Positions 1 through 64,000 of a DNA stretch of 64,000 nt are shown here, piece by piece. The translations under genes were made by a program, and so were the position numbers. Location: positions 8,414 through 72,413 of the IMG/VR virus record IMGVR_UViG_3300014913_000011. One strand, 5' to 3'. Each line of letters starts with the position of its first letter. Position 1 is the first letter of the stretch. Source of the DNA: a virus. Below the pieces are notes generated by a model. That model saw nothing but the letters and a program-made list of their open reading frames with translations, ran no database searches and was not told where the DNA came from.

Positions 1-3000
1 CACCTAAGTTTTGCATACCACCTAGTATATTCTTCTTAATTCCTTGAATTAATCCTTGAGCTTCTTGTGCATTTGCCTGTGCATTAAACAAGTTCGGTGC
101 AGCTATCTGTGCTCTCTCACCTGCTCCCAACTGTTCTAATGTTTTACCTATTTTCAACTGTCTTGCTTGAGAACCTTCTAAACCTGAAAATAGTTTTGCT
201 TCTCTAGGACTAATAGGTGCTCTTTCTTTTGCCTGCCTATCAAATCTCCCTTTTAATAGTTTCTGAGATGCTGATTCAAAAGATTTAACTGCTGAACCGA
301 ACATTTCAGCTGCCTTGGCAATTAAACCTACTGCCTCTATTTGTCTAGATGCTTCCTTTTTACCGACATCTCTACCTCTATCTACTATCTCTACTGAATC
401 TTTAGATGTATCAAGGATTTCTTTTCTAAGCCTTACTCTCTCTGATTCTGCTGTCGTTAAAAACTGCCTTAAACCTTTATTAAATTTAGGTGTTCCATCC
501 CTTCCACCGTCTCCAGTTCTCTTTAAGAACGTTCCTGCTAATTGATCTGAAAAATCTAACAGAGAGTTTGCTCCTGATTTAAAGTCTTTACCTAGTATTG
601 CCTGTCCTGCTCCAAAACCTGTAGTTGCTAAGTTATTAAAACTGCTAAATAGTTTTTCTGCAGCTGAGGCTACTTTTGTTAGGCTTACTTTAGTTCCTAC
701 CAACTGTTTTTCTAATTCATCGAGTGAGATTGTCTTTACAGATGCTAGTCTCTCTTTTTCTGACTTTGCAGTAGTATCTCGTGATATAAAAGTTCTATCA
801 TCCCCTTCTCCCTGTATTCTTCCTTCTACTCCTTTAAACCTAATAATATCATTTACTGAGAGTTTATCTTTAAGGTTTCCAAAAGTATCTTCTAGTGAGT
901 CTCTTCCTTCTAAATCTCTAGCTATATCATTAAGTCCTGCTGCATAACTTATTACTCCCTTTGCCTGAAGCTCTCCACGTTGTTTCTTTCCTACAAGACC
1001 TTCACCTGCTATTGCTTTACTTGCTGCATCAGCTATATCTTGGTTCTCTGATATTAAATCCTTAGCTAATAGAACACCTAATTGACTTCTACTACTTCCT
1101 CCACCACTTCCACCTAGTTTAAAGGACTTCTGAACATACTCGTTCACTATTGCATCAAATCCACCTTTAGTACCTAATCCACCTATGGCTGCGTTCGCTT
1201 GACTTGAAAAGGCAGTTCTCTGAAGCTTAGATCTCTTTTCATCATCTAATAGGTTAGTTCTATCAAAAGCATCTAAGTCATTAAGTGTGCCCTTTCTATC
1301 AACTTGACCTGTAAAAAATCCTTTAGCACTTAATTTTCTTGTAGTATCATTGAGTAGTTTTAATTCATCTGATGAATCTATCTTCTCTGAAAACTTATCA
1401 AATTGCTTACCTAACACAGCTGTAGTTGTTCTGAGTCTAGTCTGTTTAGCGAGAGTTGTTGCTACTTTATTAATAGCTTCCATACCTTCTTCAGACTCTG
1501 CAGCTTCTGTTGAAATTTCTACACCTTCGAAGGTTACCTTATTACGATCTGATATTTTTAATCCATCAATTTTTAAGCCTTCTTTTCCACTTACTGTTTT
1601 TATTATTGAGGATCTAAAATCCTTTACTGCTTCTTTACGTTGTTTTGACAGATCTTCTTCGGTTATTGAGATGTCTCCAGCTTCTTTGGCCTTCCTCTGC
1701 CTTTCTAAACTATCTTTGCCTGTAAATCTATCTTTAATTAAGGCTCCCCTCTCATCTATAGTTTTAATTTTATCTCTAAACTCACCTATAGATGAAGTTA
1801 AGTCTTTTGAACTTTTAATTTCTGCATTTACTCCAGTTCTTTGGGATCTTTCTTCGGATGTTTCTGTTAATCTTCCAAGTATTTTACTTAATGCTGCAAA
1901 TCCTAGAGTTATTACTGCTAAAGGAGCTATAAATCTTGATAGTATTAATCCAGCTCCTGTTAGGAATTTCATAAATGGACCACCCTTAGCAGCTACACCA
2001 GTAAAGAATTTAGTAAGCTTATCAGCACCTACTAACTTTCCTGCCCCACTAAATAATTTGGAAACTACTCCAGTGGCTGCTGCTCCGGCTGCTCCTGCTG
2101 CTCCTGCTATACCTCCACCTGCTGCTGCTCCACCTGCTGCTCCACCTGCTGCTGCTCCACCTCCTAGGACTTTACTACCTAAATATGTTGCTAATAATGC
2201 ACTACCAGTACCAGTTAAAGCAGTTCCAGCTGTTTCACCTACTGTAACATCTAATACAGGTATTTTAAATTCTCCTATTTCAGTAAGTACTGATGCAAAC
2301 TTTTCTGCTAATCTTAAAGCTGTAGTTAATGGTTTTACTAAACCTGCTCCCACTGAAAGTGCTAATCCTTGAAAAGCTGTTGAAGTTTTAGATGCTTGCT
2401 TAGAAAGACTTTGCATTATTTTTGCATTTCTCTCTTGTGCAGTTCCTTGTGCGTCTTGAGACTGTGCAGCTACAACGCTAACCTTACTATAGTTCTTCAT
2501 TAATGCTAAGAATTCACTTACAAATCTAGTACCAGCCGTTGATACCGCTACATTTCTTTGTTGTCTTTTTGTAAGTGTTGGGAAAACTTTAGCTAAGTCA
2601 GCTAAAATCTCTGGGGCATCTTTTAAATCTCCCCCTACACCTGCTATATCTACACCTACAGACTTTAAGGTAGGGGCTGCTGTACTAAAGATATTTTTAG
2701 TTAAGAATCTTATTGTCCTAGATATACGGGATCCACCTGCTCTAGTACTCTCTTGTATTACAGTAGTCATTGCATTTAACTGATCAAAACTTATTCCAGC
2801 ATTCTCGGCTGCTGCACCTACTCTTTTAACTACTTCAGATAGGTCTCCGGCTGTTACAGCATTTTGAGACTCAACAGCTACGAATGAATCTATTAATCTT
2901 TCTGCACTATTATTTACATCTTTTCCATAAACTTTTAAACCTGCAGTAATAGTCTCTGCAGCTCCTTCAGCATTTAACGTACTAACGTTTGTTGCTAGAG

Positions 3001-3799
3001 ATACTATTCTACCACGTTCTTTAACTTGTTCAGCTGGTAAACCTTGTTGTGCGAATACTCTGTAACCTCTTAGAACTTCTCCTACACTATTACCAAATTC
3101 TTTTCCAGTACTTATTGCTGATTTCTTAAGGCTGTCTAACATGCTAGTGCTAGTTGCTAAAACTTTATTTAACTCTGCTAATTCTTTATCAACTTCCACT
3201 ATAGTGTCAAATCCTGATCTTAATCCCTCGAAGGTACCCATTACAACTCTTGATGCTACTGCATATTCAGCTACTGATTTTATCCTAGTTCCAAAACCAC
3301 CTGCTCTATCTCCACCTGCTGTAGATCCAATGAATCCACCTCTTCCACCACCTGGGGGTGTTCCTCCACCTGCTCCTCCAGAACCTCCTCCAGTGGTTGC
3401 AGTTTTTATTTGAGCTACGGACTTAGGAACACTTTTTAGTGCATCATTAGCCCTTCTAGTTGACTTACTTAACCCTATTAACTCTCTTGAATGCTTCTGG
3501 TTTATCTTAGATAGAGCTTCGGTATTTTTTGCTAGGGTGCCAAGCATCGAATTTGCTTTTCTAGTGTCTATGAAACCTGCCCCAGTTCCTCCCTTACTTC
3601 CAACTGCCGGACTAGAACCTGCTTGATGACTTGACTTGATCTTTGATACCTTACTACCTGCTCCTGCTAAGTTAGTTTGCAAGGCTCCTAAAGAAGTGGC
3701 TATCTTTTTGATTGACATCTCAAGTCTTTGTAATTTAGCTATAGCTGCAGTATCCATTACGTCAAGCTTAATTGAGAGAGTCTTCGAGTTTCCTGGCAT
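1..3799 (-). CDS. Tail tape measure protein (TP901-type core), truncated by the left window edge, >1260 aa
   Basis: Not in the ORF track. ATG at 3799 directly follows the TAG of the upstream ORF. Translation MPGNSKTLSIKLDV...ELNKVLATS...SFVAVESQNAVTAGDLSEVVKRVGAAAENAGISFDQLNAMTTVIQESTRAGG...QGTAQERNAKIMQSL has typical TMP motifs and Ala/Gly-rich helices; it follows the tail tube and chaperone genes. Confidence 0.92.
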   Translation of the reverse strand, partial: MPGNSKTLSIKLDVMDTAAIAKLQRLEMSIKKIATSLGALQTNLAGAGSKVSKIKSSHQAGSSPAVGSKGGTGAGFIDTRKANSMLGTLAKNTEALSKINQKHSRELIGLSKSTRRANDALKSVPKSVAQIKTATTGGGSGGAGGGTPPGGGRGGFIGSTAGGDRAGGFGTRIKSVAEYAVASRVVMGTFEGLRSGFDTIVEVDKELAELNKVLATSTSMLDSLKKSAISTGKEFGNSVGEVLRGYRVFAQQGLPAEQVKERGRIVSLATNVSTLNAEGAAETITAGLKVYGKDVNNSAERLIDSFVAVESQNAVTAGDLSEVVKRVGAAAENAGISFDQLNAMTTVIQESTRAGGSRISRTIRFLTKNIFSTAAPTLKSVGVDIAGVGGDLKDAPEILADLAKVFPTLTKRQQRNVAVSTAGTRFVSEFLALMKNYSKVSVVAAQSQDAQGTAQERNAKIMQSLSKQASKTSTAFQGLALSVGAGLVKPLTTALRLAEKFASVLTEIGEFKIPVLDVTVGETAGTALTGTGSALLATYLGSKVLGGGAAAGGAAGGAAAGGGIAGAAGAAGAAATGVVSKLFSGAGKLVGADKLTKFFTGVAAKGGPFMKFLTGAGLILSRFIAPLAVITLGFAALSKILGRLTETSEERSQRTGVNAEIKSSKDLTSSIGEFRDKIKTIDERGALIKDRFTGKDSLERQRKAKEAGDISITEEDLSKQRKEAVKDFRSSIIKTVSGKEGLKIDGLKISDRNKVTFEGVEISTEAAESEEGMEAINKVATTLAKQTRLRTTTAVLGKQFDKFSEKIDSSDELKLLNDTTRKLSAKGFFTGQVDRKGTLNDLDAFDRTNLLDDEKRSKLQRTAFSSQANAAIGGLGTKGGFDAIVNEYVQKSFKLGGSGGGSSRSQLGVLLAKDLISENQDIADAASKAIAGEGLVGKKQRGELQAKGVISYAAGLNDIARDLEGRDSLEDTFGNLKDKLSVNDIIRFKGVEGRIQGEGDDRTFISRDTTAKSEKERLASVKTISLDELEKQLVGTKVSLTKVASAAEKLFSSFNNLATTGFGAGQAILGKDFKSGANSLLDFSDQLAGTFLKRTGDGGRDGTPKFNKGLRQFLTTAESERVRLRKEILDTSKDSVEIVDRGRDVGKKEASRQIEAVGLIAKAAEMFGSAVKSFESASQKLLKGRFDRQAKERAPISPREAKLFSGLEGSQARQLKIGKTLEQLGAGERAQIAAPNLFNAQANAQEAQGLIQGIKKNILGGMQNLG
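2075..2165 (-). repeat. Low-complexity GCT/GCA-rich tandem repeat encoding GGGAAAGGAAGGAAAGGGIAGAAGAAGAAA inside the TMP
   Basis: Repeated ccacctgctgct / gctcctgct units at about 2075-2165. Confidence 0.8.
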
Positions 3800-4927
3800 C
3801 TATCTTTTGTTCCTGTTCTTTCTTCTACTTCGATTTCTATTTCTAATTTCTCTTGCTTCTTTTATCTCACTGTATTGACTTGAATCTGAGTCGTTAGCTA
3901 TTCTACCTTTAATGATTTCTGGATCACTGTATACGTCATTCTTATGAAAAGATACATATTGATTCGACTCTGCAGTTACTACAACTTGATCCTTGTCCAA
4001 TGCACTGGAGCTGAGATTTCCTCTAGATCTATTTTCTTTCTTTCTAGATACTTCTGCTTCTGCAGACATTCTTCTAGTATACTCTTCCATAAACTGGTCT
4101 AGTTTAGTATCATTTTCTATTACCTCATCAGAAGGTCTATCACTAGTTAACATCTCTGATATATTATTATAATACATTGTCCAAGACATTAGTTGTAGTA
4201 ATAACATTGATACATCTTTTGCACTCACCTCTGTTAGATTAAATATTCCACTCTTTGCAGATAAATAAATTACCCTCCAATGACCGCTTCTTGCTATTTT
4301 TCTAACAATCTCGGTACTATATCCCCAATAAAAATCTAAAAATGCATTTAATAACTTATATACAAATTCAGCTGTGTTCTTCTCCAGAAGGTTATTATAA
4401 TCTTCCCAGACTAATTTATTATCTAATGAATAAGTACATTGACTTAATAAGTACATATACTTTTCCTCTCTAGATTTGTACTCTGCAGAGTATTGGCTAG
4501 TACTTCCCTTTTTAATAAGTAATGACTCTTTTTCACTTTTTAAATTCTCGATCCCCTCTAAGTCCCTAATATAAATATCAGTTCCTTTTATTCTTTTCTT
4601 TAATACTAAGCTCAATCCCTCAATTTTTTTCTCCACTTCCTGAAGCCTTTCAGCCTCTTCTATAGAAAAAACTTCCTCAGCTAATTCTTCAGGAAGATTA
4701 TCTTCAGATAAATACCCTTCTTCTAAAGCAATTTCAATTAGTTGGTTCTCAAGAAAAATGGAGCGTTGTCTTAGCTTATTTAAAGGATACTTAAATATAT
4801 AAGTATTATTATCAACTGAGACTACCCTCTCTCCAGACAATATCTCTCCAATAATTGTCTGCATCTTCTCCTCATCCAGCTCATCCAGCTCATCTAAACT
4901 GTTTAAATCTGTATCCACATATTCCAC
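3800..4927 (-). CDS. Tail assembly chaperone-like protein (pre-TMP)
   Basis: Lies between tail tube and TMP; GTG start with AAGGA SD; similar to 4934..5725. Confidence 0.6.
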   Translation of the reverse strand: MEYVDTDLNSLDELDELDEEKMQTIIGEILSGERVVSVDNNTYIFKYPLNKLRQRSIFLENQLIEIALEEGYLSEDNLPEELAEEVFSIEEAERLQEVEKKIEGLSLVLKKRIKGTDIYIRDLEGIENLKSEKESLLIKKGSTSQYSAEYKSREEKYMYLLSQCTYSLDNKLVWEDYNNLLEKNTAEFVYKLLNAFLDFYWGYSTEIVRKIARSGHWRVIYLSAKSGIFNLTEVSAKDVSMLLLQLMSWTMYYNNISEMLTSDRPSDEVIENDTKLDQFMEEYTRRMSAEAEVSRKKENRSRGNLSSSALDKDQVVVTAESNQYVSFHKNDVYSDPEIIKGRIANDSDSSQYSEIKEAREIRNRNRSRRKNRNKR

Positions 4928-4933
4928 AGTTGT

Positions 4934-5725
4934 TTATTCCTTAACAACTATTTTCTTCTTTGCTGCTGCTGCTTTCTTCTTTGCTGCAGGTTTCTTCTTA
5001 GTTGTGGTTTTTTTCTTAGTAGAAGCCTTCCTAGTCACTTTCTTAATTACCTTTTTTTCTTTCTTAGCTTCTTCATTCTTTTTTAACTCTTTAGCCTTCT
5101 CTTCTGCTACAGCCCTTAGCTCCTTTGCTTTCAAAATAGCCTTAGCTTCAGGTAATTCCTCCTGCCAAGTAGGGTCTAAATTATATTCCCAACAAATAAG
5201 CTGGTACTTACAGTGGTCAAAAAACTCATATGTATTAGTTTCTAGGAAGTCCTCATAACTTTCTGCTAGTCTATTACCTTTGGTGTCTCTAATCATTGCA
5301 TATGCAAGGTAAGAATTTCTCTCCTCTTCTGCCATCTCATCACAAGTACTAGAAAATAGTGTCCGCATCATCTGTTCTTGATCTACTAGGTGTGCTCTAT
5401 AAAGAGTAACTATATTAGATAAGCTTTCTAGGATATCTGGATCTTCAGTTATCTCTATTTCCTTCTCGGTTTCATTTATCTCATCTACAACAGATTGTCT
5501 GCCTTCATTGAAATCTTTAAAAAATTCTGGATTATCTGCTTCAAGTTCTTTCTGCATTCTACTTCTAGTAAAGATTCCATCCTTTAATCCCTGAGTAAAT
5601 GCTTTATTATGTTTGAATTTTGCTTCTCTAACAGCTGCTGCTGAGGGTTCTATAAGAGTGTACTCCTCTTCTCCAAACTTAAATTTACAAATTTCTTTTA
5701 ATTTGCTAGTAGTTACCTTTTCCAT
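4934..5725 (-). CDS. Tail assembly chaperone-like protein with a Lys/Ala-rich, histone H1-like C-terminal tail
   Basis: Synteny; C-terminus KKVTRKASTKKKTTTKKKPAAKKKAAAAKKK. Confidence 0.6.
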   Translation of the reverse strand: MEKVTTSKLKEICKFKFGEEEYTLIEPSAAAVREAKFKHNKAFTQGLKDGIFTRSRMQKELEADNPEFFKDFNEGRQSVVDEINETEKEIEITEDPDILESLSNIVTLYRAHLVDQEQMMRTLFSSTCDEMAEEERNSYLAYAMIRDTKGNRLAESYEDFLETNTYEFFDHCKYQLICWEYNLDPTWQEELPEAKAILKAKELRAVAEEKAKELKKNEEAKKEKKVIKKVTRKASTKKKTTTKKKPAAKKKAAAAKKKIVVKE

Positions 5726-6023
5726 TTTTTCCTCTTCCTTTTCCTTTCCTTTTATAATCTATGTTATTAAGTCCTTTAGTACCTATTATAACTACATCCT
5801 CACACTCAGTTGAGGGTGTATATTCTATATCATAATTTAAGTCTAAGTCTAATTCCATACTCCTTCGGATATCATTAGTGACACCCAGCACCTTTCTTCT
5901 AAATTGTTGATATTGATCTTTATTAGAAATAACAAGTTCAGCATAATCTAAAACTTGTTTTTGAATTGATTTAATCTCTTGTTTGAGTTTGGTCTTTAAT
6001 TTTTCCTTTCCTTTGTCAGTCAA
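5706..6023 (-). CDS. Hypothetical protein (tail region)
   Basis: TTG start preceded by a GGAGGGG SD. Confidence 0.65.
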   Translation of the reverse strand: MTDKGKEKLKTKLKQEIKSIQKQVLDYAELVISNKDQYQQFRRKVLGVTNDIRRSMELDLDLNYDIEYTPSTECEDVVIIGTKGLNNIDYKRKGKGRGKNGKGNY

Positions 6024-6044
6024 ACTGATCCCCTCCAGTGTATC

Positions 6045-6076
6045 AAAGTAGGAGCCTCCATAAGAAAGACTCCTAC
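6045..6076 (-). terminator. Intrinsic terminator-like hairpin after the tail tube gene
   Basis: Minus strand GTAGGAGTC...GGCTCCTAC followed by TTT. Confidence 0.6.
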
Positions 6077-6087
6077 CAGATAACTAT

Positions 6088-8355
6088 TTATTCACCTTGT
6101 GATTCAATTACTTTAACTACGTAATCAACATCAATAAAGCCTCTTACCACTGCTAGAGAATTGGTTCCTCTGTAAGAGAAACTTTGAGTTGCATTATCTC
6201 CTTGAGCTAAGCTATACTCCTCATCAGTAGGTCTAAGGTCTTGAAGTACAACAGTCTTTAACGGATATTCTCTAAGAGAGCCATCTGTTGCTGAGTATAC
6301 TTCTCTAACGCCATCTACATAGTATTCGTCACCGAACATATCAGGTGCGAGAACTCTACGGTTACGTCCATTCCCACCAGCTTCTTTATCAGTCTGCTGG
6401 TAGATTTGGGCTACTAGAACCATGTTGTCTTTTGCAAGAAGGTCAGCTAAATCCAAGTCTGTCAATGTTCCAGCCTTGTACTTATTTTCCTTGCCAGCAA
6501 ATTTGGCAAATAATTCTAAATCACCTGCTGTAGTTTCCATAGCCACTGTAAACTCAATTGGTAGAGTTAACGGTCTTGCATATGGATCTAAGTGACCAAG
6601 TTCTTTCAGAGCCTCTCTGGAGAGATCTGCTGAAATATCTACTGATTGAAGTCTCAGTGACAATTCATAATCACCAATTCTCATAGTAGAATTTACGGTA
6701 GGTTCTGCACTAACTAATACTTGACCACCATCGTCTGCTACATCTGATAAGGGAGCTGCTAGAGTAATTTCACTTCCAACAACTGCTGCAATAGTAGAGG
6801 ATTCAAGACTTCCACTTACTGCTACTTCTATATCAGAACCAACATATTCTGCAGTTACTGAACATGCATCTGCAACAAATACTCCTGAAGCAGTAGATAC
6901 TTGATCTAAGTCCTCAGATAATGAAATAGATGCCCAATCAGCTCCTCCTAAGGTTAGTGTTCCATTGTTATAATCACCTGCCAGTACGTTACTAGCTGCT
7001 ACGATTTCACGAGCTGGACCACCTACACCTGGACCTGCAGTTATTACAACTGGTAATCCTATGAAGTTAGTTAGGTCAATACTGTTAGCTACAGTATCAT
7101 TAAATGTAATTTCGTCTGCTAAGATTGTTGCACCAGTTAAGGCTGCTGAGAGGATTAAATCTGGATCTACCAAATAAATCTCTACTTGACCTTGACGTGT
7201 TCCACCAATATCTTCAACATCCTCTGTTCCGATAGGAGCAAAGTATTTAGCATTTACATATGTTGCTTCTTTAGCACTCTCATCTGCGAAAGCATCAGCA
7301 GCATATACCACACTAATTTTATCTCCAGTCTCAAAGCTTGCTCTTCCTGCAGGAAGTACTTCATCCAATGAATCAGCTAAACCATTAGCAAAAAATTGCA
7401 GTTCGTTGGTTATACTGTCATAAATGAAGTATTCTACTACATTACTAGGAATACAAGCGACACTATTGAATACGGGAACTAGTTTTACTTCTGGTTGAGT
7501 TAATCCACCAAGTCTAGCAAATCTGAAGTGAACAGCTGGTTGACCAGTCTCGTCTCTTTTCATAAATGCTAAAGAAGTATCTTCTAAAGTTGCCACAGTA
7601 TTAGCAGTATCTAGAGCTAATGTTAGCTCAGTTTTTGCATTCATTGTTACTGCAGAAAATTGATCAGCAAGATCACCTACAAGCCACTCTTCCCAAGAAA
7701 CAAATCTAGCAGAGTTTAGTAACCAAGTCTTAGTCTCAGTTTCTCCACCATAATTTTCAGAAGAAGTATCGTCTGAACTATAACTTAAGTCCATTGAATT
7801 AACGAATACATCACTCAAATATTTTGTAAAGTCAACATCGGCGTTAGCTGTTCCTAGAGAACACTCGCCTTGTATTGGGCTATAAATTTCTAACCCACCT
7901 GGTACACACTCTTTACCAAAATCTGGCAGATATACACCATGAAAATACCTTAAAGCATTTCCACCTGATACATCTCTAACTACTACGTTAGCAGATCCTG
8001 TAGAACCGGATGTTTGTGGTCCTGCACCAATATCTCCAGTGCTAGTATCTTCACCATTAACTTCACCAGTAAATGTTAGACCATCTATTTGTCTAATATT
8101 ATCGTTTAAGTTATGTGTTGGTACTTTTGCAAGCGTGGCCATTGTATAGATTGAACCGTAGTCCATTCCCTCCAAAGTTACAGTTACTTCAGGAGCATCA
8201 TCAACAACATCAGTTAAGTTTAACTGACCTATTTGAAACATATCAGTTGTATTGAAAGTAGTTGAACTTCCAAACGTTTGAATTCTGTAAAGGATGCGTC
8301 CTTCTGCAAAAACTGACTGAGAAGCATAAATTATCCTATTCCTTCTATTAGCCAT
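6088..8355 (-). CDS. Major tail (tube) protein with two tube-like domains and inserted beta-rich domains
   Basis: Strong AAAGGAG SD and own terminator. N-terminal RIQTFGSSTTFNTTDMFQIGQ resembles C-terminal RLQSVDISADLSREALKELGH. Lies upstream of chaperones and TMP. Confidence 0.75.
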   Translation of the reverse strand: MANRRNRIIYASQSVFAEGRILYRIQTFGSSTTFNTTDMFQIGQLNLTDVVDDAPEVTVTLEGMDYGSIYTMATLAKVPTHNLNDNIRQIDGLTFTGEVNGEDTSTGDIGAGPQTSGSTGSANVVVRDVSGGNALRYFHGVYLPDFGKECVPGGLEIYSPIQGECSLGTANADVDFTKYLSDVFVNSMDLSYSSDDTSSENYGGETETKTWLLNSARFVSWEEWLVGDLADQFSAVTMNAKTELTLALDTANTVATLEDTSLAFMKRDETGQPAVHFRFARLGGLTQPEVKLVPVFNSVACIPSNVVEYFIYDSITNELQFFANGLADSLDEVLPAGRASFETGDKISVVYAADAFADESAKEATYVNAKYFAPIGTEDVEDIGGTRQGQVEIYLVDPDLILSAALTGATILADEITFNDTVANSIDLTNFIGLPVVITAGPGVGGPAREIVAASNVLAGDYNNGTLTLGGADWASISLSEDLDQVSTASGVFVADACSVTAEYVGSDIEVAVSGSLESSTIAAVVGSEITLAAPLSDVADDGGQVLVSAEPTVNSTMRIGDYELSLRLQSVDISADLSREALKELGHLDPYARPLTLPIEFTVAMETTAGDLELFAKFAGKENKYKAGTLTDLDLADLLAKDNMVLVAQIYQQTDKEAGGNGRNRRVLAPDMFGDEYYVDGVREVYSATDGSLREYPLKTVVLQDLRPTDEEYSLAQGDNATQSFSYRGTNSLAVVRGFIDVDYVVKVIESQGE

Positions 8356-8394
8356 TTAGTTAATTTCTCCTTTTTATCATACTAGTATGCGTAT

Positions 8395-9459
8395 CTAAGA
8401 CGAGTAATTCTTTAATACTAGAGAATCAAATCCACCTGGAGGTGGCTTGAGTCCACTGAATTTACCTACTAGATCTGGATCCCGATCACTGTAAGTTCTA
8501 GTCTTAAACACAATTTTCCCCATGTGCCTTGTAATGTCAGATCGAGAAGATCTGGCAAACGCATCATGTTGGACCTCTATATTGACAAAGTACAAACTTT
8601 GGCCATTACCTGGGTTCAAAGTCAAATAACTTCGATAGGTCTGACCATCATAAGCTATGTCTTGTATAAAGTCTTCATTCACTACTCCCCACTGTTTTAG
8701 TGGTTCACCTATGCGATTGAAGTCTATTACCGGAGCACTTCTATTATATAAAGCATTCTTTAATAAATTCAGTATATTACGCTTTTCGGCGTTGTTGGAA
8801 GCAAATATATCTATTGCGTATTTATTGTGGTATTCTGCTCCAGGTCCTATCTGTAGTCCTTCAGTATTTTCGTTCATTGGATATATACATACAATTGGTA
8901 AGGTTGATGGATCACTGTCTGTAGGATATCCATCATATAAGGAGACCATGTGAAATCTATGATCTATACTTGTTGGTATTTTAGTTAAGGCTACTCCACT
9001 TGGAGTAGTATTAGATGGCCACCTTATTCTACAGTCTTTATAGTCCACTCTATAATAATCTCTTGGAATAACATCATCATTTTGGTCTCTTACTATAATT
9101 AAAGAACTTTCTCTTTCAGTTGGAATTGAGTATGGTGTGTTATAGAACTCTGTTCCATAAGTTGAAACAAATCCACTAGTAGTTTTATCATAAATTTCGC
9201 ATGGATTTATATCTGACAGTTCAAAGCTTAGCCATCCACGGCCCTTAGTGGACTGTAAATCGCCGTAGGCGCTATCTTCTGAATTTATCAGGTAAACCCT
9301 GGCTGCTGCATTTCCGTCCACTCCTGGACGTATATCACGCTTTAATGTATCATTCTGAACCTCGACTGAGAATTCGTGTGCTAGTACACCTTCTTTTAAG
9401 TAATGAAATATTGATTGAAATTCAAGTTCTGATCTCTCTAACATAGAGAGTTGTACCAC
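8395..9459 (-). CDS. Putative tail terminator/completion protein
   Basis: Immediately upstream of the tube gene; LPIVCIYP...YAIDIFASNNAEKRNILNLLKNAL resembles tail-terminator folds. Confidence 0.5.
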   Translation of the reverse strand: MVQLSMLERSELEFQSIFHYLKEGVLAHEFSVEVQNDTLKRDIRPGVDGNAAARVYLINSEDSAYGDLQSTKGRGWLSFELSDINPCEIYDKTTSGFVSTYGTEFYNTPYSIPTERESSLIIVRDQNDDVIPRDYYRVDYKDCRIRWPSNTTPSGVALTKIPTSIDHRFHMVSLYDGYPTDSDPSTLPIVCIYPMNENTEGLQIGPGAEYHNKYAIDIFASNNAEKRNILNLLKNALYNRSAPVIDFNRIGEPLKQWGVVNEDFIQDIAYDGQTYRSYLTLNPGNGQSLYFVNIEVQHDAFARSSRSDITRHMGKIVFKTRTYSDRDPDLVGKFSGLKPPPGGFDSLVLKNYSS

Positions 9460-9474
9460 CTTATGGTCTTATTT

Positions 9475-9846
9475 TTATAATAATGCTGGTAAAAATTTAA
9501 TAAGTGCAAGTACAACACTCCCTGTAACAGCATACCAAGTGATCCTTTTGAGTCCCTTGTTTTTTTCCTTATACTTTATTACGTCCTGCCTAGCTGTAAT
9601 TACTTCTTTAGTTAAGTTATTGATTTTCTTATCTTTATGTTCAATCTCATCATATAAATCTTTCACTAATTTCTCACAATTACTTAATAAATCAAGATCT
9701 CTCTCTGAAGCATCAAGTAATGTTATAATATCAACAGCATCACTACCACTAACACATACAACATCTTCAGCATATACCCTACAAGGTACAAAAAGCAGTA
9801 ACAAAAATACTACACTTAATATAAAGTACTGTTTTAACATATTCAT
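9475..9846 (-). CDS. Signal peptide + coiled coil + C-terminal TM protein (spanin-like?)
   Basis: Hydrophobic N-terminus ending VYA-E, heptad-rich middle, C-terminal TM ITWYAVTGSVVLALIKFL. Confidence 0.5.
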   Translation of the reverse strand: MNMLKQYFILSVVFLLLLFVPCRVYAEDVVCVSGSDAVDIITLLDASERDLDLLSNCEKLVKDLYDEIEHKDKKINNLTKEVITARQDVIKYKEKNKGLKRITWYAVTGSVVLALIKFLPALL

Positions 9847-10274
9847 TTAATGGACCTCTTCCGCATCAATCTCTTTTTATATCCTAGTAATAAATTTCTC
9901 TTTTGTTCCAGAGATAGGTTGGAAAGTTTGCTTCTAAGTTCCCTATTCAGCCTTTCAGCATCTTCCTTATTTGACTGTAACTTATTCAATTTTCTCTGTA
10001 ATTCTAAAGTTCTTGTTTGTTCCATTACTAAGTCGTCTTGTAATTCTACTATCCTAGCCTTATCTACTTGCTCTCTTAAACTATCTATTTGCAACTTATA
10101 GTAATAACCACTGAACATTATTACAAAAAATAGAAATACAGATACTTTATTTGTAAACATCCACTTTAATATAAGTCCAGTAGCTGTAGAATTTTCAATG
10201 TTAACAATATTTTGCGCTCGTTTCTTCTCTGCAAACTCTCCTAGTTTCTTAGTCGTATTTTCTAGTTTATTCAT
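9843..10274 (-). CDS. Single-TM coiled-coil protein (i-spanin-like)
   Basis: TM VSVFLFFVIMFSGYYY followed by a long coiled coil. Confidence 0.5.
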   Translation of the reverse strand: MNKLENTTKKLGEFAEKKRAQNIVNIENSTATGLILKWMFTNKVSVFLFFVIMFSGYYYKLQIDSLREQVDKARIVELQDDLVMEQTRTLELQRKLNKLQSNKEDAERLNRELRSKLSNLSLEQKRNLLLGYKKRLMRKRSIK

Positions 10275-10279
10275 AATTA

Positions 10280-10678
10280 TTAACTCTTAGGAAGGAATTT
10301 CTTCAATCCTCCATCCTCTATATCTTTTCTATCCATTTTATTTATTAATACTTTCTCTTTACTTGCATCGTTCCAATCACCAAAACCCTTTATTGCTATT
10401 ATAGCGACTAATACACTAATACCGAAAGTAGATACATGTCCCAAAGTAGAATCAAACAACACCTTCTGTGCGTTAGACAGTAGCTCTGCAAGTTGTTTAC
10501 TATCAATATATCCACTATCATGTAACTCTGTAATTACCCTAACAGTAGTATCAAGACTTCTCTGAACACTTAACCAAGCTCCAACAAGAAGTATAGTCAG
10601 TGTTACAAAAGACATAACTTTAAAGGATATCAACATCCACATCAACTTAGAGAGCCACTGCTTAACGCTTAGAAACAT
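10280..10678 (-). CDS. Holin-like two-TM membrane protein
   Basis: Two hydrophobic segments and a charged C-terminus; adjacent to spanin-like genes. Confidence 0.45.
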   Translation of the reverse strand: MFLSVKQWLSKLMWMLISFKVMSFVTLTILLVGAWLSVQRSLDTTVRVITELHDSGYIDSKQLAELLSNAQKVLFDSTLGHVSTFGISVLVAIIAIKGFGDWNDASKEKVLINKMDRKDIEDGGLKKFLPKS

Positions 10679-10682
10679 ACTA

Positions 10683-11864
10683 CTAGTATCCTTTAGCTCT
10701 TAATTTCTGTATTCTCAGGTCTACAGCATTAATTAGATCCTGCTTTCCTTGATTACGTAAAACACTTTTTGCTACTTTCAGAGTGCCATAATCAGTACAT
10801 TTATTAATACTTTCAATGGCTTCCTTTGTAGTAGCTGCTCTTATAATATGATCCTGTGTAATTGTTTCTGGTGTAGCTGTACCTTGAAATACTTGAGTAC
10901 CTTTCCCAGTAGTTATTACTTGATCTACACTCCTAGCGGTTGATTGTAAATTGTCGCCAGTTATTACCTGAACTCTGTCTCCATTTGCGCCTTCAGCTGT
11001 GACAACTGGTCCTGGGCCACTTATTGAGCTAATACTCTCAACTGTTTCGGAACTTGGTTCAGTTATTTCTACAACTTTGTGAGTAACTGGTACCTCTTGT
11101 GTTGTAATAACACCTGTTTGTCCAGTTGAAACTACTTCAGTTAGGGAAGCATTTGGATTTGGTGCTGGATTAGCCATAAATGAGTTAGGCTGTTCAATCT
11201 CTATTACATTAATTTCGCTACTTTCGTCTGGAATATTTTGAACAGGTGTTACAGCATAGCTATTACCATTAAGCTGTGTATAACTATTAGTATCTAGATC
11301 ATCCCCAGTCATTACATTATCATCAATGTACTGATTCTTATTCATCTCTTTCACAGACTGTACAGACATAGCCTTTGACGTGCTCATATCAGGTGTATCT
11401 ACTACTACTTGTCCTTCTAGGCTTTTCTCTGAATTCACTGCCGATGTAGTTTGTTTTACTATCTCTGGCACTGGTTTAGTATGGACTGTATTTACTTGAC
11501 TCTTACGAAGTGCCTCCATAGCCTGTTCCTGGGAGTCTGCTACTTGTACCTCTCCCGATTCTACTAACTCTACTTCTGGCTCCGCTGATTTTAGTACTTC
11601 TTCACTGACAGTTTTATTTTGATAGAATCCCCTATCGAAATGTGCTACAAACTTACCTTTAAATCTGTCTAAATATTTACCTTGTAACCAAACTACGAAT
11701 TCTTCTCCACATTCTTTGACAGGGCTGCGATCTTTAAAAAACTTAAATATGCTGGTTAATGGAATATCTCTGTATTCCTTCCCAATACCTGGGTGCCAGT
11801 CATGCCCCAACGCCCTAACAGGACTATTACCATGATATCTTATAAAACTTCTATCTTTTGCCAT
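10683..11864 (-). CDS. Hypothetical protein with a low-complexity T/V/E/S-rich middle
   Basis: 393-aa ORF with GAGGAG SD. Confidence 0.7.
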   Translation of the reverse strand: MAKDRSFIRYHGNSPVRALGHDWHPGIGKEYRDIPLTSIFKFFKDRSPVKECGEEFVVWLQGKYLDRFKGKFVAHFDRGFYQNKTVSEEVLKSAEPEVELVESGEVQVADSQEQAMEALRKSQVNTVHTKPVPEIVKQTTSAVNSEKSLEGQVVVDTPDMSTSKAMSVQSVKEMNKNQYIDDNVMTGDDLDTNSYTQLNGNSYAVTPVQNIPDESSEINVIEIEQPNSFMANPAPNPNASLTEVVSTGQTGVITTQEVPVTHKVVEITEPSSETVESISSISGPGPVVTAEGANGDRVQVITGDNLQSTARSVDQVITTGKGTQVFQGTATPETITQDHIIRAATTKEAIESINKCTDYGTLKVAKSVLRNQGKQDLINAVDLRIQKLRAKGY

Positions 11865-11869
11865 TTAAT

Positions 11870-12232
11870 TTACTCCTCTGTAAAAATATTAATATATCTA
11901 CGATCTTTATCCTTATCAAAATACTTATCAATAGCGCCATGAAGTATGTTGCTTAACCTATGCAGTATAATCCAAGAAAGTAAAAAATTAACATAAGAGG
12001 GACATCCCTCTATTAAATTTAAATCAGGATCAATATTAACATTAAAACAAACTAGTACATTCAATGAAACCCAAAAAGAAAAACAATATCCACAAGATAG
12101 TAATTCATTTAAGAAATTACAAGAATCTTTCAATAAAGTCCTGAGTTTATCAAACAAGCCTGCATTTAATATAGCATAAGTTATCGCTTCTATTGCGATA
12201 ACCAATAATACTATATCACAAAATACTTTCAT
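11870..12232 (-). CDS. DUF1360-like membrane protein
   Basis: Motif ELLSCGYCFSFWV between TM helices. Confidence 0.65.
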   Translation of the reverse strand: MKVFCDIVLLVIAIEAITYAILNAGLFDKLRTLLKDSCNFLNELLSCGYCFSFWVSLNVLVCFNVNIDPDLNLIEGCPSYVNFLLSWIILHRLSNILHGAIDKYFDKDKDRRYINIFTEE

Positions 12233-12238
12233 GTATAT

Positions 12239-12267
12239 ATGATACCTAATTTAAACGTAATTGTCAA
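12239..12267 (-). promoter_or_regulatory. Sigma70-type promoter TTGACA-17-TATCAT, predicting a leaderless mRNA for 11870..12232
   Basis: -35 at 12267-12262, -10 at 12244-12239; ATG at 12232; no SD. Confidence 0.65.
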
Positions 12268-12966
12268 TTATTTTGAGTTTTTAAATGAAACTCTTTCTAG
12301 AGCTGCATCACGAGCGGGTAGTTGAATCAAACTATAAATGTCATCAGGATTTATTACATTGTATATTTCGAACCAATCTTTCGGTGGTTTTCCTGACTGT
12401 GGATGAATAACTGCATCTCCATACTTAGATACTAGAGCCTTACCATACTTAGAATCTGTACGAATAAGGTATCCAGCTCCAAATCTACCAAGATTGGAAA
12501 TACTTTCATTTTTAGACTTTTTAGCTAACTCTTTATTATACCAAATTAAATTTTTAGTATAAATTAAACTAGACTCTGGAGAGCCTTGAATAAAGTATGC
12601 TGCCCATTTAATAGGTGAACTATCACCTGGTCCTACATTTTCTCCTATACCTAAAAATTCATTAGATAATACTGTTATTGTAACCTCTCCACTATCTGTA
12701 ACACTGCTAGCTGATTTGGTTAATTGAGATTTAACTTCCTCTTGGATAATTTCTGAAAAGTTTAAAAACCTAGTAGGGTCGTCTTCTGCCTCTCCCCCCC
12801 AATATTCCTCCTGCATTCCTTGAAACATTTGCATGACTTTTACAGTAAAAAACTGATGAACTTGATCTGATTTTAACCTCCTTCTAACCTCTTGATAATA
12901 GGCCCTACTCAGATCTCTCTTTAAATCTCTTATCCCTTTTTTAGCTTTCTCTAAGTCCTTTACCAT
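12268..12966 (-). CDS. Hypothetical neck/tail-completion region protein
   Basis: 232-aa ORF in the head-tail joining block. Confidence 0.55.
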   Translation of the reverse strand: MVKDLEKAKKGIRDLKRDLSRAYYQEVRRRLKSDQVHQFFTVKVMQMFQGMQEEYWGGEAEDDPTRFLNFSEIIQEEVKSQLTKSASSVTDSGEVTITVLSNEFLGIGENVGPGDSSPIKWAAYFIQGSPESSLIYTKNLIWYNKELAKKSKNESISNLGRFGAGYLIRTDSKYGKALVSKYGDAVIHPQSGKPPKDWFEIYNVINPDDIYSLIQLPARDAALERVSFKNSK

Positions 12967-14759
12967 GGCCCATCATCGCTAGGTATAGTGGGAGGATCAT
13001 TTGGAGTTCCTGAATCTGCTTGATCCGAACTAGATCCATGTATATTCTTTATAATTCTCGGGTCTGTATCATAATGATCTGATACGCTCTTATCTGTTTT
13101 TACTGTAAGTGTATAAAATTCCACTATATGATCTGCTCCTAGTCCTTTAGTTCTTGGTGGAGATGTTAAAGCACATTCCACTCCATCTATTATAAACTTT
13201 TTTGCATCTCTACACAAGGCATAATTACATTTAAAAGTTTTTATTCTACAAACATTCTCACCATCCCAACCAGCGGATAAGTCTAAAAAGTCTCCTTTAG
13301 GGTTCCAAGTTACCAGACCTTTTATACATTCAAATCTTTTTTCAGTTAGTATACCCTGTCCTTTACATACTGGACATATTGAAGTTCTTAAGATTTTTGG
13401 ATTATCTAATGAAGGGTCATACTGTATCCCTGCAGGTGCTGACTCAACATTGAAAGGCTGTGGGTAAACCTTCCGCTCGACTGAAGATCCAACAAAGATA
13501 TTAACAGGTCTGATAAATTCTGAATAATATATATTAGTTGATTTACCTCTAACAGTATCAAAGATGCAATTATTAACACTTATACCTTCAGCTATGTAGC
13601 TATGTTCATTAGTAACTTCAATATTATAAACAGTTGTTTCTTTTTTAAAGGAGTCTAAGGATTTTACCACCTGAAATAGTTTATTACCATCCTGAAGAGA
13701 TCCTCTCAAGTTATACTCCTTATCATTCCAGTATCTTATCTGGTAGCTATCTCTATGCTTTACTTTATTTTTATCAATAAATGCATTAGTTTTTCTTATA
13801 CTAACTTTATATCCACAAGATAAAAGTAGATTATATACTTGATATGCTAATTTTTTAGAAATTGTAGTTAACACATTAGCATTAAGGTTCTTTTCAAAAT
13901 GTCCATCTCCAGTATAAAGACCAGAAATTAAAGACATAGTTTGCTCCTCATTTAATGTGTAATATAGTTCTTCTGGGATCTTCTTATTTCCTGCTAAGTG
14001 TCCGCACCACCTATCTAGTAAATCAGCTAGCTTAGAACTGTACATTTCAAAAACTAGATTCTTACTATTAGGTCTATCTTGTATTCCATAGTTTAAATCG
14101 CAGACTTCTGACCATAAGTCACATACTTTAATACCTACATCTCTCTCTGAGTTATTTAAACAGTAAAGTATACTTCTACCTTTTGACGTTACTCCTTCTG
14201 CTATGTATAATCCTATTGCAAATAGCAAATCATTAGATAATTGTAATTTTTCTGGTGAGGTTTTCTTTGGGCCTGTGAGATTCTCTTTCCACTTTATCTT
14301 CCTCTCAACTAATCTCTCCTTTGGTAACTCTCTTATACTTTTAAACACTAAGTCACCTTTTTGAATATCACTTATGGACTTTTCTACCTGTTTTCCAATT
14401 ATTGGTTTATAATTTGTACCTAAGTTAGAATATACCTTTAATTTATGATTGGAAGTAGCAGATATACCTACACTGTTTCCATACATATGAATAGTATTAA
14501 AGTTAAACGTCCCTCCCTTGATAAAAGTTTTTGAAACCTGCTGAAGGTTACCTAACCCATCTATAACTTGATCACCTGGCACAAAATCTTGAATTTCTTT
14601 CAATCCATTACCTGTCTCTATTAAAGTACCATATTCAAAACAATTGGGACAGTCTACTTCATATGGATCCATAATTACGGCTAAAGATCTTCCCATCTCC
14701 TTAATGTAACTGTTCATACCTTTGTGAAACTGTTTCTTTAGATCTTTAGGTATTTTCAT
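12960..14759 (-). CDS. Putative head-closure/neck protein with Zn-binding CxxC motifs, interrupted by an intein
   Basis: Exteins ...VDCPN|CIFDTVRGKS...SICPVCKGQG; spliced product about 241 aa. Confidence 0.7.
   Translation of the reverse strand: MKIPKDLKKQFHKGMNSYIKEMGRSLAVIMDPYEVDCPNCFEYGTLIETGNGLKEIQDFVPGDQVIDGLGNLQQVSKTFIKGGTFNFNTIHMYGNSVGISATSNHKLKVYSNLGTNYKPIIGKQVEKSISDIQKGDLVFKSIRELPKERLVERKIKWKENLTGPKKTSPEKLQLSNDLLFAIGLYIAEGVTSKGRSILYCLNNSERDVGIKVCDLWSEVCDLNYGIQDRPNSKNLVFEMYSSKLADLLDRWCGHLAGNKKIPEELYYTLNEEQTMSLISGLYTGDGHFEKNLNANVLTTISKKLAYQVYNLLLSCGYKVSIRKTNAFIDKNKVKHRDSYQIRYWNDKEYNLRGSLQDGNKLFQVVKSLDSFKKETTVYNIEVTNEHSYIAEGISVNNCIFDTVRGKSTNIYYSEFIRPVNIFVGSSVERKVYPQPFNVESAPAGIQYDPSLDNPKILRTSICPVCKGQGILTEKRFECIKGLVTWNPKGDFLDLSAGWDGENVCRIKTFKCNYALCRDAKKFIIDGVECALTSPPRTKGLGADHIVEFYTLTVKTDKSVSDHYDTDPRIIKNIHGSSSDQADSGTPNDPPTIPSDDGPW
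13569..14642 (-). mobile_element. Intein (358 aa) with LAGLIDADG homing endonuclease
   Basis: Block A CFEYGTLIETGNG; block B ATSNHKL; LAGLIDADG motifs LFAIGLYIAEG and LISGLYTGDG; blocks F/G VYNIEVTNEHSYIAEGISVNN|C. Confidence 0.93.
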
Positions 14760-14761
14760 GG

Positions 14762-15421
14762 TTATTCAACCTTGTAGACTGGTAGACTCATCATCTTACA
14801 TCCACTCTTAATTTCTAATGAATGTTTAAGCTCTTTTCCAACTATGTTCATAAATGTGGCTAACGATTGTGGTCTCCTACTAGCATCAAATTTGCTATCA
14901 CTGTCTTCTAAGTTAACTGCCTCACTAATATACTTAGACATATCTTTACTTAAAAGTACATAAGCCGTAGAGAGGGATAATAAATCTTCCCCCAAATCCG
15001 TATCTGATAAAGAACATTGACCTGTCAGGAAGGTATGTGCAGAAGTATCGTATGTATTTATTATCTCTAAATCTGAATGTCTGAACTTATCGTACACTAC
15101 TGTTAAACTAATCCCTGAAACCAAGGGTCCTGGTACTGTATCCCACTGTAAGTACTCATGATTCAGAACCTGTACTCCACTTGTTACTATAGCTCCACCA
15201 ATTACAATGTCAGTTGGCCAACCTTTTGGCTCCTCTAATCCATACATAGAACCTTGTAATTTTACATTAGCACAGTAATCTACTGAGGTGATATCATCTA
15301 CTACAGTTCTCTTCTCATCACCTATTAGTTGACGTATTCTAAAGACTATTACTTCTTCTGGTTGTGTTAAACTTATCTCTTCAGTAAATGTAGCCATATC
15401 CTTAACTTGCCATGATCTCAC
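14762..15421 (-). CDS. Putative head-tail adaptor (likely start at the ATG near 15397, MATFTEE)
   Basis: VFRIRQLIGD and FRHSDLEII motifs typical of adaptor proteins; synteny. Confidence 0.5.
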   Translation of the reverse strand: MRSWQVKDMATFTEEISLTQPEEVIVFRIRQLIGDEKRTVVDDITSVDYCANVKLQGSMYGLEEPKGWPTDIVIGGAIVTSGVQVLNHEYLQWDTVPGPLVSGISLTVVYDKFRHSDLEIINTYDTSAHTFLTGQCSLSDTDLGEDLLSLSTAYVLLSKDMSKYISEAVNLEDSDSKFDASRRPQSLATFMNIVGKELKHSLEIKSGCKMMSLPVYKVE

Positions 15422-15749
15422 TTATATATGTACTAAAGTCCTCTGAGTTGGTGGTCTTACTAATTATCCCAGAAATTCCATTGTAAGAGGGTCTTAATAC
15501 ATCCTCTCCCTTACAACACGTAATTACTATATCTCCATCATATCCTTGACTTCTTAGGCTATCATAAACTTCAATACCATTTCTATTCCTTAATAGATGA
15601 CTAACTATCACTAAATCATAGTTGTTTAAATCCTTATCTAGATCTTCATTTAACGTTTCTATAAACTTGATATCAGACTCTATTGTCAGTAGCTTCCTTC
15701 TATACATTGTTTCATAACTCTTGGAATCAATTACTAATAGTTTTGACAT
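15402..15749 (-). CDS. Stand-alone response regulator receiver (REC)-like protein, atypical
   Basis: KLLVIDS...YDLVIVSHLLRNRNGIEVYDSLR...IVITC...IISK follows the CheY-like pattern, with Ser at the phosphoacceptor Asp position. Confidence 0.65.
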   Translation of the reverse strand: MSKLLVIDSKSYETMYRRKLLTIESDIKFIETLNEDLDKDLNNYDLVIVSHLLRNRNGIEVYDSLRSQGYDGDIVITCCKGEDVLRPSYNGISGIISKTTNSEDFSTYISEIMAS

Positions 15750-15758
15750 ATTAAACTC

Positions 15759-16145
15759 CTATATATATCCTAACTGTTTAGCTATTACCAGACCTGCTAA
15801 TACAGTTGCTGCCACAGTCTTTATAATAAAAGATAGTTTACTATTTTTGATATTAGTAACTTCAGTATCTAAATCTTCGAAACTATCAGTTGCTTTTCTT
15901 AATTTTGCCTTCATATTCTCTAACTTTTCTAAATATAGTTCAGAGTGCTCCTCAAAAGCTATTCGGGTCTTCTCTGCGACATAGAATGTATCTCGCATTT
16001 CTTCACTTTTTTTCTTTAGTTCTTCACTTAATTTCCTGTGTTCAGTTCTAAGGTCTTTAAGACTATCTTTGATATACTCAATATCTTTGAATGCTTGAAT
16101 TAATTGTACATACTCTTCCGCTTCTAACTTATGGAAATCATTCAC
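15759..16145 (-). CDS. Coiled-coil protein with C-terminal TM anchor
   Basis: Heptad-rich; C-terminal FIIKTVAATVLAGLVIA; GGAGG SD with GTG start. Confidence 0.65.
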   Translation of the reverse strand: MNDFHKLEAEEYVQLIQAFKDIEYIKDSLKDLRTEHRKLSEELKKKSEEMRDTFYVAEKTRIAFEEHSELYLEKLENMKAKLRKATDSFEDLDTEVTNIKNSKLSFIIKTVAATVLAGLVIAKQLGYI

Positions 16146-16226
16146 TGAGGTACCTCCACCTGGATATTATATCTAATAGACCTTCTTATATACAATAGTA
16201 CAAATTAGTGTAGTTACTATAGTTCA

Positions 16227-17255
16227 TTAGAATTTCTGGAAATTTGACCTTACCCAGAATGCCCCAGTGTGGTAATACATGAAGTTACGATCCCAACGTA
16301 CCTCACCTTCTTCACCTAGTTCTGCTGAGGATATTGGTGAAGATCCTGATGTAGTTATTAATACCCCACTAATTGTAAGTTTATTTTTTACTGCAACTTC
16401 ATTACCATCACACCATAGTGCGTCTGTTGCTGCAAATCCTGACCCATTGTGATGTAAGGTATCCCCATAGTTGCCAGCAATTGATGCAGAGCCTCCACCA
16501 AATGAACCAATGTATCTAAAAGCCTCTATGTATAGCGGTTTGGAATATCCCAAATCATCTGCTGTAAATCCAGAACCAAAAAGTATAAGTCCTTGCTGCC
16601 AGTTCGGTATCCAAGCTCCTTGAGTGGTAAAAATTTCGGTGCCATCTGCTTCATATAGTCTAATAGCATACCCAGTGCCAAACCTAGCATTTGGTATAAA
16701 ATTTTTGATATTGTTAGAAAATGTATTGCCTGCTTCGTCTTTAGTAAACCAAGCAAGTCCGTTTGATGCTAAATCCTCTGTTAGATATATCCTACTCTGT
16801 AACACAGCAGAGCCAGCAGAAACACCTGAGTTACTATTTAAAGTTATAGTATAACTTCCCCCACCATTATCTACTGCATTTATTATAGATTTAATATAAG
16901 TTGCATTAGGATGTACATCTGTAACTTGATATCCGATTTGTGGAATTATTGTAGTAGTAAGAATGTCCCAATCAAGTCCATTAGCTACAAGAGTAATACC
17001 CTCCCCCTGACTACGATCTTCTACTATAGAACCAGAAGCAGTTGCTGCAGCCTGAGCTTGAGCTTGAGTAGTTGTTACTGGAATTAAACTTGAATTTGCC
17101 CAGATATCCTCTGGATAAATTATATGTGTTGAAGGTACTTTCTCCTCGTACCACATCTTACCACCAGCATTTGGGTCAGTATTGACAGTACCCTGCAGAC
17201 CAAACAAGTGTTTGAAATTAATATTTAACTTTTCGGTATCTGAAAAATCAGCCAT
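16227..17255 (-). CDS. Virion structural protein (fiber/appendage-like)
   Basis: Gly/Thr/Ser-rich; C-terminal GEEGEVRWDRNFMYYHTGAFWVR module typical of fiber proteins. Confidence 0.55.
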   Translation of the reverse strand: MADFSDTEKLNINFKHLFGLQGTVNTDPNAGGKMWYEEKVPSTHIIYPEDIWANSSLIPVTTTQAQAQAAATASGSIVEDRSQGEGITLVANGLDWDILTTTIIPQIGYQVTDVHPNATYIKSIINAVDNGGGSYTITLNSNSGVSAGSAVLQSRIYLTEDLASNGLAWFTKDEAGNTFSNNIKNFIPNARFGTGYAIRLYEADGTEIFTTQGAWIPNWQQGLILFGSGFTADDLGYSKPLYIEAFRYIGSFGGGSASIAGNYGDTLHHNGSGFAATDALWCDGNEVAVKNKLTISGVLITTSGSSPISSAELGEEGEVRWDRNFMYYHTGAFWVRSNFQKF

Positions 17256-17258
17256 AAA

Positions 17259-19112
17259 TTATGTCCAGTTAATAATCTCCATTCTGGTAATAACAGTTGA
17301 AACGGCTTCAGGATTTTTTAAAGTCACTCTTGCTTCTATAGCTTTATTCTCAGCAAATGCTGTAGAAAAACCACCAAACGTAAATTCAAATTCGGGGGCT
17401 AGGTATCCACCAGTGTTTACAAAACAACCATCTCCAACATCACCTGTAAATGTTCCAATATTATAAGGGTCATTTAAGCTAAGCCAGTCAGTCCCTTCAT
17501 TTCCGGGGCCTTGTACCCCATTTCCAGGTATATGAGTTCCAACTACTCTAATCTCTACTAACACCTCCTTAGAGGTTCTTTGGACTTCTGTAAGTCCAGC
17601 AATTCTAAATACTCCATTGGTTCTAGAAACACCAGATGAATCCTTAAACTGTCTAATGTAAACCTTATCAGTTCCCTCCCCCACAATACTAGTATAATCT
17701 CTATTAGCCAGGGGATCCATACTAGAAAAGTCAACCTGAGGAAACACTAATAAACCATTTATTACTTGCAATCCAGTACCCGAAATTAACGTCATAGTTG
17801 AGTCCCAAGACCTAGCACCTCTAGATGGGCCATTTATTCCTACCACTGATCCACTCGCATTAGTCATGCGATAATCTTCATCTAAAAATAACTCTAAAGT
17901 ATCCGTTGACTGATTTCCAAATGTATTTATAAGTATTTCAGGGTTCGCACTAAATAAGGAACCATTACTCGTAAAAAATGGATCTCTTACCACATAACGC
18001 ATCTGTGCAAAATTATTGTCCTCATCAGGATTAATTACATCGTTGTTTATACTCTTAGTACCACTATATATAAAATCATCTGCATGTTCAAAAGGTAGTA
18101 CTGGAGGATTTACACCTTCACTAGTAACATCTACATTATTATAATTTATTACGAAGTTGTTTATACCATATTCAATTGAATTAACTAGAATAGGATCTGT
18201 TCTGTACGTATCTTTCCATACCTCCAAAGCATCTAAGTAAAACTCTACTGATGATCCTTGACCTGCAAACTTAATGCCACTTAACCATTTAATTGCAACT
18301 GCATCCATTTTTAAATTTTGAGAATTAATACTAGGTGCTGTTCCAGTATCCAAAAAATAATCTATTACCTGTGAGTAGGAAGCTGAATCAACAATGTGTT
18401 CTACTACTATTTGTACATAACCTGTTCCACCTAATAAGCTAAATGCGGGTAAAGAAACTTCTACAAATCCTTCTATCCTATCAAAGTTCCTTTGTAAAGA
18501 ATTTATCTCTAAGTATCCTTGTGGCGTACTTACTTGGTCATTTAAGGAACCATCTAAACTTAAAGTCTCAGTATGAATTAGCACATTGTTACCATTGTAA
18601 TATTTTACAGTTACTTCTCCTGATTGAAGATCTGTTATTTTCTGTCCAGTGTCTAAGTTCCAGTCTAAAGTATTAGTTCTAGTTATATCTCTGTTAGTAT
18701 CATTGTCCCAGGAGTTTGTATAGAAAGGAACTCCTAAAGAATCTGGACTTGCAACTCTACCTATAGTAAAAAATGGGGAGACTAATAGTCCATTAGTATT
18801 ACCATCTAGACTTCCAATGTGACTTGCATAACTTCCAGACACAACAGGGGGCACACTTCCTGAAAAGCAAATCCATTGCATATTATCTGGATCACTTAAT
18901 TGTAAACACCCTGTAGTTTTATTATAAATTAAAACGCCATGCTGAGTAGGTACATCCGTTATATCTAAAAAATCTGATTGTTCAACTAAGGGTACATATC
19001 CAATTATATCCCTATTGCCGTTTTCTGCATAGAGATATCCTTGATCTATGAATCTAGCATCTGAACTCTGTGCAACCCTAGATCTGGGTCTTTTTTTATC
19101 TCCTTGAACCAA
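17259..19112 (-). CDS. Virion structural protein (beta-rich)
   Basis: 617 aa immediately downstream of the MCP; GVLIYNKTTGCLQ fiber-type motif. Confidence 0.55.
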   Translation of the reverse strand: MVQGDKKRPRSRVAQSSDARFIDQGYLYAENGNRDIIGYVPLVEQSDFLDITDVPTQHGVLIYNKTTGCLQLSDPDNMQWICFSGSVPPVVSGSYASHIGSLDGNTNGLLVSPFFTIGRVASPDSLGVPFYTNSWDNDTNRDITRTNTLDWNLDTGQKITDLQSGEVTVKYYNGNNVLIHTETLSLDGSLNDQVSTPQGYLEINSLQRNFDRIEGFVEVSLPAFSLLGGTGYVQIVVEHIVDSASYSQVIDYFLDTGTAPSINSQNLKMDAVAIKWLSGIKFAGQGSSVEFYLDALEVWKDTYRTDPILVNSIEYGINNFVINYNNVDVTSEGVNPPVLPFEHADDFIYSGTKSINNDVINPDEDNNFAQMRYVVRDPFFTSNGSLFSANPEILINTFGNQSTDTLELFLDEDYRMTNASGSVVGINGPSRGARSWDSTMTLISGTGLQVINGLLVFPQVDFSSMDPLANRDYTSIVGEGTDKVYIRQFKDSSGVSRTNGVFRIAGLTEVQRTSKEVLVEIRVVGTHIPGNGVQGPGNEGTDWLSLNDPYNIGTFTGDVGDGCFVNTGGYLAPEFEFTFGGFSTAFAENKAIEARVTLKNPEAVSTVITRMEIINWT

Positions 19113-19229
19113 TCCTTTCCTATCTCCGAGTTTTGAAACTCTTATTTGATTGTTACCTTATTCCTTCAAAGTAAATCTTATACTTACCTAGTATACCATA
19201 GTTATATAGTATAGTCTATACCTAGTTAC

Positions 19230-19263
19230 AAAAAAAATGCCCACTATATTTCAAGTGAGCATT
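19230..19263 (-). terminator. Intrinsic terminator after the major capsid gene
   Basis: AATGCTCACT...AGTGGGCATT stem plus T-run on the minus strand. Confidence 0.75.
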
Positions 19264-19290
19264 ATAGTAAAATTAATTACTTATCGGCAA

Positions 19291-20364
19291 CTAGGCGCGA
19301 TTTATGATTCCCATACTTATCATACGAGGATCAAGGACTGCGATTCCTAGTTCTTCCCAACCATAGAAGCCCTGAAGCTGTTCTCTATGTAGTGTTGGAT
19401 CGTCAAAGAATCTCATTTCTTCTCTAATTGGCATAACCAAGGAGTCATCAGATGTTAGATCGAAACCGTAAATCTGAGTCTCTCCAGCTGTAACCAAGTT
19501 CAAGTTGGCATCAACCTTATTAGCGTCTGTAGGTGCGTAATCATTAAACTGACCACCACTACCGACTTTAAATAGACCGCCTTCGCTGTCGTTAGAGTTG
19601 ATATTGTACCTTCCAGTCATACCTAATTGATGTACTTCGTGAAGTTTAACCTTCCAAAGCTCATCCATTCCACCAGATACAAAGATTTCTCTTCTAGTAG
19701 TATCGTCAACCTGTGAACCAGACCATTCTCTCTGATCTGCCATATCTTCTGGAGATACATAGAGGTCAGTTAGAGTGCGTCTTGTTCTTTTCATTTTAAC
19801 GATCATCTGGTTAACTAGTTCCTTACTGAAGAAGCCTGCAGCGGGTCCACCGGCAATTTCAACAATAGGAGCTGGACGTGCAGGAAGAAGTCCTTTGCCT
19901 GGGAAGGCAGAGGTTGCAGCTGGAGCTAAAAGTCTCCATGCGCTTTCTTCTTCATAATCGACTACTGAACGAGCAGCTGTACGCATACAACGTTCTGCAA
20001 TATCAATACGACCATCACGAGCATACTTAAGTGCCCACTCACAGGAAGTACCTATTTTAAACGTTGGAACTACGATTTCTTCACCAGCTAGCTCTACGAA
20101 ATTACGTGGAACTGCACCAACCTTAGGTAGTACAAATACTGGTACGTCAAAATCATCAGCTATTGGGTAACTAGCCTGAGCACCGGGGTCTAAGACCTGA
20201 ACTGCGAACAGTTGACGTGCTAAAGACTCATCACGAACTAGCTGTAGAATTGGAACTTGAATAGCTTGGGCTACTGCTTTACGAACCTGTGGATCATCAT
20301 AGTTCGCTGCAACAGCTTTCATTAGTGCTTTAAATTGTTCCTTATTTTTGATTAATTCAATCAT
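19291..20364 (-). CDS. Major capsid protein (HK97 fold)
   Basis: 357 aa after scaffold and decoration genes; ARQLFAVQVLDPG, IVVPTFKI, GFYGWEELGIAVLDP; strong SD and terminator. Confidence 0.88.
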   Translation of the reverse strand: MIELIKNKEQFKALMKAVAANYDDPQVRKAVAQAIQVPILQLVRDESLARQLFAVQVLDPGAQASYPIADDFDVPVFVLPKVGAVPRNFVELAGEEIVVPTFKIGTSCEWALKYARDGRIDIAERCMRTAARSVVDYEEESAWRLLAPAATSAFPGKGLLPARPAPIVEIAGGPAAGFFSKELVNQMIVKMKRTRRTLTDLYVSPEDMADQREWSGSQVDDTTRREIFVSGGMDELWKVKLHEVHQLGMTGRYNINSNDSEGGLFKVGSGGQFNDYAPTDANKVDANLNLVTAGETQIYGFDLTSDDSLVMPIREEMRFFDDPTLHREQLQGFYGWEELGIAVLDPRMISMGIINRA

Positions 20365-20382
20365 CTTATTTTCTCTCCTTTA

Positions 20383-20898
20383 TTACAGCTTTAGCTGAAT
20401 TAAGAGTGCTTGTCCTGCAGCAACTTGCTCTGCTGTCAGTGGCTCTTGTACAATCGCACAAGGCACAGGAACACCTGCAACATTTACTGCAACGTCCTGA
20501 GATGATCCATCATCATTTATTAATTTTCCATTGTTAGCAGTATCGTTAACTTGACAGTATAGAACTGTACCAGCTGCAACACCAGCGCCTCCGATTATAT
20601 TGTAATTCTCTGTATGGTAAATTCCACCTTCTTGATAAAGAAGAATAGGGTCACCAAGTCTTGCATCACTTGCTCCGATTTCACCAGGAAACTCGTAGTT
20701 TTGTGGGAGATTTGCAGACTGAGCCTTTACACGCTGAAAAGAAATAGCGTAAGGTACGTTACCGGAAACGGCTACGCACTTAGCAGCTTTACCTTCAGCA
20801 GTTAGATACACAATAGCACCAGGTTCCATAGCTCCACTTGCTTCGTCATGAACGAGCATTGTGTTCTGTATACCTGGATGTCTAGGAATCAAAGCCAT
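20383..20898 (-). CDS. Head decoration/cement protein
   Basis: 171-aa Gly/Ala/Val-rich protein directly upstream of the MCP. Confidence 0.65.
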   Translation of the reverse strand: MALIPRHPGIQNTMLVHDEASGAMEPGAIVYLTAEGKAAKCVAVSGNVPYAISFQRVKAQSANLPQNYEFPGEIGASDARLGDPILLYQEGGIYHTENYNIIGGAGVAAGTVLYCQVNDTANNGKLINDDGSSQDVAVNVAGVPVPCAIVQEPLTAEQVAAGQALLIQLKL

Positions 20899-20942
20899 AA
20901 CTATATTCCCATCCTTTTATAATTTTATATTATATAAAAATA

Positions 20943-21731
20943 CTAAAAACAATTAACTAAATCGTTAACTAGTTTTCTAGCGTCGAGTTTACTAGAATTA
21001 CACGAAGCTTCTTCTTTAACTTCTTCTGATTCTTCTAAAGATTTCTCTTCTTCGGTCTCTTCAGCTAGTTTTTCATCTTCCTGCTTTTCTGTCTCCGTTT
21101 TAGGAGCCTCTTCTTCCTCTGTTTCCAGAAGTTTTTCATTTGAAAGAATTTTTTTCAATTTCTCAGTGACTTCTTCGGCAGAGGCTGCTGCTTCAGCATC
21201 GCCCTGTACAATTTCGTCTACTTTGGAATCGATCTCCTCTTCCTTAGCCTCTTCTTCATGGGCCTTAGAAGTTGTTGAGATTCTTTCTTTAATGTCAGTA
21301 AGGTCTTCGACGTAAGCCTCAAACTCTTCTATTGACATTTTGGAAATACGTTCCGCTTGCGCCACAAGCTTGTCTTCTCCTGAACGAAGAATATCATTCT
21401 CCTTCAAAATACTAACACGCTCTGCGATCATAGCTGCTTCCTTCATAGCGTCAAGCTCTTCCTGAGCTTTTGCTGCTACTTCAAGAGCTGCTGCTAACTT
21501 TTCCTCTAAATCCTTTACAGTTGCCTGGGACTCAGATAATTCCTTATCTTTTAGTTCAGCCTCTGTATGAAGGGTTTCGATTTCTGTTGCTTGATCGGCT
21601 ACATCAACGGTTAACTGCTGAACGTCTTCCAAAGTCGCTTCTACTTTGGCTTTGATACTTTCTGAATTATCAGTAGTACTTTCTTCCTCAGTAACTTCAA
21701 CTTCTTTAGTCTCAAGCTGTTCTTTTACCAT
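20943..21731 (-). CDS. Capsid scaffolding protein
   Basis: Very acidic coiled coil. Start reassigned to ATG 21731 (MVKEQLE) because AGGAGG lies just upstream. Confidence 0.75.
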   Translation of the reverse strand: MVKEQLETKEVEVTEEESTTDNSESIKAKVEATLEDVQQLTVDVADQATEIETLHTEAELKDKELSESQATVKDLEEKLAAALEVAAKAQEELDAMKEAAMIAERVSILKENDILRSGEDKLVAQAERISKMSIEEFEAYVEDLTDIKERISTTSKAHEEEAKEEEIDSKVDEIVQGDAEAAASAEEVTEKLKKILSNEKLLETEEEEAPKTETEKQEDEKLAEETEEEKSLEESEEVKEEASCNSSKLDARKLVNDLVNCF

Positions 21732-21744
21732 TAATTGAAACCTC

Positions 21745-22119
21745 CTAGTTTCTGGTTTTGTCTCTTTCAAGACTTTTCTTAGATAGATATTGCTCAAACT
21801 TACTATTAAATCCCATAGTACAAATCTCGTAAGATTCTGCTACTTTTAAGATTTTTTTATAAGCTTCCTCTATTTCCTGCTCTGAAACCTTCTTTACTTT
21901 TAAGAGATGCTCCATTGCAGATAAAACTTGACGCTTACCATCTAGTGGTAATTTCTTAAGATTAGTAAAAGCATATTCTTTAGCTATCTTTATTTTTTTC
22001 TTATTTAACTTCTTGTAATTACTAACTTTTTCCTCAGTTGAACTAGGTTTAGCCTTTAGGTCTTTATCCTGTACCTTGTCCTTTAGTTCTTGGGGGAATG
22101 ACTCGAATAATTTAACCAT
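21745..22119 (-). CDS. DUF6582-like single-module protein
   Basis: YAFTNLKKLPLDGKRQVLSAM...AYKKILKVAESYEI, homologous to two modules at the protease C-terminus. Confidence 0.6.
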   Translation of the reverse strand: MVKLFESFPQELKDKVQDKDLKAKPSSTEEKVSNYKKLNKKKIKIAKEYAFTNLKKLPLDGKRQVLSAMEHLLKVKKVSEQEIEEAYKKILKVAESYEICTMGFNSKFEQYLSKKSLERDKTRN

Positions 22120-23921
22120 TACTTTTTAGTTGCCTGTTTCTTAACGGCTTTTGTTTTTAATGCCCTCTGTTTAAAAGAATTTGTATTTATCCCAAAAGTT
22201 GCTGCTGCTTTTAATATATTAACTACTAACATTTCTCTCTCATAGGAACTCATTTTAACTTTAAGTCTAGAAAACTTGCTCATAGCAGATATTACTTGCT
22301 CTCTAGTATCCAAAGGAAACATTTCTAACCTTGGTAGCCCATACTTTGCGCTATAGTCAATTTCTGCAGCAAATTCAAGATCTTCTACTGACTCTTCGAA
22401 AGTTTCTGTAGATATACCTAACTTTATTCCCGCTATTACTAAATTATTGAAGAACTCTTTCTGATCCTTCTCCTCAAGTGTCTTACTAATATATTGAAAT
22501 AACTTCATATTTGCATGAATCCTGTCTTTCGAGTGAATTGGGTACTTCCTTTCCTGTCTCAATCCGAAAGAGGTATGTGACAACTTCTTTCTCTCTTTAG
22601 TAGTGGTACCCTTTACTCTTGGTACTTTAAGTTTGTCTATTTTCTCAACTGCCTTACCGACTGGGAACTCTTTTTCTTCTTTAAATTCAGTTTCATCAGA
22701 CTTATCTACTATTTTAAATAGTGATTCTATTTGCTCAACTGCCTTTTGATCTACCTTATCTGATCCCGCCTCTAAAACTGCTTCAAGTTCGTCGTCTCCT
22801 TCTGACTTCTTCTCTGCTTCAACTATAAATGAAACTTTACTACTACCTACTATCTCATAAGATTCACTGTCAGTATGGATAACCGTATCGCTTACTTCTG
22901 ACTCGGCCAATTCTTCTGCCCTTAGAAAGGAACAATTTAACTCAGCTAATCTAACGACTATACCATCACTTGCCATCTCCACTGATCTAATTTTTGCCTC
23001 TTCATAAGTGCTATAATGATGTTTAATCTCAGATCCGACAATCAGTACAAATCCAGTGTCTTTCCTTTCGGCTACTTTGAATTCTTTCCTATTTTTTACT
23101 TCATTAATTGAATCTTTTTCTAACTTATCCAAGTCCACTAATATTAAACTCATTTTAGCTGCTTCTGGTAGGTTCTTCGCTGTCCTCACTTGACTAGCAG
23201 CCTCAAGTATTAGAGATCTGTTATTGGCTGGATTACCTACAATAGCTACACCACAGAACCTAACTCCTCTTAACATTCTGGCAATCCTTTCGTTTCCAAG
23301 ACACTTACCTTTTGCTACATCTCTAACTTCTCTATTTATTGTGGAATCAGCCTTATCATAAACAGCTGCTTCATTCTTGGATAGGATAACATCATCTACT
23401 TGGACATCAAAATCATCATAATAACATTCCATGGATACTTTCCACTTGCCCATCTCTATTTCTTCAGAAATTTCTGGGAAGTTGGCTCTATAGACTGCAC
23501 AGATAATTCCAATATCCATTTCCATCTTGTCTAACTCGGCTATAGCTTCCTTTCTCTCCTTCTCATCAGAGTGTGTAGCTTTAGCGTATAGCTCTTTATC
23601 GTCTAATACATTACCAACTTGATCCATGAAAATCCATGACGTAATATGTCCTATAACATCTTTAGATTCATGAGAAATGTTAACTGGTTTTTGTGTAATG
23701 GATTCCCTGGCTAATACTAATTCTGATCCTAGGAAACCTGCACCATTCTTATTTACTCCAGTAGAGACTAGAATAGCTGACATAAACATGAGGTCTTTTT
23801 GATTATTCTGGGGTAGTTCTAATTTTTCAGCAATTTCTTTTTTACGTTTATCAGATAACTCCTGATGTACGTTTAAAATTGCTTCTAACAATAATTTTTT
23901 ACTCATATCTAACCTCTCCAA
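22119..23921 (-). CDS. Prohead maturation protease with C-terminal DUF6582-like repeats
   Basis: NKNG, KPVNISH...VIGHI, VSMEC, FCGVAIVGNPA protease motifs; lies between portal and scaffold. Confidence 0.8.
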   Translation of the reverse strand: MERLDMSKKLLLEAILNVHQELSDKRKKEIAEKLELPQNNQKDLMFMSAILVSTGVNKNGAGFLGSELVLARESITQKPVNISHESKDVIGHITSWIFMDQVGNVLDDKELYAKATHSDEKERKEAIAELDKMEMDIGIICAVYRANFPEISEEIEMGKWKVSMECYYDDFDVQVDDVILSKNEAAVYDKADSTINREVRDVAKGKCLGNERIARMLRGVRFCGVAIVGNPANNRSLILEAASQVRTAKNLPEAAKMSLILVDLDKLEKDSINEVKNRKEFKVAERKDTGFVLIVGSEIKHHYSTYEEAKIRSVEMASDGIVVRLAELNCSFLRAEELAESEVSDTVIHTDSESYEIVGSSKVSFIVEAEKKSEGDDELEAVLEAGSDKVDQKAVEQIESLFKIVDKSDETEFKEEKEFPVGKAVEKIDKLKVPRVKGTTTKERKKLSHTSFGLRQERKYPIHSKDRIHANMKLFQYISKTLEEKDQKEFFNNLVIAGIKLGISTETFEESVEDLEFAAEIDYSAKYGLPRLEMFPLDTREQVISAMSKFSRLKVKMSSYEREMLVVNILKAAATFGINTNSFKQRALKTKAVKKQATKK

Positions 23922-23938
23922 AGAGTTTTATAATTTTT

Positions 23939-24469
23939 CTAAGAAGTAATAGTAACTGATCCTGCAGATCTTAATGCAGTTCCAACAACTTCTCCTTCCT
24001 TTTCTGCTGAGTCTACTTCTATGTAAAGTACTGGGTTTCTATCTGTACCTACTCTTGTTAACTCAAACTCACTATTTTCATTCTTAAAGGTATGAAAATT
24101 AGTAACTGTCTTCTTCACTACTTCTGTATGTATGGATACTACTTTACCTTTCCAGGCACCTAAGTGGTCTGTCCAACTTACTTTTACTCCTGCCTGAACT
24201 GAGGCTTTCTCTATAGCCTGCTCACAGAATGCACTTGATTTAAAATCGTCAACTAAATATAAAAGCTGTTCCTTTTTATACTCTTCATTAATTATTAACT
24301 GTACTTCCATCACCATTGCATTCATCTGTGCTTGCCACTGTAATACAAATTCAAGAGTGGGTGTTCCAGCCATGTATTCTATAGAGTCGCTAAGAACTTT
24401 AGCAATACCAAGCAAAATTATCTCCATTGCTTCTCTTTTTGCATATAATGTGTCTATTAAGTCACTCAT
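23939..24469 (-). CDS. Head-associated protein with a DUF2945/Hva1 Tudor-like domain
   Basis: GVKVSW...GAWKGKV...DRNPVLYIEV pattern. Confidence 0.45.
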   Translation of the reverse strand: MSDLIDTLYAKREAMEIILLGIAKVLSDSIEYMAGTPTLEFVLQWQAQMNAMVMEVQLIINEEYKKEQLLYLVDDFKSSAFCEQAIEKASVQAGVKVSWTDHLGAWKGKVVSIHTEVVKKTVTNFHTFKNENSEFELTRVGTDRNPVLYIEVDSAEKEGEVVGTALRSAGSVTITS

Positions 24470-24545
24470 TTTATAAATCCTCCCTATTATTGTTTAAATT
24501 AGAATCTCTTCTTAAATAGATAAAGTACAGAAACATATCCCATTG

Positions 24546-26690
24546 TTATTTCTTGGATTTTAGTAATGTGATTAACCTCTTTTTCTCACCTTCTGGTAAC
24601 TCTCTAATATTACTAATTAAACCTTCTACTTCTACATCTATATTAGTATTGTCCGAAGCTTTGGTTCTGGTTTGTTTTTGTTGAGTAGGACTATCTACCT
24701 TAGTTTTTTTTGTAACTGTTTTAGTATTATCTACTGGTTTCTTGTTTCCAGTTGGTTGTCCTTTTGGTCTACCCTGGTCTCCAGATGTTTGTTGAAAAGG
24801 ACTCCCAGGTATTCCTATACCCTCTGCTTCCAACTTTAACTCTTCTCGCATCTTCTCTACTTCTGCTTCTGGATCAAATCCCAAGACTTGCATAGTGGTA
24901 TGTCTGGAAACTAGTTTTCTATCAATCATTTGCATCATGGAAGCTCTAGTAACTGCATCACTGTCTGTTGTAATAACTGATTGTTGCCATCTCACTACCG
25001 GATAAGAATTAAAGCCATTTTGTTCTGCTATTAGCTTATATTGCTTATAAATCCAGGCAGTTATTGCTCTTCTAACGACATCTATCTGACTTTGAGTTGA
25101 CTTAGAAGATAGTACTGCTGCTGCATTTTGTATAGAGCTGCCGTCAATTATGGCTCTAGATATACCTAAACCTGCTTGAATGTCCATCTCTACTTGCTCA
25201 TACTTGGCCTTTCCAAGGATGGCACCTATATCGGGGGTAGTTATTTTCTCAATATCCAAAGTATGATTCCATACTACAGAGAATGCCTTTTGAGGGGTGT
25301 TAAAGGCTTCTGCTAGATCTTCTAGAACCTTTAGATCAGTAACTGGGTGGTCCTTATCCCCTACAGTTACCTTTAGAATATAGTTAAAAATTCCATCTAA
25401 GGTAGCAAAATCGGCTGCTACTAGTTCGTCCTTATAATCGATGGCATCAAAAATCCTGGATCCTCTAGGTTTCGCATAAGCTTCATGGTCATCCTTACGA
25501 AAAAATATGACATCTAATTCATCACCCGTGAATAGGTAGTCATCTCCCCCTATAGCGGAAGCTTTCATTTTGGTGGGGACCATTCCTATTAACTGTTTCT
25601 CCTCTGGACTCATTTCTCTCTTCTTTTGTCTCTCTACTGATTCCTTCAAACCAGATAAACCTTTAGAGGTGTAAGTGTAAGTAGCCCCACCAAAAAACCC
25701 TGAACTCTCTACATTCATATGTTTAGGATTTAATAGAGTATAAGCTATTGGCATCTTCCCGGATGCTTTTTTAGCTGCCACCTCTATTTCCCTCGCAATC
25801 GCTGCATCATACCTTTTCTTATCCTGTTTGGTCCATTTTTTTCCAGTTACTTTTTCATAAACATCTCTAGATAGTCGAAGAAGGGTTGCCTTCTCTTTTT
25901 GTTTTTTCTTAGTATTAGTGGGTATTTTCCCAGGCAATGATGAGATTCCACCTGTATTTGGCTCATAACTACCTGTTCCTGGCATGACATACGCTATACC
26001 ATACTTGAATAGGTTATTAATTATCTTGTCTACTGTCTTCAAAAAGTTAGTATCTAAAATCCAAGAATCATAAAACTCCTTTATAGCCTCATCTGCTATT
26101 TCGTTTACGAACCCTGTTGATGTGAAGTCTGTGAGTGCGTCTATAGCTGATCCATATATTCCAGATCTGTAATATTCAACTTCAGACCTTTCATATAGTT
26201 CAACTGCGTTCGCTTCGTCAGGTGTTTTCTCTCTGAGATCTAGTTCCTCATTGCTCAGAGGTGTACGGTATCTTTGATTCAGGGAGGCCATTTCTAGGGA
26301 AGCCATTTCTTTGTTGGTCTGTTTGACCTGCTTCACTACTTCTTCTATTCCTTTACCATTCTCTACTGCTTTAGCTATATCTCTTAAACCTGCTATCTCT
26401 ATCTGTCGAAGAAAGTTATCTCTTGTCTTGTTTAAATTTAATTTATGATATAGACTACCTCTATTAACCTGTCTCTCTGTAACTAGTTTATTTAATTGAT
26501 CTTTATTTGCAAAAAAATTTCTATCAGCATCAAATTCTGAAATACTTAACTCTGCCGATAATTTTCCGTCCTTTATGTCACTAACCTTACTAATTTGGAT
26601 ACCTTTAGGTTTTAATGACTTATTAACTTTTGAAATTATGGCTGCTTTATCTATCTTTTTATTCTTATCGTCGTCTTTTTTTTCTACCAC
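24546..26690 (-). CDS. Portal protein
   Basis: Directly downstream of TerL; YGSAIDALTDF, FFRKDDHEAYAKPRG, MIDRKLVSRHT...LGFDPEAEVEKM, GDQGRP tail. Confidence 0.85.
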   Translation of the reverse strand: MVEKKDDDKNKKIDKAAIISKVNKSLKPKGIQISKVSDIKDGKLSAELSISEFDADRNFFANKDQLNKLVTERQVNRGSLYHKLNLNKTRDNFLRQIEIAGLRDIAKAVENGKGIEEVVKQVKQTNKEMASLEMASLNQRYRTPLSNEELDLREKTPDEANAVELYERSEVEYYRSGIYGSAIDALTDFTSTGFVNEIADEAIKEFYDSWILDTNFLKTVDKIINNLFKYGIAYVMPGTGSYEPNTGGISSLPGKIPTNTKKKQKEKATLLRLSRDVYEKVTGKKWTKQDKKRYDAAIAREIEVAAKKASGKMPIAYTLLNPKHMNVESSGFFGGATYTYTSKGLSGLKESVERQKKREMSPEEKQLIGMVPTKMKASAIGGDDYLFTGDELDVIFFRKDDHEAYAKPRGSRIFDAIDYKDELVAADFATLDGIFNYILKVTVGDKDHPVTDLKVLEDLAEAFNTPQKAFSVVWNHTLDIEKITTPDIGAILGKAKYEQVEMDIQAGLGISRAIIDGSSIQNAAAVLSSKSTQSQIDVVRRAITAWIYKQYKLIAEQNGFNSYPVVRWQQSVITTDSDAVTRASMMQMIDRKLVSRHTTMQVLGFDPEAEVEKMREELKLEAEGIGIPGSPFQQTSGDQGRPKGQPTGNKKPVDNTKTVTKKTKVDSPTQQKQTRTKASDNTNIDVEVEGLISNIRELPEGEKKRLITLLKSKK

Positions 26691-29622
26691 TTTTCTGTGT
26701 TATAACTCCTCCGTTCCTTATTCTACGAATCCCGCTTGATCTTTGCTCTTGCATGAACTCCTGAGGTGTACAAACTAGTCTACCTTGTTGTATCATACCA
26801 ACATCTGGGCCAGATGTCAAACTTTGTTCGTTTATTTCCCTTATTATACCTGTTGTAGGTACACTTAAATCTTCTCCGGGCTTAAACCCCCGATCATACG
26901 CACATTTACCTGCTAATATGAAGGCTGTATATAAATCCTTTGTGTTCTTGTCCAGATTTGATTTTCGCGCTGCATTACTGCTGTTTGCATTTTTAGGTAA
27001 ATCATACCTTGGAAGTTCTTTAACACCTGAACTAGTTATGATGATTGAAGCTATTTGATCTATCATCTTCTGAACTAAATCTATTGTTTTTATCCTTCCT
27101 TTTGCGTCTGGTGAGCTTTGTACTTCTATTGGATTATTAGATTGAGGTAATTTTAATAAACCTTGCTCTAATAATGCCTTAGTATTATTATTAGCATCAC
27201 CTATAAATTCACTTACAAAATTACACATAGTAAGAATTCTCTTTCCTGTCATAAAAGGGCTTGACTCTTTCTCAATAATCTTTGTTTTTAGATGATCTCC
27301 CACGTCTAATTGACTTGGATCTGCTAGTAGATCCTGTAAAGTTCTACCTCCACCTCCAGAATCCATGTAAATTTCCTCAGGACTGAATTTGAATATTAAA
27401 TCAAGGATAGTTTTTGCCTGATCCTGGAAAGAGGCAGTGCCCCCTGGAATTTCTACTATATGAACTACCTTACATACGAACCCTAGCTCCATAATTACTA
27501 TTGCTGTAGAATCTCTATCCCTAGCCACGTCAATTCCGAATACGTATTTGGTGTTTTTATGTTTATTTAAATCTCTCTCTGAATATGGAACTAGATCCAC
27601 TTCCCTACATGCAGAAAGTAAAGCCATCGGAAATGCACCTGCTGAGTCTGCAATCCACTCAGCACACCACTCTGTAAGGAACATATGCGAAGGATCGTTA
27701 TTCATTGCATTATCAATTAGGTCTTGCTCTAAAAAACCTTCAGGTATATCATTCCAAGGAACAAAATTTAAGGAGTGCTTATTACTTCCTGCTTTCATCT
27801 GTTGCCAAAATTTTTGAATAGTAGCCCACCAGTAATTAAATTGGTAATATCCAGAAGTAATCGCGATATATCCATTATCAGTGGAGAGTAAGTTTTCTAT
27901 TAACTGTATATTATTTTTTCCTGACTCCTTATACTCGTTCTTAAGTTTTTCTAATTCTATTACCCTACCCATAGGATCAACTGATGTGGCAAGCATAGGT
28001 AGAATTACACTACTTAGAATTACCTCAGGGAGCTGAACACACTCATCAATTAATATCTCACTAAAACGTAGCCCTCTAATTTTTGCTCCATCTGTTCCTA
28101 CTGGCAAAGCATTTAAGTAACTAGACTGATAACCCGTTGCAGGTGGTTTGAGTATACACTTACAAGCATCATTACCTTCAGTTGGCTCTTTAAGAATGCA
28201 TTCTGCTAATAAAGGACTATCATCTACAAACTTTGTAAACTCTTTAAAAATAAGTTTTGACTGCCTGTAGGAAGGACCGAATACTCCCATTCTTGAGTTT
28301 GGATATAATAACATTTTAAGTGCTAAGTATACAGCACATAGGAACGTATTATGAGTAACGATATAATCATCGGTTACATATAGTTCTTCAGGATCATCTA
28401 TCTTTATGCAGGTTGCATAATCTTTCTTTCCCGTAAACTCTATTGATTCTATCCTAAGACCAAAATTTTTTTCTGAATATTGATCTGTTTCTTTAAATCT
28501 CTCTAATTTTCTAGGTGATGAAACCAGTTCTCTTTTATCTTTATACCTAATACCTAATCTATAAGACTTTCTTCCTTTAACCTTGTCTCCATACTTATCC
28601 GTATACTTAGTTACTCTCGCCTGTATTGTACATATTCCACCCAATTTCCAAATTAAGGTTTGCACTTGTGTAGCCAACTCTTTACTTGTCGTTGTGTAGG
28701 TTATACTTCCACCTTTCACAGTTGTTCTATCTGTATCTATTAAACCCTGGATTAATTCGATGGTTTGTTTTCTTGATAGATTCATGTAGGCTTCAGGTAT
28801 ACTTTTGTCTTGGGACTTTTTACCAAAAATATTTAACCTTTTTAGTTCTTCTTTTAGAGTGTTTATATGAACTCTGCCTAAATTTCTTAGTTTTTTATGA
28901 ACTATTACATAGTCATACTTACCTCTCTTGGAAAGTTCTAAATCTTCAGGTAGTGCCTTTGATACTTTCTCTAGTATAAAACCATCAGCTGAAGTAAATC
29001 CTACGTGATGTGTCATACATCCATCTCCAACTAAAGCCCCCAATAGGTACGGATGTATGTATAATTCTTTATCCACTTCTAATACTACATTCTCTGCGAC
29101 AGGTATTCTAGGATACCTATGATTTCTCTTAGCTTTACCACTACCAATATACTCTTTAATATCCTCTGTTTCTAATACTTCATACTGCCCAGATCCATTT
29201 ACCCCTCGGACTGTCCATAAGTGTTCTTTAGTACACTCACAGGTTCTTCCATCATAGAAGTTTACTTTATAGATGTCTTGCTTACCCTGTGGAAATATAC
29301 CTATGACATTACTTAAGCTGCCTTTAGGAGTAATAACTTGGTCACCGATTTTAATATCTTCAATTTTTACCCAACCATTAACTGTTAATACTTTAGATCC
29401 ATTAACAGTCGCTTTACCAAATCCTCTAGAAGCAGTAAGTTGGTTGAACTTGCTCTGCCACCAATCCATTAAAATCTTCCCCTGCACTGGTAATAATGTC
29501 ACAGGTCTACCATCTCTTACTAATAAATGATTAGCAGCTATTATAGGATTCTGCCTATAAAAATGAATTAATCTTGTTATATCGTCTGGTAAAGTATTAC
29601 TTCTAGATTGAATTAAAACCAT
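26665..29622 (-). CDS. terL: Terminase large subunit, intein-containing
   Basis: Walker A ASRGFGK|T; IRGLR; Walker B ILIDE; RNase H-like nuclease FGIDVARDRDSTA. Confidence 0.95.
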   Translation of the reverse strand: MVLIQSRSNTLPDDITRLIHFYRQNPIIAANHLLVRDGRPVTLLPVQGKILMDWWQSKFNQLTASRGFGKATVNGSKVLTVNGWVKIEDIKIGDQVITPKGSLSNVIGIFPQGKQDIYKVNFYDGRTCECTKEHLWTVRGVNGSGQYEVLETEDIKEYIGSGKAKRNHRYPRIPVAENVVLEVDKELYIHPYLLGALVGDGCMTHHVGFTSADGFILEKVSKALPEDLELSKRGKYDYVIVHKKLRNLGRVHINTLKEELKRLNIFGKKSQDKSIPEAYMNLSRKQTIELIQGLIDTDRTTVKGGSITYTTTSKELATQVQTLIWKLGGICTIQARVTKYTDKYGDKVKGRKSYRLGIRYKDKRELVSSPRKLERFKETDQYSEKNFGLRIESIEFTGKKDYATCIKIDDPEELYVTDDYIVTHNTFLCAVYLALKMLLYPNSRMGVFGPSYRQSKLIFKEFTKFVDDSPLLAECILKEPTEGNDACKCILKPPATGYQSSYLNALPVGTDGAKIRGLRFSEILIDECVQLPEVILSSVILPMLATSVDPMGRVIELEKLKNEYKESGKNNIQLIENLLSTDNGYIAITSGYYQFNYWWATIQKFWQQMKAGSNKHSLNFVPWNDIPEGFLEQDLIDNAMNNDPSHMFLTEWCAEWIADSAGAFPMALLSACREVDLVPYSERDLNKHKNTKYVFGIDVARDRDSTAIVIMELGFVCKVVHIVEIPGGTASFQDQAKTILDLIFKFSPEEIYMDSGGGGRTLQDLLADPSQLDVGDHLKTKIIEKESSPFMTGKRILTMCNFVSEFIGDANNNTKALLEQGLLKLPQSNNPIEVQSSPDAKGRIKTIDLVQKMIDQIASIIITSSGVKELPRYDLPKNANSSNAARKSNLDKNTKDLYTAFILAGKCAYDRGFKPGEDLSVPTTGIIREINEQSLTSGPDVGMIQQGRLVCTPQEFMQEQRSSGIRRIRNGGVITQKSGRKKRRR
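28348..29412 (-). mobile_element. Class 3 intein (355 aa, Ala1) with LAGLIDADG domain, in the TerL Walker A motif
   Basis: Starts ATVNGSKVLTVNGW; block B CTKEHLW; block F ATCIKI; ends YIVTHN|T; PYLLGALVGDG. Confidence 0.92.
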
Positions 29623-30266
29623 TAAGGTGTATTTACCTTTATCTTTTTTTTACTTTTATCTTTTTTACTTTCTACCACTTCTAAAGCTGAATGTAAAGTC
29701 ATATACTCATCTACATCGGTGTGATCACTATTTTCATACTTATCTAATATTTTTTGCTGCTGTTTATCAAACATTGCGAATAATTTAGGTTCTTGTTTAA
29801 ATTTTCCTAACATATCCATCATTGTCATTTCTCTTCTATTCTTTCTTTCCTCTTGTCTAGATGATGCTGTAATTTTCAGACTTTTTTGAAGAGTATCTAC
29901 CTGTTTTGAAATATTAACAATGTCATTCATCGTTGTCTTATCAGGTGATCCTGCACAGACTGTAAGTACTTTATACATTTCATCTCTTCTGATAATATCA
30001 CGGTAAAGGGTCGCTATATCTTTTATCTCTGTCTCTGTAAGTTCCTTCGAACCTAACTCTATTATTAGTTTATCACATAATTTTAAAAATCTATTTCTTT
30101 CTTCCAATTTTAAAGTATTTTCAGGTACATATAGATACAAATCATCTGAGGTGATCTCAGCATTCTGCATAGAGTACTGCTTGTACCGTTTCTTAGTTAC
30201 TTTAGTGTACTTTTCTTTTGTAGAATCTTGCTCTACTATCTCTAACTCTTCTTCTTTATTGCTCAT
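29622..30266 (-). CDS. Putative terminase small subunit
   Basis: Helical protein whose stop overlaps the TerL start (TAATG); LQKSLKITASSR motif. Confidence 0.6.
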   Translation of the reverse strand: MSNKEEELEIVEQDSTKEKYTKVTKKRYKQYSMQNAEITSDDLYLYVPENTLKLEERNRFLKLCDKLIIELGSKELTETEIKDIATLYRDIIRRDEMYKVLTVCAGSPDKTTMNDIVNISKQVDTLQKSLKITASSRQEERKNRREMTMMDMLGKFKQEPKLFAMFDKQQQKILDKYENSDHTDVDEYMTLHSALEVVESKKDKSKKKIKVNTP

Positions 30267-30624
30267 CGTCTAATTCACTTATTAACCTATCTTTCAACTC
30301 TGATGAAAAAGAATTTAATTCTCCACAGTAAAGACAACACTTTCTGGCACTATTAGATCCTACAGTAATAAGTTCTCCACACTTAATACACGGCACTTCA
30401 CCTATTGTATGACTCACACAACTAGCACTAGTACTAACTATAGATTTATTAGGATCTGTACCACTTATTTCGTGATAGTACATTCCAGTTTTGGGATCTC
30501 TTCTACCAGCCTTGTATTTATCATAATGCTGATTTTGTTTCTCTATCATCTTAAAGTACTTCTTGTCGCCCATCTCTGCCCTGAGAGGGGTGTCTTTAGC
30601 CTTGGGTGCTTCTTTTAATGTCAT
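30256..30624 (-). CDS. Zn-ribbon protein
   Basis: CIKCG...CLYCG. Confidence 0.65.
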   Translation of the reverse strand: MTLKEAPKAKDTPLRAEMGDKKYFKMIEKQNQHYDKYKAGRRDPKTGMYYHEISGTDPNKSIVSTSASCVSHTIGEVPCIKCGELITVGSNSARKCCLYCGELNSFSSELKDRLISELDDEQ

Positions 30625-30625
30625 C

Positions 30626-31267
30626 TTATCTTCCTATCAAATTATCTAATATTCTACTAAATTTTGTCAATATATTTTCCTCTAAGCTTTTGTAATCTGG
30701 ATTTCCTAAGATCTTTGTTATAAGAGAAGAGGTATGATATTTGGCCTCACATTTTGACCATACAGGTTCAGAGTGATCGTCTTCTACATCCAGCATATCC
30801 ATCACATAATGTTGCACTTCGTGTCTCCAGGTAATTCTGAGATCTTCTACCCGCTGTCTTACCATGAATACTTGCTTTGTCTTGTAGGTATAAAATCCTA
30901 ACACACGCCCGCCTGAAGGTCTAAGCCTAATGTAGTTAATTCTTTTTCCAGAATATACATCAGGTGAACTTAATTCAAGTATATTACATTCAGGAATTTT
31001 TAGCAACTTTCCTGGATTTGCCAAAAACTTGTCATATAGTTTTTTATCAGAAGCCAAAGTGCAGTTTACGGATTTTATATATTCTTCCTTAACTCTAATA
31101 TATTTTGAACATGGGGAAACATCCTCACTACCAGTAAAGTGTAGTTTCGGATAGACCTCTGGATTTGTAATAGGAATATATTTAAAATTAGTTATAATTG
31201 CTTGTAAGAATACAATAAAAAGAAAACTAACAAAACAAGTCTTTAATATGTCCAATAGTACTCTCAT
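30626..31267 (-). CDS. Membrane-anchored HExxH metallopeptidase-like protein
   Basis: N-terminal TM; GFY...WRHEVQHY...DDH. Confidence 0.55.
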   Translation of the reverse strand: MRVLLDILKTCFVSFLFIVFLQAIITNFKYIPITNPEVYPKLHFTGSEDVSPCSKYIRVKEEYIKSVNCTLASDKKLYDKFLANPGKLLKIPECNILELSSPDVYSGKRINYIRLRPSGGRVLGFYTYKTKQVFMVRQRVEDLRITWRHEVQHYVMDMLDVEDDHSEPVWSKCEAKYHTSSLITKILGNPDYKSLEENILTKFSRILDNLIGR

Positions 31268-31303
31268 ATATTATGATAAAGTACAAAAATTGACTATTGG
31301 CCA

Positions 31304-31549
31304 TTATTTTCTTGTTCTGACAGCACCTCTTCTTCTCTGACGTTCAGCATCGTTTGCTGGATAATCCTCAGGTATCTTAGGTCCTACCCACTGCTCTACA
31401 CCATTAGTAGCTACGACTTCTTCTCTCTTGCCATCAATTATCACTGTAGTAACTCCAAGGATTTCAGGCTCTTCTACTAATGTTGGATTAGTTCCAGATA
31501 TCGCTTGAACTTCATTATTATAAAATGTAAAAAATGTTTTTCCTGCCAT
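31304..31549 (-). CDS. Hypothetical protein
   Basis: AGAGG SD; TGTACTAT motif upstream. Confidence 0.7.
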   Translation of the reverse strand: MAGKTFFTFYNNEVQAISGTNPTLVEEPEILGVTTVIIDGKREEVVATNGVEQWVGPKIPEDYPANDAERQRRRGAVRTRK

Positions 31550-31577
31550 AATTACCTCTATATAAAGTATAGTACAT

Positions 31578-32201
31578 TTAGTACTTTGTTTTCCTTAATT
31601 TATATCCACCCATTGGATAATGAATGTTAGGCTCCACTGGAGACATATACCCATCAGATCGCCATCTTATATTAAATTGAGCTGAAGTGTTTATAGGTAT
31701 ATACGGGTATCTAGGAGTGAATTGAAATTGTTGAGCTGGAAATTCTGTGTACCAAAACTCAGCAATAGCTGGATCGCTGTTATCATTTTCCCATTCATCA
31801 TTTATAATACCTGGGACATCAAGAGGATATCCCTGTTGTGGTCCAATAGTAAACGGTGGGTCTGTTAAAGGTTCAATACCACTAGACGTTGCTATATATC
31901 CTGGCTCTAGTTTTAGACCGTCTGAAGCTCGATTGATATACCTATTCTTGCTACTGTCTAGTGGCCTAGCCAGTCTAATACTAAGCTCATCGTGTCCTAG
32001 AGGTATAATTGGTGCTCTCCCTCCCCACTCCCTGTGTAATGTCGGATCTTTAAAGGGAACATTAGATTCTACTTTTCTATCGTAATTCATAGGGAATTTT
32101 GCCCTACTTCTCTGATAGGTTGGTTTATTTACTCTGCCTGGATACCAAGATGCTGCTGACTTATCTGTAGTATATGTTGGTGCCTTCTCTCTATTTGCCA
32201 C
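31578..32201 (-). CDS. Pro-rich hypothetical protein
   Basis: GTG start with AGGAG SD; TGTACTAT motif upstream. Confidence 0.7.
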   Translation of the reverse strand: MANREKAPTYTTDKSAASWYPGRVNKPTYQRSRAKFPMNYDRKVESNVPFKDPTLHREWGGRAPIIPLGHDELSIRLARPLDSSKNRYINRASDGLKLEPGYIATSSGIEPLTDPPFTIGPQQGYPLDVPGIINDEWENDNSDPAIAEFWYTEFPAQQFQFTPRYPYIPINTSAQFNIRWRSDGYMSPVEPNIHYPMGGYKLRKTKY

Positions 32202-32235
32202 TAATTGTGTCTCCTAAATAACTATTCCCAATTAC

Positions 32236-32904
32236 TTAAAATATAGTACAATTAGTAGGTAAGTGCTGTGTAAGTACTTCCTTAGCCCTATCTTCAAGGT
32301 CTTCTAATGACCCATCGTTTAGTATAGTATCTGTCCAATATTTAAAATCGTTTAAATCATTTTCACTAATATCACCTGCAGCAGTTTTTGACTTTATATT
32401 GGGTCTATTTACTTTGACCATCTGTAAGGTGTTAAAATCACTAGAGGATTCCCATTTCTTAGCTACTATAGCTTCATTCTTAAACCTAAAGTCAGTAATT
32501 AAAAATCTTGAAATACCTTCCTCTTCTATCATGTAAGGTATCCGAACATTAAATATATAATCTGCCCAAATAGTTGGATTTATTGATCTTTGATCCTGTC
32601 CAAATAATTGTAATACTCTTCTAGGTGTAAAATAGGGTAAGTAGTCTGGATTAGGATCCAGCTCACCAACTACATCTGCAATAAACTCTAAATCACGATT
32701 ATTAGAATATCTAAGATCTAGAATGTCCTTCTCATCTCCAAACATTTGTTCTTCAGAGAAGTCATATAGGTCTGCCACCGTATACTTAAGTTTATCTGCA
32801 AACGCTAGTCTTTTAAATCCCATCTCCTTACCGATGATGTCATATATAGTATCTTTACCTGATTGACTTTTATGTCCTAACATAACTACTTGAATTTGTT
32901 TCAT
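32236..32904 (-). CDS. Deoxynucleoside monophosphate kinase (T4 gp1/T5 dnk-like)
   Basis: GHKSQSGKDT, LAFADKLK, TPRRVLQLFG, ITDFRFKNE, SENDL, ILNDGSLEDL. Confidence 0.9.
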   Translation of the reverse strand: MKQIQVVMLGHKSQSGKDTIYDIIGKEMGFKRLAFADKLKYTVADLYDFSEEQMFGDEKDILDLRYSNNRDLEFIADVVGELDPNPDYLPYFTPRRVLQLFGQDQRSINPTIWADYIFNVRIPYMIEEEGISRFLITDFRFKNEAIVAKKWESSSDFNTLQMVKVNRPNIKSKTAAGDISENDLNDFKYWTDTILNDGSLEDLEDRAKEVLTQHLPTNCTIF

Positions 32905-33131
32905 TATTTACTCCATTTTTCTGCTGCTGCTGTTAACCCTCTTAACTCTTTACTTACTTTTTTAAACTTCTTCTCTACTTTTTTAACATTATAACCTACT
33001 GACTTTCCAGATCCGAGTCTCTCTATTGTTACGATTACAGGAATATCCTCATCCGAAGTTGGACACTTACTGAGTATCCAATTATCTTCCTTCCCATTCC
33101 AATATGCTGCAAAGTTTATATTATTTTCCAT
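32904..33131 (-). CDS. Hypothetical protein
   Basis: Translationally coupled small ORF. Confidence 0.6.
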   Translation of the reverse strand: MENNINFAAYWNGKEDNWILSKCPTSDEDIPVIVTIERLGSGKSVGYNVKKVEKKFKKVSKELRGLTAAAEKWSK

Positions 33132-33576
33132 CTTTTAAACATTTTAATATTAAAGATACATACTTATGAGATAAACCTCCAGTTGGATTTCCAACCGAAT
33201 CTACTCCACCTACTTGCTCCTTCAGTATAACAGAAGCAGTTGCTAAATTACAATTGTTTGATAGTAGGAGTTTTAGAAATAGATCAAAAAGAGCCTCCTT
33301 AATTAATACAGAGATAGTACTTCGAAGTTGTTCTCTTTTTTCTTTCTGTTTGGTTTTATTAGCTTCTTCATAAGCTTTCTTAATTAGCAAACTTACTACT
33401 TCTAGTCTTAATCTTAAACTATCTACAGATAGAGCTGCCAATTCACTAGTTCTTTCAACTAGTTGATCTGTAACAGGATCCTCCAGTTTTAAAAGTATGT
33501 TTAAATCGTTTTCCAAACTTTCTATTTCTTTTAATAATGCTAATATAGTAGATTCCATACTAGTATATAGTATCAT
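33121..33576 (-). CDS. Hypothetical helical protein
   Basis: Leu-rich ORF; start may be 33558 (MESTIL). Confidence 0.6.
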   Translation of the reverse strand: MILYTSMESTILALLKEIESLENDLNILLKLEDPVTDQLVERTSELAALSVDSLRLRLEVVSLLIKKAYEEANKTKQKEKREQLRSTISVLIKEALFDLFLKLLLSNNCNLATASVILKEQVGGVDSVGNPTGGLSHKYVSLILKCLKDGK

Positions 33577-33596
33577 AAAAACATTAAAAAATAAAG

Positions 33597-33632
33597 AAAA
33601 AAAATCTGAGCCTTCAGTAAAGAAGACTCAGA
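33597..33632 (-). terminator. Intrinsic terminator
   Basis: TCTGAGTCTTC...GAAGGCTCAGA stem plus T-run. Confidence 0.75.
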
Positions 33633-33672
33633 CTACAAGCGTCCATTAAGTTAAGTTAAGTTAACTAACTAA

Positions 33673-34014
33673 CTACTCAACAATTGTAACAGGTCTAGTG
33701 CGTGTTTGGGACGCACCAGGAGCTGGGAATGGATTACTCTTAGGAGCAGATGAAACACCTGTCTTATGAATAACGCCCTTTCCAGAAGTGTTACGACTAG
33801 CCACAGGACTACCATTAGGTGTTCCACCTAAGAAGCTTGGAACGCCAGCTACACTACCAGCAGCCCCATCAGGGTTGTTGAAAGGTAGTCCGTCTATTGC
33901 ATTAAGTAATGCTGTTCCATCTTCTTCTGCTAGATACTGAATGCCAGTTGACTTATCAGTTCCATCTAACTCTTGAGTGGCACCTGCTTTATGGGGTTTT
34001 CCGACTAAGATCAT
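33673..34014 (-). CDS. Gly/Pro/Ser-rich small protein, likely an abundant late or virion protein
   Basis: GGAGGA SD, own terminator, TGTACTAT motif upstream. Confidence 0.7.
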   Translation of the reverse strand: MILVGKPHKAGATQELDGTDKSTGIQYLAEEDGTALLNAIDGLPFNNPDGAAGSVAGVPSFLGGTPNGSPVASRNTSGKGVIHKTGVSSAPKSNPFPAPGASQTRTRPVTIVE

Positions 34015-34129
34015 ATATATTTTCCTCCTAGTTAATATTAACTAGAGCATTTCTATCTAAACTCGATTTGCTATCTACAACAAACCAAAAGTCTGTAAGT
34101 TCAAATAGAACATAGTACAGATATTAAAA

Positions 34130-34942
34130 TTAAGTTAAAATTACTGGGCCAGTATTAAGTATAAATACTTGATTTTCATAGTGGGAGGAAGGCTTCCTAT
34201 CAGAAGTATAGAACTGACTCACGCCTTTTACTGAAATATTCAATACTTTTGATGACTTATATATGATTACTGGTTCAATACAGATGCACATACCGGGTAT
34301 TAGTGGGTGTCCAGAGCCGGGTTTCCCTTTGTTAGGTACGTTAGGTGCTTCGTGTAGGTCTAACCCAATACCATGTCCCTGAAAAGACTCAAATATTTTA
34401 AACGAAGATCCTGAGTCCCAATCTTCATCCTTTCTAAGCTTTATTACTTCTTTATTTACAGCATGTCCTATATCAGATGTTGTATTTCCAGGTATGGACT
34501 TCTCAAATCCCTGGTAGAAAGCCTCTTTAGCTAATTTAACTAGTTCTTTGTGTTTGGATCTTCCGTCTTCTCCTATAATAACAGTCCTTGCTGAGTCAGT
34601 GCAATAACCATTTTTATGTCTAAGGCCAAAATCTATGGATAAGACATCTCCTTTTTTAAGTTTCTTATTATTTGGAAATCCATGTACTATCTGTTCTCGA
34701 TTTGATACACACGTACAATATGGGTATCCATACATTCCTTTGAAAAGCGGTGTTCCACCCGACTTTTCAATAAGATCTTCGGCTAAATTCTCTATATCTT
34801 CAGTGGTGTTGCCTTCAACAGCTTGAGTAATTAGTTTATTTCTTATATCTTTACCTAGAATTCCAGCTTCTTTCAGTTTTTCGAGTGCGTCCTTACTGTA
34901 GATATTTACTCCGGTTTTTAAAGTGATTACCTCTTGTCCCAT
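34130..34942 (-). CDS. map: Methionine aminopeptidase type I
   Basis: CVS.REQIVHGFP, GDVLSIDFG, GYCTDSART, GHGIGLDLHEAP, ICIEP, SSHYENQV. Confidence 0.95.
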   Translation of the reverse strand: MGQEVITLKTGVNIYSKDALEKLKEAGILGKDIRNKLITQAVEGNTTEDIENLAEDLIEKSGGTPLFKGMYGYPYCTCVSNREQIVHGFPNNKKLKKGDVLSIDFGLRHKNGYCTDSARTVIIGEDGRSKHKELVKLAKEAFYQGFEKSIPGNTTSDIGHAVNKEVIKLRKDEDWDSGSSFKIFESFQGHGIGLDLHEAPNVPNKGKPGSGHPLIPGMCICIEPVIIYKSSKVLNISVKGVSQFYTSDRKPSSHYENQVFILNTGPVILT

Positions 34943-34948
34943 TATTAT

Positions 34949-34977
34949 ATACTATCAGTAATAAAAAAAGGAGTCAA
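34949..34977 (-). promoter_or_regulatory. Sigma70-type promoter TTGACT-17-TAGTAT giving a leaderless map transcript; overlaps the upstream gene's terminator
   Basis: -35 at 34977-34972, -10 at 34954-34949, ATG at 34942; hairpin plus T-run at about 34962-34992. Confidence 0.6.
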
Positions 34978-35025
34978 GTAATCTTGACCCCTCAGAGCAT
35001 AAATGACAATGTAAGCTTATTGTTA

Positions 35026-35895
35026 TTATCTACCTACTATATTCCAAGACTTTCCATTAAACACTAGTCTAACAAATCCGTAATTTTCCCTTATGAATAT
35101 TTTAGACTGTCCATCTACTGTTTCCTGCTTACCTTCAGGTAATTTAAACCCTTCTATAACTATGGATGCAAAATAACTACTTCCACTTCCATCCTTAATT
35201 ACTAACTCGTGTCCTTTCTCACCCTTTGGGAGCTTAACTCCAAATAGGGCACTAGAAGAGTTGTTTACTATTACATTTCTATCTGATCTAACTACTACTG
35301 CAGGTGCAGAATTTATGACTCTAATTGATGGTCTCTCAATACAATCCTCTGTCTTTAGGGCCTTACCATTTACTGTTAAGGCTCCTTTTACCTCTAAGTG
35401 ACCAATTATCTCTTGTTTCTCTTTTTTTCTAAGTACAGCAAGTTCAGTCTTTAGAAAGCTATCTAATTCTTCTCTGGCTACTCGACCTTCTAATCCCTTC
35501 TTAGTTGCGAATTCAGCTAACTTATTAGGATTAACTATCTTAGCCAATTGCTCTTCGGTAACTAGTTTTTCTAATTCCCGCCTACTTGCTAGATCTTTTA
35601 ATTCACACTTTGTCGCTAACTGCCCTAAACCTAAACTATCTATTACTGCTCTTAGATACTCTTTAGATATTAAATCTGTCAAGTTTTTCTTTAAGGCGAA
35701 GCCATTTAGGTCTACAGTTAAATTTGCAGCGTTTAATTCTTCCTTAGTTGCATACTTAGCCAGTTCTTCTCTTTTAGCTAAAGGTGCTAAGTCTGCCTTT
35801 TTAGCAAATCCACCTAATTCCTTTCTAGTTACCGCATCAGGATCTGCCTGTGCTGCGGGCTGTGAAGGTATTGTTTTCTTCTTATAGTCTATCAT
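35026..35895 (-). CDS. Fiber-like protein with ~9-residue LAxKxEL repeats and a C-terminal beta domain
   Basis: FAKKADL/LAKREEL/YATKEEL/LATKCEL repeats; C-terminal VKLP..G..LVIKDGSG...VDG...YG.VRLVFNGKSW. Confidence 0.6.
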   Translation of the reverse strand: MIDYKKKTIPSQPAAQADPDAVTRKELGGFAKKADLAPLAKREELAKYATKEELNAANLTVDLNGFALKKNLTDLISKEYLRAVIDSLGLGQLATKCELKDLASRRELEKLVTEEQLAKIVNPNKLAEFATKKGLEGRVAREELDSFLKTELAVLRKKEKQEIIGHLEVKGALTVNGKALKTEDCIERPSIRVINSAPAVVVRSDRNVIVNNSSSALFGVKLPKGEKGHELVIKDGSGSSYFASIVIEGFKLPEGKQETVDGQSKIFIRENYGFVRLVFNGKSWNIVGR

Positions 35896-35908
35896 TGTTT
35901 TATACTCC

Positions 35909-36565
35909 CTACTTATTTAAATACTCTTTTATACCAAAGAAGATTGCATCTGCTATCTCCTCATGCTTATCTGTCAGGAACTTTACCTGATCAGGGTGAT
36001 TAATAAACTCACACTCTACTAAACAACATGCCTGTACTAAGTGTTTTCTTAGCACATAAAACTTACTACCATTCTTTATTCCACGATCTTTATGCTTAGG
36101 AAAATCAAGTATTAAGTTATTTTGTATACATGCAGCTAACTTTTTTGATTCAGGTCTGGATTTATTGAAGAAAGTTTCTATACCTTGGGCTGGTGTTCCA
36201 TCATTTGAATTTGCATGAATAGAAATGAAGATATTAGGATTTTCTTTTTTAATAATTGCTACCTTGTCTCTTAAATGTGATAAAGTATTATTATCAATCC
36301 TAGTCATAACTACCTTATAACCAGCCTCATCTAATTTATATGCTAGTTGTTCTGAAATATCAAGTACGGTATCTCTTTCGTACACCAGCTCACCTTCTAG
36401 CTTTCCTACTGCTCCTGGATCCCTTTTTCCGTTCCTACCCCCGTGTCCAGGATCAATCACTATCTTTATATTTGAATGACTTTTAGTATTCTTGGATACT
36501 TCAGTAACTGACTGCCTTTTAAAGATCAAAAATATATTCTTTATTAAGTCTAGAAAAGTGTTCAT
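35909..36565 (-). CDS. N-acetylmuramoyl-L-alanine amidase (Amidase_3), putative endolysin
   Basis: IVIDPGHGG, E(R)D, FISIHANS, GIETFF, CLVECEFINH. Confidence 0.93.
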   Translation of the reverse strand: MNTFLDLIKNIFLIFKRQSVTEVSKNTKSHSNIKIVIDPGHGGRNGKRDPGAVGKLEGELVYERDTVLDISEQLAYKLDEAGYKVVMTRIDNNTLSHLRDKVAIIKKENPNIFISIHANSNDGTPAQGIETFFNKSRPESKKLAACIQNNLILDFPKHKDRGIKNGSKFYVLRKHLVQACCLVECEFINHPDQVKFLTDKHEEIADAIFFGIKEYLNK

Positions 36566-36567
36566 AG

Positions 36568-37653
36568 TTATTCATCCTCTGCAGCTAAGGCTATAAATGC
36601 TCCCTCAGCAACTGCCTCCAATGGCCTTCTCGCATGACAAACTTCTTTAACTTTAAAAGGTAATTTACTTTCTATTTTTTCAAACTCTTCCTTAAAAACC
36701 TCTAGAAAGTCTCCAGCTAAGGAGGTACCTCCAGATACTACAATTTTAACTGGCTCTAAAAACCTAGGCTTAGATTCTAACGAATCAATTTTATTAACTA
36801 TACTTTCTACCATATACTTAATTAAAGCTTTGTAATAGGAAGAGATAGCTATTTCAGCCATTTCATTTCCTGGATTCTTAATACTAATTCCACTCTCTTT
36901 AGTGTAAGTCATTAAACTGGGAGTAATATCACTTGCTTTTGGGTCCTTAGGATCATATCCTAAACTTGTCGCAGCGGAGTAATCTACATAGTCGCCTCCT
37001 TTACTTACTGAGAAGGTGGTAATAACTTCAGCCATGTTAGTTATACATACGTTTGTCATGCCTGACCCACAACTTATTGCTATTCCAGTGTAGTCCTCTT
37101 CTTCTAATTCACAGAATACAATTGCTTGAGCTTCATTTATAGCCTTTCCTATAAAACCTAAATCTGCTAGTACTCTTTCGATTACATTCTTATGATACTC
37201 AATATCAAATGGAGCGTCCTCAGGTGAAGCTGGTACACTATATACTACTAACTCGTTTGGTACAACAGGTTCTCCTAGTAACTCTTTTAATAATATTTTG
37301 AAGAGTGGAAGTGCCTGAGCCTCTCTCGGAGAAATTACACCTTTATGCATTGGCCTTCTTACAGTCATTTGTTTCTCTATAGCTACATTTAAAGAATCAT
37401 TTCCTAAGATATGGAGTTTCTTATCTTCTTGGATATAACTTACACCTGATTTATCTAAACCTTTTTTCATCATTTTAAAAACTAAGTCACCTCTAGGTTG
37501 AAGTTCTAGAAAGGAATCCCTTACTGATTTTGTCTCTACATCCCCAGATTCTAACATTCTACTCTCCACTAGGAAACCTGTCCCAACGTCTAGCCCTCTC
37601 CCTGGTAAATACTTTTTAGCTTCCATAGGTTTATTTTCCTTTTCCATCTTCAA
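36568..37653 (-). CDS. Actin-fold ATPase (volactin-like)
   Basis: Phosphate-1 GLDVGTG, connect-1 INEAQA, phosphate-2 ISCGSGMTNV, KGGDYVD, adenosine VVSGGTS, connect-2 PLEAVAEGA. Confidence 0.88.
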   Translation of the reverse strand: MKMEKENKPMEAKKYLPGRGLDVGTGFLVESRMLESGDVETKSVRDSFLELQPRGDLVFKMMKKGLDKSGVSYIQEDKKLHILGNDSLNVAIEKQMTVRRPMHKGVISPREAQALPLFKILLKELLGEPVVPNELVVYSVPASPEDAPFDIEYHKNVIERVLADLGFIGKAINEAQAIVFCELEEEDYTGIAISCGSGMTNVCITNMAEVITTFSVSKGGDYVDYSAATSLGYDPKDPKASDITPSLMTYTKESGISIKNPGNEMAEIAISSYYKALIKYMVESIVNKIDSLESKPRFLEPVKIVVSGGTSLAGDFLEVFKEEFEKIESKLPFKVKEVCHARRPLEAVAEGAFIALAAEDE

Positions 37654-38041
37654 TAAGTCTCCTTTTCCTGTAAACTAAGTTACCCTTGTTTATTTCTGAT
37701 ATCGCCTTTAATATAGTATTTTTTACACTTTTGGCATTGTCTTTTAACTCACAGCTACAAAATCTAAGTATACTTAAGTTATATCTTTTATGGTATGCAA
37801 TACAAGCTATGTCTTTCTTTATCCTAAGTAGCTGTCTATCTGTAGGTTTTTTTTGAATCTTACATTTAAAACAGTATGAATGAAAGTAATTTCCATCTGC
37901 TTGAATACTTAATTTATAACTTGGAAGGTAAGCATCAACATTATAAGTTCCAAGTCTATATTCCCTAACATAAGGTATACCCTCATCAGCTAAGATGTCT
38001 AACAGAATTTTCTCTATATCAGTAAGTTTTCTATTGGTCAT
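37631..38041 (-). CDS. Vsr/DUF559-like PD-(D/E)xK endonuclease
   Basis: TDIEK...EY...YNVDAYL...IQADGNYFH...KDIA...LRF. Confidence 0.8.
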   Translation of the reverse strand: MTNRKLTDIEKILLDILADEGIPYVREYRLGTYNVDAYLPSYKLSIQADGNYFHSYCFKCKIQKKPTDRQLLRIKKDIACIAYHKRYNLSILRFCSCELKDNAKSVKNTILKAISEINKGNLVYRKRRLIEDGKGK

Positions 38042-38636
38042 TTTTTAATGCCTTCAGCCTTTTAATCCTATCCTTAATATCTGAAGATCCTTTCTTAGAC
38101 TCAATCTTAATCTTAGGCTTCAGATTACTCACCCTAGTTTCGTCTATTGGATTGACAAACACTCCATCAGACTTATTATTAATATTATCAATTGGATATG
38201 ACTCTTGTGTGTCCTTATTTATTACTACAGTGGTATTCTTAGATTTTAACTCTTTAACCTCTTCTTTCATACTCCTTAATTCATTCAGAATTTCTAGATT
38301 TAAATCCTGAGATTGTTTTGACTGTTCAGATACTATATCTTTGATGCCTCTTAAATCTGAGTTACTTCTATGTATATTAATCTCCTGAATCTGGACATTT
38401 TTTAAATCTATATCCAACTTATTCTTAACCCTATCTAATAGTAATTGAACTGACATGGGTTTCTGTCTTACTGAATATGTTTTAAGTAATTGATTTTTCA
38501 GTGTATTTAATATTTGTATGTAGTCAGCTTCTAATACATATCCACCTAAAACAGCACTCTGAAACTCTGTAAGTGGGCCTGAATCGATTCCTAATTGTTG
38601 AATTTGTTGAACTAACTTATTTAAGTCTATACGCAT
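38031..38636 (-). CDS. Coiled-coil protein with a C-terminal amphipathic helix (candidate actin adaptor)
   Basis: First gene of the actin operon; ends SSDIKDRIKRLKALK. Confidence 0.6.
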   Translation of the reverse strand: MRIDLNKLVQQIQQLGIDSGPLTEFQSAVLGGYVLEADYIQILNTLKNQLLKTYSVRQKPMSVQLLLDRVKNKLDIDLKNVQIQEINIHRSNSDLRGIKDIVSEQSKQSQDLNLEILNELRSMKEEVKELKSKNTTVVINKDTQESYPIDNINNKSDGVFVNPIDETRVSNLKPKIKIESKKGSSDIKDRIKRLKALKNDQ

Positions 38637-38707
38637 ATACAGTATATAGTATACTAAGAAAAAAATACTTATATGTTAGGTAGTTAACAAATAGATTATA
38701 GTGCTAC

Positions 38708-38929
38708 TTAATCTGGTGAGTCTAATAGTTCTTCAGGGTCTTCTAGCTCGTATATTAAATCACCAAAAAACACAATAGCTTCTTCTTTTGATGTAAAATA
38801 ATACCAACCTTCTATCGGATAGGTATAGGAGCTGTGGTCAGCTATTGCTAAAGTATATGAACTACTTTTTACCTCATTTGGAGCAATATACAACTGCCCT
38901 TCTATTACTTTAAAGAATGCCTGTATCAT
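38708..38929 (-). CDS. Small hypothetical phage protein
   Basis: YTYPIEGWYYF motif; start reassigned to MIQAFF (AAGGGA SD). Confidence 0.6.
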   Translation of the reverse strand: MIQAFFKVIEGQLYIAPNEVKSSSYTLAIADHSSYTYPIEGWYYFTSKEEAIVFFGDLIYELEDPEELLDSPD

Positions 38930-39127
38930 GAGATTTCCCTTTATAAAACTACAGTCCAAGTCTATTACAAATGTTATAACAGTTTCTATAAGTATAACTA
39001 CCTATAGGTAATGATGTACAATTAATTAGGCAACTATAGTAAATCACTTTAAATATAGTACAATTGTCTAATTTTCAATATAACTGAATAATTAAACTAA
39101 AATCTCTATAGTTGCATTAAATATAAT

Positions 39128-39475
39128 TTAGTACCTAAACAACTTAACTGGCTTATCTAATTTTGTCATAGCACTTAGCATGGATCTACTTCCAGGACTT
39201 TTTCCATCCCAAAACAATAGTAACATGTCTCCATAGTCTGCCATTGATTTATTTCTAATAGGTCCAGCTGACGTTCCGTATGTTTTCCAGTCCGGTTCAA
39301 AATTTGTTATCTGTATTTTACTTAAATTTGCCCAACATTCTCCTAAACTATCAGCTCCCTTAGCTGCTCCTGATACTATCTCTGATATTTTGATCTCCTT
39401 TGATATGTCATTTAACGCTGCAAATAATAACCTAGCATCATCAAAATCTCGTCCACCTGCTACAATAACTTTCAT
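39128..39475 (-). CDS. DUF2493/YspA-like SLOG family protein
   Basis: VIVAGGRDF, IVSGAAKGAD, AGPIRN, FWDGKSPGS. Confidence 0.88.
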   Translation of the reverse strand: MKVIVAGGRDFDDARLLFAALNDISKEIKISEIVSGAAKGADSLGECWANLSKIQITNFEPDWKTYGTSAGPIRNKSMADYGDMLLLFWDGKSPGSRSMLSAMTKLDKPVKLFRY

Positions 39476-39478
39476 ATA

Positions 39479-39664
39479 CTAACACCTGTATTCTATAAAA
39501 TACCCGCACTTATTACATGTACACCTATAGTATTTAAGATTTGGGAATTTGATTTTGTTTTCTTCACCTAGTAATCTGGGCCTGTATGGTTCTTCTATCT
39601 CTTCCGAATATAGGTCTTTGCTTTTACATTTATCGCAATAATAATTTTTCAGGTCTATACTCAT
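39479..39664 (-). CDS. Small Zn-ribbon protein
   Basis: CDKC...CNKCGY. Confidence 0.65.
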   Translation of the reverse strand: MSIDLKNYYCDKCKSKDLYSEEIEEPYRPRLLGEENKIKFPNLKYYRCTCNKCGYFIEYRC

Positions 39665-40533
39665 AGTCTTCTCTCTTGTATAAAGTATATTAATTTAGTT
39701 AAACGCAGAAAAGAATTATCGGAATCTAAAAAATTAGAAAAAACTTTGTCGATGTAGTCAGTTATATCTAATAAATTTTGGAAACCATATCTATTAGCTA
39801 CAGCTCTATCTTGAGATATGAAATACCCATTCCTGTCCCAGTGTATTTTTGCCTGGTCTAAGCTACCTAATGATAGGGCTATGTAAGAGTTTAATCGCTT
39901 TATTAGTGTAGCCCTTAGTACTTGTATCGGTACAGTCTCTATTTTCTTTGCAAATAAATAACAATCTTCTCTGCCTTCAAATAGGGATGTTATGAAATCC
40001 AATACATCAAAATTTGCTTTATAAATAGATACAGATCCCAAAGCCTCTTCTTCGGACATTACTTCTAAAGCTGTACTGAATCTTCTCAGTTCATTATGTA
40101 CACTCTGTTTATTATCGGATGAAACCATTGTAAAAAAATCTAGGTGTTTAACCGATATATTAAATTCCTTAAATAATTTCTTTAAGAACGCCTTTTTAGA
40201 CTTCTTTACAGATAAATCTACACATTCCTCAAGATTTGATAACCTTTTTAATCTTTTATAGAGCTTCTTTCGTTTATCTAATTTCCCTACTACCCAAATA
40301 ACTTCAGTCTGAAAAGGTGCTTCTAGTATTGATAATAATTTAACTGCATCAAACTTATCTACCCCAACAAAACCTGTAACTCCTGAGGTGTTAAGTAAGT
40401 TAGGCTGATGCATTAAGACAAATTGCTCAAAAGACAAATCTGAGCAGTACTGTAATTTAATATTTTCAAAGTCATTCCTTACTTCAAACAATGAACTATC
40501 CAATGACTCAGATATAAAAACTTTTTTAAGCAT
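39661..40533 (-). CDS. holA: DNA polymerase III delta (HolA)-like clamp loader subunit
   Basis: KLDKRKKLYKRLK, NELRRF and FDVLDFITSL motifs; coupled to the dnaX-like gene. Confidence 0.6.
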   Translation of the reverse strand: MLKKVFISESLDSSLFEVRNDFENIKLQYCSDLSFEQFVLMHQPNLLNTSGVTGFVGVDKFDAVKLLSILEAPFQTEVIWVVGKLDKRKKLYKRLKRLSNLEECVDLSVKKSKKAFLKKLFKEFNISVKHLDFFTMVSSDNKQSVHNELRRFSTALEVMSEEEALGSVSIYKANFDVLDFITSLFEGREDCYLFAKKIETVPIQVLRATLIKRLNSYIALSLGSLDQAKIHWDRNGYFISQDRAVANRYGFQNLLDITDYIDKVFSNFLDSDNSFLRLTKLIYFIQERRL

Positions 40534-41599
40534 CCTTCCACAACCTAGCTAATTCCACTGGTATCATGTCCACTACTGCAGACTTGTTACTAGTTTTTTT
40601 AAGTTTAAGTTCTATATCTAAGGATTTTTCCCAAAGTTTGTGAACCCTGTTTCCTATGAAAGCTTGAAAGGCTTTATCACTCATATTACATTCCGGGAAC
40701 TTGGCCCATATTTTTCCGAGTAAATCGTCAATGTTACTCTTTAGTTCGGGAACTAAGTCTTTAGCTGCAAACCCAAGTCTTAAATCTGCAGTAAACTGTT
40801 GCAACCTATGAATACCTTGTACTGGATCTACAATTTCTGGACTAAATACCTTAGATTGTTTTCTCATTTCGAAAAAGTCTTGAAATAAATATGCGTACAT
40901 GAGGCTTGATAAGTTCTTTGAACTTACTACTCCTAAAGTCTTTGTGATGTCTAATTCAGTTTCGTCATTTGCATGTAAGGTTAAAATCTTCTGGAGAGCC
41001 ACGATAGCCCCCCGCATAGATCCTTCTCCAGATTCTACAGCCAAATCAATTAAAGCTTGAGGTAGTTTCTTTTTCTCTAATTTTAGTATCTCTTTTAACC
41101 TAATATCAATTATACTATTAGGTATTCGGTTAAATCTATGTAATTCACATCTTGACTGAACAGTGCTAGGTATCTTCTCTTTCTCAGTAGTAATGAAGAT
41201 GAACCTAACTCCTGGTGGAGGTTCCTCTATGGTTTTTAAAAGTGAGTCAAATCCAGCTGCACTGATTCTATGGGCTTCATCAAAAATGTAAGTTTTACAA
41301 TCACCTTCTATCGGATGATGTACTATCTCCAGTTTTAATGCACGAATATTATCTATTTTACCGTCACTAGCAGAATCCTTCTCAATTGTTCCGCAGGGAT
41401 GTTCATTTAACACTTTACCTATAATCCTACCTAAGGTCGTTTTCCCTGTTCCTGGAGGTCCATACAGTAAGATACTCTTAGGAAGTACATTTTCCTTTAA
41501 ATATTGCTTTATTACTTTAGTGACACTTTCTTGGCCTGAAATATCTCCTAAATTGTCTGGGCGATATTTAAGATCTAAATCCAACTCAAATTCTGACAT
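40526..41599 (-). CDS. dnaX: DnaX (gamma/tau)-like clamp loader ATPase
   Basis: KYRP, GQE, GPPGTGKTT, IFDEAH, LLKTIEEPP, TVQSRC, GSMR. Confidence 0.93.
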   Translation of the reverse strand: MSEFELDLDLKYRPDNLGDISGQESVTKVIKQYLKENVLPKSILLYGPPGTGKTTLGRIIGKVLNEHPCGTIEKDSASDGKIDNIRALKLEIVHHPIEGDCKTYIFDEAHRISAAGFDSLLKTIEEPPPGVRFIFITTEKEKIPSTVQSRCELHRFNRIPNSIIDIRLKEILKLEKKKLPQALIDLAVESGEGSMRGAIVALQKILTLHANDETELDITKTLGVVSSKNLSSLMYAYLFQDFFEMRKQSKVFSPEIVDPVQGIHRLQQFTADLRLGFAAKDLVPELKSNIDDLLGKIWAKFPECNMSDKAFQAFIGNRVHKLWEKSLDIELKLKKTSNKSAVVDMIPVELARLWKDA

Positions 41600-41627
41600 G
41601 CTAGCTCCAATTAGTAAAACTAAAGTT

Positions 41628-41656
41628 AGTATACCTGAATTCTAAAGTTAAATCAA
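41628..41656 (-). promoter_or_regulatory. Sigma70-type promoter TTGATT-17-TATACT
   Basis: Exact 17-nt spacing, upstream of dnaX. Confidence 0.6.
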
Positions 41657-41661
41657 CTTGA

Positions 41662-42189
41662 CTATTGCAATAATTTTATATTTCGGAACTTTGTTAGAAT
41701 ACTTTCTGGCTTAATATCTAAGGAGATAACTGCATGTCCGTCTCCAGTAGATTTCTCATGTATGACAGCTTTCTGTCCGGGATTAATTGCCTTTAGAGCC
41801 ATATATTCCTCATCTGGATCAAAAAATAATTTTAATCCAATAGTGGTATCTTTTGAACCATTTTTTTCTTCAGTAATATCTAGTACTTGTCTCTTTTTTA
41901 AGTAAAATGCATCTGAAATTTGAGTCGAATAAAGATCTAGTTCTTTCTCCCAAGTACTTATTCCCAAATCTTCTTGAAGTGCTTTAGCTATTCCCACACT
42001 TAGGAACAATCTTCCAATAACTAAATAGAGTGGCCTTAATCCTCTTTCTTCGGATGTTCTAATTAATTCATCAAGATCTGAAATAATTTCAGATTCTAAC
42101 TCTTTTGAACCTAATAATTTTAAACTGGGCTGGAATTCCTCTAATTCATTTGAAACTGCAATTTCTACTTTACAAGCATCTTCTTTCAT
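41662..42189 (-). CDS. Hypothetical protein
   Basis: 175-aa ORF abutting the upstream gene. Confidence 0.65.
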   Translation of the reverse strand: MKEDACKVEIAVSNELEEFQPSLKLLGSKELESEIISDLDELIRTSEERGLRPLYLVIGRLFLSVGIAKALQEDLGISTWEKELDLYSTQISDAFYLKKRQVLDITEEKNGSKDTTIGLKLFFDPDEEYMALKAINPGQKAVIHEKSTGDGHAVISLDIKPESILTKFRNIKLLQ

Positions 42190-42423
42190 TTATTCAGACT
42201 CTAGCCTATCAGGGATTTTGCCTTCTTCTACAAATCTTGTATATGTTTCTGGTGAAATTTTCCAACTCTTGGTTATCTTATCAAGGCACCAGACACCTTC
42301 GCAGGTGTTGCATACAAACCACTTTCGTGTACCATCATATGTTAACAACGTACTTTTATACTCTGGATGAGTACTAGGTAAAAGGTCTAAGTCATTATCG
42401 CAATATGGACATTTTAACTCCAT
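42190..42423 (-). CDS. Zn-ribbon protein
   Basis: CPYC...CNTC. Confidence 0.65.
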   Translation of the reverse strand: MELKCPYCDNDLDLLPSTHPEYKSTLLTYDGTRKWFVCNTCEGVWCLDKITKSWKISPETYTRFVEEGKIPDRLESE

Positions 42424-42440
42424 TAGTTGTTACCTACCTT

Positions 42441-42469
42441 AAAAGTACCCTCTAATTAAAGAGGGTACC
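42441..42469 (-). terminator. Intrinsic terminator
   Basis: GTACCCTC...GAGGGTAC perfect stem plus TTTT. Confidence 0.75.
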
Positions 42470-42479
42470 TATCATATTC

Positions 42480-42722
42480 TTAGCTGTATACTGCACTTGA
42501 TATATAAGCACCAGCGACAACAATTTTCATCTTACTCTCAGTTGAATCAAAGACCGTACTTCCCTCAGGAAGCTTAGCTGGATCTGGAAGATCTGCAGTA
42601 GCTGCTACTAGAATTAACCCCGTAGCCTTACTTTGTATTCCACCTTCAGCTTGTACAACGCCTTTAATCTTTCTTACAGTTGATTCAGGTCTAACACCTT
42701 TGTAATCTTGATTACCTGCCAT
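42480..42722 (-). CDS. Small protein, likely late/virion
   Basis: AGGAG SD, own terminator, TGTACTAT upstream; EGSTVFDSTESKMKIVVAG fiber-type motif. Confidence 0.65.
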   Translation of the reverse strand: MAGNQDYKGVRPESTVRKIKGVVQAEGGIQSKATGLILVAATADLPDPAKLPEGSTVFDSTESKMKIVVAGAYISSAVYS

Positions 42723-42824
42723 AATTATGTACTCCTAAAATTTTCTATATATAGAATCACTTCTTACACTGCATTTACAGTTTCAGAAGTTCAATATTCA
42801 GTATTCATATAGTACACAAATGTT

Positions 42825-43085
42825 TTATTTGGGACGTTTTGATAATTCGTGATTTACTGCATCTTTAACTTGTTTAGTTAATTCAAGTAGTTGCTCTTCT
42901 GAGAGTTGTGAGAGGAACTCGATTCTATCTCGTATAATAAGCATAGTGCCAGCTTCCACTTGGTTACCTTCAGCATCTAATACCAGATACTTACTATCTG
43001 CCCATTGAACTATAAACCCATTCGTATAGTCCTTATCATATTTTGGACATCTTTGTACAATAGTTGTTGTTTTAGTTTCTTTCAT
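42825..43085 (-). CDS. Hypothetical protein
   Basis: 86-aa ORF within an operon. Confidence 0.6.
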   Translation of the reverse strand: MKETKTTTIVQRCPKYDKDYTNGFIVQWADSKYLVLDAEGNQVEAGTMLIIRDRIEFLSQLSEEQLLELTKQVKDAVNHELSKRPK

Positions 43086-43088
43086 ATT

Positions 43089-43346
43089 TTAATAATCTTC
43101 AATAAAAAGAAAATCTATATCTTCAGCTACTTTAAATAGTTCTATCCACTTACGTTTGATTTCCAATTTCTCTTTAGTAGGTAACTTTCGCACCTTACCA
43201 GACATGCTGTCTTCGAAATTTTTAAATTTTCTTCTCCCTTCTAATCTATCAAGATCAGCACAAAGTGAAACAATGTTATCAAAAGTGGATTCAACCTCAT
43301 TAAGATCATAATCATTGAACTTTTCTAGTAGTCTTTGTCCTAACAT
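43089..43346 (-). CDS. Hypothetical protein
   Basis: 85-aa ORF downstream of a sigma70-type promoter. Confidence 0.6.
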   Translation of the reverse strand: MLGQRLLEKFNDYDLNEVESTFDNIVSLCADLDRLEGRRKFKNFEDSMSGKVRKLPTKEKLEIKRKWIELFKVAEDIDFLFIEDY

Positions 43347-43360
43347 ATTAATTGTTATAT

Positions 43361-43389
43361 AGTATAATTTAATTTGCTTCTTTAGTCAA
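43361..43389 (-). promoter_or_regulatory. Sigma70-type promoter TTGACT-17-TATACT
   Basis: -35 at 43389-43384, -10 at 43366-43361. Confidence 0.7.
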
Positions 43390-44203
43390 CATGTAAAATT
43401 TTATGAACCTTTTTACAAGACCTATACATTTGATTTTTAATAGAATATTGAGTTAAACTGGGTAGTTCCAGACACGTAATAGAGCCTTTAGGCCGAAAAC
43501 TTTTAGTATCAATGCCAATTCGATCATACTTAGGAGTACCTGTCCTCGACTTTATAAAACGAGGTTTGTTGTAAGAGGTATGTCCATGAATCACCGTTTT
43601 TCCAAAATCTAAATCAGATATTAAAAAACTATTCCTTATCCATAATAAATCCTCAGAAGCTTGATCTTCAACTTTTACACCTGGCATAAGACCAGCATGT
43701 ACAAAAATATAATCATCAGTCTCTAACATTAGATTTAGACTATTTAAAAATTTTAAATGATCTATAGGAAATTTCTTACGCATAGTTTTTGGTGAATCTA
43801 GATGCATAATACTCTCACCAGTGTGGTAACACATTCCAACTTTGCCTTGAAGTCCATAACTCTTATAGAACATGTCTCCACCATTTACCATATGCCATTG
43901 ACCGAAAGTTTCTCCAGGGTATCCTAAAAACCCAAGTGCCATTGACTCATGATTACCTTTTAAAAAATAAGCAGAACTACCTAATTCTTTCTTTACCTTT
44001 AATAATATATCTATTACATTAGAAGAACTAGGACCTCTATCAATATAATCACCCAGAAAAACCAGTAAATCTTCACCTACTTTAAACTTTTCTGTATTAA
44101 CTACATGATCTAATAAAATACTTAACTCTATAAATTGGCCATGAATATCTCCAATAGCAAATATTCTACCTTTAGGGTTTGGTAGTCTGATACGACTGTT
44201 CAT
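43382..44203 (-). CDS. Ser/Thr protein phosphatase (metallophosphoesterase, lambda PP/PrpA-like)
   Basis: GDIHG, GDYIDRG, GNHE, FVHAG, LLWIR, HGHT, IDT. Confidence 0.92.
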   Translation of the reverse strand: MNSRIRLPNPKGRIFAIGDIHGQFIELSILLDHVVNTEKFKVGEDLLVFLGDYIDRGPSSSNVIDILLKVKKELGSSAYFLKGNHESMALGFLGYPGETFGQWHMVNGGDMFYKSYGLQGKVGMCYHTGESIMHLDSPKTMRKKFPIDHLKFLNSLNLMLETDDYIFVHAGLMPGVKVEDQASEDLLWIRNSFLISDLDFGKTVIHGHTSYNKPRFIKSRTGTPKYDRIGIDTKSFRPKGSITCLELPSLTQYSIKNQMYRSCKKVHKILHVD

Positions 44204-44454
44204 TTTCTATATTGCCAGTATCCTTCAGATGGTTTAAATCTCCACCAGGTATATTCTTTAGTAGTTATCCATCTTCTAGATTTTTCACTGCAATATACAG
44301 TAGTTGCTGCACTTGGATGTTTGAATCCACAGTATGGACACATGCCTATAGAGTAAAACTCTTCATGATCAGTTAGAATAGTATCACATTCTATGCAGCA
44401 TGAAACTAATTGCCAACATCCTACCTTAATTGCATCTTTTGGCACTTCTTTCAT
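44200..44454 (-). CDS. Zn-finger protein (paralog of 44451..44750)
   Basis: CIEC...CPYCG...GYWQ. Confidence 0.7.
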   Translation of the reverse strand: MKEVPKDAIKVGCWQLVSCCIECDTILTDHEEFYSIGMCPYCGFKHPSAATTVYCSEKSRRWITTKEYTWWRFKPSEGYWQYRK

Positions 44455-44750
44455 AAGAATTTTCCATACTTAGTAATTTTTACAATATCTCTATCCCAAT
44501 TTTCGTCTAGTCTAGATTTAACTTGCCAGTATCCCATGTTATTCCATTTCCAGAATTTCCATAAGGGTTCAGTTCTTATAAACCTCTTAGATGAGTGGAA
44601 TACCTTATCACCCACAAATTTTGAAATACATCCACAATATCTGCAGACTTCCTGAGCATGGTAGATTTCATTATAGGTTAAGTGATGATTGCATTCAATA
44701 CAAGCTCTAGTATCTCGCCATTTGCCAATTTGATAAATTTTTTCTGTCAT
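44451..44750 (-). CDS. Zn-finger protein (paralog of 44200..44454)
   Basis: CIEC...CRYCG...GYWQ; start MTEKIY with GAGGG SD. Confidence 0.7.
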   Translation of the reverse strand: MTEKIYQIGKWRDTRACIECNHHLTYNEIYHAQEVCRYCGCISKFVGDKVFHSSKRFIRTEPLWKFWKWNNMGYWQVKSRLDENWDRDIVKITKYGKFL

Positions 44751-44766
44751 ATTTATTTCCCTCATC

Positions 44767-44860
44767 AAAAGAAATACACGGACACAGTGCTAACACACTT
44801 GGAATTAATAGGAGCTGATAGATGATGAGGAATTAAGTAGTCTTTCCTGCCCCCGTGTAT
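44767..44860 (-). ncRNA. Candidate small RNA or structured leader (~90 nt, paired ends)
   Basis: Begins 7 nt after TTGACA-17-TATTCT; 5' AUACACGGGGGCAG pairs with 3' CUGUGUCCGUGUAU, followed by UUCUUUU. Confidence 0.5.
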
Positions 44861-44866
44861 GTTATT

Positions 44867-44895
44867 AGAATAACCTTTCTAGAGCTACTTGTCAA
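44867..44895 (-). promoter_or_regulatory. Sigma70-type promoter TTGACA-17-TATTCT
   Basis: -35 at 44895-44890, -10 at 44872-44867. Confidence 0.65.
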
Positions 44896-44915
44896 GTGTT
44901 CTTAAGTGAATAATT

Positions 44916-45179
44916 TTATTTTATTTCTTCGTCATCTGCTTGAAGTGGGATACTGCGAGTTGAGGCAGTATTTTTATGAATTTTTACTCCGTAGGAAGAA
45001 ACATCAATCGACTCGGAGTGACTTAAAATTTTATGGAAAGCTTTTATTAGTTCAGATTTAATTTGATTATCTGACATGCCTTCAGGAAATATTTCTAAAT
45101 CACCTAGGTTAATTCTTGCTGAAATTGAAAATTCTACTAAGATTTCATCTGAAATTATGTAAGATTTTTTATTTGACAT
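44916..45179 (-). CDS. Hypothetical protein
   Basis: AGGGG SD; TGTACTAT upstream. Confidence 0.6.
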   Translation of the reverse strand: MSNKKSYIISDEILVEFSISARINLGDLEIFPEGMSDNQIKSELIKAFHKILSHSESIDVSSYGVKIHKNTASTRSIPLQADDEEIK

Positions 45180-45209
45180 AGATTGTTCCCCTGTATTGTA
45201 TATAGTACA

Positions 45210-45500
45210 TGGATTAGTTGAGATTTACCTAATTAATTTAACTAGTTATACCTATAAAATCTATAAGTATTTAATATCATTAGGAATTCACACTTATTTT
45301 ATATTAAATAATATTAAATATAAATAAATAATACTAATATGTTTTATATAGCTTTCGATTTTTTACTGGACCCATACTAAGTACTTGATTTTAGGTAGGT
45401 TATAAAGATATTCATCATTTAGAGTAACTTATCCCGATTTTATACTAATTTTAATAATATTTCGTATTTTGTATTGAGCGTTCATGCTTGGTTTTCTTAA
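45210..45500. other. AT-rich non-coding strand-switch region (candidate origin or divergent control region)
   Basis: Gene orientation flips here; ATATTAAATA tandem at about 45301-45330. Confidence 0.45.
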
Positions 45501-45618
45501 ATTCGCTCATATTTGCCTTCTATGGTCCTTTTGTGGATTCTACATTGTCCGGGGTAGGTTTACAAGTTTCTCCTTGATAGCAGTAGACAGGGGACTGATT
45601 TAGTGCTATCATTGGATC

Positions 45619-45828
45619 ATGTTTAAAGCATATTCCGTATTCATATCCGAAGCTCGAAGGGAGGGAGCCTACTTGGTGAGCTGTCCAGAACTGTTTAATG
45701 ATTGGCTTGAGATAGATCCTGAAAAGCAAAGTATATTTGAGGCTATTGAGCTGGTTTTAATAGCTAATTTAGAAATTGAAAACTTTAGTTTAGTATTTTT
45801 TGGTGAGACCTATTCATTAGCTATTTGA
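45619..45828 (+). CDS. HicB-like small protein
   Basis: YSVFI...EGAYLVSCPEL...SIFEAIELVL resembles the HicB N-terminal domain. Confidence 0.4.
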   Translation: MFKAYSVFISEARREGAYLVSCPELFNDWLEIDPEKQSIFEAIELVLIANLEIENFSLVFFGETYSLAI

Positions 45829-45834
45829 AAATAG

Positions 45835-45863
45835 TTGACTTAATTGCTTTTTGTAAGTATACT
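45835..45863 (+). promoter_or_regulatory. Sigma70-type promoter TTGACT-17-TATACT
   Basis: Exact spacing, upstream of the exonuclease operon. Confidence 0.75.
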
Positions 45864-45894
45864 AGCTTTAATCAGTGTATAATGGAGATGATAG

Positions 45895-46602
45895 ATGGTT
45901 AAGAAAAGAAAACTAAGAACAAATTTCACGCATCCAATAGTGGTATTCGATACTGAAACGGGGGGGTTAAATTCAGATGTAGAAGTTAATTGGAACCTGA
46001 ATCTAGCATCAAAAATAGAAAAAGGGACAAAGATTGAAGGTACGGTTGCTAACCCTGCAGCCCCCGTTTTAGAAATAGCAGCTGTCGTTCTAAGTCCAAT
46101 AACCTTAAAAGAGATTGATTATTTTCACACCTATGTCGGACCAGACAACGGTCAGACTTTAGAAGAGTATTTAAATTTATGCCATCCAAAGGCTTTAAGT
46201 GTTAATGGATTCAATAAAGGCGAGAGACGAGAAGCCCTAAAGAACGCTCCCACAGCAAAGGAGGCTTTAAAGGACTGGGTTAATTGGCTACAATTTGGTC
46301 ATAGCTCACCACAAAAATTTCTACCTTGTGGACAGAACGTTCGTTTTGATATTGACATGATTAACTCTCTCGCTATGCGAAGTGGTGTGGATTTTCAATT
46401 TAGAACTAATCACATACTCGAATTAATTGCCTACTCATTAATTTATTTTTCACTTCCTAATACAGGTACTGTGGCTAATTATAAGTTAACTACAATAGCA
46501 GAATGTTTGGGAATCCCCACAGATCAAGCACACACTGCATTAGCAGATGTACGTATGACTGCGGATTGTTTACGCATTTTCCTAAAGGAGTTCACTGGAT
46601 AA
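45895..46602 (+). CDS. DEDDh 3'-5' exonuclease (DnaQ/epsilon-like)
   Basis: FDTETGG, GQNVRFD, AHTALADV. Confidence 0.9.
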   Translation: MVKKRKLRTNFTHPIVVFDTETGGLNSDVEVNWNLNLASKIEKGTKIEGTVANPAAPVLEIAAVVLSPITLKEIDYFHTYVGPDNGQTLEEYLNLCHPKALSVNGFNKGERREALKNAPTAKEALKDWVNWLQFGHSSPQKFLPCGQNVRFDIDMINSLAMRSGVDFQFRTNHILELIAYSLIYFSLPNTGTVANYKLTTIAECLGIPTDQAHTALADVRMTADCLRIFLKEFTG

Positions 46603-46832
46603 TGAGTAATGAGCCTATGGACTTAGACGATCACGAGGTAATGTTCACCTGGACTGATGATAGGTCACTTGTTATTGAGCTTATAGGAGCCGACGGGTCT
46701 CTAGTACAATATGAAATGGATCCTTCAGAAATACGTAGTCTTTTCAACTTCCTAAAAGAAAAAATGGAACCAATCGAAAAAATAACTAAAGTTCTGGGCA
46801 CAATTGCCGATAATAAACTTACAGACAAATAA
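46602..46832 (+). CDS. Hypothetical protein
   Basis: Start reassigned to the ATG overlapping the upstream TAA (MSNEPMDL), with AAGGAG SD. Confidence 0.6.
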   Translation: MSNEPMDLDDHEVMFTWTDDRSLVIELIGADGSLVQYEMDPSEIRSLFNFLKEKMEPIEKITKVLGTIADNKLTDK

Positions 46833-46874
46833 ACTTTAGTTTTACATAATTTAAAAATTTAAGGAACTAGAAAG

Positions 46875-48440
46875 ATGAGTTTAGATTTAACGAAATATAG
46901 AGCATCTACAATTGGACTTCATGGATTAGAAGACGAGTTTAAGCTTTGTCATATCCCATTCCTAGTAGTTAATGATGTCTATGGAGCCATTGCTCTTGAG
47001 GGTTCTTCAGGATCAGGTAAGACAACTCTTATTGATCGCCTAGGCAAACTAAATGCTCTGACTGAAGGGGGAGGCCCAGTTGGTATCTTCTCAGCAGATA
47101 AGGCTAGGTATGAAGATTTCATAGGATGTCCTATTCCCAACTTAGAAACTGGTCAGATGAAGATTTATCCGATGCCTAAATCTGTAACTACAATGCAAAC
47201 TCTACTAATTGATGAAATCAACAGAGCTTCCTATGAGAATCAAGAAAAATGGCTCTCCCTTCTCGCTAGTAGAAGAGTAGATGGACATGATACTCAGTGT
47301 AAGTATCTATTTGCAGCGATGAATCCAGTAGCTGGTGAGGGTGGAGATCAGTATGAAGGTACACAACCACTAGACAAGGCACTAGGTGAGAGAATTATGC
47401 TGTTAATTCAAATGCCTAAATTTAGTGACCTTCCGGCAAAAGACAAGATCAATATTATGACCGCATGTAAAAATCAAGTTCACTGGTCACCAACACCTGA
47501 ACTAGTAAGCTTACATACAGAGTTTCTAAAAAGAGCCAGGGATTTTTATGAAGAATACAAGGCAACTATTACTGATAAAGTAGCTAACTATATTTGTATG
47601 GTAGACAGTAAGATTGCAGCAGAATCTAGGGGAGAAGGAGGTCTAAAATTAGAAGGAAGAAGGGCACAGTTCATCTTAACAAATATTATTGCTAACCATG
47701 CTTTAAATAAAGTATACTATGATACAGCTAGCTTGGAAAATTCTGCTCTAGAAGCACTTATCAAGAGTTTTCCAAATGTACTTTGGCAGGCTTCTGTAAA
47801 TACAGTAGCTTTAAAGCAAGCCCATGATCTCTCTAGGGATATCCTCAACATGGATTCTGAAGAGCGGATTAAAGCACCTAATAACTACGATGGTTTAGAA
47901 GGCCCTCTAAAGGTAATTAAGAAAGCAGCTGAGGATGGAGAAAGTACCGAGCAACTATCAAAAATTATTAACCAAGAATGGCCTAGTAAAAAACTTGATC
48001 CAATTAACTACTATCTGTTTGCCATTGCTGCATCTATAGGCTTGGCGAAAAGTGAGGATTCTGATACCTCAAAGCCTGTGATAAAGAAAAACGAGTATGC
48101 CAGACTTGAAAAAATATATAAAAGCCTACTTACTACTGAAGCATATCTTGAGATGGATAAAGTTGTAGAGTATGCTAATAAAAATTCAGGAAGTTTTCCT
48201 ACGGATTACACTAGACCCGACTTCATAGAAAGAGACATTGATCCTGAAGCAATGGGCCTATTTGACCAGACCCTTGGAAACCTAGGAGTTGGGGGATATG
48301 CTTGCCTGGCAGTTTCGATAAGTGCTGAAGAATTAGTACATATTAAAGGTCTTCAAGATTATTTTCACATACTAAAAAAGATGTCTACATCAATTCGGGC
48401 ATTTCAAAAGATTAAAATAACTGTAAATAGTAGAGGTTAG
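46875..48440 (+). CDS. MoxR-like AAA+ ATPase
   Basis: GSSGSGKT, LLIDEINRA, AAMNP, Y.GTQPLDKALGER. Confidence 0.88.
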   Translation: MSLDLTKYRASTIGLHGLEDEFKLCHIPFLVVNDVYGAIALEGSSGSGKTTLIDRLGKLNALTEGGGPVGIFSADKARYEDFIGCPIPNLETGQMKIYPMPKSVTTMQTLLIDEINRASYENQEKWLSLLASRRVDGHDTQCKYLFAAMNPVAGEGGDQYEGTQPLDKALGERIMLLIQMPKFSDLPAKDKINIMTACKNQVHWSPTPELVSLHTEFLKRARDFYEEYKATITDKVANYICMVDSKIAAESRGEGGLKLEGRRAQFILTNIIANHALNKVYYDTASLENSALEALIKSFPNVLWQASVNTVALKQAHDLSRDILNMDSEERIKAPNNYDGLEGPLKVIKKAAEDGESTEQLSKIINQEWPSKKLDPINYYLFAIAASIGLAKSEDSDTSKPVIKKNEYARLEKIYKSLLTTEAYLEMDKVVEYANKNSGSFPTDYTRPDFIERDIDPEAMGLFDQTLGNLGVGGYACLAVSISAEELVHIKGLQDYFHILKKMSTSIRAFQKIKITVNSRG

Positions 48441-48441
48441 A

Positions 48442-49938
48442 ATGTCTGCAGACAAGGTTGGTAAAGAAACTAAGAAGAAAAAGGATGAAGTGGTAACTTA
48501 CAAACTTCCGAGGGAAGCGGAAGACTTTCTAGAAACTATAATTAACAATTATCCGGTACATCATGATAAGAATACTCTTCGTAAAGTGATGAGTCTTGGT
48601 AAGGTTGTTTACTCTGACAGTAAAGGGATGACTGCTGCTGTTATGAATACTAAACCCTATACCTTAATTTTTGGTAAGCAGTTTATGTCTACTAAAATGG
48701 ATAGGATAGAGGATTGTGTCTGGGTTTTATCTCACGAACTTACACACCTTGTATTAGATCATTTTGCCTGTGATATTCTTGAACTCTTTAAGGATAAAAA
48801 ATTAGGACAGAGGGCAGGACACATTGTAGTTGATGCACAAGTAAATGCTACGGTTTATCACTCCTTAAAAGATGAAAAGTATTTGGATATTCCAAAAAAG
48901 CTATACTCCCAAACTGAAATGCCTGACTGTATGCTTCGTCCAGACGGTGAGCCAGAGGAAGAAGTCTATAAAGAACTTCATAGGGAGCTATATTCAGTAG
49001 AGGGAATAACTAATGAGGATCTAATTGATGGTTTAATGCCCTGGTTTAAAAAGAATCAAGATAAAATCGACGAGATGAAAGAAAGGTTAGTTGGTAATCA
49101 TGAAGATCTGTTCGAGGACAGTAGTAGGATGGATGATCCAAGTGATGACCTGTCAGATCTCACTGAACATATGGCCAACCAAATGTCTGACTGGTTAGAT
49201 GACGATGAAGAAAAGGGAAAAAGTTCCGGTGAAGAAGAGGACGCTGATAGTAATGAGGAAAAGCATAATGGGAAAAAACCAGGAAAGGGAACTAATGTAA
49301 GGAAAAAACAAGTAAGAACTTGCTTAGATAAAATAGCCTACGCAAAACGACTCAAGAAACAGTTAAATAGATTCTATGAAAAAAGTCCCAGTGCTAGAAT
49401 TCATGAAGCTATAGAAGATCTAAATCCTAAATACCCCACTAGAAGTCCAGTCCCTAATTTCCAGGATAGGAGGGCTGCAGCTATGTTTGCGGTAGGTAAA
49501 CTACCTATATTTTATCAACGAATACAAACAGGTTCCAAAGTAAGGGTACCTTGCTATGTAGATGTTAGTGGTTCTCAGAGTATGGTTATACCTTATGTAC
49601 AGCCAGTAGTATCCAGGCTCAAAAACATCATAGGTGAGTATGTAAACTGTTTCTCTAACTACGTAAATCCTTGTAGAGTTGCAGATTTTGCAAAGGGGAT
49701 TTACGAATCAAGTGGTGGGACTGACTTTGACCCAGTAATGGAGGACATCCTTAAGAATAATTATACTTCAGCTGTTATTCTTACTGACGGTCAAGCCTAT
49801 ATAAGAGATGATTTAATTCATAGAATTAAGTCCAGAAATATAAAGATTACAGTGGGTTGGACTATTGATGCACCAGACGTGGAGCCTTTAAATCAAGTGG
49901 CAACTAAGACCTTTTACTTGTTTAAGGGAAGAGCTTAG
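48442..49938 (+). CDS. DUF2201-type HExxH metallopeptidase-like + VWA domain protein
   Basis: SHELTHL...DAQVN; acidic linker; MIDAS DVSGS...GGTDF...ILTDG. Confidence 0.85.
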   Translation: MSADKVGKETKKKKDEVVTYKLPREAEDFLETIINNYPVHHDKNTLRKVMSLGKVVYSDSKGMTAAVMNTKPYTLIFGKQFMSTKMDRIEDCVWVLSHELTHLVLDHFACDILELFKDKKLGQRAGHIVVDAQVNATVYHSLKDEKYLDIPKKLYSQTEMPDCMLRPDGEPEEEVYKELHRELYSVEGITNEDLIDGLMPWFKKNQDKIDEMKERLVGNHEDLFEDSSRMDDPSDDLSDLTEHMANQMSDWLDDDEEKGKSSGEEEDADSNEEKHNGKKPGKGTNVRKKQVRTCLDKIAYAKRLKKQLNRFYEKSPSARIHEAIEDLNPKYPTRSPVPNFQDRRAAAMFAVGKLPIFYQRIQTGSKVRVPCYVDVSGSQSMVIPYVQPVVSRLKNIIGEYVNCFSNYVNPCRVADFAKGIYESSGGTDFDPVMEDILKNNYTSAVILTDGQAYIRDDLIHRIKSRNIKITVGWTIDAPDVEPLNQVATKTFYLFKGRA

Positions 49939-50019
49939 TTATAAACATAAAAAATGCTAAAATTATATGAAATAATAACGATAATATATTTATAAGAATC
50001 ATTTAAAGGAATTACTAAT

Positions 50020-50286
50020 ATGCCAACAAGAGAAGAAAAAGCAAAAGCTTCAATGAAGGGGCTTAGATATGCACTTCTTAGCGTAATTATAGGGTTAGCC
50101 ATGGCTATAGGTTTTACGAATAAGTACATTCCAGAATCTAACATGTTTGTGGGATTGTTTCTTTGGTATGTATTTTCAGTTATTTCCAGGAGGATAATTA
50201 ACTGGGCATATAGTGAAGAAGTAGCTAAGATACGTGAAATAGTCTTCGCACCTGAAGACGACGATGATGAAGAACCCTTTTACTAG
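50020..50286 (+). CDS. Two-TM membrane protein
   Basis: Two hydrophobic helices and an acidic tail; AAGGA SD. Confidence 0.65.
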   Translation: MPTREEKAKASMKGLRYALLSVIIGLAMAIGFTNKYIPESNMFVGLFLWYVFSVISRRIINWAYSEEVAKIREIVFAPEDDDDEEPFY

Positions 50287-50298
50287 GGAGTATTTAAT

Positions 50299-50581
50299 AA
50301 TGATTAGTAAAATCAAAAAGTTACTGTCTGTTTTAATTATGTTTAGTGTACTAGGTCTAGTAGGTCTAGCTGCTGGAAAGAGCTTAGTGGCATTAAATGC
50401 CACTATGAAAAGCAGACCTCAGTATCTTGAACTGGAGTGTATGAAATCCTGTGATATGCCTGTAAGAGGTGATGGATTCTCTGTTAAGTTCAAAGAATGC
50501 GTAGCAGGTTGTATGGAAAAGAAAGGATATATTGAGTACTACTTAAAGGGATGGATAAAAGTGGATGGTAAGGTAGACTAA
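50299..50581 (+). CDS. Secreted or membrane-anchored Cys-containing protein
   Basis: N-terminal hydrophobic helix (MISKIKKLLSVL...), CMKSC and CVAGC; exact start uncertain. Confidence 0.5.
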
Positions 50582-50602
50582 ACCTAAAAAATTTAGTATA
50601 CT
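50574..50602 (+). promoter_or_regulatory. Promoter TAGACT-17-TATACT
   Basis: Same architecture as the other early-type promoters. Confidence 0.5.
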
Positions 50603-50621
50603 GTTGTTAGGAGTATAAACT

Positions 50622-50936
50622 GTGCCGATTAAAGAATATAAATGTATAAATGAAAATTGTTCAAATTTCTTTGGATTCGAACATTTGCATATTAGGTCTA
50701 CAGATACTCAATTAGAGACTTGTGATAAATGCGGTGCCCCACTGGAGGTTCAAATGTCTACATTTTCAGCTAAGTTTACTGGAAGTGGGTTCTATGAAAC
50801 TGACTACAAGTCAAAGAAAAAGAAGAATAAAAAAGTTGAAGTTACTGGTGAGACTAAAACAGTAACTGATAAACAAGAAATCAAGAAGATTAAAAAGGAA
50901 GCGAAGAAACGGAGAAATAAGCGTGACAACAGTTAG
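50622..50936 (+). CDS. FmdB-family Zn-ribbon protein
   Basis: MPIKEYKC...C...CDKCG...FTGSGFYETDYK. Confidence 0.88.
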   Translation: MPIKEYKCINENCSNFFGFEHLHIRSTDTQLETCDKCGAPLEVQMSTFSAKFTGSGFYETDYKSKKKKNKKVEVTGETKTVTDKQEIKKIKKEAKKRRNKRDNS

Positions 50937-51249
50937 ATTTAAATTAATATTACTGCTTTTATTTCAGCCATTGGATGGCTTGTTTACCTATATTGGTATA
51001 CAGAGGGCTGATAGTATATATGTTGAAGGTAATCCGATATTACTTTGGTTGCTAGAAAACAATTCTAGTGAGGCTTTGATTCTATTTTTTACCAAGCTAA
51101 TAGCCTGTATCTTCGTATTATTTATATATTTAACATTAAAAGAAGAGCCTACAAAGTTATTTCGGTATGTTATAAACATTTGTTTACTAATATATACTTA
51201 TGTAATTTTGACTTGGTTATATGTTTTAACTATTGGAGCACTATCATGA
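50923..51249 (+). CDS. DUF5658-like membrane protein
   Basis: LDGLFTYIGI...EGNPIL...K with three TM helices. Confidence 0.7.
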   Translation: MTTVRFKLILLLLFQPLDGLFTYIGIQRADSIYVEGNPILLWLLENNSSEALILFFTKLIACIFVLFIYLTLKEEPTKLFRYVINICLLIYTYVILTWLYVLTIGALS

Positions 51250-51806
51250 AAAAGTTTATTGAGTTTATTTTAAAATTATTAGGATTTAAGAGGGAAGAGT
51301 CTGAATCAGGTGGTACCTATACTCCCTCAGAGCCATCAGCTCCCAGTCCACCACCTATGGAAGTTAAAGAAGAAGGTGAACTAGAGGTAAAGGAACCTAA
51401 AGAAGAAGAAATAGAACAGTCTAGAATAGAACCAAAGAAAACTAAGAAAAAGGGTACAGTAGATACCTTCCTCTGGAAACCTAAAGCAGATCATAGTAAC
51501 CTTCCAGTTGTAGTAGTTTCTGCTGATAACTTTAAGTCAGAAGATCTATTTGTAGAGATTGTGGGAAAAGGTAAGAAGGTTCTAAAAATAGATATTAGAA
51601 ACTCAGCTAGAGCAAATATGTTACCTGGCTTTGAATTTGGAAGAATTCATTTTAGAATTAACAGATCTGGGAAAGAACTTAATAAGAGCGCACCTTTAAA
51701 AGTACGCTTCTACAGGAAAGAAGGTGGAGAGAAAATACCTGTAAAAGTTAGAGGTAGGAAGAGTATAACTATTAAAAAACCTACTCATAGGAAAGATTTA
51801 AAATAG
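51246..51806 (+). CDS. Hypothetical protein with a Pro/Glu linker and basic C-terminal domain
   Basis: Start reassigned to MKKFIE (GGAG SD); FLWKP motif. Confidence 0.65.
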   Translation: MKKFIEFILKLLGFKREESESGGTYTPSEPSAPSPPPMEVKEEGELEVKEPKEEEIEQSRIEPKKTKKKGTVDTFLWKPKADHSNLPVVVVSADNFKSEDLFVEIVGKGKKVLKIDIRNSARANMLPGFEFGRIHFRINRSGKELNKSAPLKVRFYRKEGGEKIPVKVRGRKSITIKKPTHRKDLK

Positions 51807-51809
51807 CAT

Positions 51810-51838
51810 TTGATTTCTGTGGGTCATTCGTGTATACT
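51810..51838 (+). promoter_or_regulatory. Sigma70-type promoter TTGATT-17-TATACT
   Basis: Exact spacing, upstream of 51872. Confidence 0.6.
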
Positions 51839-51871
51839 TACAATATTAAATTTATTTAAAGGAGCAATGAA

Positions 51872-52186
51872 ATGTTAGTACCAATATTAACAACAATAGT
51901 AGCAGCAGGACTTGGGTTTTTTCTTGGAAGAAAGTTAAGAGAAGAGAAGAAACAAAAAAGCATTGCAGAAGTATTAACTACAGCTACACCTATTACACTT
52001 AGTTTAGTAGAAATTGAAGAAGCAGGTTTTAGTGCTCTAATAAAAGACCTAACTAAGTTTAAAATACTTGTAGATACTACTAGTGGAGAGAAATTCGTGG
52101 AAATACCCCTGGAAGACCTACTTCAGGTAATAGTACAAAAATTTAGACAGTTGAATCTAGAAATTGAAGACTTAGCTAAAAGGTAA
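51872..52186 (+). CDS. N-terminal TM protein
   Basis: AAAGGAG SD; TM ending GFFLGRK. Confidence 0.7.
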   Translation: MLVPILTTIVAAGLGFFLGRKLREEKKQKSIAEVLTTATPITLSLVEIEEAGFSALIKDLTKFKILVDTTSGEKFVEIPLEDLLQVIVQKFRQLNLEIEDLAKR

Positions 52187-52194
52187 TAATCCAG

Positions 52195-52473
52195 ATGTTA
52201 TTACTATTCTTAGCCGTCTTCGTACTTGCTTTGGCTAGTACTGTGTTTGATAAGATAGATCTTAAGACACCAACTGGTGAAGATCTTTATATATCTCTAT
52301 CAGTAAGGACTATTATAGAGAATGATCTCGCTCAACATATTAAGAAATTAGAGACAGTACATACCTACAAATCAGAAAGTGGAGTAGATATGTTACAAAT
52401 CAATTTGTTTGATTATGTAAAGATCCTAGAGCTGGAAGTAGAGAGGGTAATAAAAAAGGCCAAATCAGTTTAG
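52195..52473 (+). CDS. N-terminal TM/signal protein, weakly similar to 51872..52186
   Basis: KSESGVDMLQINLFDYVKI versus DTTSGEKFVEIPLEDLLQV. Confidence 0.6.
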   Translation: MLLLFLAVFVLALASTVFDKIDLKTPTGEDLYISLSVRTIIENDLAQHIKKLETVHTYKSESGVDMLQINLFDYVKILELEVERVIKKAKSV

Positions 52474-52482
52474 ATTTAGCCT
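52452..52482 (-). terminator. Terminator hairpin between convergent genes
   Basis: AGGCTAAATC...GATTTGGCC plus TTTTTT on the minus strand. Confidence 0.6.
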
Positions 52483-52507
52483 CTAGACCTAATTAAGTAG
52501 TTAAAAC

Positions 52508-52738
52508 TTAAGCAGGAAATTTCGTACTAACAGCTATAGCAGTAGCTTCCAGCTTAGAACTTCCCACACCTTGAAAAAGCTCCGACTCATCTGAACTCAT
52601 ACAAAAAGTAATTTTGACTGAGACTCCATTTAGTTGTTCGAAATTTTTTATTTTCTTTCTTACACCTAAATTAGAGTTTGCATACTCTATGATAGCTGAT
52701 GTACTACCTAAGTCCAACATTGCTTGTTTACTTGGCAT
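52508..52738 (-). CDS. Stand-alone dsRNA-binding-domain (dsRBD)-like protein
   Basis: STSAIIEYAN...FQGVGSSKLEATAIA matches dsRBD helix 1 and the GxGxSKxxA motif; GGAGG SD before MPSKQ. Confidence 0.5.
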   Translation of the reverse strand: MPSKQAMLDLGSTSAIIEYANSNLGVRKKIKNFEQLNGVSVKITFCMSSDESELFQGVGSSKLEATAIAVSTKFPA

Positions 52739-52802
52739 TATGAATACCTCCAATTTGTTATATAACATCTAGAATATAGTACATTTAATCTACCATCACT
52801 GG

Positions 52803-52831
52803 TAGACTTCAATACCGTACTATGGTATACT
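52803..52831 (+). promoter_or_regulatory. Promoter TAGACT-17-TATACT for the glycan operon
   Basis: Exact spacing, about 40 nt before the neuD-like start. Confidence 0.55.
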
Positions 52832-52870
52832 GGTTGTTATACTAGATGTATATACTTAATAGGAGTTGAG

Positions 52871-53626
52871 ATGTCAAGCAATATACAAGAATTACTAAAT
52901 ACGTATAAAGATAGATGCAAAACCAACTGTAGACCATACTTAATACTAGGAAGCAATGGACATGCTAGAGAAATGCTACAAACCTCCAGAAATAGTTTAG
53001 GAAATATACAAAACTCAACCTTATATGAGTATTTTGGATTCATATTAGAAAATGAATTAGCAACATTTAATAAAGGATTTCAAGATAAAAAATACATACT
53101 TGAAGAGGAGTTAATAGAAGAATTAATTGAAAAATTTCCACTAAACGCTTCACAAAATAGGAAAGTATACTTAGGCATAGGTATAGGTAGTCCCAAAATT
53201 AAAGAAAAAATTTATAAAAAATATAAAAAAGAACATAGAGTTAACTTTGTAAACATTGTAAGTAATTTAGCTCAAGCAGAAGAATCTATAAATGGCTGGG
53301 TATTTAAACCAGAGCAGGGTTTGTATATTGCAAATAATGTTAACTTAACTACAAACGTATCCTTAGGAAAGCATGTACATTTAAATACAGCTTGCACTGT
53401 TTGTCATGATGCTAAGATAGATGACTTTTCAATTGTGTCGCCTGGAGCGATAGTTTGTGGAAACGTGTCTATAGGTAAGAGGTGTTACATAGGTGCAGGT
53501 GCAGTTATAAGAGATGGGGTGTCTATAGCAGATGACACTACTATAGGTGCGGGTACAGTAGTAGTTAAGGATATAGAGGAAACTGGAAGAACTTTTATTG
53601 GAGTACCTGCAAAAGAATTAAAATGA
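52871..53626 (+). CDS. neuD: NeuD/PglD-family sugar acetyltransferase (hexapeptide repeats)
   Basis: ILGSNGHARE, LGIGIGSP, catalytic VCHDA, left-handed beta-helix repeats, GVPAK. Confidence 0.88.
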   Translation: MSSNIQELLNTYKDRCKTNCRPYLILGSNGHAREMLQTSRNSLGNIQNSTLYEYFGFILENELATFNKGFQDKKYILEEELIEELIEKFPLNASQNRKVYLGIGIGSPKIKEKIYKKYKKEHRVNFVNIVSNLAQAEESINGWVFKPEQGLYIANNVNLTTNVSLGKHVHLNTACTVCHDAKIDDFSIVSPGAIVCGNVSIGKRCYIGAGAVIRDGVSIADDTTIGAGTVVVKDIEETGRTFIGVPAKELK

Positions 53627-54672
53627 AATTACTATACATATCAGGATATCATGAGACTTTAGAATATAATGATCTAAGTCTCTTCACAGAGATGGGTATA
53701 GATTGGTTCTCTACTGGAAAATATAAGGATACTAGTGAACAACTCACTAGCAAGTCCTGGAGACCTAGTATTACTAAGGAGACAGATCAGGAACTATTAC
53801 AAGAATTTAACAGGTTAAACCCTAACCAACAACAGTATGGGAGAGTACAACTAAGTAAGGAATTCGTGGATAAATTTGACATGATACTGTGTAGTTTTTG
53901 TTTCTTAAGACAAGATATGTTAGACTTAATATGGCCACACTGTAAACACAAACCCTTAGCGTTCTTAACATACTCACAGCAGTTCTCGAATTTTGAGGTA
54001 AGACTTCAAGAATATAGATCTAAAGGTGTGAAGCTAGTAAGGGGGTCTCCCAGAGAGTCTACAATAGATAATTATGCAGGAGAGGATGCTATTATTAGAT
54101 GTTATGTAGATGAAAATGTATTCTCTAAATGGACAGGGGGGAATAGTAAGGTACTTAGTTTTTCAAATGACTTTCCAGCGAGAATTAATCATCCAAATTT
54201 TAATTGTTATAGAGCATATAATAGGGTCATACAGCAAAAACTTCCATGCTCACTTTTTGGTAACCAGACAGAACCTGCAGGAGGAGGAGGCTTCATACCC
54301 TTTGAAAAACATCTTGAAGAGTATAAGAATTGTAGTTGTTACTTTTCTATAGGATCTCCCCCAGCAACAGTAACCTATAATTTTTTAGAGGCTTGGATGA
54401 CTGGGGCACCAGTATTAACTTTTGGAAGTAAAATAGGTAATGGAGTAGATTATAATACCCATGAGCCTCCCTTCCTAATCGAAAATGATGTAGATGGTTT
54501 CTATTCAGACGATCTCGCAGAACTAATATTAACAGCTAATACATTACTTCTAGACCAAAACTTAGCAAAGAAAGTTGGAGATGCTGGAAGAAAGAAATGT
54601 CTGTCCATCTTTGGGAAAGAAGTAGTTAAAACTAGTTGGGAAGTTTTTTTCAAATCACTAGGGGTTTATTAG
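53623..54672 (+). CDS. GT4-like glycosyltransferase (paralog 1)
   Basis: FLEAWMTGAPVLT...IENDVDGFYSD...GDAGRK GT-B C-terminal motifs. Confidence 0.8.
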   Translation: MKLLYISGYHETLEYNDLSLFTEMGIDWFSTGKYKDTSEQLTSKSWRPSITKETDQELLQEFNRLNPNQQQYGRVQLSKEFVDKFDMILCSFCFLRQDMLDLIWPHCKHKPLAFLTYSQQFSNFEVRLQEYRSKGVKLVRGSPRESTIDNYAGEDAIIRCYVDENVFSKWTGGNSKVLSFSNDFPARINHPNFNCYRAYNRVIQQKLPCSLFGNQTEPAGGGGFIPFEKHLEEYKNCSCYFSIGSPPATVTYNFLEAWMTGAPVLTFGSKIGNGVDYNTHEPPFLIENDVDGFYSDDLAELILTANTLLLDQNLAKKVGDAGRKKCLSIFGKEVVKTSWEVFFKSLGVY

Positions 54673-54675
54673 AGT

Positions 54676-55716
54676 ATGAAAAAGAGAGTTTTTAATATAG
54701 TTGGCCATGATATATTAGAGTACAACAACTTAAAACTATTCTCTACATTAGGTTATGAGGTATTTACTCCAAGTGTCTATATGGATCCTAAAAACCCAGA
54801 TCCTACTAAACCATACTTACCTAATTTGGATTTAAATGTAAATAAAGAAATACTAGACGAGTTTTTACGCTTAAATCTAGGTGGGTATCGGTACCCAAAT
54901 AAGTTAAAAATATCAAAATCCTTCATTGATAAGTTTGATATAATTCTAGTATCATGGATAAAGGATGTCCTAATAGATGAAGAAGATTGGAAGCTAATTA
55001 AAGATAAGTTAGTTATATATCAAAGTTTAGGTCAATCTAGTAAAGGTAGAGAGTATCGTATAGCTAAATGGAGAGCAGAAAAGGGAATAAAGATAGTAAG
55101 AATATCAGATAAGGAGCGTAACTTTCCACTATATGGTGGAGAAGATGCAATCATTGATTTAGACATCGACTGCAATTACTATACTGGATGGGTAGGTAAT
55201 GATTCTAGTGTTCTAACTATTAACTCCTCAGTGTTTCAAAGAAGTCTTGCGTGTAACTCCAATCAATACCTAGAAGTAGTCAATAAGTTTAATAAAAAAT
55301 TATATGGAACTGGCAATGACCCTTCAGCTGCTAGTTTTATTAAGGGAACAGCATCCAAAGAAGAATTGCTAGCTGAACTTATAACGTGTAGAGCTTTCTT
55401 TTCACTAGGTACTAAACCTTGTCCAGTGGTTTTGTCTTTTAAGGAAGCCATGTCCACAGGTATACCTGTAGTAACTTGGGGTCCTAGATTGGGAGGCCCA
55501 ACCTATGCAGCATGTGATTACATAGAGAATGGAGTGAATGGTTTTTATTCAGATAATTTAGAGGAACTGAAGAGTTATCTTAGATTGTTACTCAACGATT
55601 ACGAGTTTTCTAAATCTATATCTATTAACAGTAGGAAGACAGCAATTGAACATTTTAGTACTGAAGTAATCTCTAAAAAATGGGAAAGTAATATAAAGGA
55701 GTGGTTAAATGGATAG
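54676..55716 (+). CDS. GT4-like glycosyltransferase (paralog 2)
   Basis: FKEAMSTGIPVVT...IENGVNGFYSD. Confidence 0.82.
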   Translation: MKKRVFNIVGHDILEYNNLKLFSTLGYEVFTPSVYMDPKNPDPTKPYLPNLDLNVNKEILDEFLRLNLGGYRYPNKLKISKSFIDKFDIILVSWIKDVLIDEEDWKLIKDKLVIYQSLGQSSKGREYRIAKWRAEKGIKIVRISDKERNFPLYGGEDAIIDLDIDCNYYTGWVGNDSSVLTINSSVFQRSLACNSNQYLEVVNKFNKKLYGTGNDPSAASFIKGTASKEELLAELITCRAFFSLGTKPCPVVLSFKEAMSTGIPVVTWGPRLGGPTYAACDYIENGVNGFYSDNLEELKSYLRLLLNDYEFSKSISINSRKTAIEHFSTEVISKKWESNIKEWLNG

Positions 55717-56344
55717 AGTAAAGCTTTATAATGAGTTTGTTGAGTATTTTAAGCATAAGTCCATAGCTTTGGTAGGTAGTGGAGGATCCGTCCTAGACCA
55801 TGAATATGGAGAGTTAATAGAAAGTCATGATATTGTACTTAGGATAAATAGAGGAGTACCTTATAAAGAATTTCAAAAGCATGTAGGTAAACGTACAGAT
55901 GTTTGGAGCTATGGTTGTGGTGCAAGAGATGATCTTAGAAGGAAAGCCTATGATGGTATGCCAGACATGAAATACTCTATGTATCCTTGGTTCGGTAATT
56001 CATGGGTGCCTGATTATCTAAGGAAGTTAGAAACTAATATTATATTACCTGAACGCTTTTCCCGTACAGCTATGAAGCATTGTGGAGGTAACCCTGCTAC
56101 TACTGGGGCAGATACCTTACACTTCTTAATAACTGGTACAGAGTATAAGGAGATTTCAATATTCGGAATAGATTGCTACAAGACTGGATATTGGTTTCAA
56201 TCAGTAGATAATTCTATAGATATTAGTTCTAGCAATTCAAAAGCGTTGAATAGAACAAAACAAGAACATAAAGTAGACTTCGAAGAGAAGTTTATAGAGA
56301 AGCTAGTGGCATCAAATGCTAATATTGTTTGGTATGGGAGATAA
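55709..56344 (+). CDS. GT29 sialyltransferase-like protein
   Basis: Sialylmotif L-like SIALVGSGG...YGELIESHDIVLRIN...VGKRT; S-like PATTG...ISIFGID; VS-like HKVDFE. Confidence 0.8.
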   Translation: MDRVKLYNEFVEYFKHKSIALVGSGGSVLDHEYGELIESHDIVLRINRGVPYKEFQKHVGKRTDVWSYGCGARDDLRRKAYDGMPDMKYSMYPWFGNSWVPDYLRKLETNIILPERFSRTAMKHCGGNPATTGADTLHFLITGTEYKEISIFGIDCYKTGYWFQSVDNSIDISSSNSKALNRTKQEHKVDFEEKFIEKLVASNANIVWYGR

Positions 56345-56349
56345 TTATT

Positions 56350-57210
56350 ATGTCAAAGATATATGATTGTTTTTTATTTTTTAATGAGTTAGATATCTTA
56401 GAAATAAGGCTACAAGAGCTTAAAGACCATGTTGACTTCTTCGTACTAGTAGAGTGTGGTGAAACCTTTACTGGAAACCCTAAGCCATACTATTTTGAAG
56501 AGAATAAAGACAGATTCAAAGAGTTCTTACCAAAAATAATACATATAAAAGTACCTGCAAATAGTTCAGTGAGTGGGGCTTGGCCAAAGCAGAACTTTCA
56601 AAGAAACTGTATAGAAAGAGGACTAACAAATTGTGCAGCTGAAGATATCATTATGATTTCAGACCTAGATGAAATACCTAAGGGAAAGTCAATAAAACCA
56701 AATTTACCAAAAGATACTGAGATAGTAGAGTTTATGATGAGAAGTTATTCAATTTTTATAAATAGAAGACTTAAAAGAACTCATCCAAGTTATGATGCCT
56801 TAGGTGGTGAAGACTGGAACGGCACTAGGATAATAAAGTATAAATATTTCACTAAACCTCAAGACTTTAGATCTTTGGTAGGTCCTTATAGTACTGCCAG
56901 AAAGTCTGGAAGATTGAGATTAATACAGGATGCAGGTTGGCACTTTTCCTGGATGGGTTCCATAGACCAAATACTTTACAAATCAAAAAATGTATCAGGT
57001 ATGACAGAGGCAAAGAAAGGTAAGAAGTTCGAAGATAAGTGGAGGAAGGAGTTGGAAGAGTTAACAACTACTGGAGAAGGCTTAGAATGTAAGAATTCTG
57101 CAGGTACAGCCGAGTTCTCCTTGGTAGCAATTGATGATAGTTATCCAAAATATTTTCTGGATAATTTAGATTTATTTGATTATATGATTTATAAAAAGAA
57201 AGAGAGTTAG
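56350..57210 (+). CDS. GT17 (beta-1,4-GlcNAc transferase, MGAT3-like) glycosyltransferase
   Basis: IYDCFLFFNELDILEIRL.EL..HVD.FVLVE...TFTG.PK, FQRN, ISDLDEIP, GWHFS. Confidence 0.88.
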   Translation: MSKIYDCFLFFNELDILEIRLQELKDHVDFFVLVECGETFTGNPKPYYFEENKDRFKEFLPKIIHIKVPANSSVSGAWPKQNFQRNCIERGLTNCAAEDIIMISDLDEIPKGKSIKPNLPKDTEIVEFMMRSYSIFINRRLKRTHPSYDALGGEDWNGTRIIKYKYFTKPQDFRSLVGPYSTARKSGRLRLIQDAGWHFSWMGSIDQILYKSKNVSGMTEAKKGKKFEDKWRKELEELTTTGEGLECKNSAGTAEFSLVAIDDSYPKYFLDNLDLFDYMIYKKKES

Positions 57211-57214
57211 TACA

Positions 57215-58273
57215 ATGAAAGTTCTTTACCTTAGTAGTTTTCATCCAGTTCTGGAGCACAATCATTTAAGCATGTTAGATGCATTAGGAATTGAATGGTT
57301 CTCTACGGGTATTTCTTTAGATACTGATAATTGCATAGGTAGTGGACATTTAAGTATTAGACCCAAGTTAACTTCAGAGTTGACTATGGAATATAAAGAT
57401 GAATTTTTATCTATAAATCCAAATTATTTTAAATTTTTTAGTGGACTAAGTTGCCCAAGTACAAAGCTTTCCAAGGAATTTGTAAACAAGTTTGATATTA
57501 TACTTTCTTGTAACCCAAGGGTGTTATTAGATTCCTGGAGCCTTCTAAGGCATAAGCCAGTAGTTTTAGTAACCTGTGGTAATACACACTCCATGGAATT
57601 AAAATTGACACCTCTGGTAACAGAGGGGTTAAAGATAGTTAGAGGCTCACGGAGTGAGTTCACGATTAACAACTGTAATCAAGGGTTTCTTATACCCTGT
57701 TTTGTGGATGATAGGATCTATAGAAATTGGGAGGGAACTGAAAGTAGTATTTTAAGTTTTCAAAGCCATTTTAAAGAACGAAGGAATACTCTACCAGTAC
57801 AGAGCTACCTAAAGGCAACTAAAGGATTAGATACTAAAGTATTTGGAGCATACGCTAAAGGAAACAAGGATCCTTTAGTAATTGGAACACTAACGTATGA
57901 GGAACAAGTAAAGGCGTACAGGAAGTGTGGCCTATATTTCTGTATAAGTAATGGAGTAGCTCCAGTAACCTTTAACTTTCTAGAAGCCTTAGTTATGGGT
58001 GTTCCAGTAGTTTGTTTTGGTCCAAAAATAGGTGGATCAACGATGGTAGATATAAGTTTAAAATCTATCTACAATCAGCACAATTTAATTGAAAACGGTG
58101 TAGACGGTTTCTACTCAGACAATGTAGAAGAATTAAAAGACTATTCTAAACTACTATTATCTGACAAGAAATTAGCAAGAGAGATAGGGAAATCTGGTAG
58201 AGATAGAGGAATAGGTACCTTTGGAAAGAATACAGTAGTCAATCAATGGAGGGACTTTATTAATGGACTGTAA
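57215..58273 (+). CDS. GT4-like glycosyltransferase (paralog 3)
   Basis: FLEALVMGVPVV...IENGVDGFYSD. Confidence 0.8.
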   Translation: MKVLYLSSFHPVLEHNHLSMLDALGIEWFSTGISLDTDNCIGSGHLSIRPKLTSELTMEYKDEFLSINPNYFKFFSGLSCPSTKLSKEFVNKFDIILSCNPRVLLDSWSLLRHKPVVLVTCGNTHSMELKLTPLVTEGLKIVRGSRSEFTINNCNQGFLIPCFVDDRIYRNWEGTESSILSFQSHFKERRNTLPVQSYLKATKGLDTKVFGAYAKGNKDPLVIGTLTYEEQVKAYRKCGLYFCISNGVAPVTFNFLEALVMGVPVVCFGPKIGGSTMVDISLKSIYNQHNLIENGVDGFYSDNVEELKDYSKLLLSDKKLAREIGKSGRDRGIGTFGKNTVVNQWRDFINGL

Positions 58274-59078
58274 AACTAGAATACCATGTATACTCTGTGG
58301 AAAGGACGAAACAACAGACTTCCATGTAATGGAAGATATCTTCGGGATGAGTTTAGATATAAGCTTATGTAAAAATGATGGCTTATTATATATTAATCCT
58401 AGATGGAGTCAGAGTAGGTATGATTATTTTTATGAAAAAGAGTATATCAATGCAACAAATGAACTAACACCAGACTCTTCTAGAGATAGAGGTGTCTGGG
58501 ACTTACTAAAATTCCTAGGATTAGACCATGAACCTGCATTCTCAGCAGCTTTAGATATTGGAGCTGGCTGTGGACACATGTTAAAAAGACTGAAAGAAGA
58601 AGTACCAAATTGTAGCTCATATGCAATAGAGCCTGATAAGAACAATATAAAATCCTTGGAAACTTTAGGAGTTAAGGTATTAGATAGAAAAATAGAGGAC
58701 TTAAAGTCTAGTGTATTGTTTAGTCATGTTTTTATGTTGCACTCTTTAGAACATTTTTTAGATCCACTCGCAGTATTAACAAAAGTTCACAATCTAATGG
58801 ATAGTGGTGGAACTCTAGCTGTTCAAGTACCTAATGCTTTAAACCCTTTAGGCAGGGCTAGGGATTATATAATAACACCACATACTTACTACTTCAACAT
58901 AAGTACACTTGACTTTTTACTGAAAAAAGCAGGATTCTTTGTTTTCATGATAGAGGAGCAGGGTTACTTTGTAAACGCAGTATGCTTTAAATCCTCGTGT
59001 GAAAAGCCAGAACCAAAGCTAGTGGAAAACTTGTATAAAGAGCAACTTAAGGTAATAACTAAACCAGGGTTTCTATAG
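58263..59078 (+). CDS. Class I SAM-dependent methyltransferase with N-terminal Zn site
   Basis: CILC...C; ALDIGAGCG; HSLEH..DP; VQVPN; HTYYF. Confidence 0.88.
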   Translation: MDCKTRIPCILCGKDETTDFHVMEDIFGMSLDISLCKNDGLLYINPRWSQSRYDYFYEKEYINATNELTPDSSRDRGVWDLLKFLGLDHEPAFSAALDIGAGCGHMLKRLKEEVPNCSSYAIEPDKNNIKSLETLGVKVLDRKIEDLKSSVLFSHVFMLHSLEHFLDPLAVLTKVHNLMDSGGTLAVQVPNALNPLGRARDYIITPHTYYFNISTLDFLLKKAGFFVFMIEEQGYFVNAVCFKSSCEKPEPKLVENLYKEQLKVITKPGFL

Positions 59079-59105
59079 TAACTAATTTATGGTAAAATAT
59101 TAATT

Positions 59106-59165
59106 ATGCGTATATTATATTTAAGTAACTCAAAGAAGATAAATTTTAATATTCTAAAGGTCTAA
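59106..59165 (+). pseudogene. Relic GT4-paralog N-terminus (MRILYLS...) followed by an early stop
   Basis: MRILYLS matches MKLLYIS/MKVLYLS/MKILYMS of the GT paralogs; stops after 19 codons. Confidence 0.4.
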
Positions 59166-59170
59166 ACTGG

Positions 59171-59620
59171 ATGACATTACATACAGTAAAAGATGTGCTT
59201 ACTAAAAAGTATTTACAATTAGAATATGTGGAGAAGAAGCAATCCACAACTTATATAGCAGATAAGTTAGGCTGCAGCAATAGAACTGTATCGGAATATT
59301 TAAAAAAGCATAATATAAAAGCTCGTCCGTTTGGGGATGGTTTTAGAAAACATAAAAAACCAGACCTGAAGAACCTACTAAACGTAATCGATGCAGATCA
59401 TGCTTATTTATTGGGATTTATTACTACAGATGGGAATATTATTAAAGCATGTGGAACTGAAAGTTTAACTATAGAGATTAACGAGAAAGATGGATATCTG
59501 TTGGAGTACTTTAAAATTATTCTAAAAGTAGACCATCCAATTATTAAGAAGAAAGGAAGGAATAGCAGCACTTTATTGATAAGACAAAAGGGACTTCAAC
59601 TTAAAGGCAACATTATATGA
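59171..59620 (+). mobile_element. HTH + truncated LAGLIDADG homing endonuclease
   Basis: IADKLGCSNRTVSEYLKK HTH; AYLLGFITTDG; second motif absent; ORF ends overlapping the next ATG. Confidence 0.75.
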
Positions 59621-60678
59621 AAATACTGTATATGTCATCTTGCCACTCAGTATTGGAGTATAATGACTTAACTATGTTCTCTGAACTTGGTTGGGATTGG
59701 TTCTCTACTGGGTTCTACATGAGACCTACTCAAATAGATCCATTCTTCAGTAGAAGACCCGCAATAAATAAGCATATAGATGAAAATTTAATAGTAGAAT
59801 TTAGAAAGGCAAATCCAACTTATACTCCACATGACCTTACCAGAAGAAATATAAAACTAACAAAAAGTTTGGTAGATAAATTCGATGTAATATTCTGTAA
59901 TGCATTCGATCATTATGTTATAGATAATTGGGATTTAATAAAGAACAAATTAGTTATTTGGAGAACTTATAGTGATCAAACTCCTAGAATAGAACGTGGT
60001 ATGAAGTTTTATGTTGATAACGGGGCGATTCCAGTTAGAGGGTCCCAGAATGAGCACACGGGTGTAGAGGATTCCAATGCTGGAGTAGTTATCAGGTGTT
60101 ACGTGGACGAAAGTATTTTCAAAGGGTGGAAAGGAGGGAACTACTCAGTGTTGTCTTTTCAAAACTATTTCAAATCTAGAAGGAAGTATGAAACAACTAA
60201 GAACTTTTTAGAGCTTAGAAATAGGATGTCCACATATACTTTTGATGTGTATGGTGCCCATTCATCTGAAGAGAAGGACCCCGTAGTAATAAGTGAGGTA
60301 TCTTTTGAACAACAAGTCAAGCATTTACAGGATTATAGAGTGTATTTCTCTATAGGCAGTTTTCCAGCTTCAGTAACTTATAACTTTATAGAAGCTTGGA
60401 TGACTGGAATACCTGTAGTAACTTTTGGAGATAAGCTTGGTGGATCGGATTTTGAGGGACAAAAAAGCTTGTATGAAGTTCCAGGTCTAATAGATTTCGG
60501 TAAGAATGGCATTTATTCAGATGATTTAAATAGTTTACAGTATTACATAAAAGAAATAATGAATAATGATGCTTTGGTTGCAGGTTTATCTAAAGAAGGT
60601 AGGGATAGAGCAATAGAATTGTTTGGTAAGGAAACAATTAAAAAGCAATGGAAGGATTTAATAGAGGAGTTAATATGA
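59617..60678 (+). CDS. GT4-like glycosyltransferase (paralog 4)
   Basis: FIEAWMTGIPVVTFG...GKNGIYSD. Confidence 0.82.
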   Translation: MKILYMSSCHSVLEYNDLTMFSELGWDWFSTGFYMRPTQIDPFFSRRPAINKHIDENLIVEFRKANPTYTPHDLTRRNIKLTKSLVDKFDVIFCNAFDHYVIDNWDLIKNKLVIWRTYSDQTPRIERGMKFYVDNGAIPVRGSQNEHTGVEDSNAGVVIRCYVDESIFKGWKGGNYSVLSFQNYFKSRRKYETTKNFLELRNRMSTYTFDVYGAHSSEEKDPVVISEVSFEQQVKHLQDYRVYFSIGSFPASVTYNFIEAWMTGIPVVTFGDKLGGSDFEGQKSLYEVPGLIDFGKNGIYSDDLNSLQYYIKEIMNNDALVAGLSKEGRDRAIELFGKETIKKQWKDLIEELI

Positions 60679-61403
60679 TATTAAAAGATTCTTATAAAGT
60701 AACTACACTTATTTTAGCTAGAGGTGGTTCTAAAGGAGTACCTAGAAAGAATTTAAAGAAGGTAGGCAAGCACTCATTAGTTGAAAGGGCAGTTAAGAGT
60801 GCTTTTAGTAGTACTATAGTAGATAGAGTTGTAGTATCAACAGACGACAAAGAAATAGCAGAAGAGGCAAAACGCTGCGGGGCTGAGGTACCTTTTTTAA
60901 GACCCGAATACTTAGCTCAAGATGATACTGATCAAATGGAAGTAATAGATTATACAATTAAAAGATTGGGATACGAAGGTTATCAAGATAAAGACAAGAG
61001 AATTATAGTGTCATTAAATCCTACAGTGCCCTTTAGAACTGGTTATGATGTCTTTACGGCTTTAGATCTTTTGAACTTAGATAAAGAAGCATCTGGGGTT
61101 GTTAGTGTATGTGAAACTTCACAACACCCTAATTGGACAAAGAAACTTTACGGGAATAACTATATAAAAAGTTTCATTGATAATAATCTTTGTTACAGAC
61201 GGCAGGATCTTCCAGAGTGCTACTCTCTAAACGGAGCAATCTTTGCTACCACTTTAGATTTATTGTTAAAATACAAAACTTTCTATTCAGGTAATACTAT
61301 TGGATACGTAATGCCTAGTGAGAGAGGAGCAATAGATATAGACACTGAGTGGGATATATATTTAGCTAATTTGGTAGCAAAGGATAAGGATGCAAGAGCT
61401 TAG
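60675..61403 (+). CDS. neuA: Acylneuraminate (nonulosonate) cytidylyltransferase
   Basis: ILARGGSKGVPRKN, VVSTDD, EVPFLRP, PTVPFR, RRQDLP, NGAI, IDIDTEWD. Confidence 0.95.
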   Translation: MILKDSYKVTTLILARGGSKGVPRKNLKKVGKHSLVERAVKSAFSSTIVDRVVVSTDDKEIAEEAKRCGAEVPFLRPEYLAQDDTDQMEVIDYTIKRLGYEGYQDKDKRIIVSLNPTVPFRTGYDVFTALDLLNLDKEASGVVSVCETSQHPNWTKKLYGNNYIKSFIDNNLCYRRQDLPECYSLNGAIFATTLDLLLKYKTFYSGNTIGYVMPSERGAIDIDTEWDIYLANLVAKDKDARA

Positions 61404-62412
61404 GGATAAACCTTGTTATATCATAGCCGAGGCGGGAGTAAATCACAACGGAAAAGTAGATTTAGCACGAGAATTGGTATATAAGGCTAAAGAATCTGGG
61501 GCAGATGCAGTAAAATTTCAAACCTTTAACACTAATAAGTTACTATCTAAGAATGCACCTAAGGCTGGATATCAACTTAAAAATACCAACCCTGTAGAGT
61601 CCCAAGAAAGGATGTTAAAAAAGCTGGAATTAGATTTTGGAGATTTCATACAATTAAAAGAGTTGTGTGATAAGATTAAAATAGATTTTATCTCTACACC
61701 TTTTGATCAGTTAAGCGCAAAATTATTAGTAAACACTCAATTAGTAGACGTATTTAAGATAGCTTCTAGTGAGATAATAAATCTAGAATTACTAGATTAC
61801 ATCGCTTCATATAACTATCCAATGATACTATCGACTGGCATGTGCAATCTTCAAGACATAGAGCAAGCTATTACAATCATTTCATCTAGAAGTAAGGTAA
61901 CATTACTCCAGTGTGTTAGCAACTACCCAGCAGATCCGTCCAACACTAACTTAAAGGCAATGCTAACAATGCGAGAGGCGTTTAAAACTGCTGTAGGATA
62001 CTCAGATCATACTGAAGGTATTATAGTTCCAATAGCAGCTGTAGCATTAGGAGCTGAAGTAATAGAAAAACACTTCACACTAGATAAAGGTTTTGTAGGT
62101 CCAGATCATCTGGCATCATTAAACCCTAAAGAGTTAAAGGAAATGGTAAGCTCTATTAGGATAGTGGAATCTTGTTTAGGTGATGGTATAAAAAGACCAA
62201 CCCCAGAAGAAGAGGTTACAAAATTAGCACTCAGAAAGAGTATAGTATCTTCTAGAAAGATTAGAAAAGGGGAGAAATTAATTAGAGAAATGATAGAATT
62301 TAAAAGACCTGGAACTGGGATAGAGCCTTCAATGTTCACCTTCTTAGAAGGACATACCCTTAAAGTAACTATTGAAGAGGATACTATCCTAACACACGAC
62401 ATGTTTAAATAA
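61390..62412 (+). CDS. neuB: N-acetylneuraminate/legionaminate-type synthase with C-terminal SAF domain
   Basis: IIAEAGVNHNG, ADAVKFQ, STPFD, KIAS, LSTGM, QCVSNYP, GYSDHT, IEKHFTLD, GPDH, KRPGTG. Confidence 0.95.
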   Translation: MQELRDKPCYIIAEAGVNHNGKVDLARELVYKAKESGADAVKFQTFNTNKLLSKNAPKAGYQLKNTNPVESQERMLKKLELDFGDFIQLKELCDKIKIDFISTPFDQLSAKLLVNTQLVDVFKIASSEIINLELLDYIASYNYPMILSTGMCNLQDIEQAITIISSRSKVTLLQCVSNYPADPSNTNLKAMLTMREAFKTAVGYSDHTEGIIVPIAAVALGAEVIEKHFTLDKGFVGPDHLASLNPKELKEMVSSIRIVESCLGDGIKRPTPEEEVTKLALRKSIVSSRKIRKGEKLIREMIEFKRPGTGIEPSMFTFLEGHTLKVTIEEDTILTHDMFK

Positions 62413-62414
62413 GA

Positions 62415-62440
62415 CTGGCAGGATAGATTTACCCACCAGT
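62415..62440 (+). terminator. Hairpin after neuB, followed by an (ATATT)n microrepeat
   Basis: ACTGG...CCAGT stem; (TTATA)x4-5 at about 62449-62472. Confidence 0.35.
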
Positions 62441-62739
62441 AAATATTTATTATATTATATTATATTATATTACTTTAGCTACAACATTGAGCTAACTTGC
62501 CAAATTTTTCTGTGGGTTTAAGTTTTATTCAATCCCAGAAGTATTAAGAAATTTACATAGTCAGTGTAGTCAATCTTCCCAGCTTTTATAGTACTATCAC
62601 CTAGTTTCTCACATAACTTTAGTAACTTTTGCACATCTTGATGAATTTATAACTTTTTGAATACGTCACAGTTATTCTTTTTTAAAGTCAGTATTGAGTT
62701 AGTTTGTATTGTATGTTAAACTGGTACTTAGGAGTACGA

Positions 62740-63837
62740 ATGGATTTTATACCAGTATACAAACCAAGAATAGCCAAAAATCAAAGAAGTTATGTTCTAG
62801 ACTGCGTAGATTCTAATATGTTAAGTTTTAGAGGTAAATACCTTGAAAAAGTAGAAAAAGAGTTGGCAAACTTTTTAACTACTGATTACTTTTCTACTAC
62901 CTTTAATGGTTCAGTTTCTTTAATGACGATTTTATCTGCATTAAATATAAAATCGGGTGATGAAGTTATTACACAAAGCCTTACCTATGCTGCTACTGTT
63001 TTCTCAATACTAAATGTAGGGGCAACTCCTGTACTTATAGATTGTGACGAAAGTTTTCAGATGGATTTAAATTTAATAGAAAAAGCAATTACTAAGCGAA
63101 CAAAGGCAGTAATGGTAGCACAATTATATGGTAATTGTCCTAAAATGGATAAATTAAAGGAAATCTGTGACAGTGCAGGAATACATTTAATAGAGGATAG
63201 TGCAGAATGTTTTGGATGTAGCTACTTAGGAAAACCTATTGGTAGCTTTGGTATAGCTTCATCTTTTAGTTTCTTCTGTAATAAAGTAATATGTTCCGCT
63301 GGAGAAGGTGGTGGTATAGCTACTTCAGACTCAAGTTTAATAGATAAGATTAACTTTATTAAATCTCAGTCACATAGTGGAGGCTTTATTCACAAAGGAC
63401 CTATAGGATATAATCACAGGGCAACTAACTTACAAGGTGCAGTACTATTAGCACAGTTTGAGGAAATTAATAATATAATTAAAAGGAAGAAAGAAATAGC
63501 AGATTATTACAGAAAACATTTGCATCAAAAAATTATAAGAGTAAAAAATCAGGATCATTTAGATTCTTCAGAATGGATGTTAATTTTTAAACTACCTGAC
63601 AACATAACTTACTATAAATTTCAGGATGAGTTGAAAAAATTTAACATAGATTCTAGACCCTGTTTCACACCAATACATCTAATGGAGGGATTTAATAAGT
63701 GTAGAAATTCTGGAAAATTGGAAGTAAGTTCATCTATACATAGAAGTGGGTTTAATTTACCTAGTTATCCTGATTTAACAACTAAGGAATTAATGTACAT
63801 AGTTAAATCAGTAAATAAGGTTATAAATAATATATGA
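62740..63837 (+). CDS. DegT/DnrJ/EryC1/StrS sugar aminotransferase (perosamine synthetase/LegC-like)
   Basis: NGSVSL, GDEVI, IEDSAECFG, SFFCNK...GEGG, GYNHR, LPSYPDL; start at MDFIPVY (AGGAG SD). Confidence 0.93.
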   Translation: MDFIPVYKPRIAKNQRSYVLDCVDSNMLSFRGKYLEKVEKELANFLTTDYFSTTFNGSVSLMTILSALNIKSGDEVITQSLTYAATVFSILNVGATPVLIDCDESFQMDLNLIEKAITKRTKAVMVAQLYGNCPKMDKLKEICDSAGIHLIEDSAECFGCSYLGKPIGSFGIASSFSFFCNKVICSAGEGGGIATSDSSLIDKINFIKSQSHSGGFIHKGPIGYNHRATNLQGAVLLAQFEEINNIIKRKKEIADYYRKHLHQKIIRVKNQDHLDSSEWMLIFKLPDNITYYKFQDELKKFNIDSRPCFTPIHLMEGFNKCRNSGKLEVSSSIHRSGFNLPSYPDLTTKELMYIVKSVNKVINNI

Positions 63838-64000
63838 AAACTAATAAGTTATTACCACAACAGACAGCTAAGTTTCTAAATATTCTTACAAGAGAGGTTC
63901 TAATAGATTTATATATAAATAAAGAATTTAGTTTAGCAGAAATAGCTAAAAAATATAACGTATGTGCTTCAACTGTACATAATTATATAAAAAAATATAA
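63834..64000 (+). CDS. HTH protein, probable homing endonuclease N-terminus (truncated by the right edge)
   Basis: LTREVLIDLYINKEFSLAEIAKKYNVCASTVHNYIKK resembles the N-terminus of 59171..59620. Confidence 0.6.
   Translation, partial: MKTNKLLPQQTAKFLNILTREVLIDLYINKEFSLAEIAKKYNVCASTVHNYIKKY

Follow-up and report, generated by a model that had tools for sequence, protein, structure and literature searches.

A phage-encoded volactin-family actin and its conserved upstream partner as a candidate two-component cytoskeleton

To our knowledge, the cytoskeletons built by phages are mainly tubulins (PhuZ, TubZ), and a single phage actin, AlpC, has been studied. AlpC and its adaptor AlpA belong to prophage CGP3 of Corynebacterium glutamicum, where this phage-borne pair is reported to be needed for efficient viral DNA replication (PMC4446434, PMC5539076). 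The PhuZ/TubZ spindles of the nucleus-forming jumbo phages are likewise phage-encoded cytomotive filaments (PMC8314001), but they come from the tubulin superfamily. In Haloferax volcanii, the founding volactin, VolA (HVO_2015), assembles in vivo into dynamic filaments with tips that touch the membrane (PMC10869688). Its gene is adjoined by HVO_2016, as noted in print (PMC12126565). Here we describe a locus of a phage that encodes a volactin-family actin together with a small upstream protein, and we compare it with these systems.

The window, that is the whole stretch of DNA analysed, comprises 64,000 nucleotides of the virus record IMGVR_UViG_3300014913_000011 (positions 8,414 to 72,413). The record is a 72-kb fragment with an estimated completeness of about 30%. 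It carries capsid, portal, terminase and clamp-loader genes, and the replicon is a phage, as an earlier reading of the window from its letters alone (the sequence-only reading) had supposed. The genes named in that reading are all present on the minus strand (Table 1). The window has no tRNA genes. Two DNA runs matched the stretch, both of them sediment metagenomes and one of them probably its source, and no RNA run containing it was found.

Table 1. Features of the actin locus, in window coordinates.
Feature	Position	Strand	Basis
Actin gene, volactin family	36568..37653	-	PF25216, model, fold, haloarchaeal identity
Putative Vsr/DUF559-type endonuclease gene, 136 aa	37631..38041	-	Weak DUF559 and PHROG matches; domains of relatives
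Partner (putative adaptor) gene, 201 aa	38031..38636	-	Conserved synteny, profile link
Predicted docking tail of partner, residues 157-201	38034..38168	-	FVNPID motif, short strand region, amphipathic basic helix 187-199
N-terminal helical domain of partner, residues 1-90	38367..38636	-	AlphaFold model; presumed cargo-binding part
Candidate promoter ahead of partner	38695..38724	-	TAGACT, 18 nt spacer, TATAAT; 10/12 consensus positions

The actin encoded in the window belongs to the volactin family and is neither an MreB nor a ParM. Its reading frame gives 361 aa from a TTG at 37653 or 359 aa from an ATG at 37647, the start in the database gene model. An AGGAGA box lies 10 nt ahead of this ATG, which is the more likely start. 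Searching Pfam with the protein, we find PF25216 (Volactin) at E 3.5e-57 and 194.7 bits, against a cut-off of 35, while the sister families MreB_Mbl and Actin reach 32 and 15.4 bits; a six-frame search of the genome also placed PF25216 at the actin gene (194.4 bits). The Pfam ParM family gave no match at E up to 0.01, and the protein has no PHROG family. Volactin-type genes of Haloarcula, Halogeometricum and Natrinema are 34-35% identical to the actin over 95% of the protein (E 2e-50 to 6e-48); they are located on 5 megaplasmids and were the sole matches among 72,556 plasmid records. In a tree of 84 rows, the 80 volactins split from the 4 MreBs with an SH-aLRT of 100, and the window actin falls within a 6-row phage clade (SH-aLRT 98). 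Thus, the volactin identity, which had been proposed over MreB and ParM, agrees with profile, haloarchaeal identity, tree and fold, and the protein clusters with volactins and away from MreB as far as computation reaches.

All nucleotide-binding columns with no or almost no variation among 69 diverse relatives are kept in the window protein (D20, G22, T23, E172, S192, G194, G196, G306 and G307 in the 359-aa numbering), so the ATPase motifs are intact, as previously read. The phosphate-2 loop is S-x-G-x-G across the volactin family; that of MreB and ParM is D-x-G-G-G. The structural model of the actin (pLDDT 90.1, pTM 0.87) found its best matches among solved structures in MamK, MreB, BeeR, crenactin and ParM. 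MamK (5ljv_A) was the top match (E 2.5e-14, TM 0.65), MreB 1jcf gave 8.6e-14, and ParM, with the structures 1mwm and 4a61 among the matches, came at rank 31. Sequence identity to the MamK and MreB structures was only 16-18%, and the clade profile had no match among PDB sequences at E up to 0.001. MreB is a good fold match but forms a separate clade from the window actin. MamK positions an organelle, a role that parallels the context of the bacterial volactins, which occur in gas-vesicle gene clusters. Literature on gas vesicles with actin-like or gvp terms, judged by title, gave nothing relevant.

Relatives of the actin are widespread in uncultured phages. An alignment-based scan succeeded where a single-protein scan of IMG/VR gave 77 pattern matches and 0 confirmed; relatives are encoded by 232 of 264 pattern matches in IMG/VR and by at least 487 of 599 in metagenomes. 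For the genome scan we used alignment A1, since the diverse A2 varied too much. Because the A1 patterns cannot match haloarchaeal sequences, the 11 genome loci obtained are a lower bound. Performing tblastn with the window actin on 50,697 phage records, we obtained only 2 records, both uncultured huge phages, and thus no cultured-phage actin in this set resembles it at E up to 1e-5. Neither the contig nor any of 5 related records (two at least 92% complete, the others fragments) matched Pfam Tubulin, and a divergent PhuZ could escape this search. No description of phage volactins was found in the openly accessible articles searched.

As judged from its sequence and surroundings, the 201-aa protein is a conserved partner of the actin. 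In the close clade, all loci that extend far enough carry a homolog ahead of the actin (L002, L003, L093, L095/L096 and L097). The window has the gene order clamp loader, orf290, partner, endonuclease, actin, MetAP (methionine aminopeptidase) and orf113 in common with its two nearest loci, L002 and L003, whose partners are only 24-26% identical; two database relatives of the partner are 54% and 50% identical. Using hhalign, we linked the window partner family to the ~210-aa partner family of a large phage clade at E 2.9e-5 and a probability of 73.6% (controls E at least 0.46), a link that covers just ~40 C-terminal columns. Eight residues of the tail (F160, V161, N162, P163, D165, K173, L194 and L197) are invariant in 7 of 7 aligned sequences. 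The protein ends in DIKDRIKRLKALKNDQ, and the model gives a helix at residues 187-199, in line with the amphipathic basic helix recognised before.

An HMM of the tail matched the partner at E 2.4e-10 as the sole match among the 359 ORFs of the 72-kb contig; no second tail-bearing ORF was found there, the next best score being E 3.1. When iterated, this HMM gave 119 matches in 6670 ORFs. Upstream of related actins lie 114 of these (84 directly and 30 within 3 kb), so the upstream ORF is conserved beside homologs of the actin. Two further matches stand beside an actin on the same strand, one overlapping the actin start and one directly downstream. The remaining ones are 2 database proteins and 1 locus without a recognised actin ORF, and 0 lie on the opposite strand. 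Where 600 nt or more are available upstream, 90 of 117 unique actins have a tail-HMM partner. Among the 27 loci with no match, L095 is matched by another partner HMM, and for seven such a tail can be made out only by eye. The full-length partner HMM, which recovered a partner at just 64 of 113 unique loci, performed less well than the tail-only HMM.

The N-terminal part of the partner is modelled as helices at 5-14, 20-30, 36-50 and 61-90, a block with pLDDT 74-90 up to residue 80. A fold search returned generic helical bundles only (best Z 7.1); the model, whose alignment has only 7 sequences, looks like a helical bundle more than an RHH or HTH domain. The partner has no PHROG family and no Pfam match above the gathering cut-off (one weak sub-threshold match, E 0.0088). 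The sequence-only reading had called it a coiled-coil protein of 201 aa; the ORF is there, but the coiled coil reduces to a single long helix at 99-133, predicted with low confidence. Across the family, the N-terminal parts are large and varied. They include soluble domains of ~150 aa and, in haloarchaea, the multi-TM DUF7139; a crude test gave transmembrane-like helices for 17 of 26 short partners. In one clade the partner is only ~100 aa.

Compared with VolA, the locus shows likenesses and differences. Both actins belong to the PF25216 family, and the haloarchaeal megaplasmid copies also have a partner gene directly upstream on the same strand. Of 166 local ORFs there, these partners were the only 3 that the phage-derived tail HMM matched, though weakly (E 0.0043, 0.26 and 3.9). 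HVO_2016 is a CdpA-like membrane protein, a multi-TM partner that lies outside the Pfam definition of volactin, whereas the window partner is a soluble protein with neither transmembrane segments nor a hydrophobic N-terminal helix nor DUF7139. The window gene lies on a separate branch of the tree, in a bacteriophage with a peptidoglycan amidase and not in an archaeon. VolA functions in the change from rod to disk shape, which has no obvious counterpart in a phage.

Co-folding the partner with the actin, we obtained ipSAE values of 0.63, 0.71 and 0.64 (median 0.64), against 0.00 for the best of 3 controls. The runs had at least 66% of contacts in common, a partner pLDDT of at least 59, and 86-98 confident contacts. 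Of solved complexes, 116 of 157 attain the mark used for docking, as against 2 of 215 mismatched pairs. The C-terminal helix of the partner is therefore predicted to dock on the actin, as had been drawn by analogy with ParR. The predicted interface takes in partner residues 168, 171-185 and 187-201. Residues 171-185 would run along the actin edge strand 35-42 of the first beta sheet, and the helix 187-199 would lie in a cleft between the C-terminal helix 345-358 and the actin helix 172-180, which directly follows the catalytic-site Glu172. We take this cleft to correspond to the site of ParR on ParM and of many eukaryotic actin binders. Part of the docking score could stem from solved actin-peptide complexes, ParM-ParR for example, that the model has memorised. 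Conservation of the predicted actin interface does not exceed that of the remaining protein (mean column identity 0.39 vs 0.45), so it adds no support for docking.

The actin and the 201-aa ORF had been placed in one operon. Both are indeed on the minus strand, but they are not adjacent; a 136-aa ORF stands between them and overlaps both. This gene was overlooked in the first reading. It matches DUF559 at E 3e-3 and 17.8 bits, below the cut-off of 20.6, and the PHROGs 559 (HNH endonuclease, 7.6e-5), 3339 (homing endonuclease, 3.2e-4) and 13076 (endonuclease, 1.3e-3). Its longer homologs in L080 and L014 reach 1.5e-13 on DUF559 and 2.3e-10 on Vsr, and the short ORF retains the conserved E, VD(F) and QxDG..H columns, reading AD for VD with the D unchanged. 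Out of 138 unique actins, 10 unique loci have such an ORF, always right in front of the actin start: 5 of the 6 loci of the close clade and 5 scattered over other clades. An empty site is seen in L095/L096, where 44 nt separate the partner gene from the actin and the endonuclease is absent. The GC content of the endonuclease gene is 29.4% vs 36.2% for the actin gene. Most likely, to go by these matches and their distribution, the ORF encodes a free-standing homing endonuclease that plays no part in the working of the filament system.

We consider it fairly probable that the locus encodes a two-component phage cytoskeleton, in which the volactin actin works with a dedicated adaptor to handle some cargo of the phage. 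As for timing, we infer that the phage makes the actin in the infected bacterium. With ATP, the actin would form dynamic filaments, as its homology to the VolA of Haloferax and its fold suggest. The adaptor would consist of a four-helix domain (1-90), a long helix (99-133), a disordered linker and a conserved C-terminal tail of ~45 residues; the tail would dock on the actin as predicted, and the N-terminal part may tie the cargo to the filament. A replication or assembly structure is the cargo we favour over a DNA centromere. The 136-aa gene would be a selfish homing endonuclease that settled at the 5' end of the actin gene. A two-component filament system was also the proposal of the sequence-only reading; its volactin, its phage, the conserved partner and the predicted docking are supported, and its wall remodelling and ParR-like DNA adaptor are not.

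The tail protein could instead regulate polymerisation, capping, nucleating or sequestering the actin in the manner of WH2, thymosin or profilin-type binders of eukaryotic actin, and carry no cargo; it would do so by filling a cleft that may be needed for the next subunit. The predicted site fits such a role, since it takes in the cleft of 172-180 and 345-358 and forms a large surface with many confident contacts, and so does the small size of the partner in the one clade noted above. We nevertheless hold this to be unlikely, as the large and varied N-termini of the partners fit interchangeable cargo or anchor modules better. The two roles are compatible with each other. ParR has both, as adaptor and as regulator.

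DNA segregation of the ParMRC or AlpAC kind, in which the partner binds a phage centromere, for example at 38640-39125, and the filament moves genomes, seems to us quite unlikely. The layout is analogous to the type II plasmid partition system ParM/ParR/parC, with an actin-fold protein, a small adaptor upstream and a C-terminal helix predicted here to sit in the inter-domain cleft. AlpC/AlpA of CGP3 provides a phage precedent (PMC5539076). In one relative, P0132, the actin is fused to a weak ParB-HTH match (E 3.5e-4), which does not reach the cut-off. Against this, the window actin is not of the ParM family, and its partner has no Pfam match to a DNA-binding family and models as a plain helical bundle with no sign of an RHH domain. 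AlpA binds DNA, a property of which the window partner gives no sign. The supposed binding region fares no better. The stretch 38640-39125 is AT-rich, as had been stated (GC 28.4% vs 35.0% for the window, near the 1st percentile of 27.9% for 486-nt windows), but it is not purely non-coding, because an 83-aa ORF (38708-38959) lies within it. Across 38500-39700, the only repeats are two-copy matches of 11-24 nt; nothing resembles a parC-like array or a set of iterons. L002 and L003 lack the intergenic region as well as the SLOG, orf61 and orf83 genes, and there the partner gene directly adjoins the gene for the clamp-loader small subunit. These data give no support to a ParR-like adaptor bound to the AT-rich stretch. 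A promoter and terminator scan gave 28 sites vs 34.7 expected in shuffled sequence, which is no excess.

An aid to wall remodelling or lysis, working with the amidase, is very improbable. An Amidase_3 gene does lie directly downstream of the actin, as had been observed (35909-36565, 4.3e-40), and it matches the endolysin PHROG 435 at 2e-38, but this adjacency is found in the window only. Among 80 related viral loci we find no amidase homolog at 6 kb or less from the actin, and the MetAP gene directly follows the actin in L002 and L003; hence the amidase and a 289-aa ORF look like an insertion specific to the window phage, and the suggestion that the filament remodels the host wall with the amidase is not supported. 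Equally improbable is a non-filament ASKHA enzyme or chaperone (sugar kinase, Hsp70-like or EutJ-like), for although the fold search lists EutJ at rank 38, its best ~30 matches are MamK, MreB, BeeR, crenactin, Arp and actin, Pfam Volactin scores far above all other families, and the founding volactin makes dynamic filaments in vivo (PMC10869688).

The two-component phage cytoskeleton may be part of something broader. We raise as a tentative possibility, one we would not yet count on, that volactin and a tail-bearing partner form one modular positioning cytoskeleton common to three worlds, with the C-terminal peptide as a docking code and the N-terminus picking the cargo. The partner would be a CdpA-like membrane anchor in haloarchaea, a protein encoded inside gas-vesicle gene clusters in several uncultured bacterial phyla, and a membrane-spanning or soluble protein in hundreds of large phages. 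If this is true, many large phages without a tubulin would organise replication or virion assembly by an actin of their own, and the phage data would point to the 'volactin-binding factors' of Haloferax, for which the tail peptide is a concrete candidate. The actin family is present in hundreds of uncultured large-phage contigs, yet it is nearly missing from deposited phage records and from PHROGs. A dedicated partner with a compact docking peptide makes the proposed interaction specific and testable, and the N-terminal domain of the partner may offer a route to what large phages move inside the cell.

We scored the actin against Pfam, where it matched Volactin at 194.7 bits (cut-off 35), compared with 32 bits for MreB_Mbl and 15 bits for Actin; PHROG held no family match. 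Among deposited records, relatives occurred in 2 of 50,697 phages, both uncultured huge phages (485 kb and 595 kb), and in 5 of 72,556 plasmids, all haloarchaeal megaplasmids (34-35% identity over 95% of the protein). The megaplasmid matches connect the protein directly to the haloarchaeal volactins named in the sequence-only reading. A word-based protein search returned 908 relatives, and an exhaustive representative search returned 815 at E up to 1e-3, including 261 at E up to 1e-30. The AlphaFold model was confident (pLDDT 90.1, pTM 0.87). Its best solved-structure matches were filament formers (MamK, MreB, BeeR, crenactin, Arp and actin, then ParM), and the first non-filament ASKHA protein, EutJ, ranked 38.

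Performing a quick IQ-TREE analysis, we reduced 131 unique actins (300-440 aa) to 77 at 75% identity and added three haloarchaeal genes and four MreBs, giving 84 rows. The 80 family rows were split from the four bacterial MreBs with an SH-aLRT of 100. The window's actin fell in a clade of six rows (98) with those of the related loci L002, L003, L093, L095, and L097. Together with locus L099, two WOR-3 MAG contigs, and a clade whose actins are 332-334 aa long, this clade belonged to a group of 13 rows (99); the haloarchaeal genes formed their own clade beside bacterial MAG copies (95). The Pfam score, the haloarchaeal identity, and the MreB split all bear out the volactin assignment of the sequence-only reading; this phage indeed encodes an intact actin of the volactin family. 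Fused forms were also seen among the database relatives P0123, P0131, P0134, P0125-P0128, P0132, and P0139: some are about 730 aa long and consist of two actins in tandem, and others carry a long N-terminal extension that is acidic or coiled-coil. In P0132, ParB-HTH was matched below threshold (E 3.5e-4).

In IMG/VR, 232 of 264 pattern matches encoded actin relatives, and 24 of the 80 loci kept were on contigs of at least 100 kb (9 on contigs of at least 200 kb). Among the 599 metagenome matches listed, at least 487 encoded relatives. The same kind of scan over GTDB, one genome per species, gave 11 loci, all in MAGs, a lower bound because the scan patterns cannot match haloarchaeal sequences. 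An HMM search in the phylum sample of one such MAG found the family in 9 of 301 genomes. Outside archaea, the family is largely but not exclusively phage-borne. Our searches of the openly available literature found no phage volactins in print.

Features of the window around the actin gene and elsewhere
Feature	Position	Strand	Basis or remark
Aminotransferase	62704-63837		PHROG 3139
Clamp-loader large subunit	40526-41599	-	family matches
290-aa ORF (orf290), weak clamp-loader match	39661-40533	-	PHROG
61-aa ORF	39479-39664	-	ORF call
YspA-type SLOG protein	39128-39475	-	Pfam
83-aa ORF within AT-rich stretch	38708-38959	-	ORF call
Partner, 201-aa ORF	38031-38636	-	ORF call
Probable endonuclease, 136-aa ORF	37631-38041	-	ORF call
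Actin	36568-37653	-	ORF call and Pfam
Amidase_3 endolysin	35909-36565	-	Pfam and PHROG
289-aa ORF	35026-35895	-	ORF call
M24 methionine aminopeptidase (MetAP)	34130-34942	-	Pfam
Large terminase	26665-29622	-	downstream of actin region
Portal	24546-26690		downstream of actin region
Major head protein	19291-20364		downstream of actin region

The actin gene belongs to a single long minus-strand gene block (window positions 1 to about 44,800), in which a dNMP kinase gene also lies downstream of the actin region, alongside the terminase, portal, and major head protein genes. Tight coupling of the three genes follows from their overlaps, the stop codon of the 201-aa partner ORF with the start of the 136-aa ORF and the end of that ORF with the beginning of the actin gene. 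The source record has 72,413 bases and an estimated completeness of 30%, indicating a phage of roughly 240 kb, and the two nearest records are in line (51 kb, 18%; 102 kb, 36%). Apart from this region, the terminase ORF is unusually long (985 aa), and primase, DnaC-like, and helicase PHROGs are also matched in the N-terminal third, which may point to a fusion or an insert. At about 44,200-45,900, the coding strand switches from minus to plus and the GC skew reverses; the cumulative skew is lowest near 44-46 kb. A replication origin may lie here, or transcription may diverge from this point. The MetAP gene is kept beside the actin in L002 and L003.

We checked the 201-aa partner against Pfam, where the single match was weak and fell below the gathering cut-off (E 0.0088), and against PHROG, which gave none; beside itself, it had only two database relatives (54% and 50% identity). 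Synteny shows conservation of the gene. The actins of L002 and L003 are 52-55% identical to that of the window, and both loci are ordered as clamp loader, orf290 homolog, partner homolog, endonuclease homolog, actin, MetAP, and orf113 homolog; the partner homologs match at 24-26% identity (E 5e-7 and 2e-8). With an HMM made from these partners, we found 12 ORFs (9 unique), two of them database proteins; every one with a known gene context lies just upstream of an actin. They include those of L095/L096, L097, L093 (truncated), and one WOR-3 MAG. In a seven-sequence alignment, L15, F160, V161, N162, P163, D165, K173, L194, and L197 were invariant, and their clustering at F160-L197 marks the C-terminal 45 residues as the conserved core.

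In the large phage clade (41 tree rows), the conserved gene upstream of the actin is the clade's own and encodes about 210 aa; its module consists of f6, f1 (about 460 aa), f5 (about 175 aa), the partner, the actin, another f1 paralog, and a zinc-ribbon protein. From PHROG, these genes drew no more than weak hints of virion proteins. In another clade, the actin has a portal gene nearby. We compared a profile of 69 large-clade partners, with all window-family members removed, to the window family. The two aligned C-terminus to C-terminus over 40 columns (hhalign E 2.9e-5, probability 73.6%), while six unrelated neighbour families used as controls gave E of at least 0.46. The cleaned large-clade HMM matched six window-family members (E 9e-5 to 4e-4).

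Iterating a tail-only HMM over 6670 ORFs (all those of the loci and the window with 50 aa or more), we reached convergence at 119 matches. Of these, 84 were directly upstream of an actin and 30 upstream within 3 kb on the same strand; one overlapped the actin start (L074), one was directly downstream (L082), two were database proteins, one was in a locus without a recognised actin ORF, and none was on the opposite strand. A tail-bearing partner was present for 90 of the 117 unique actins with at least 600 nt of upstream sequence. Conservation of the upstream gene is in favor of the sequence-only reading. Among the 27 misses, L095 was matched by the other partner HMM, and L016, L017, L155, L099, and L083-L085 have a similar tail by eye only. 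Short partners (at most 130 aa) made up 26 of 89 unique ones, and 17 of these 26 start with a membrane-helix-like segment by a crude hydrophobicity test. From such varied lengths and N-termini, it follows that the tail is constant and the remainder of the protein variable. In the 72 kb available, the HMM detected no second tail-bearing ORF, giving no support to a second adaptor in the phage. In the Desulfobacterales MAG locus L082, the partner downstream of the actin is at 7026-7568, and a 459-aa ORF lies upstream. The four-row clade of L004, L011, L112, and L130 has a small upstream ORF, often with a membrane-like helix at its start, whose tail differs (...SSFDGKRIGQIKGE type) and gave no tail HMM match; it may be a second docking motif.

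Co-folding the actin (28-row alignment) with partner residues 150-201 (7-row alignment) gave ipSAE values of 0.63, 0.71, and 0.64 (median 0.64), against 0.00 in all three controls; this score expresses model confidence, is no measurement, and may owe something to solved actin-peptide complexes. The runs had at least 66% of contacts in common, with partner pLDDT of at least 59. Of 157 solved complexes, 116 reached the tool's mark, as did 2 of 215 mismatched pairs; these counts apply only roughly here because custom alignments were used. In the predicted complex, partner residues 171-185 run along actin strand 35-42, and actin residues 178-186 and 340-359 are touched by helix 187-199. The single-chain model assigns these actin residues to the helix after Glu172 and the C-terminal helix, which we take to line the cleft between subdomains IA and IIA, where the ParR C-terminal peptide sits on ParM. 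The interface residues on the actin were no better conserved than the rest (mean identity 0.39 versus 0.45). The co-folded models favor the adaptor-like helix proposed from sequence, and the conserved partner probably docks on the actin. The full partner model was of middling quality (pLDDT 67.9), with helices at 5-14, 20-30, 36-50, and 61-90 (confident up to about residue 80), a low-confidence long helix at 99-133, disorder at 137-157, and then the tail helix. A fold search of 48,161 PDB representatives returned only generic helical bundles (best Z 7.1); neither model nor search pointed to DNA binding or against it.

The 136-aa ORF matched DUF559 below threshold (17.8 bits) and, weakly, PHROGs 559 (HNH endonuclease), 3339 (homing endonuclease), and 13076 (endonuclease). 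Its longer homologs (260-292 aa) in L080 and L014 match DUF559 (1.5e-13) and Vsr (2.3e-10), and the window's copy retains the conserved nuclease columns. By HMM, members of the family stand just ahead of the actin start in 10 unique loci: five of the six in the window's clade (the window, L002, L003, L093, and L097) and five scattered over other clades (L014, L073, L080, L105, and L111). The partner and actin genes of L095/L096 are 44 nt apart, with no endonuclease between them. In P0121, the database protein nearest to the actin (85% identity), an intein with a LAGLIDADG domain interrupts the phosphate-2 loop between Ser192 and Cys193 (homologous window site near 37069-37074). P0124 and about a dozen more relatives, each of roughly 700 aa, break at this position, and the actin of the window is free of an intein. 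Repeated hits on this conserved actin gene by selfish nuclease elements of two kinds would fit a homing endonuclease better than a working part of the filament system, and we consider a homing endonuclease the likely identity of the 136-aa ORF. A nuclease belonging to the filament system in the window's clade is the less likely alternative.

The sequence-only reading had also singled out the AT-rich stretch at 38640-39125 as a place to look for DNA binding. Its composition was confirmed (GC 28.4%; 21-22% in non-coding parts), and it has one promoter-like site. A centromere is not supported: the stretch has no repeat array, and L002 and L003 lack everything from the SLOG gene through the 83-aa ORF. 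A partnership with the adjacent amidase is not supported either, as no amidase homolog was found near the actin in 80 viral loci.

Beyond phages, the Saganbacteria MAG locus L084 (1-10900) has an actin (PF25216, 312.6 bits) and a 150-aa upstream tail-like protein amid a complete gas-vesicle cluster (four GvpL/F, GvpG, GvpO, GvpK, two GvpA/J, a GvpN-like AAA, Hsp20, and a Cdc48-like AAA). In an Elusimicrobia and an Omnitrophota MAG (with L084, loci L083-L085), GvpL/F-like ORFs flank the actin pair by eye. The position inside the cluster suggests that such an actin positions gas vesicles or helps assemble them; our literature search found no paper on a gas-vesicle-cluster actin by title. On three haloarchaeal megaplasmids, the ORF directly upstream of the volactin-type gene (L173:2920-3828, L174:2794-3693, L175:2974-3897; about 300 aa) combines a DUF7139 multi-TM domain with an acidic linker and a tandem pair of motifs resembling the phage docking tail. 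Among 166 local haloarchaeal ORFs, these alone matched the tail HMM, weakly (E 0.0043, 0.26, and 3.9). The CdpA-like HVO_2016 is reported to adjoin the Haloferax volcanii volactin HVO_2015 (PMC12126565), an arrangement matched by the DUF7139 gene upstream of the megaplasmid actins.

Together, the gas-vesicle and haloarchaeal cases suggest, as a lead and not a result, that the tail is a family-wide docking code. The window system would act like adaptor-coupled actin systems of the ParMR or AlpAC type, being a member of neither family. Within the literature searched, a phage-borne volactin with a probable docking partner is not described in print.
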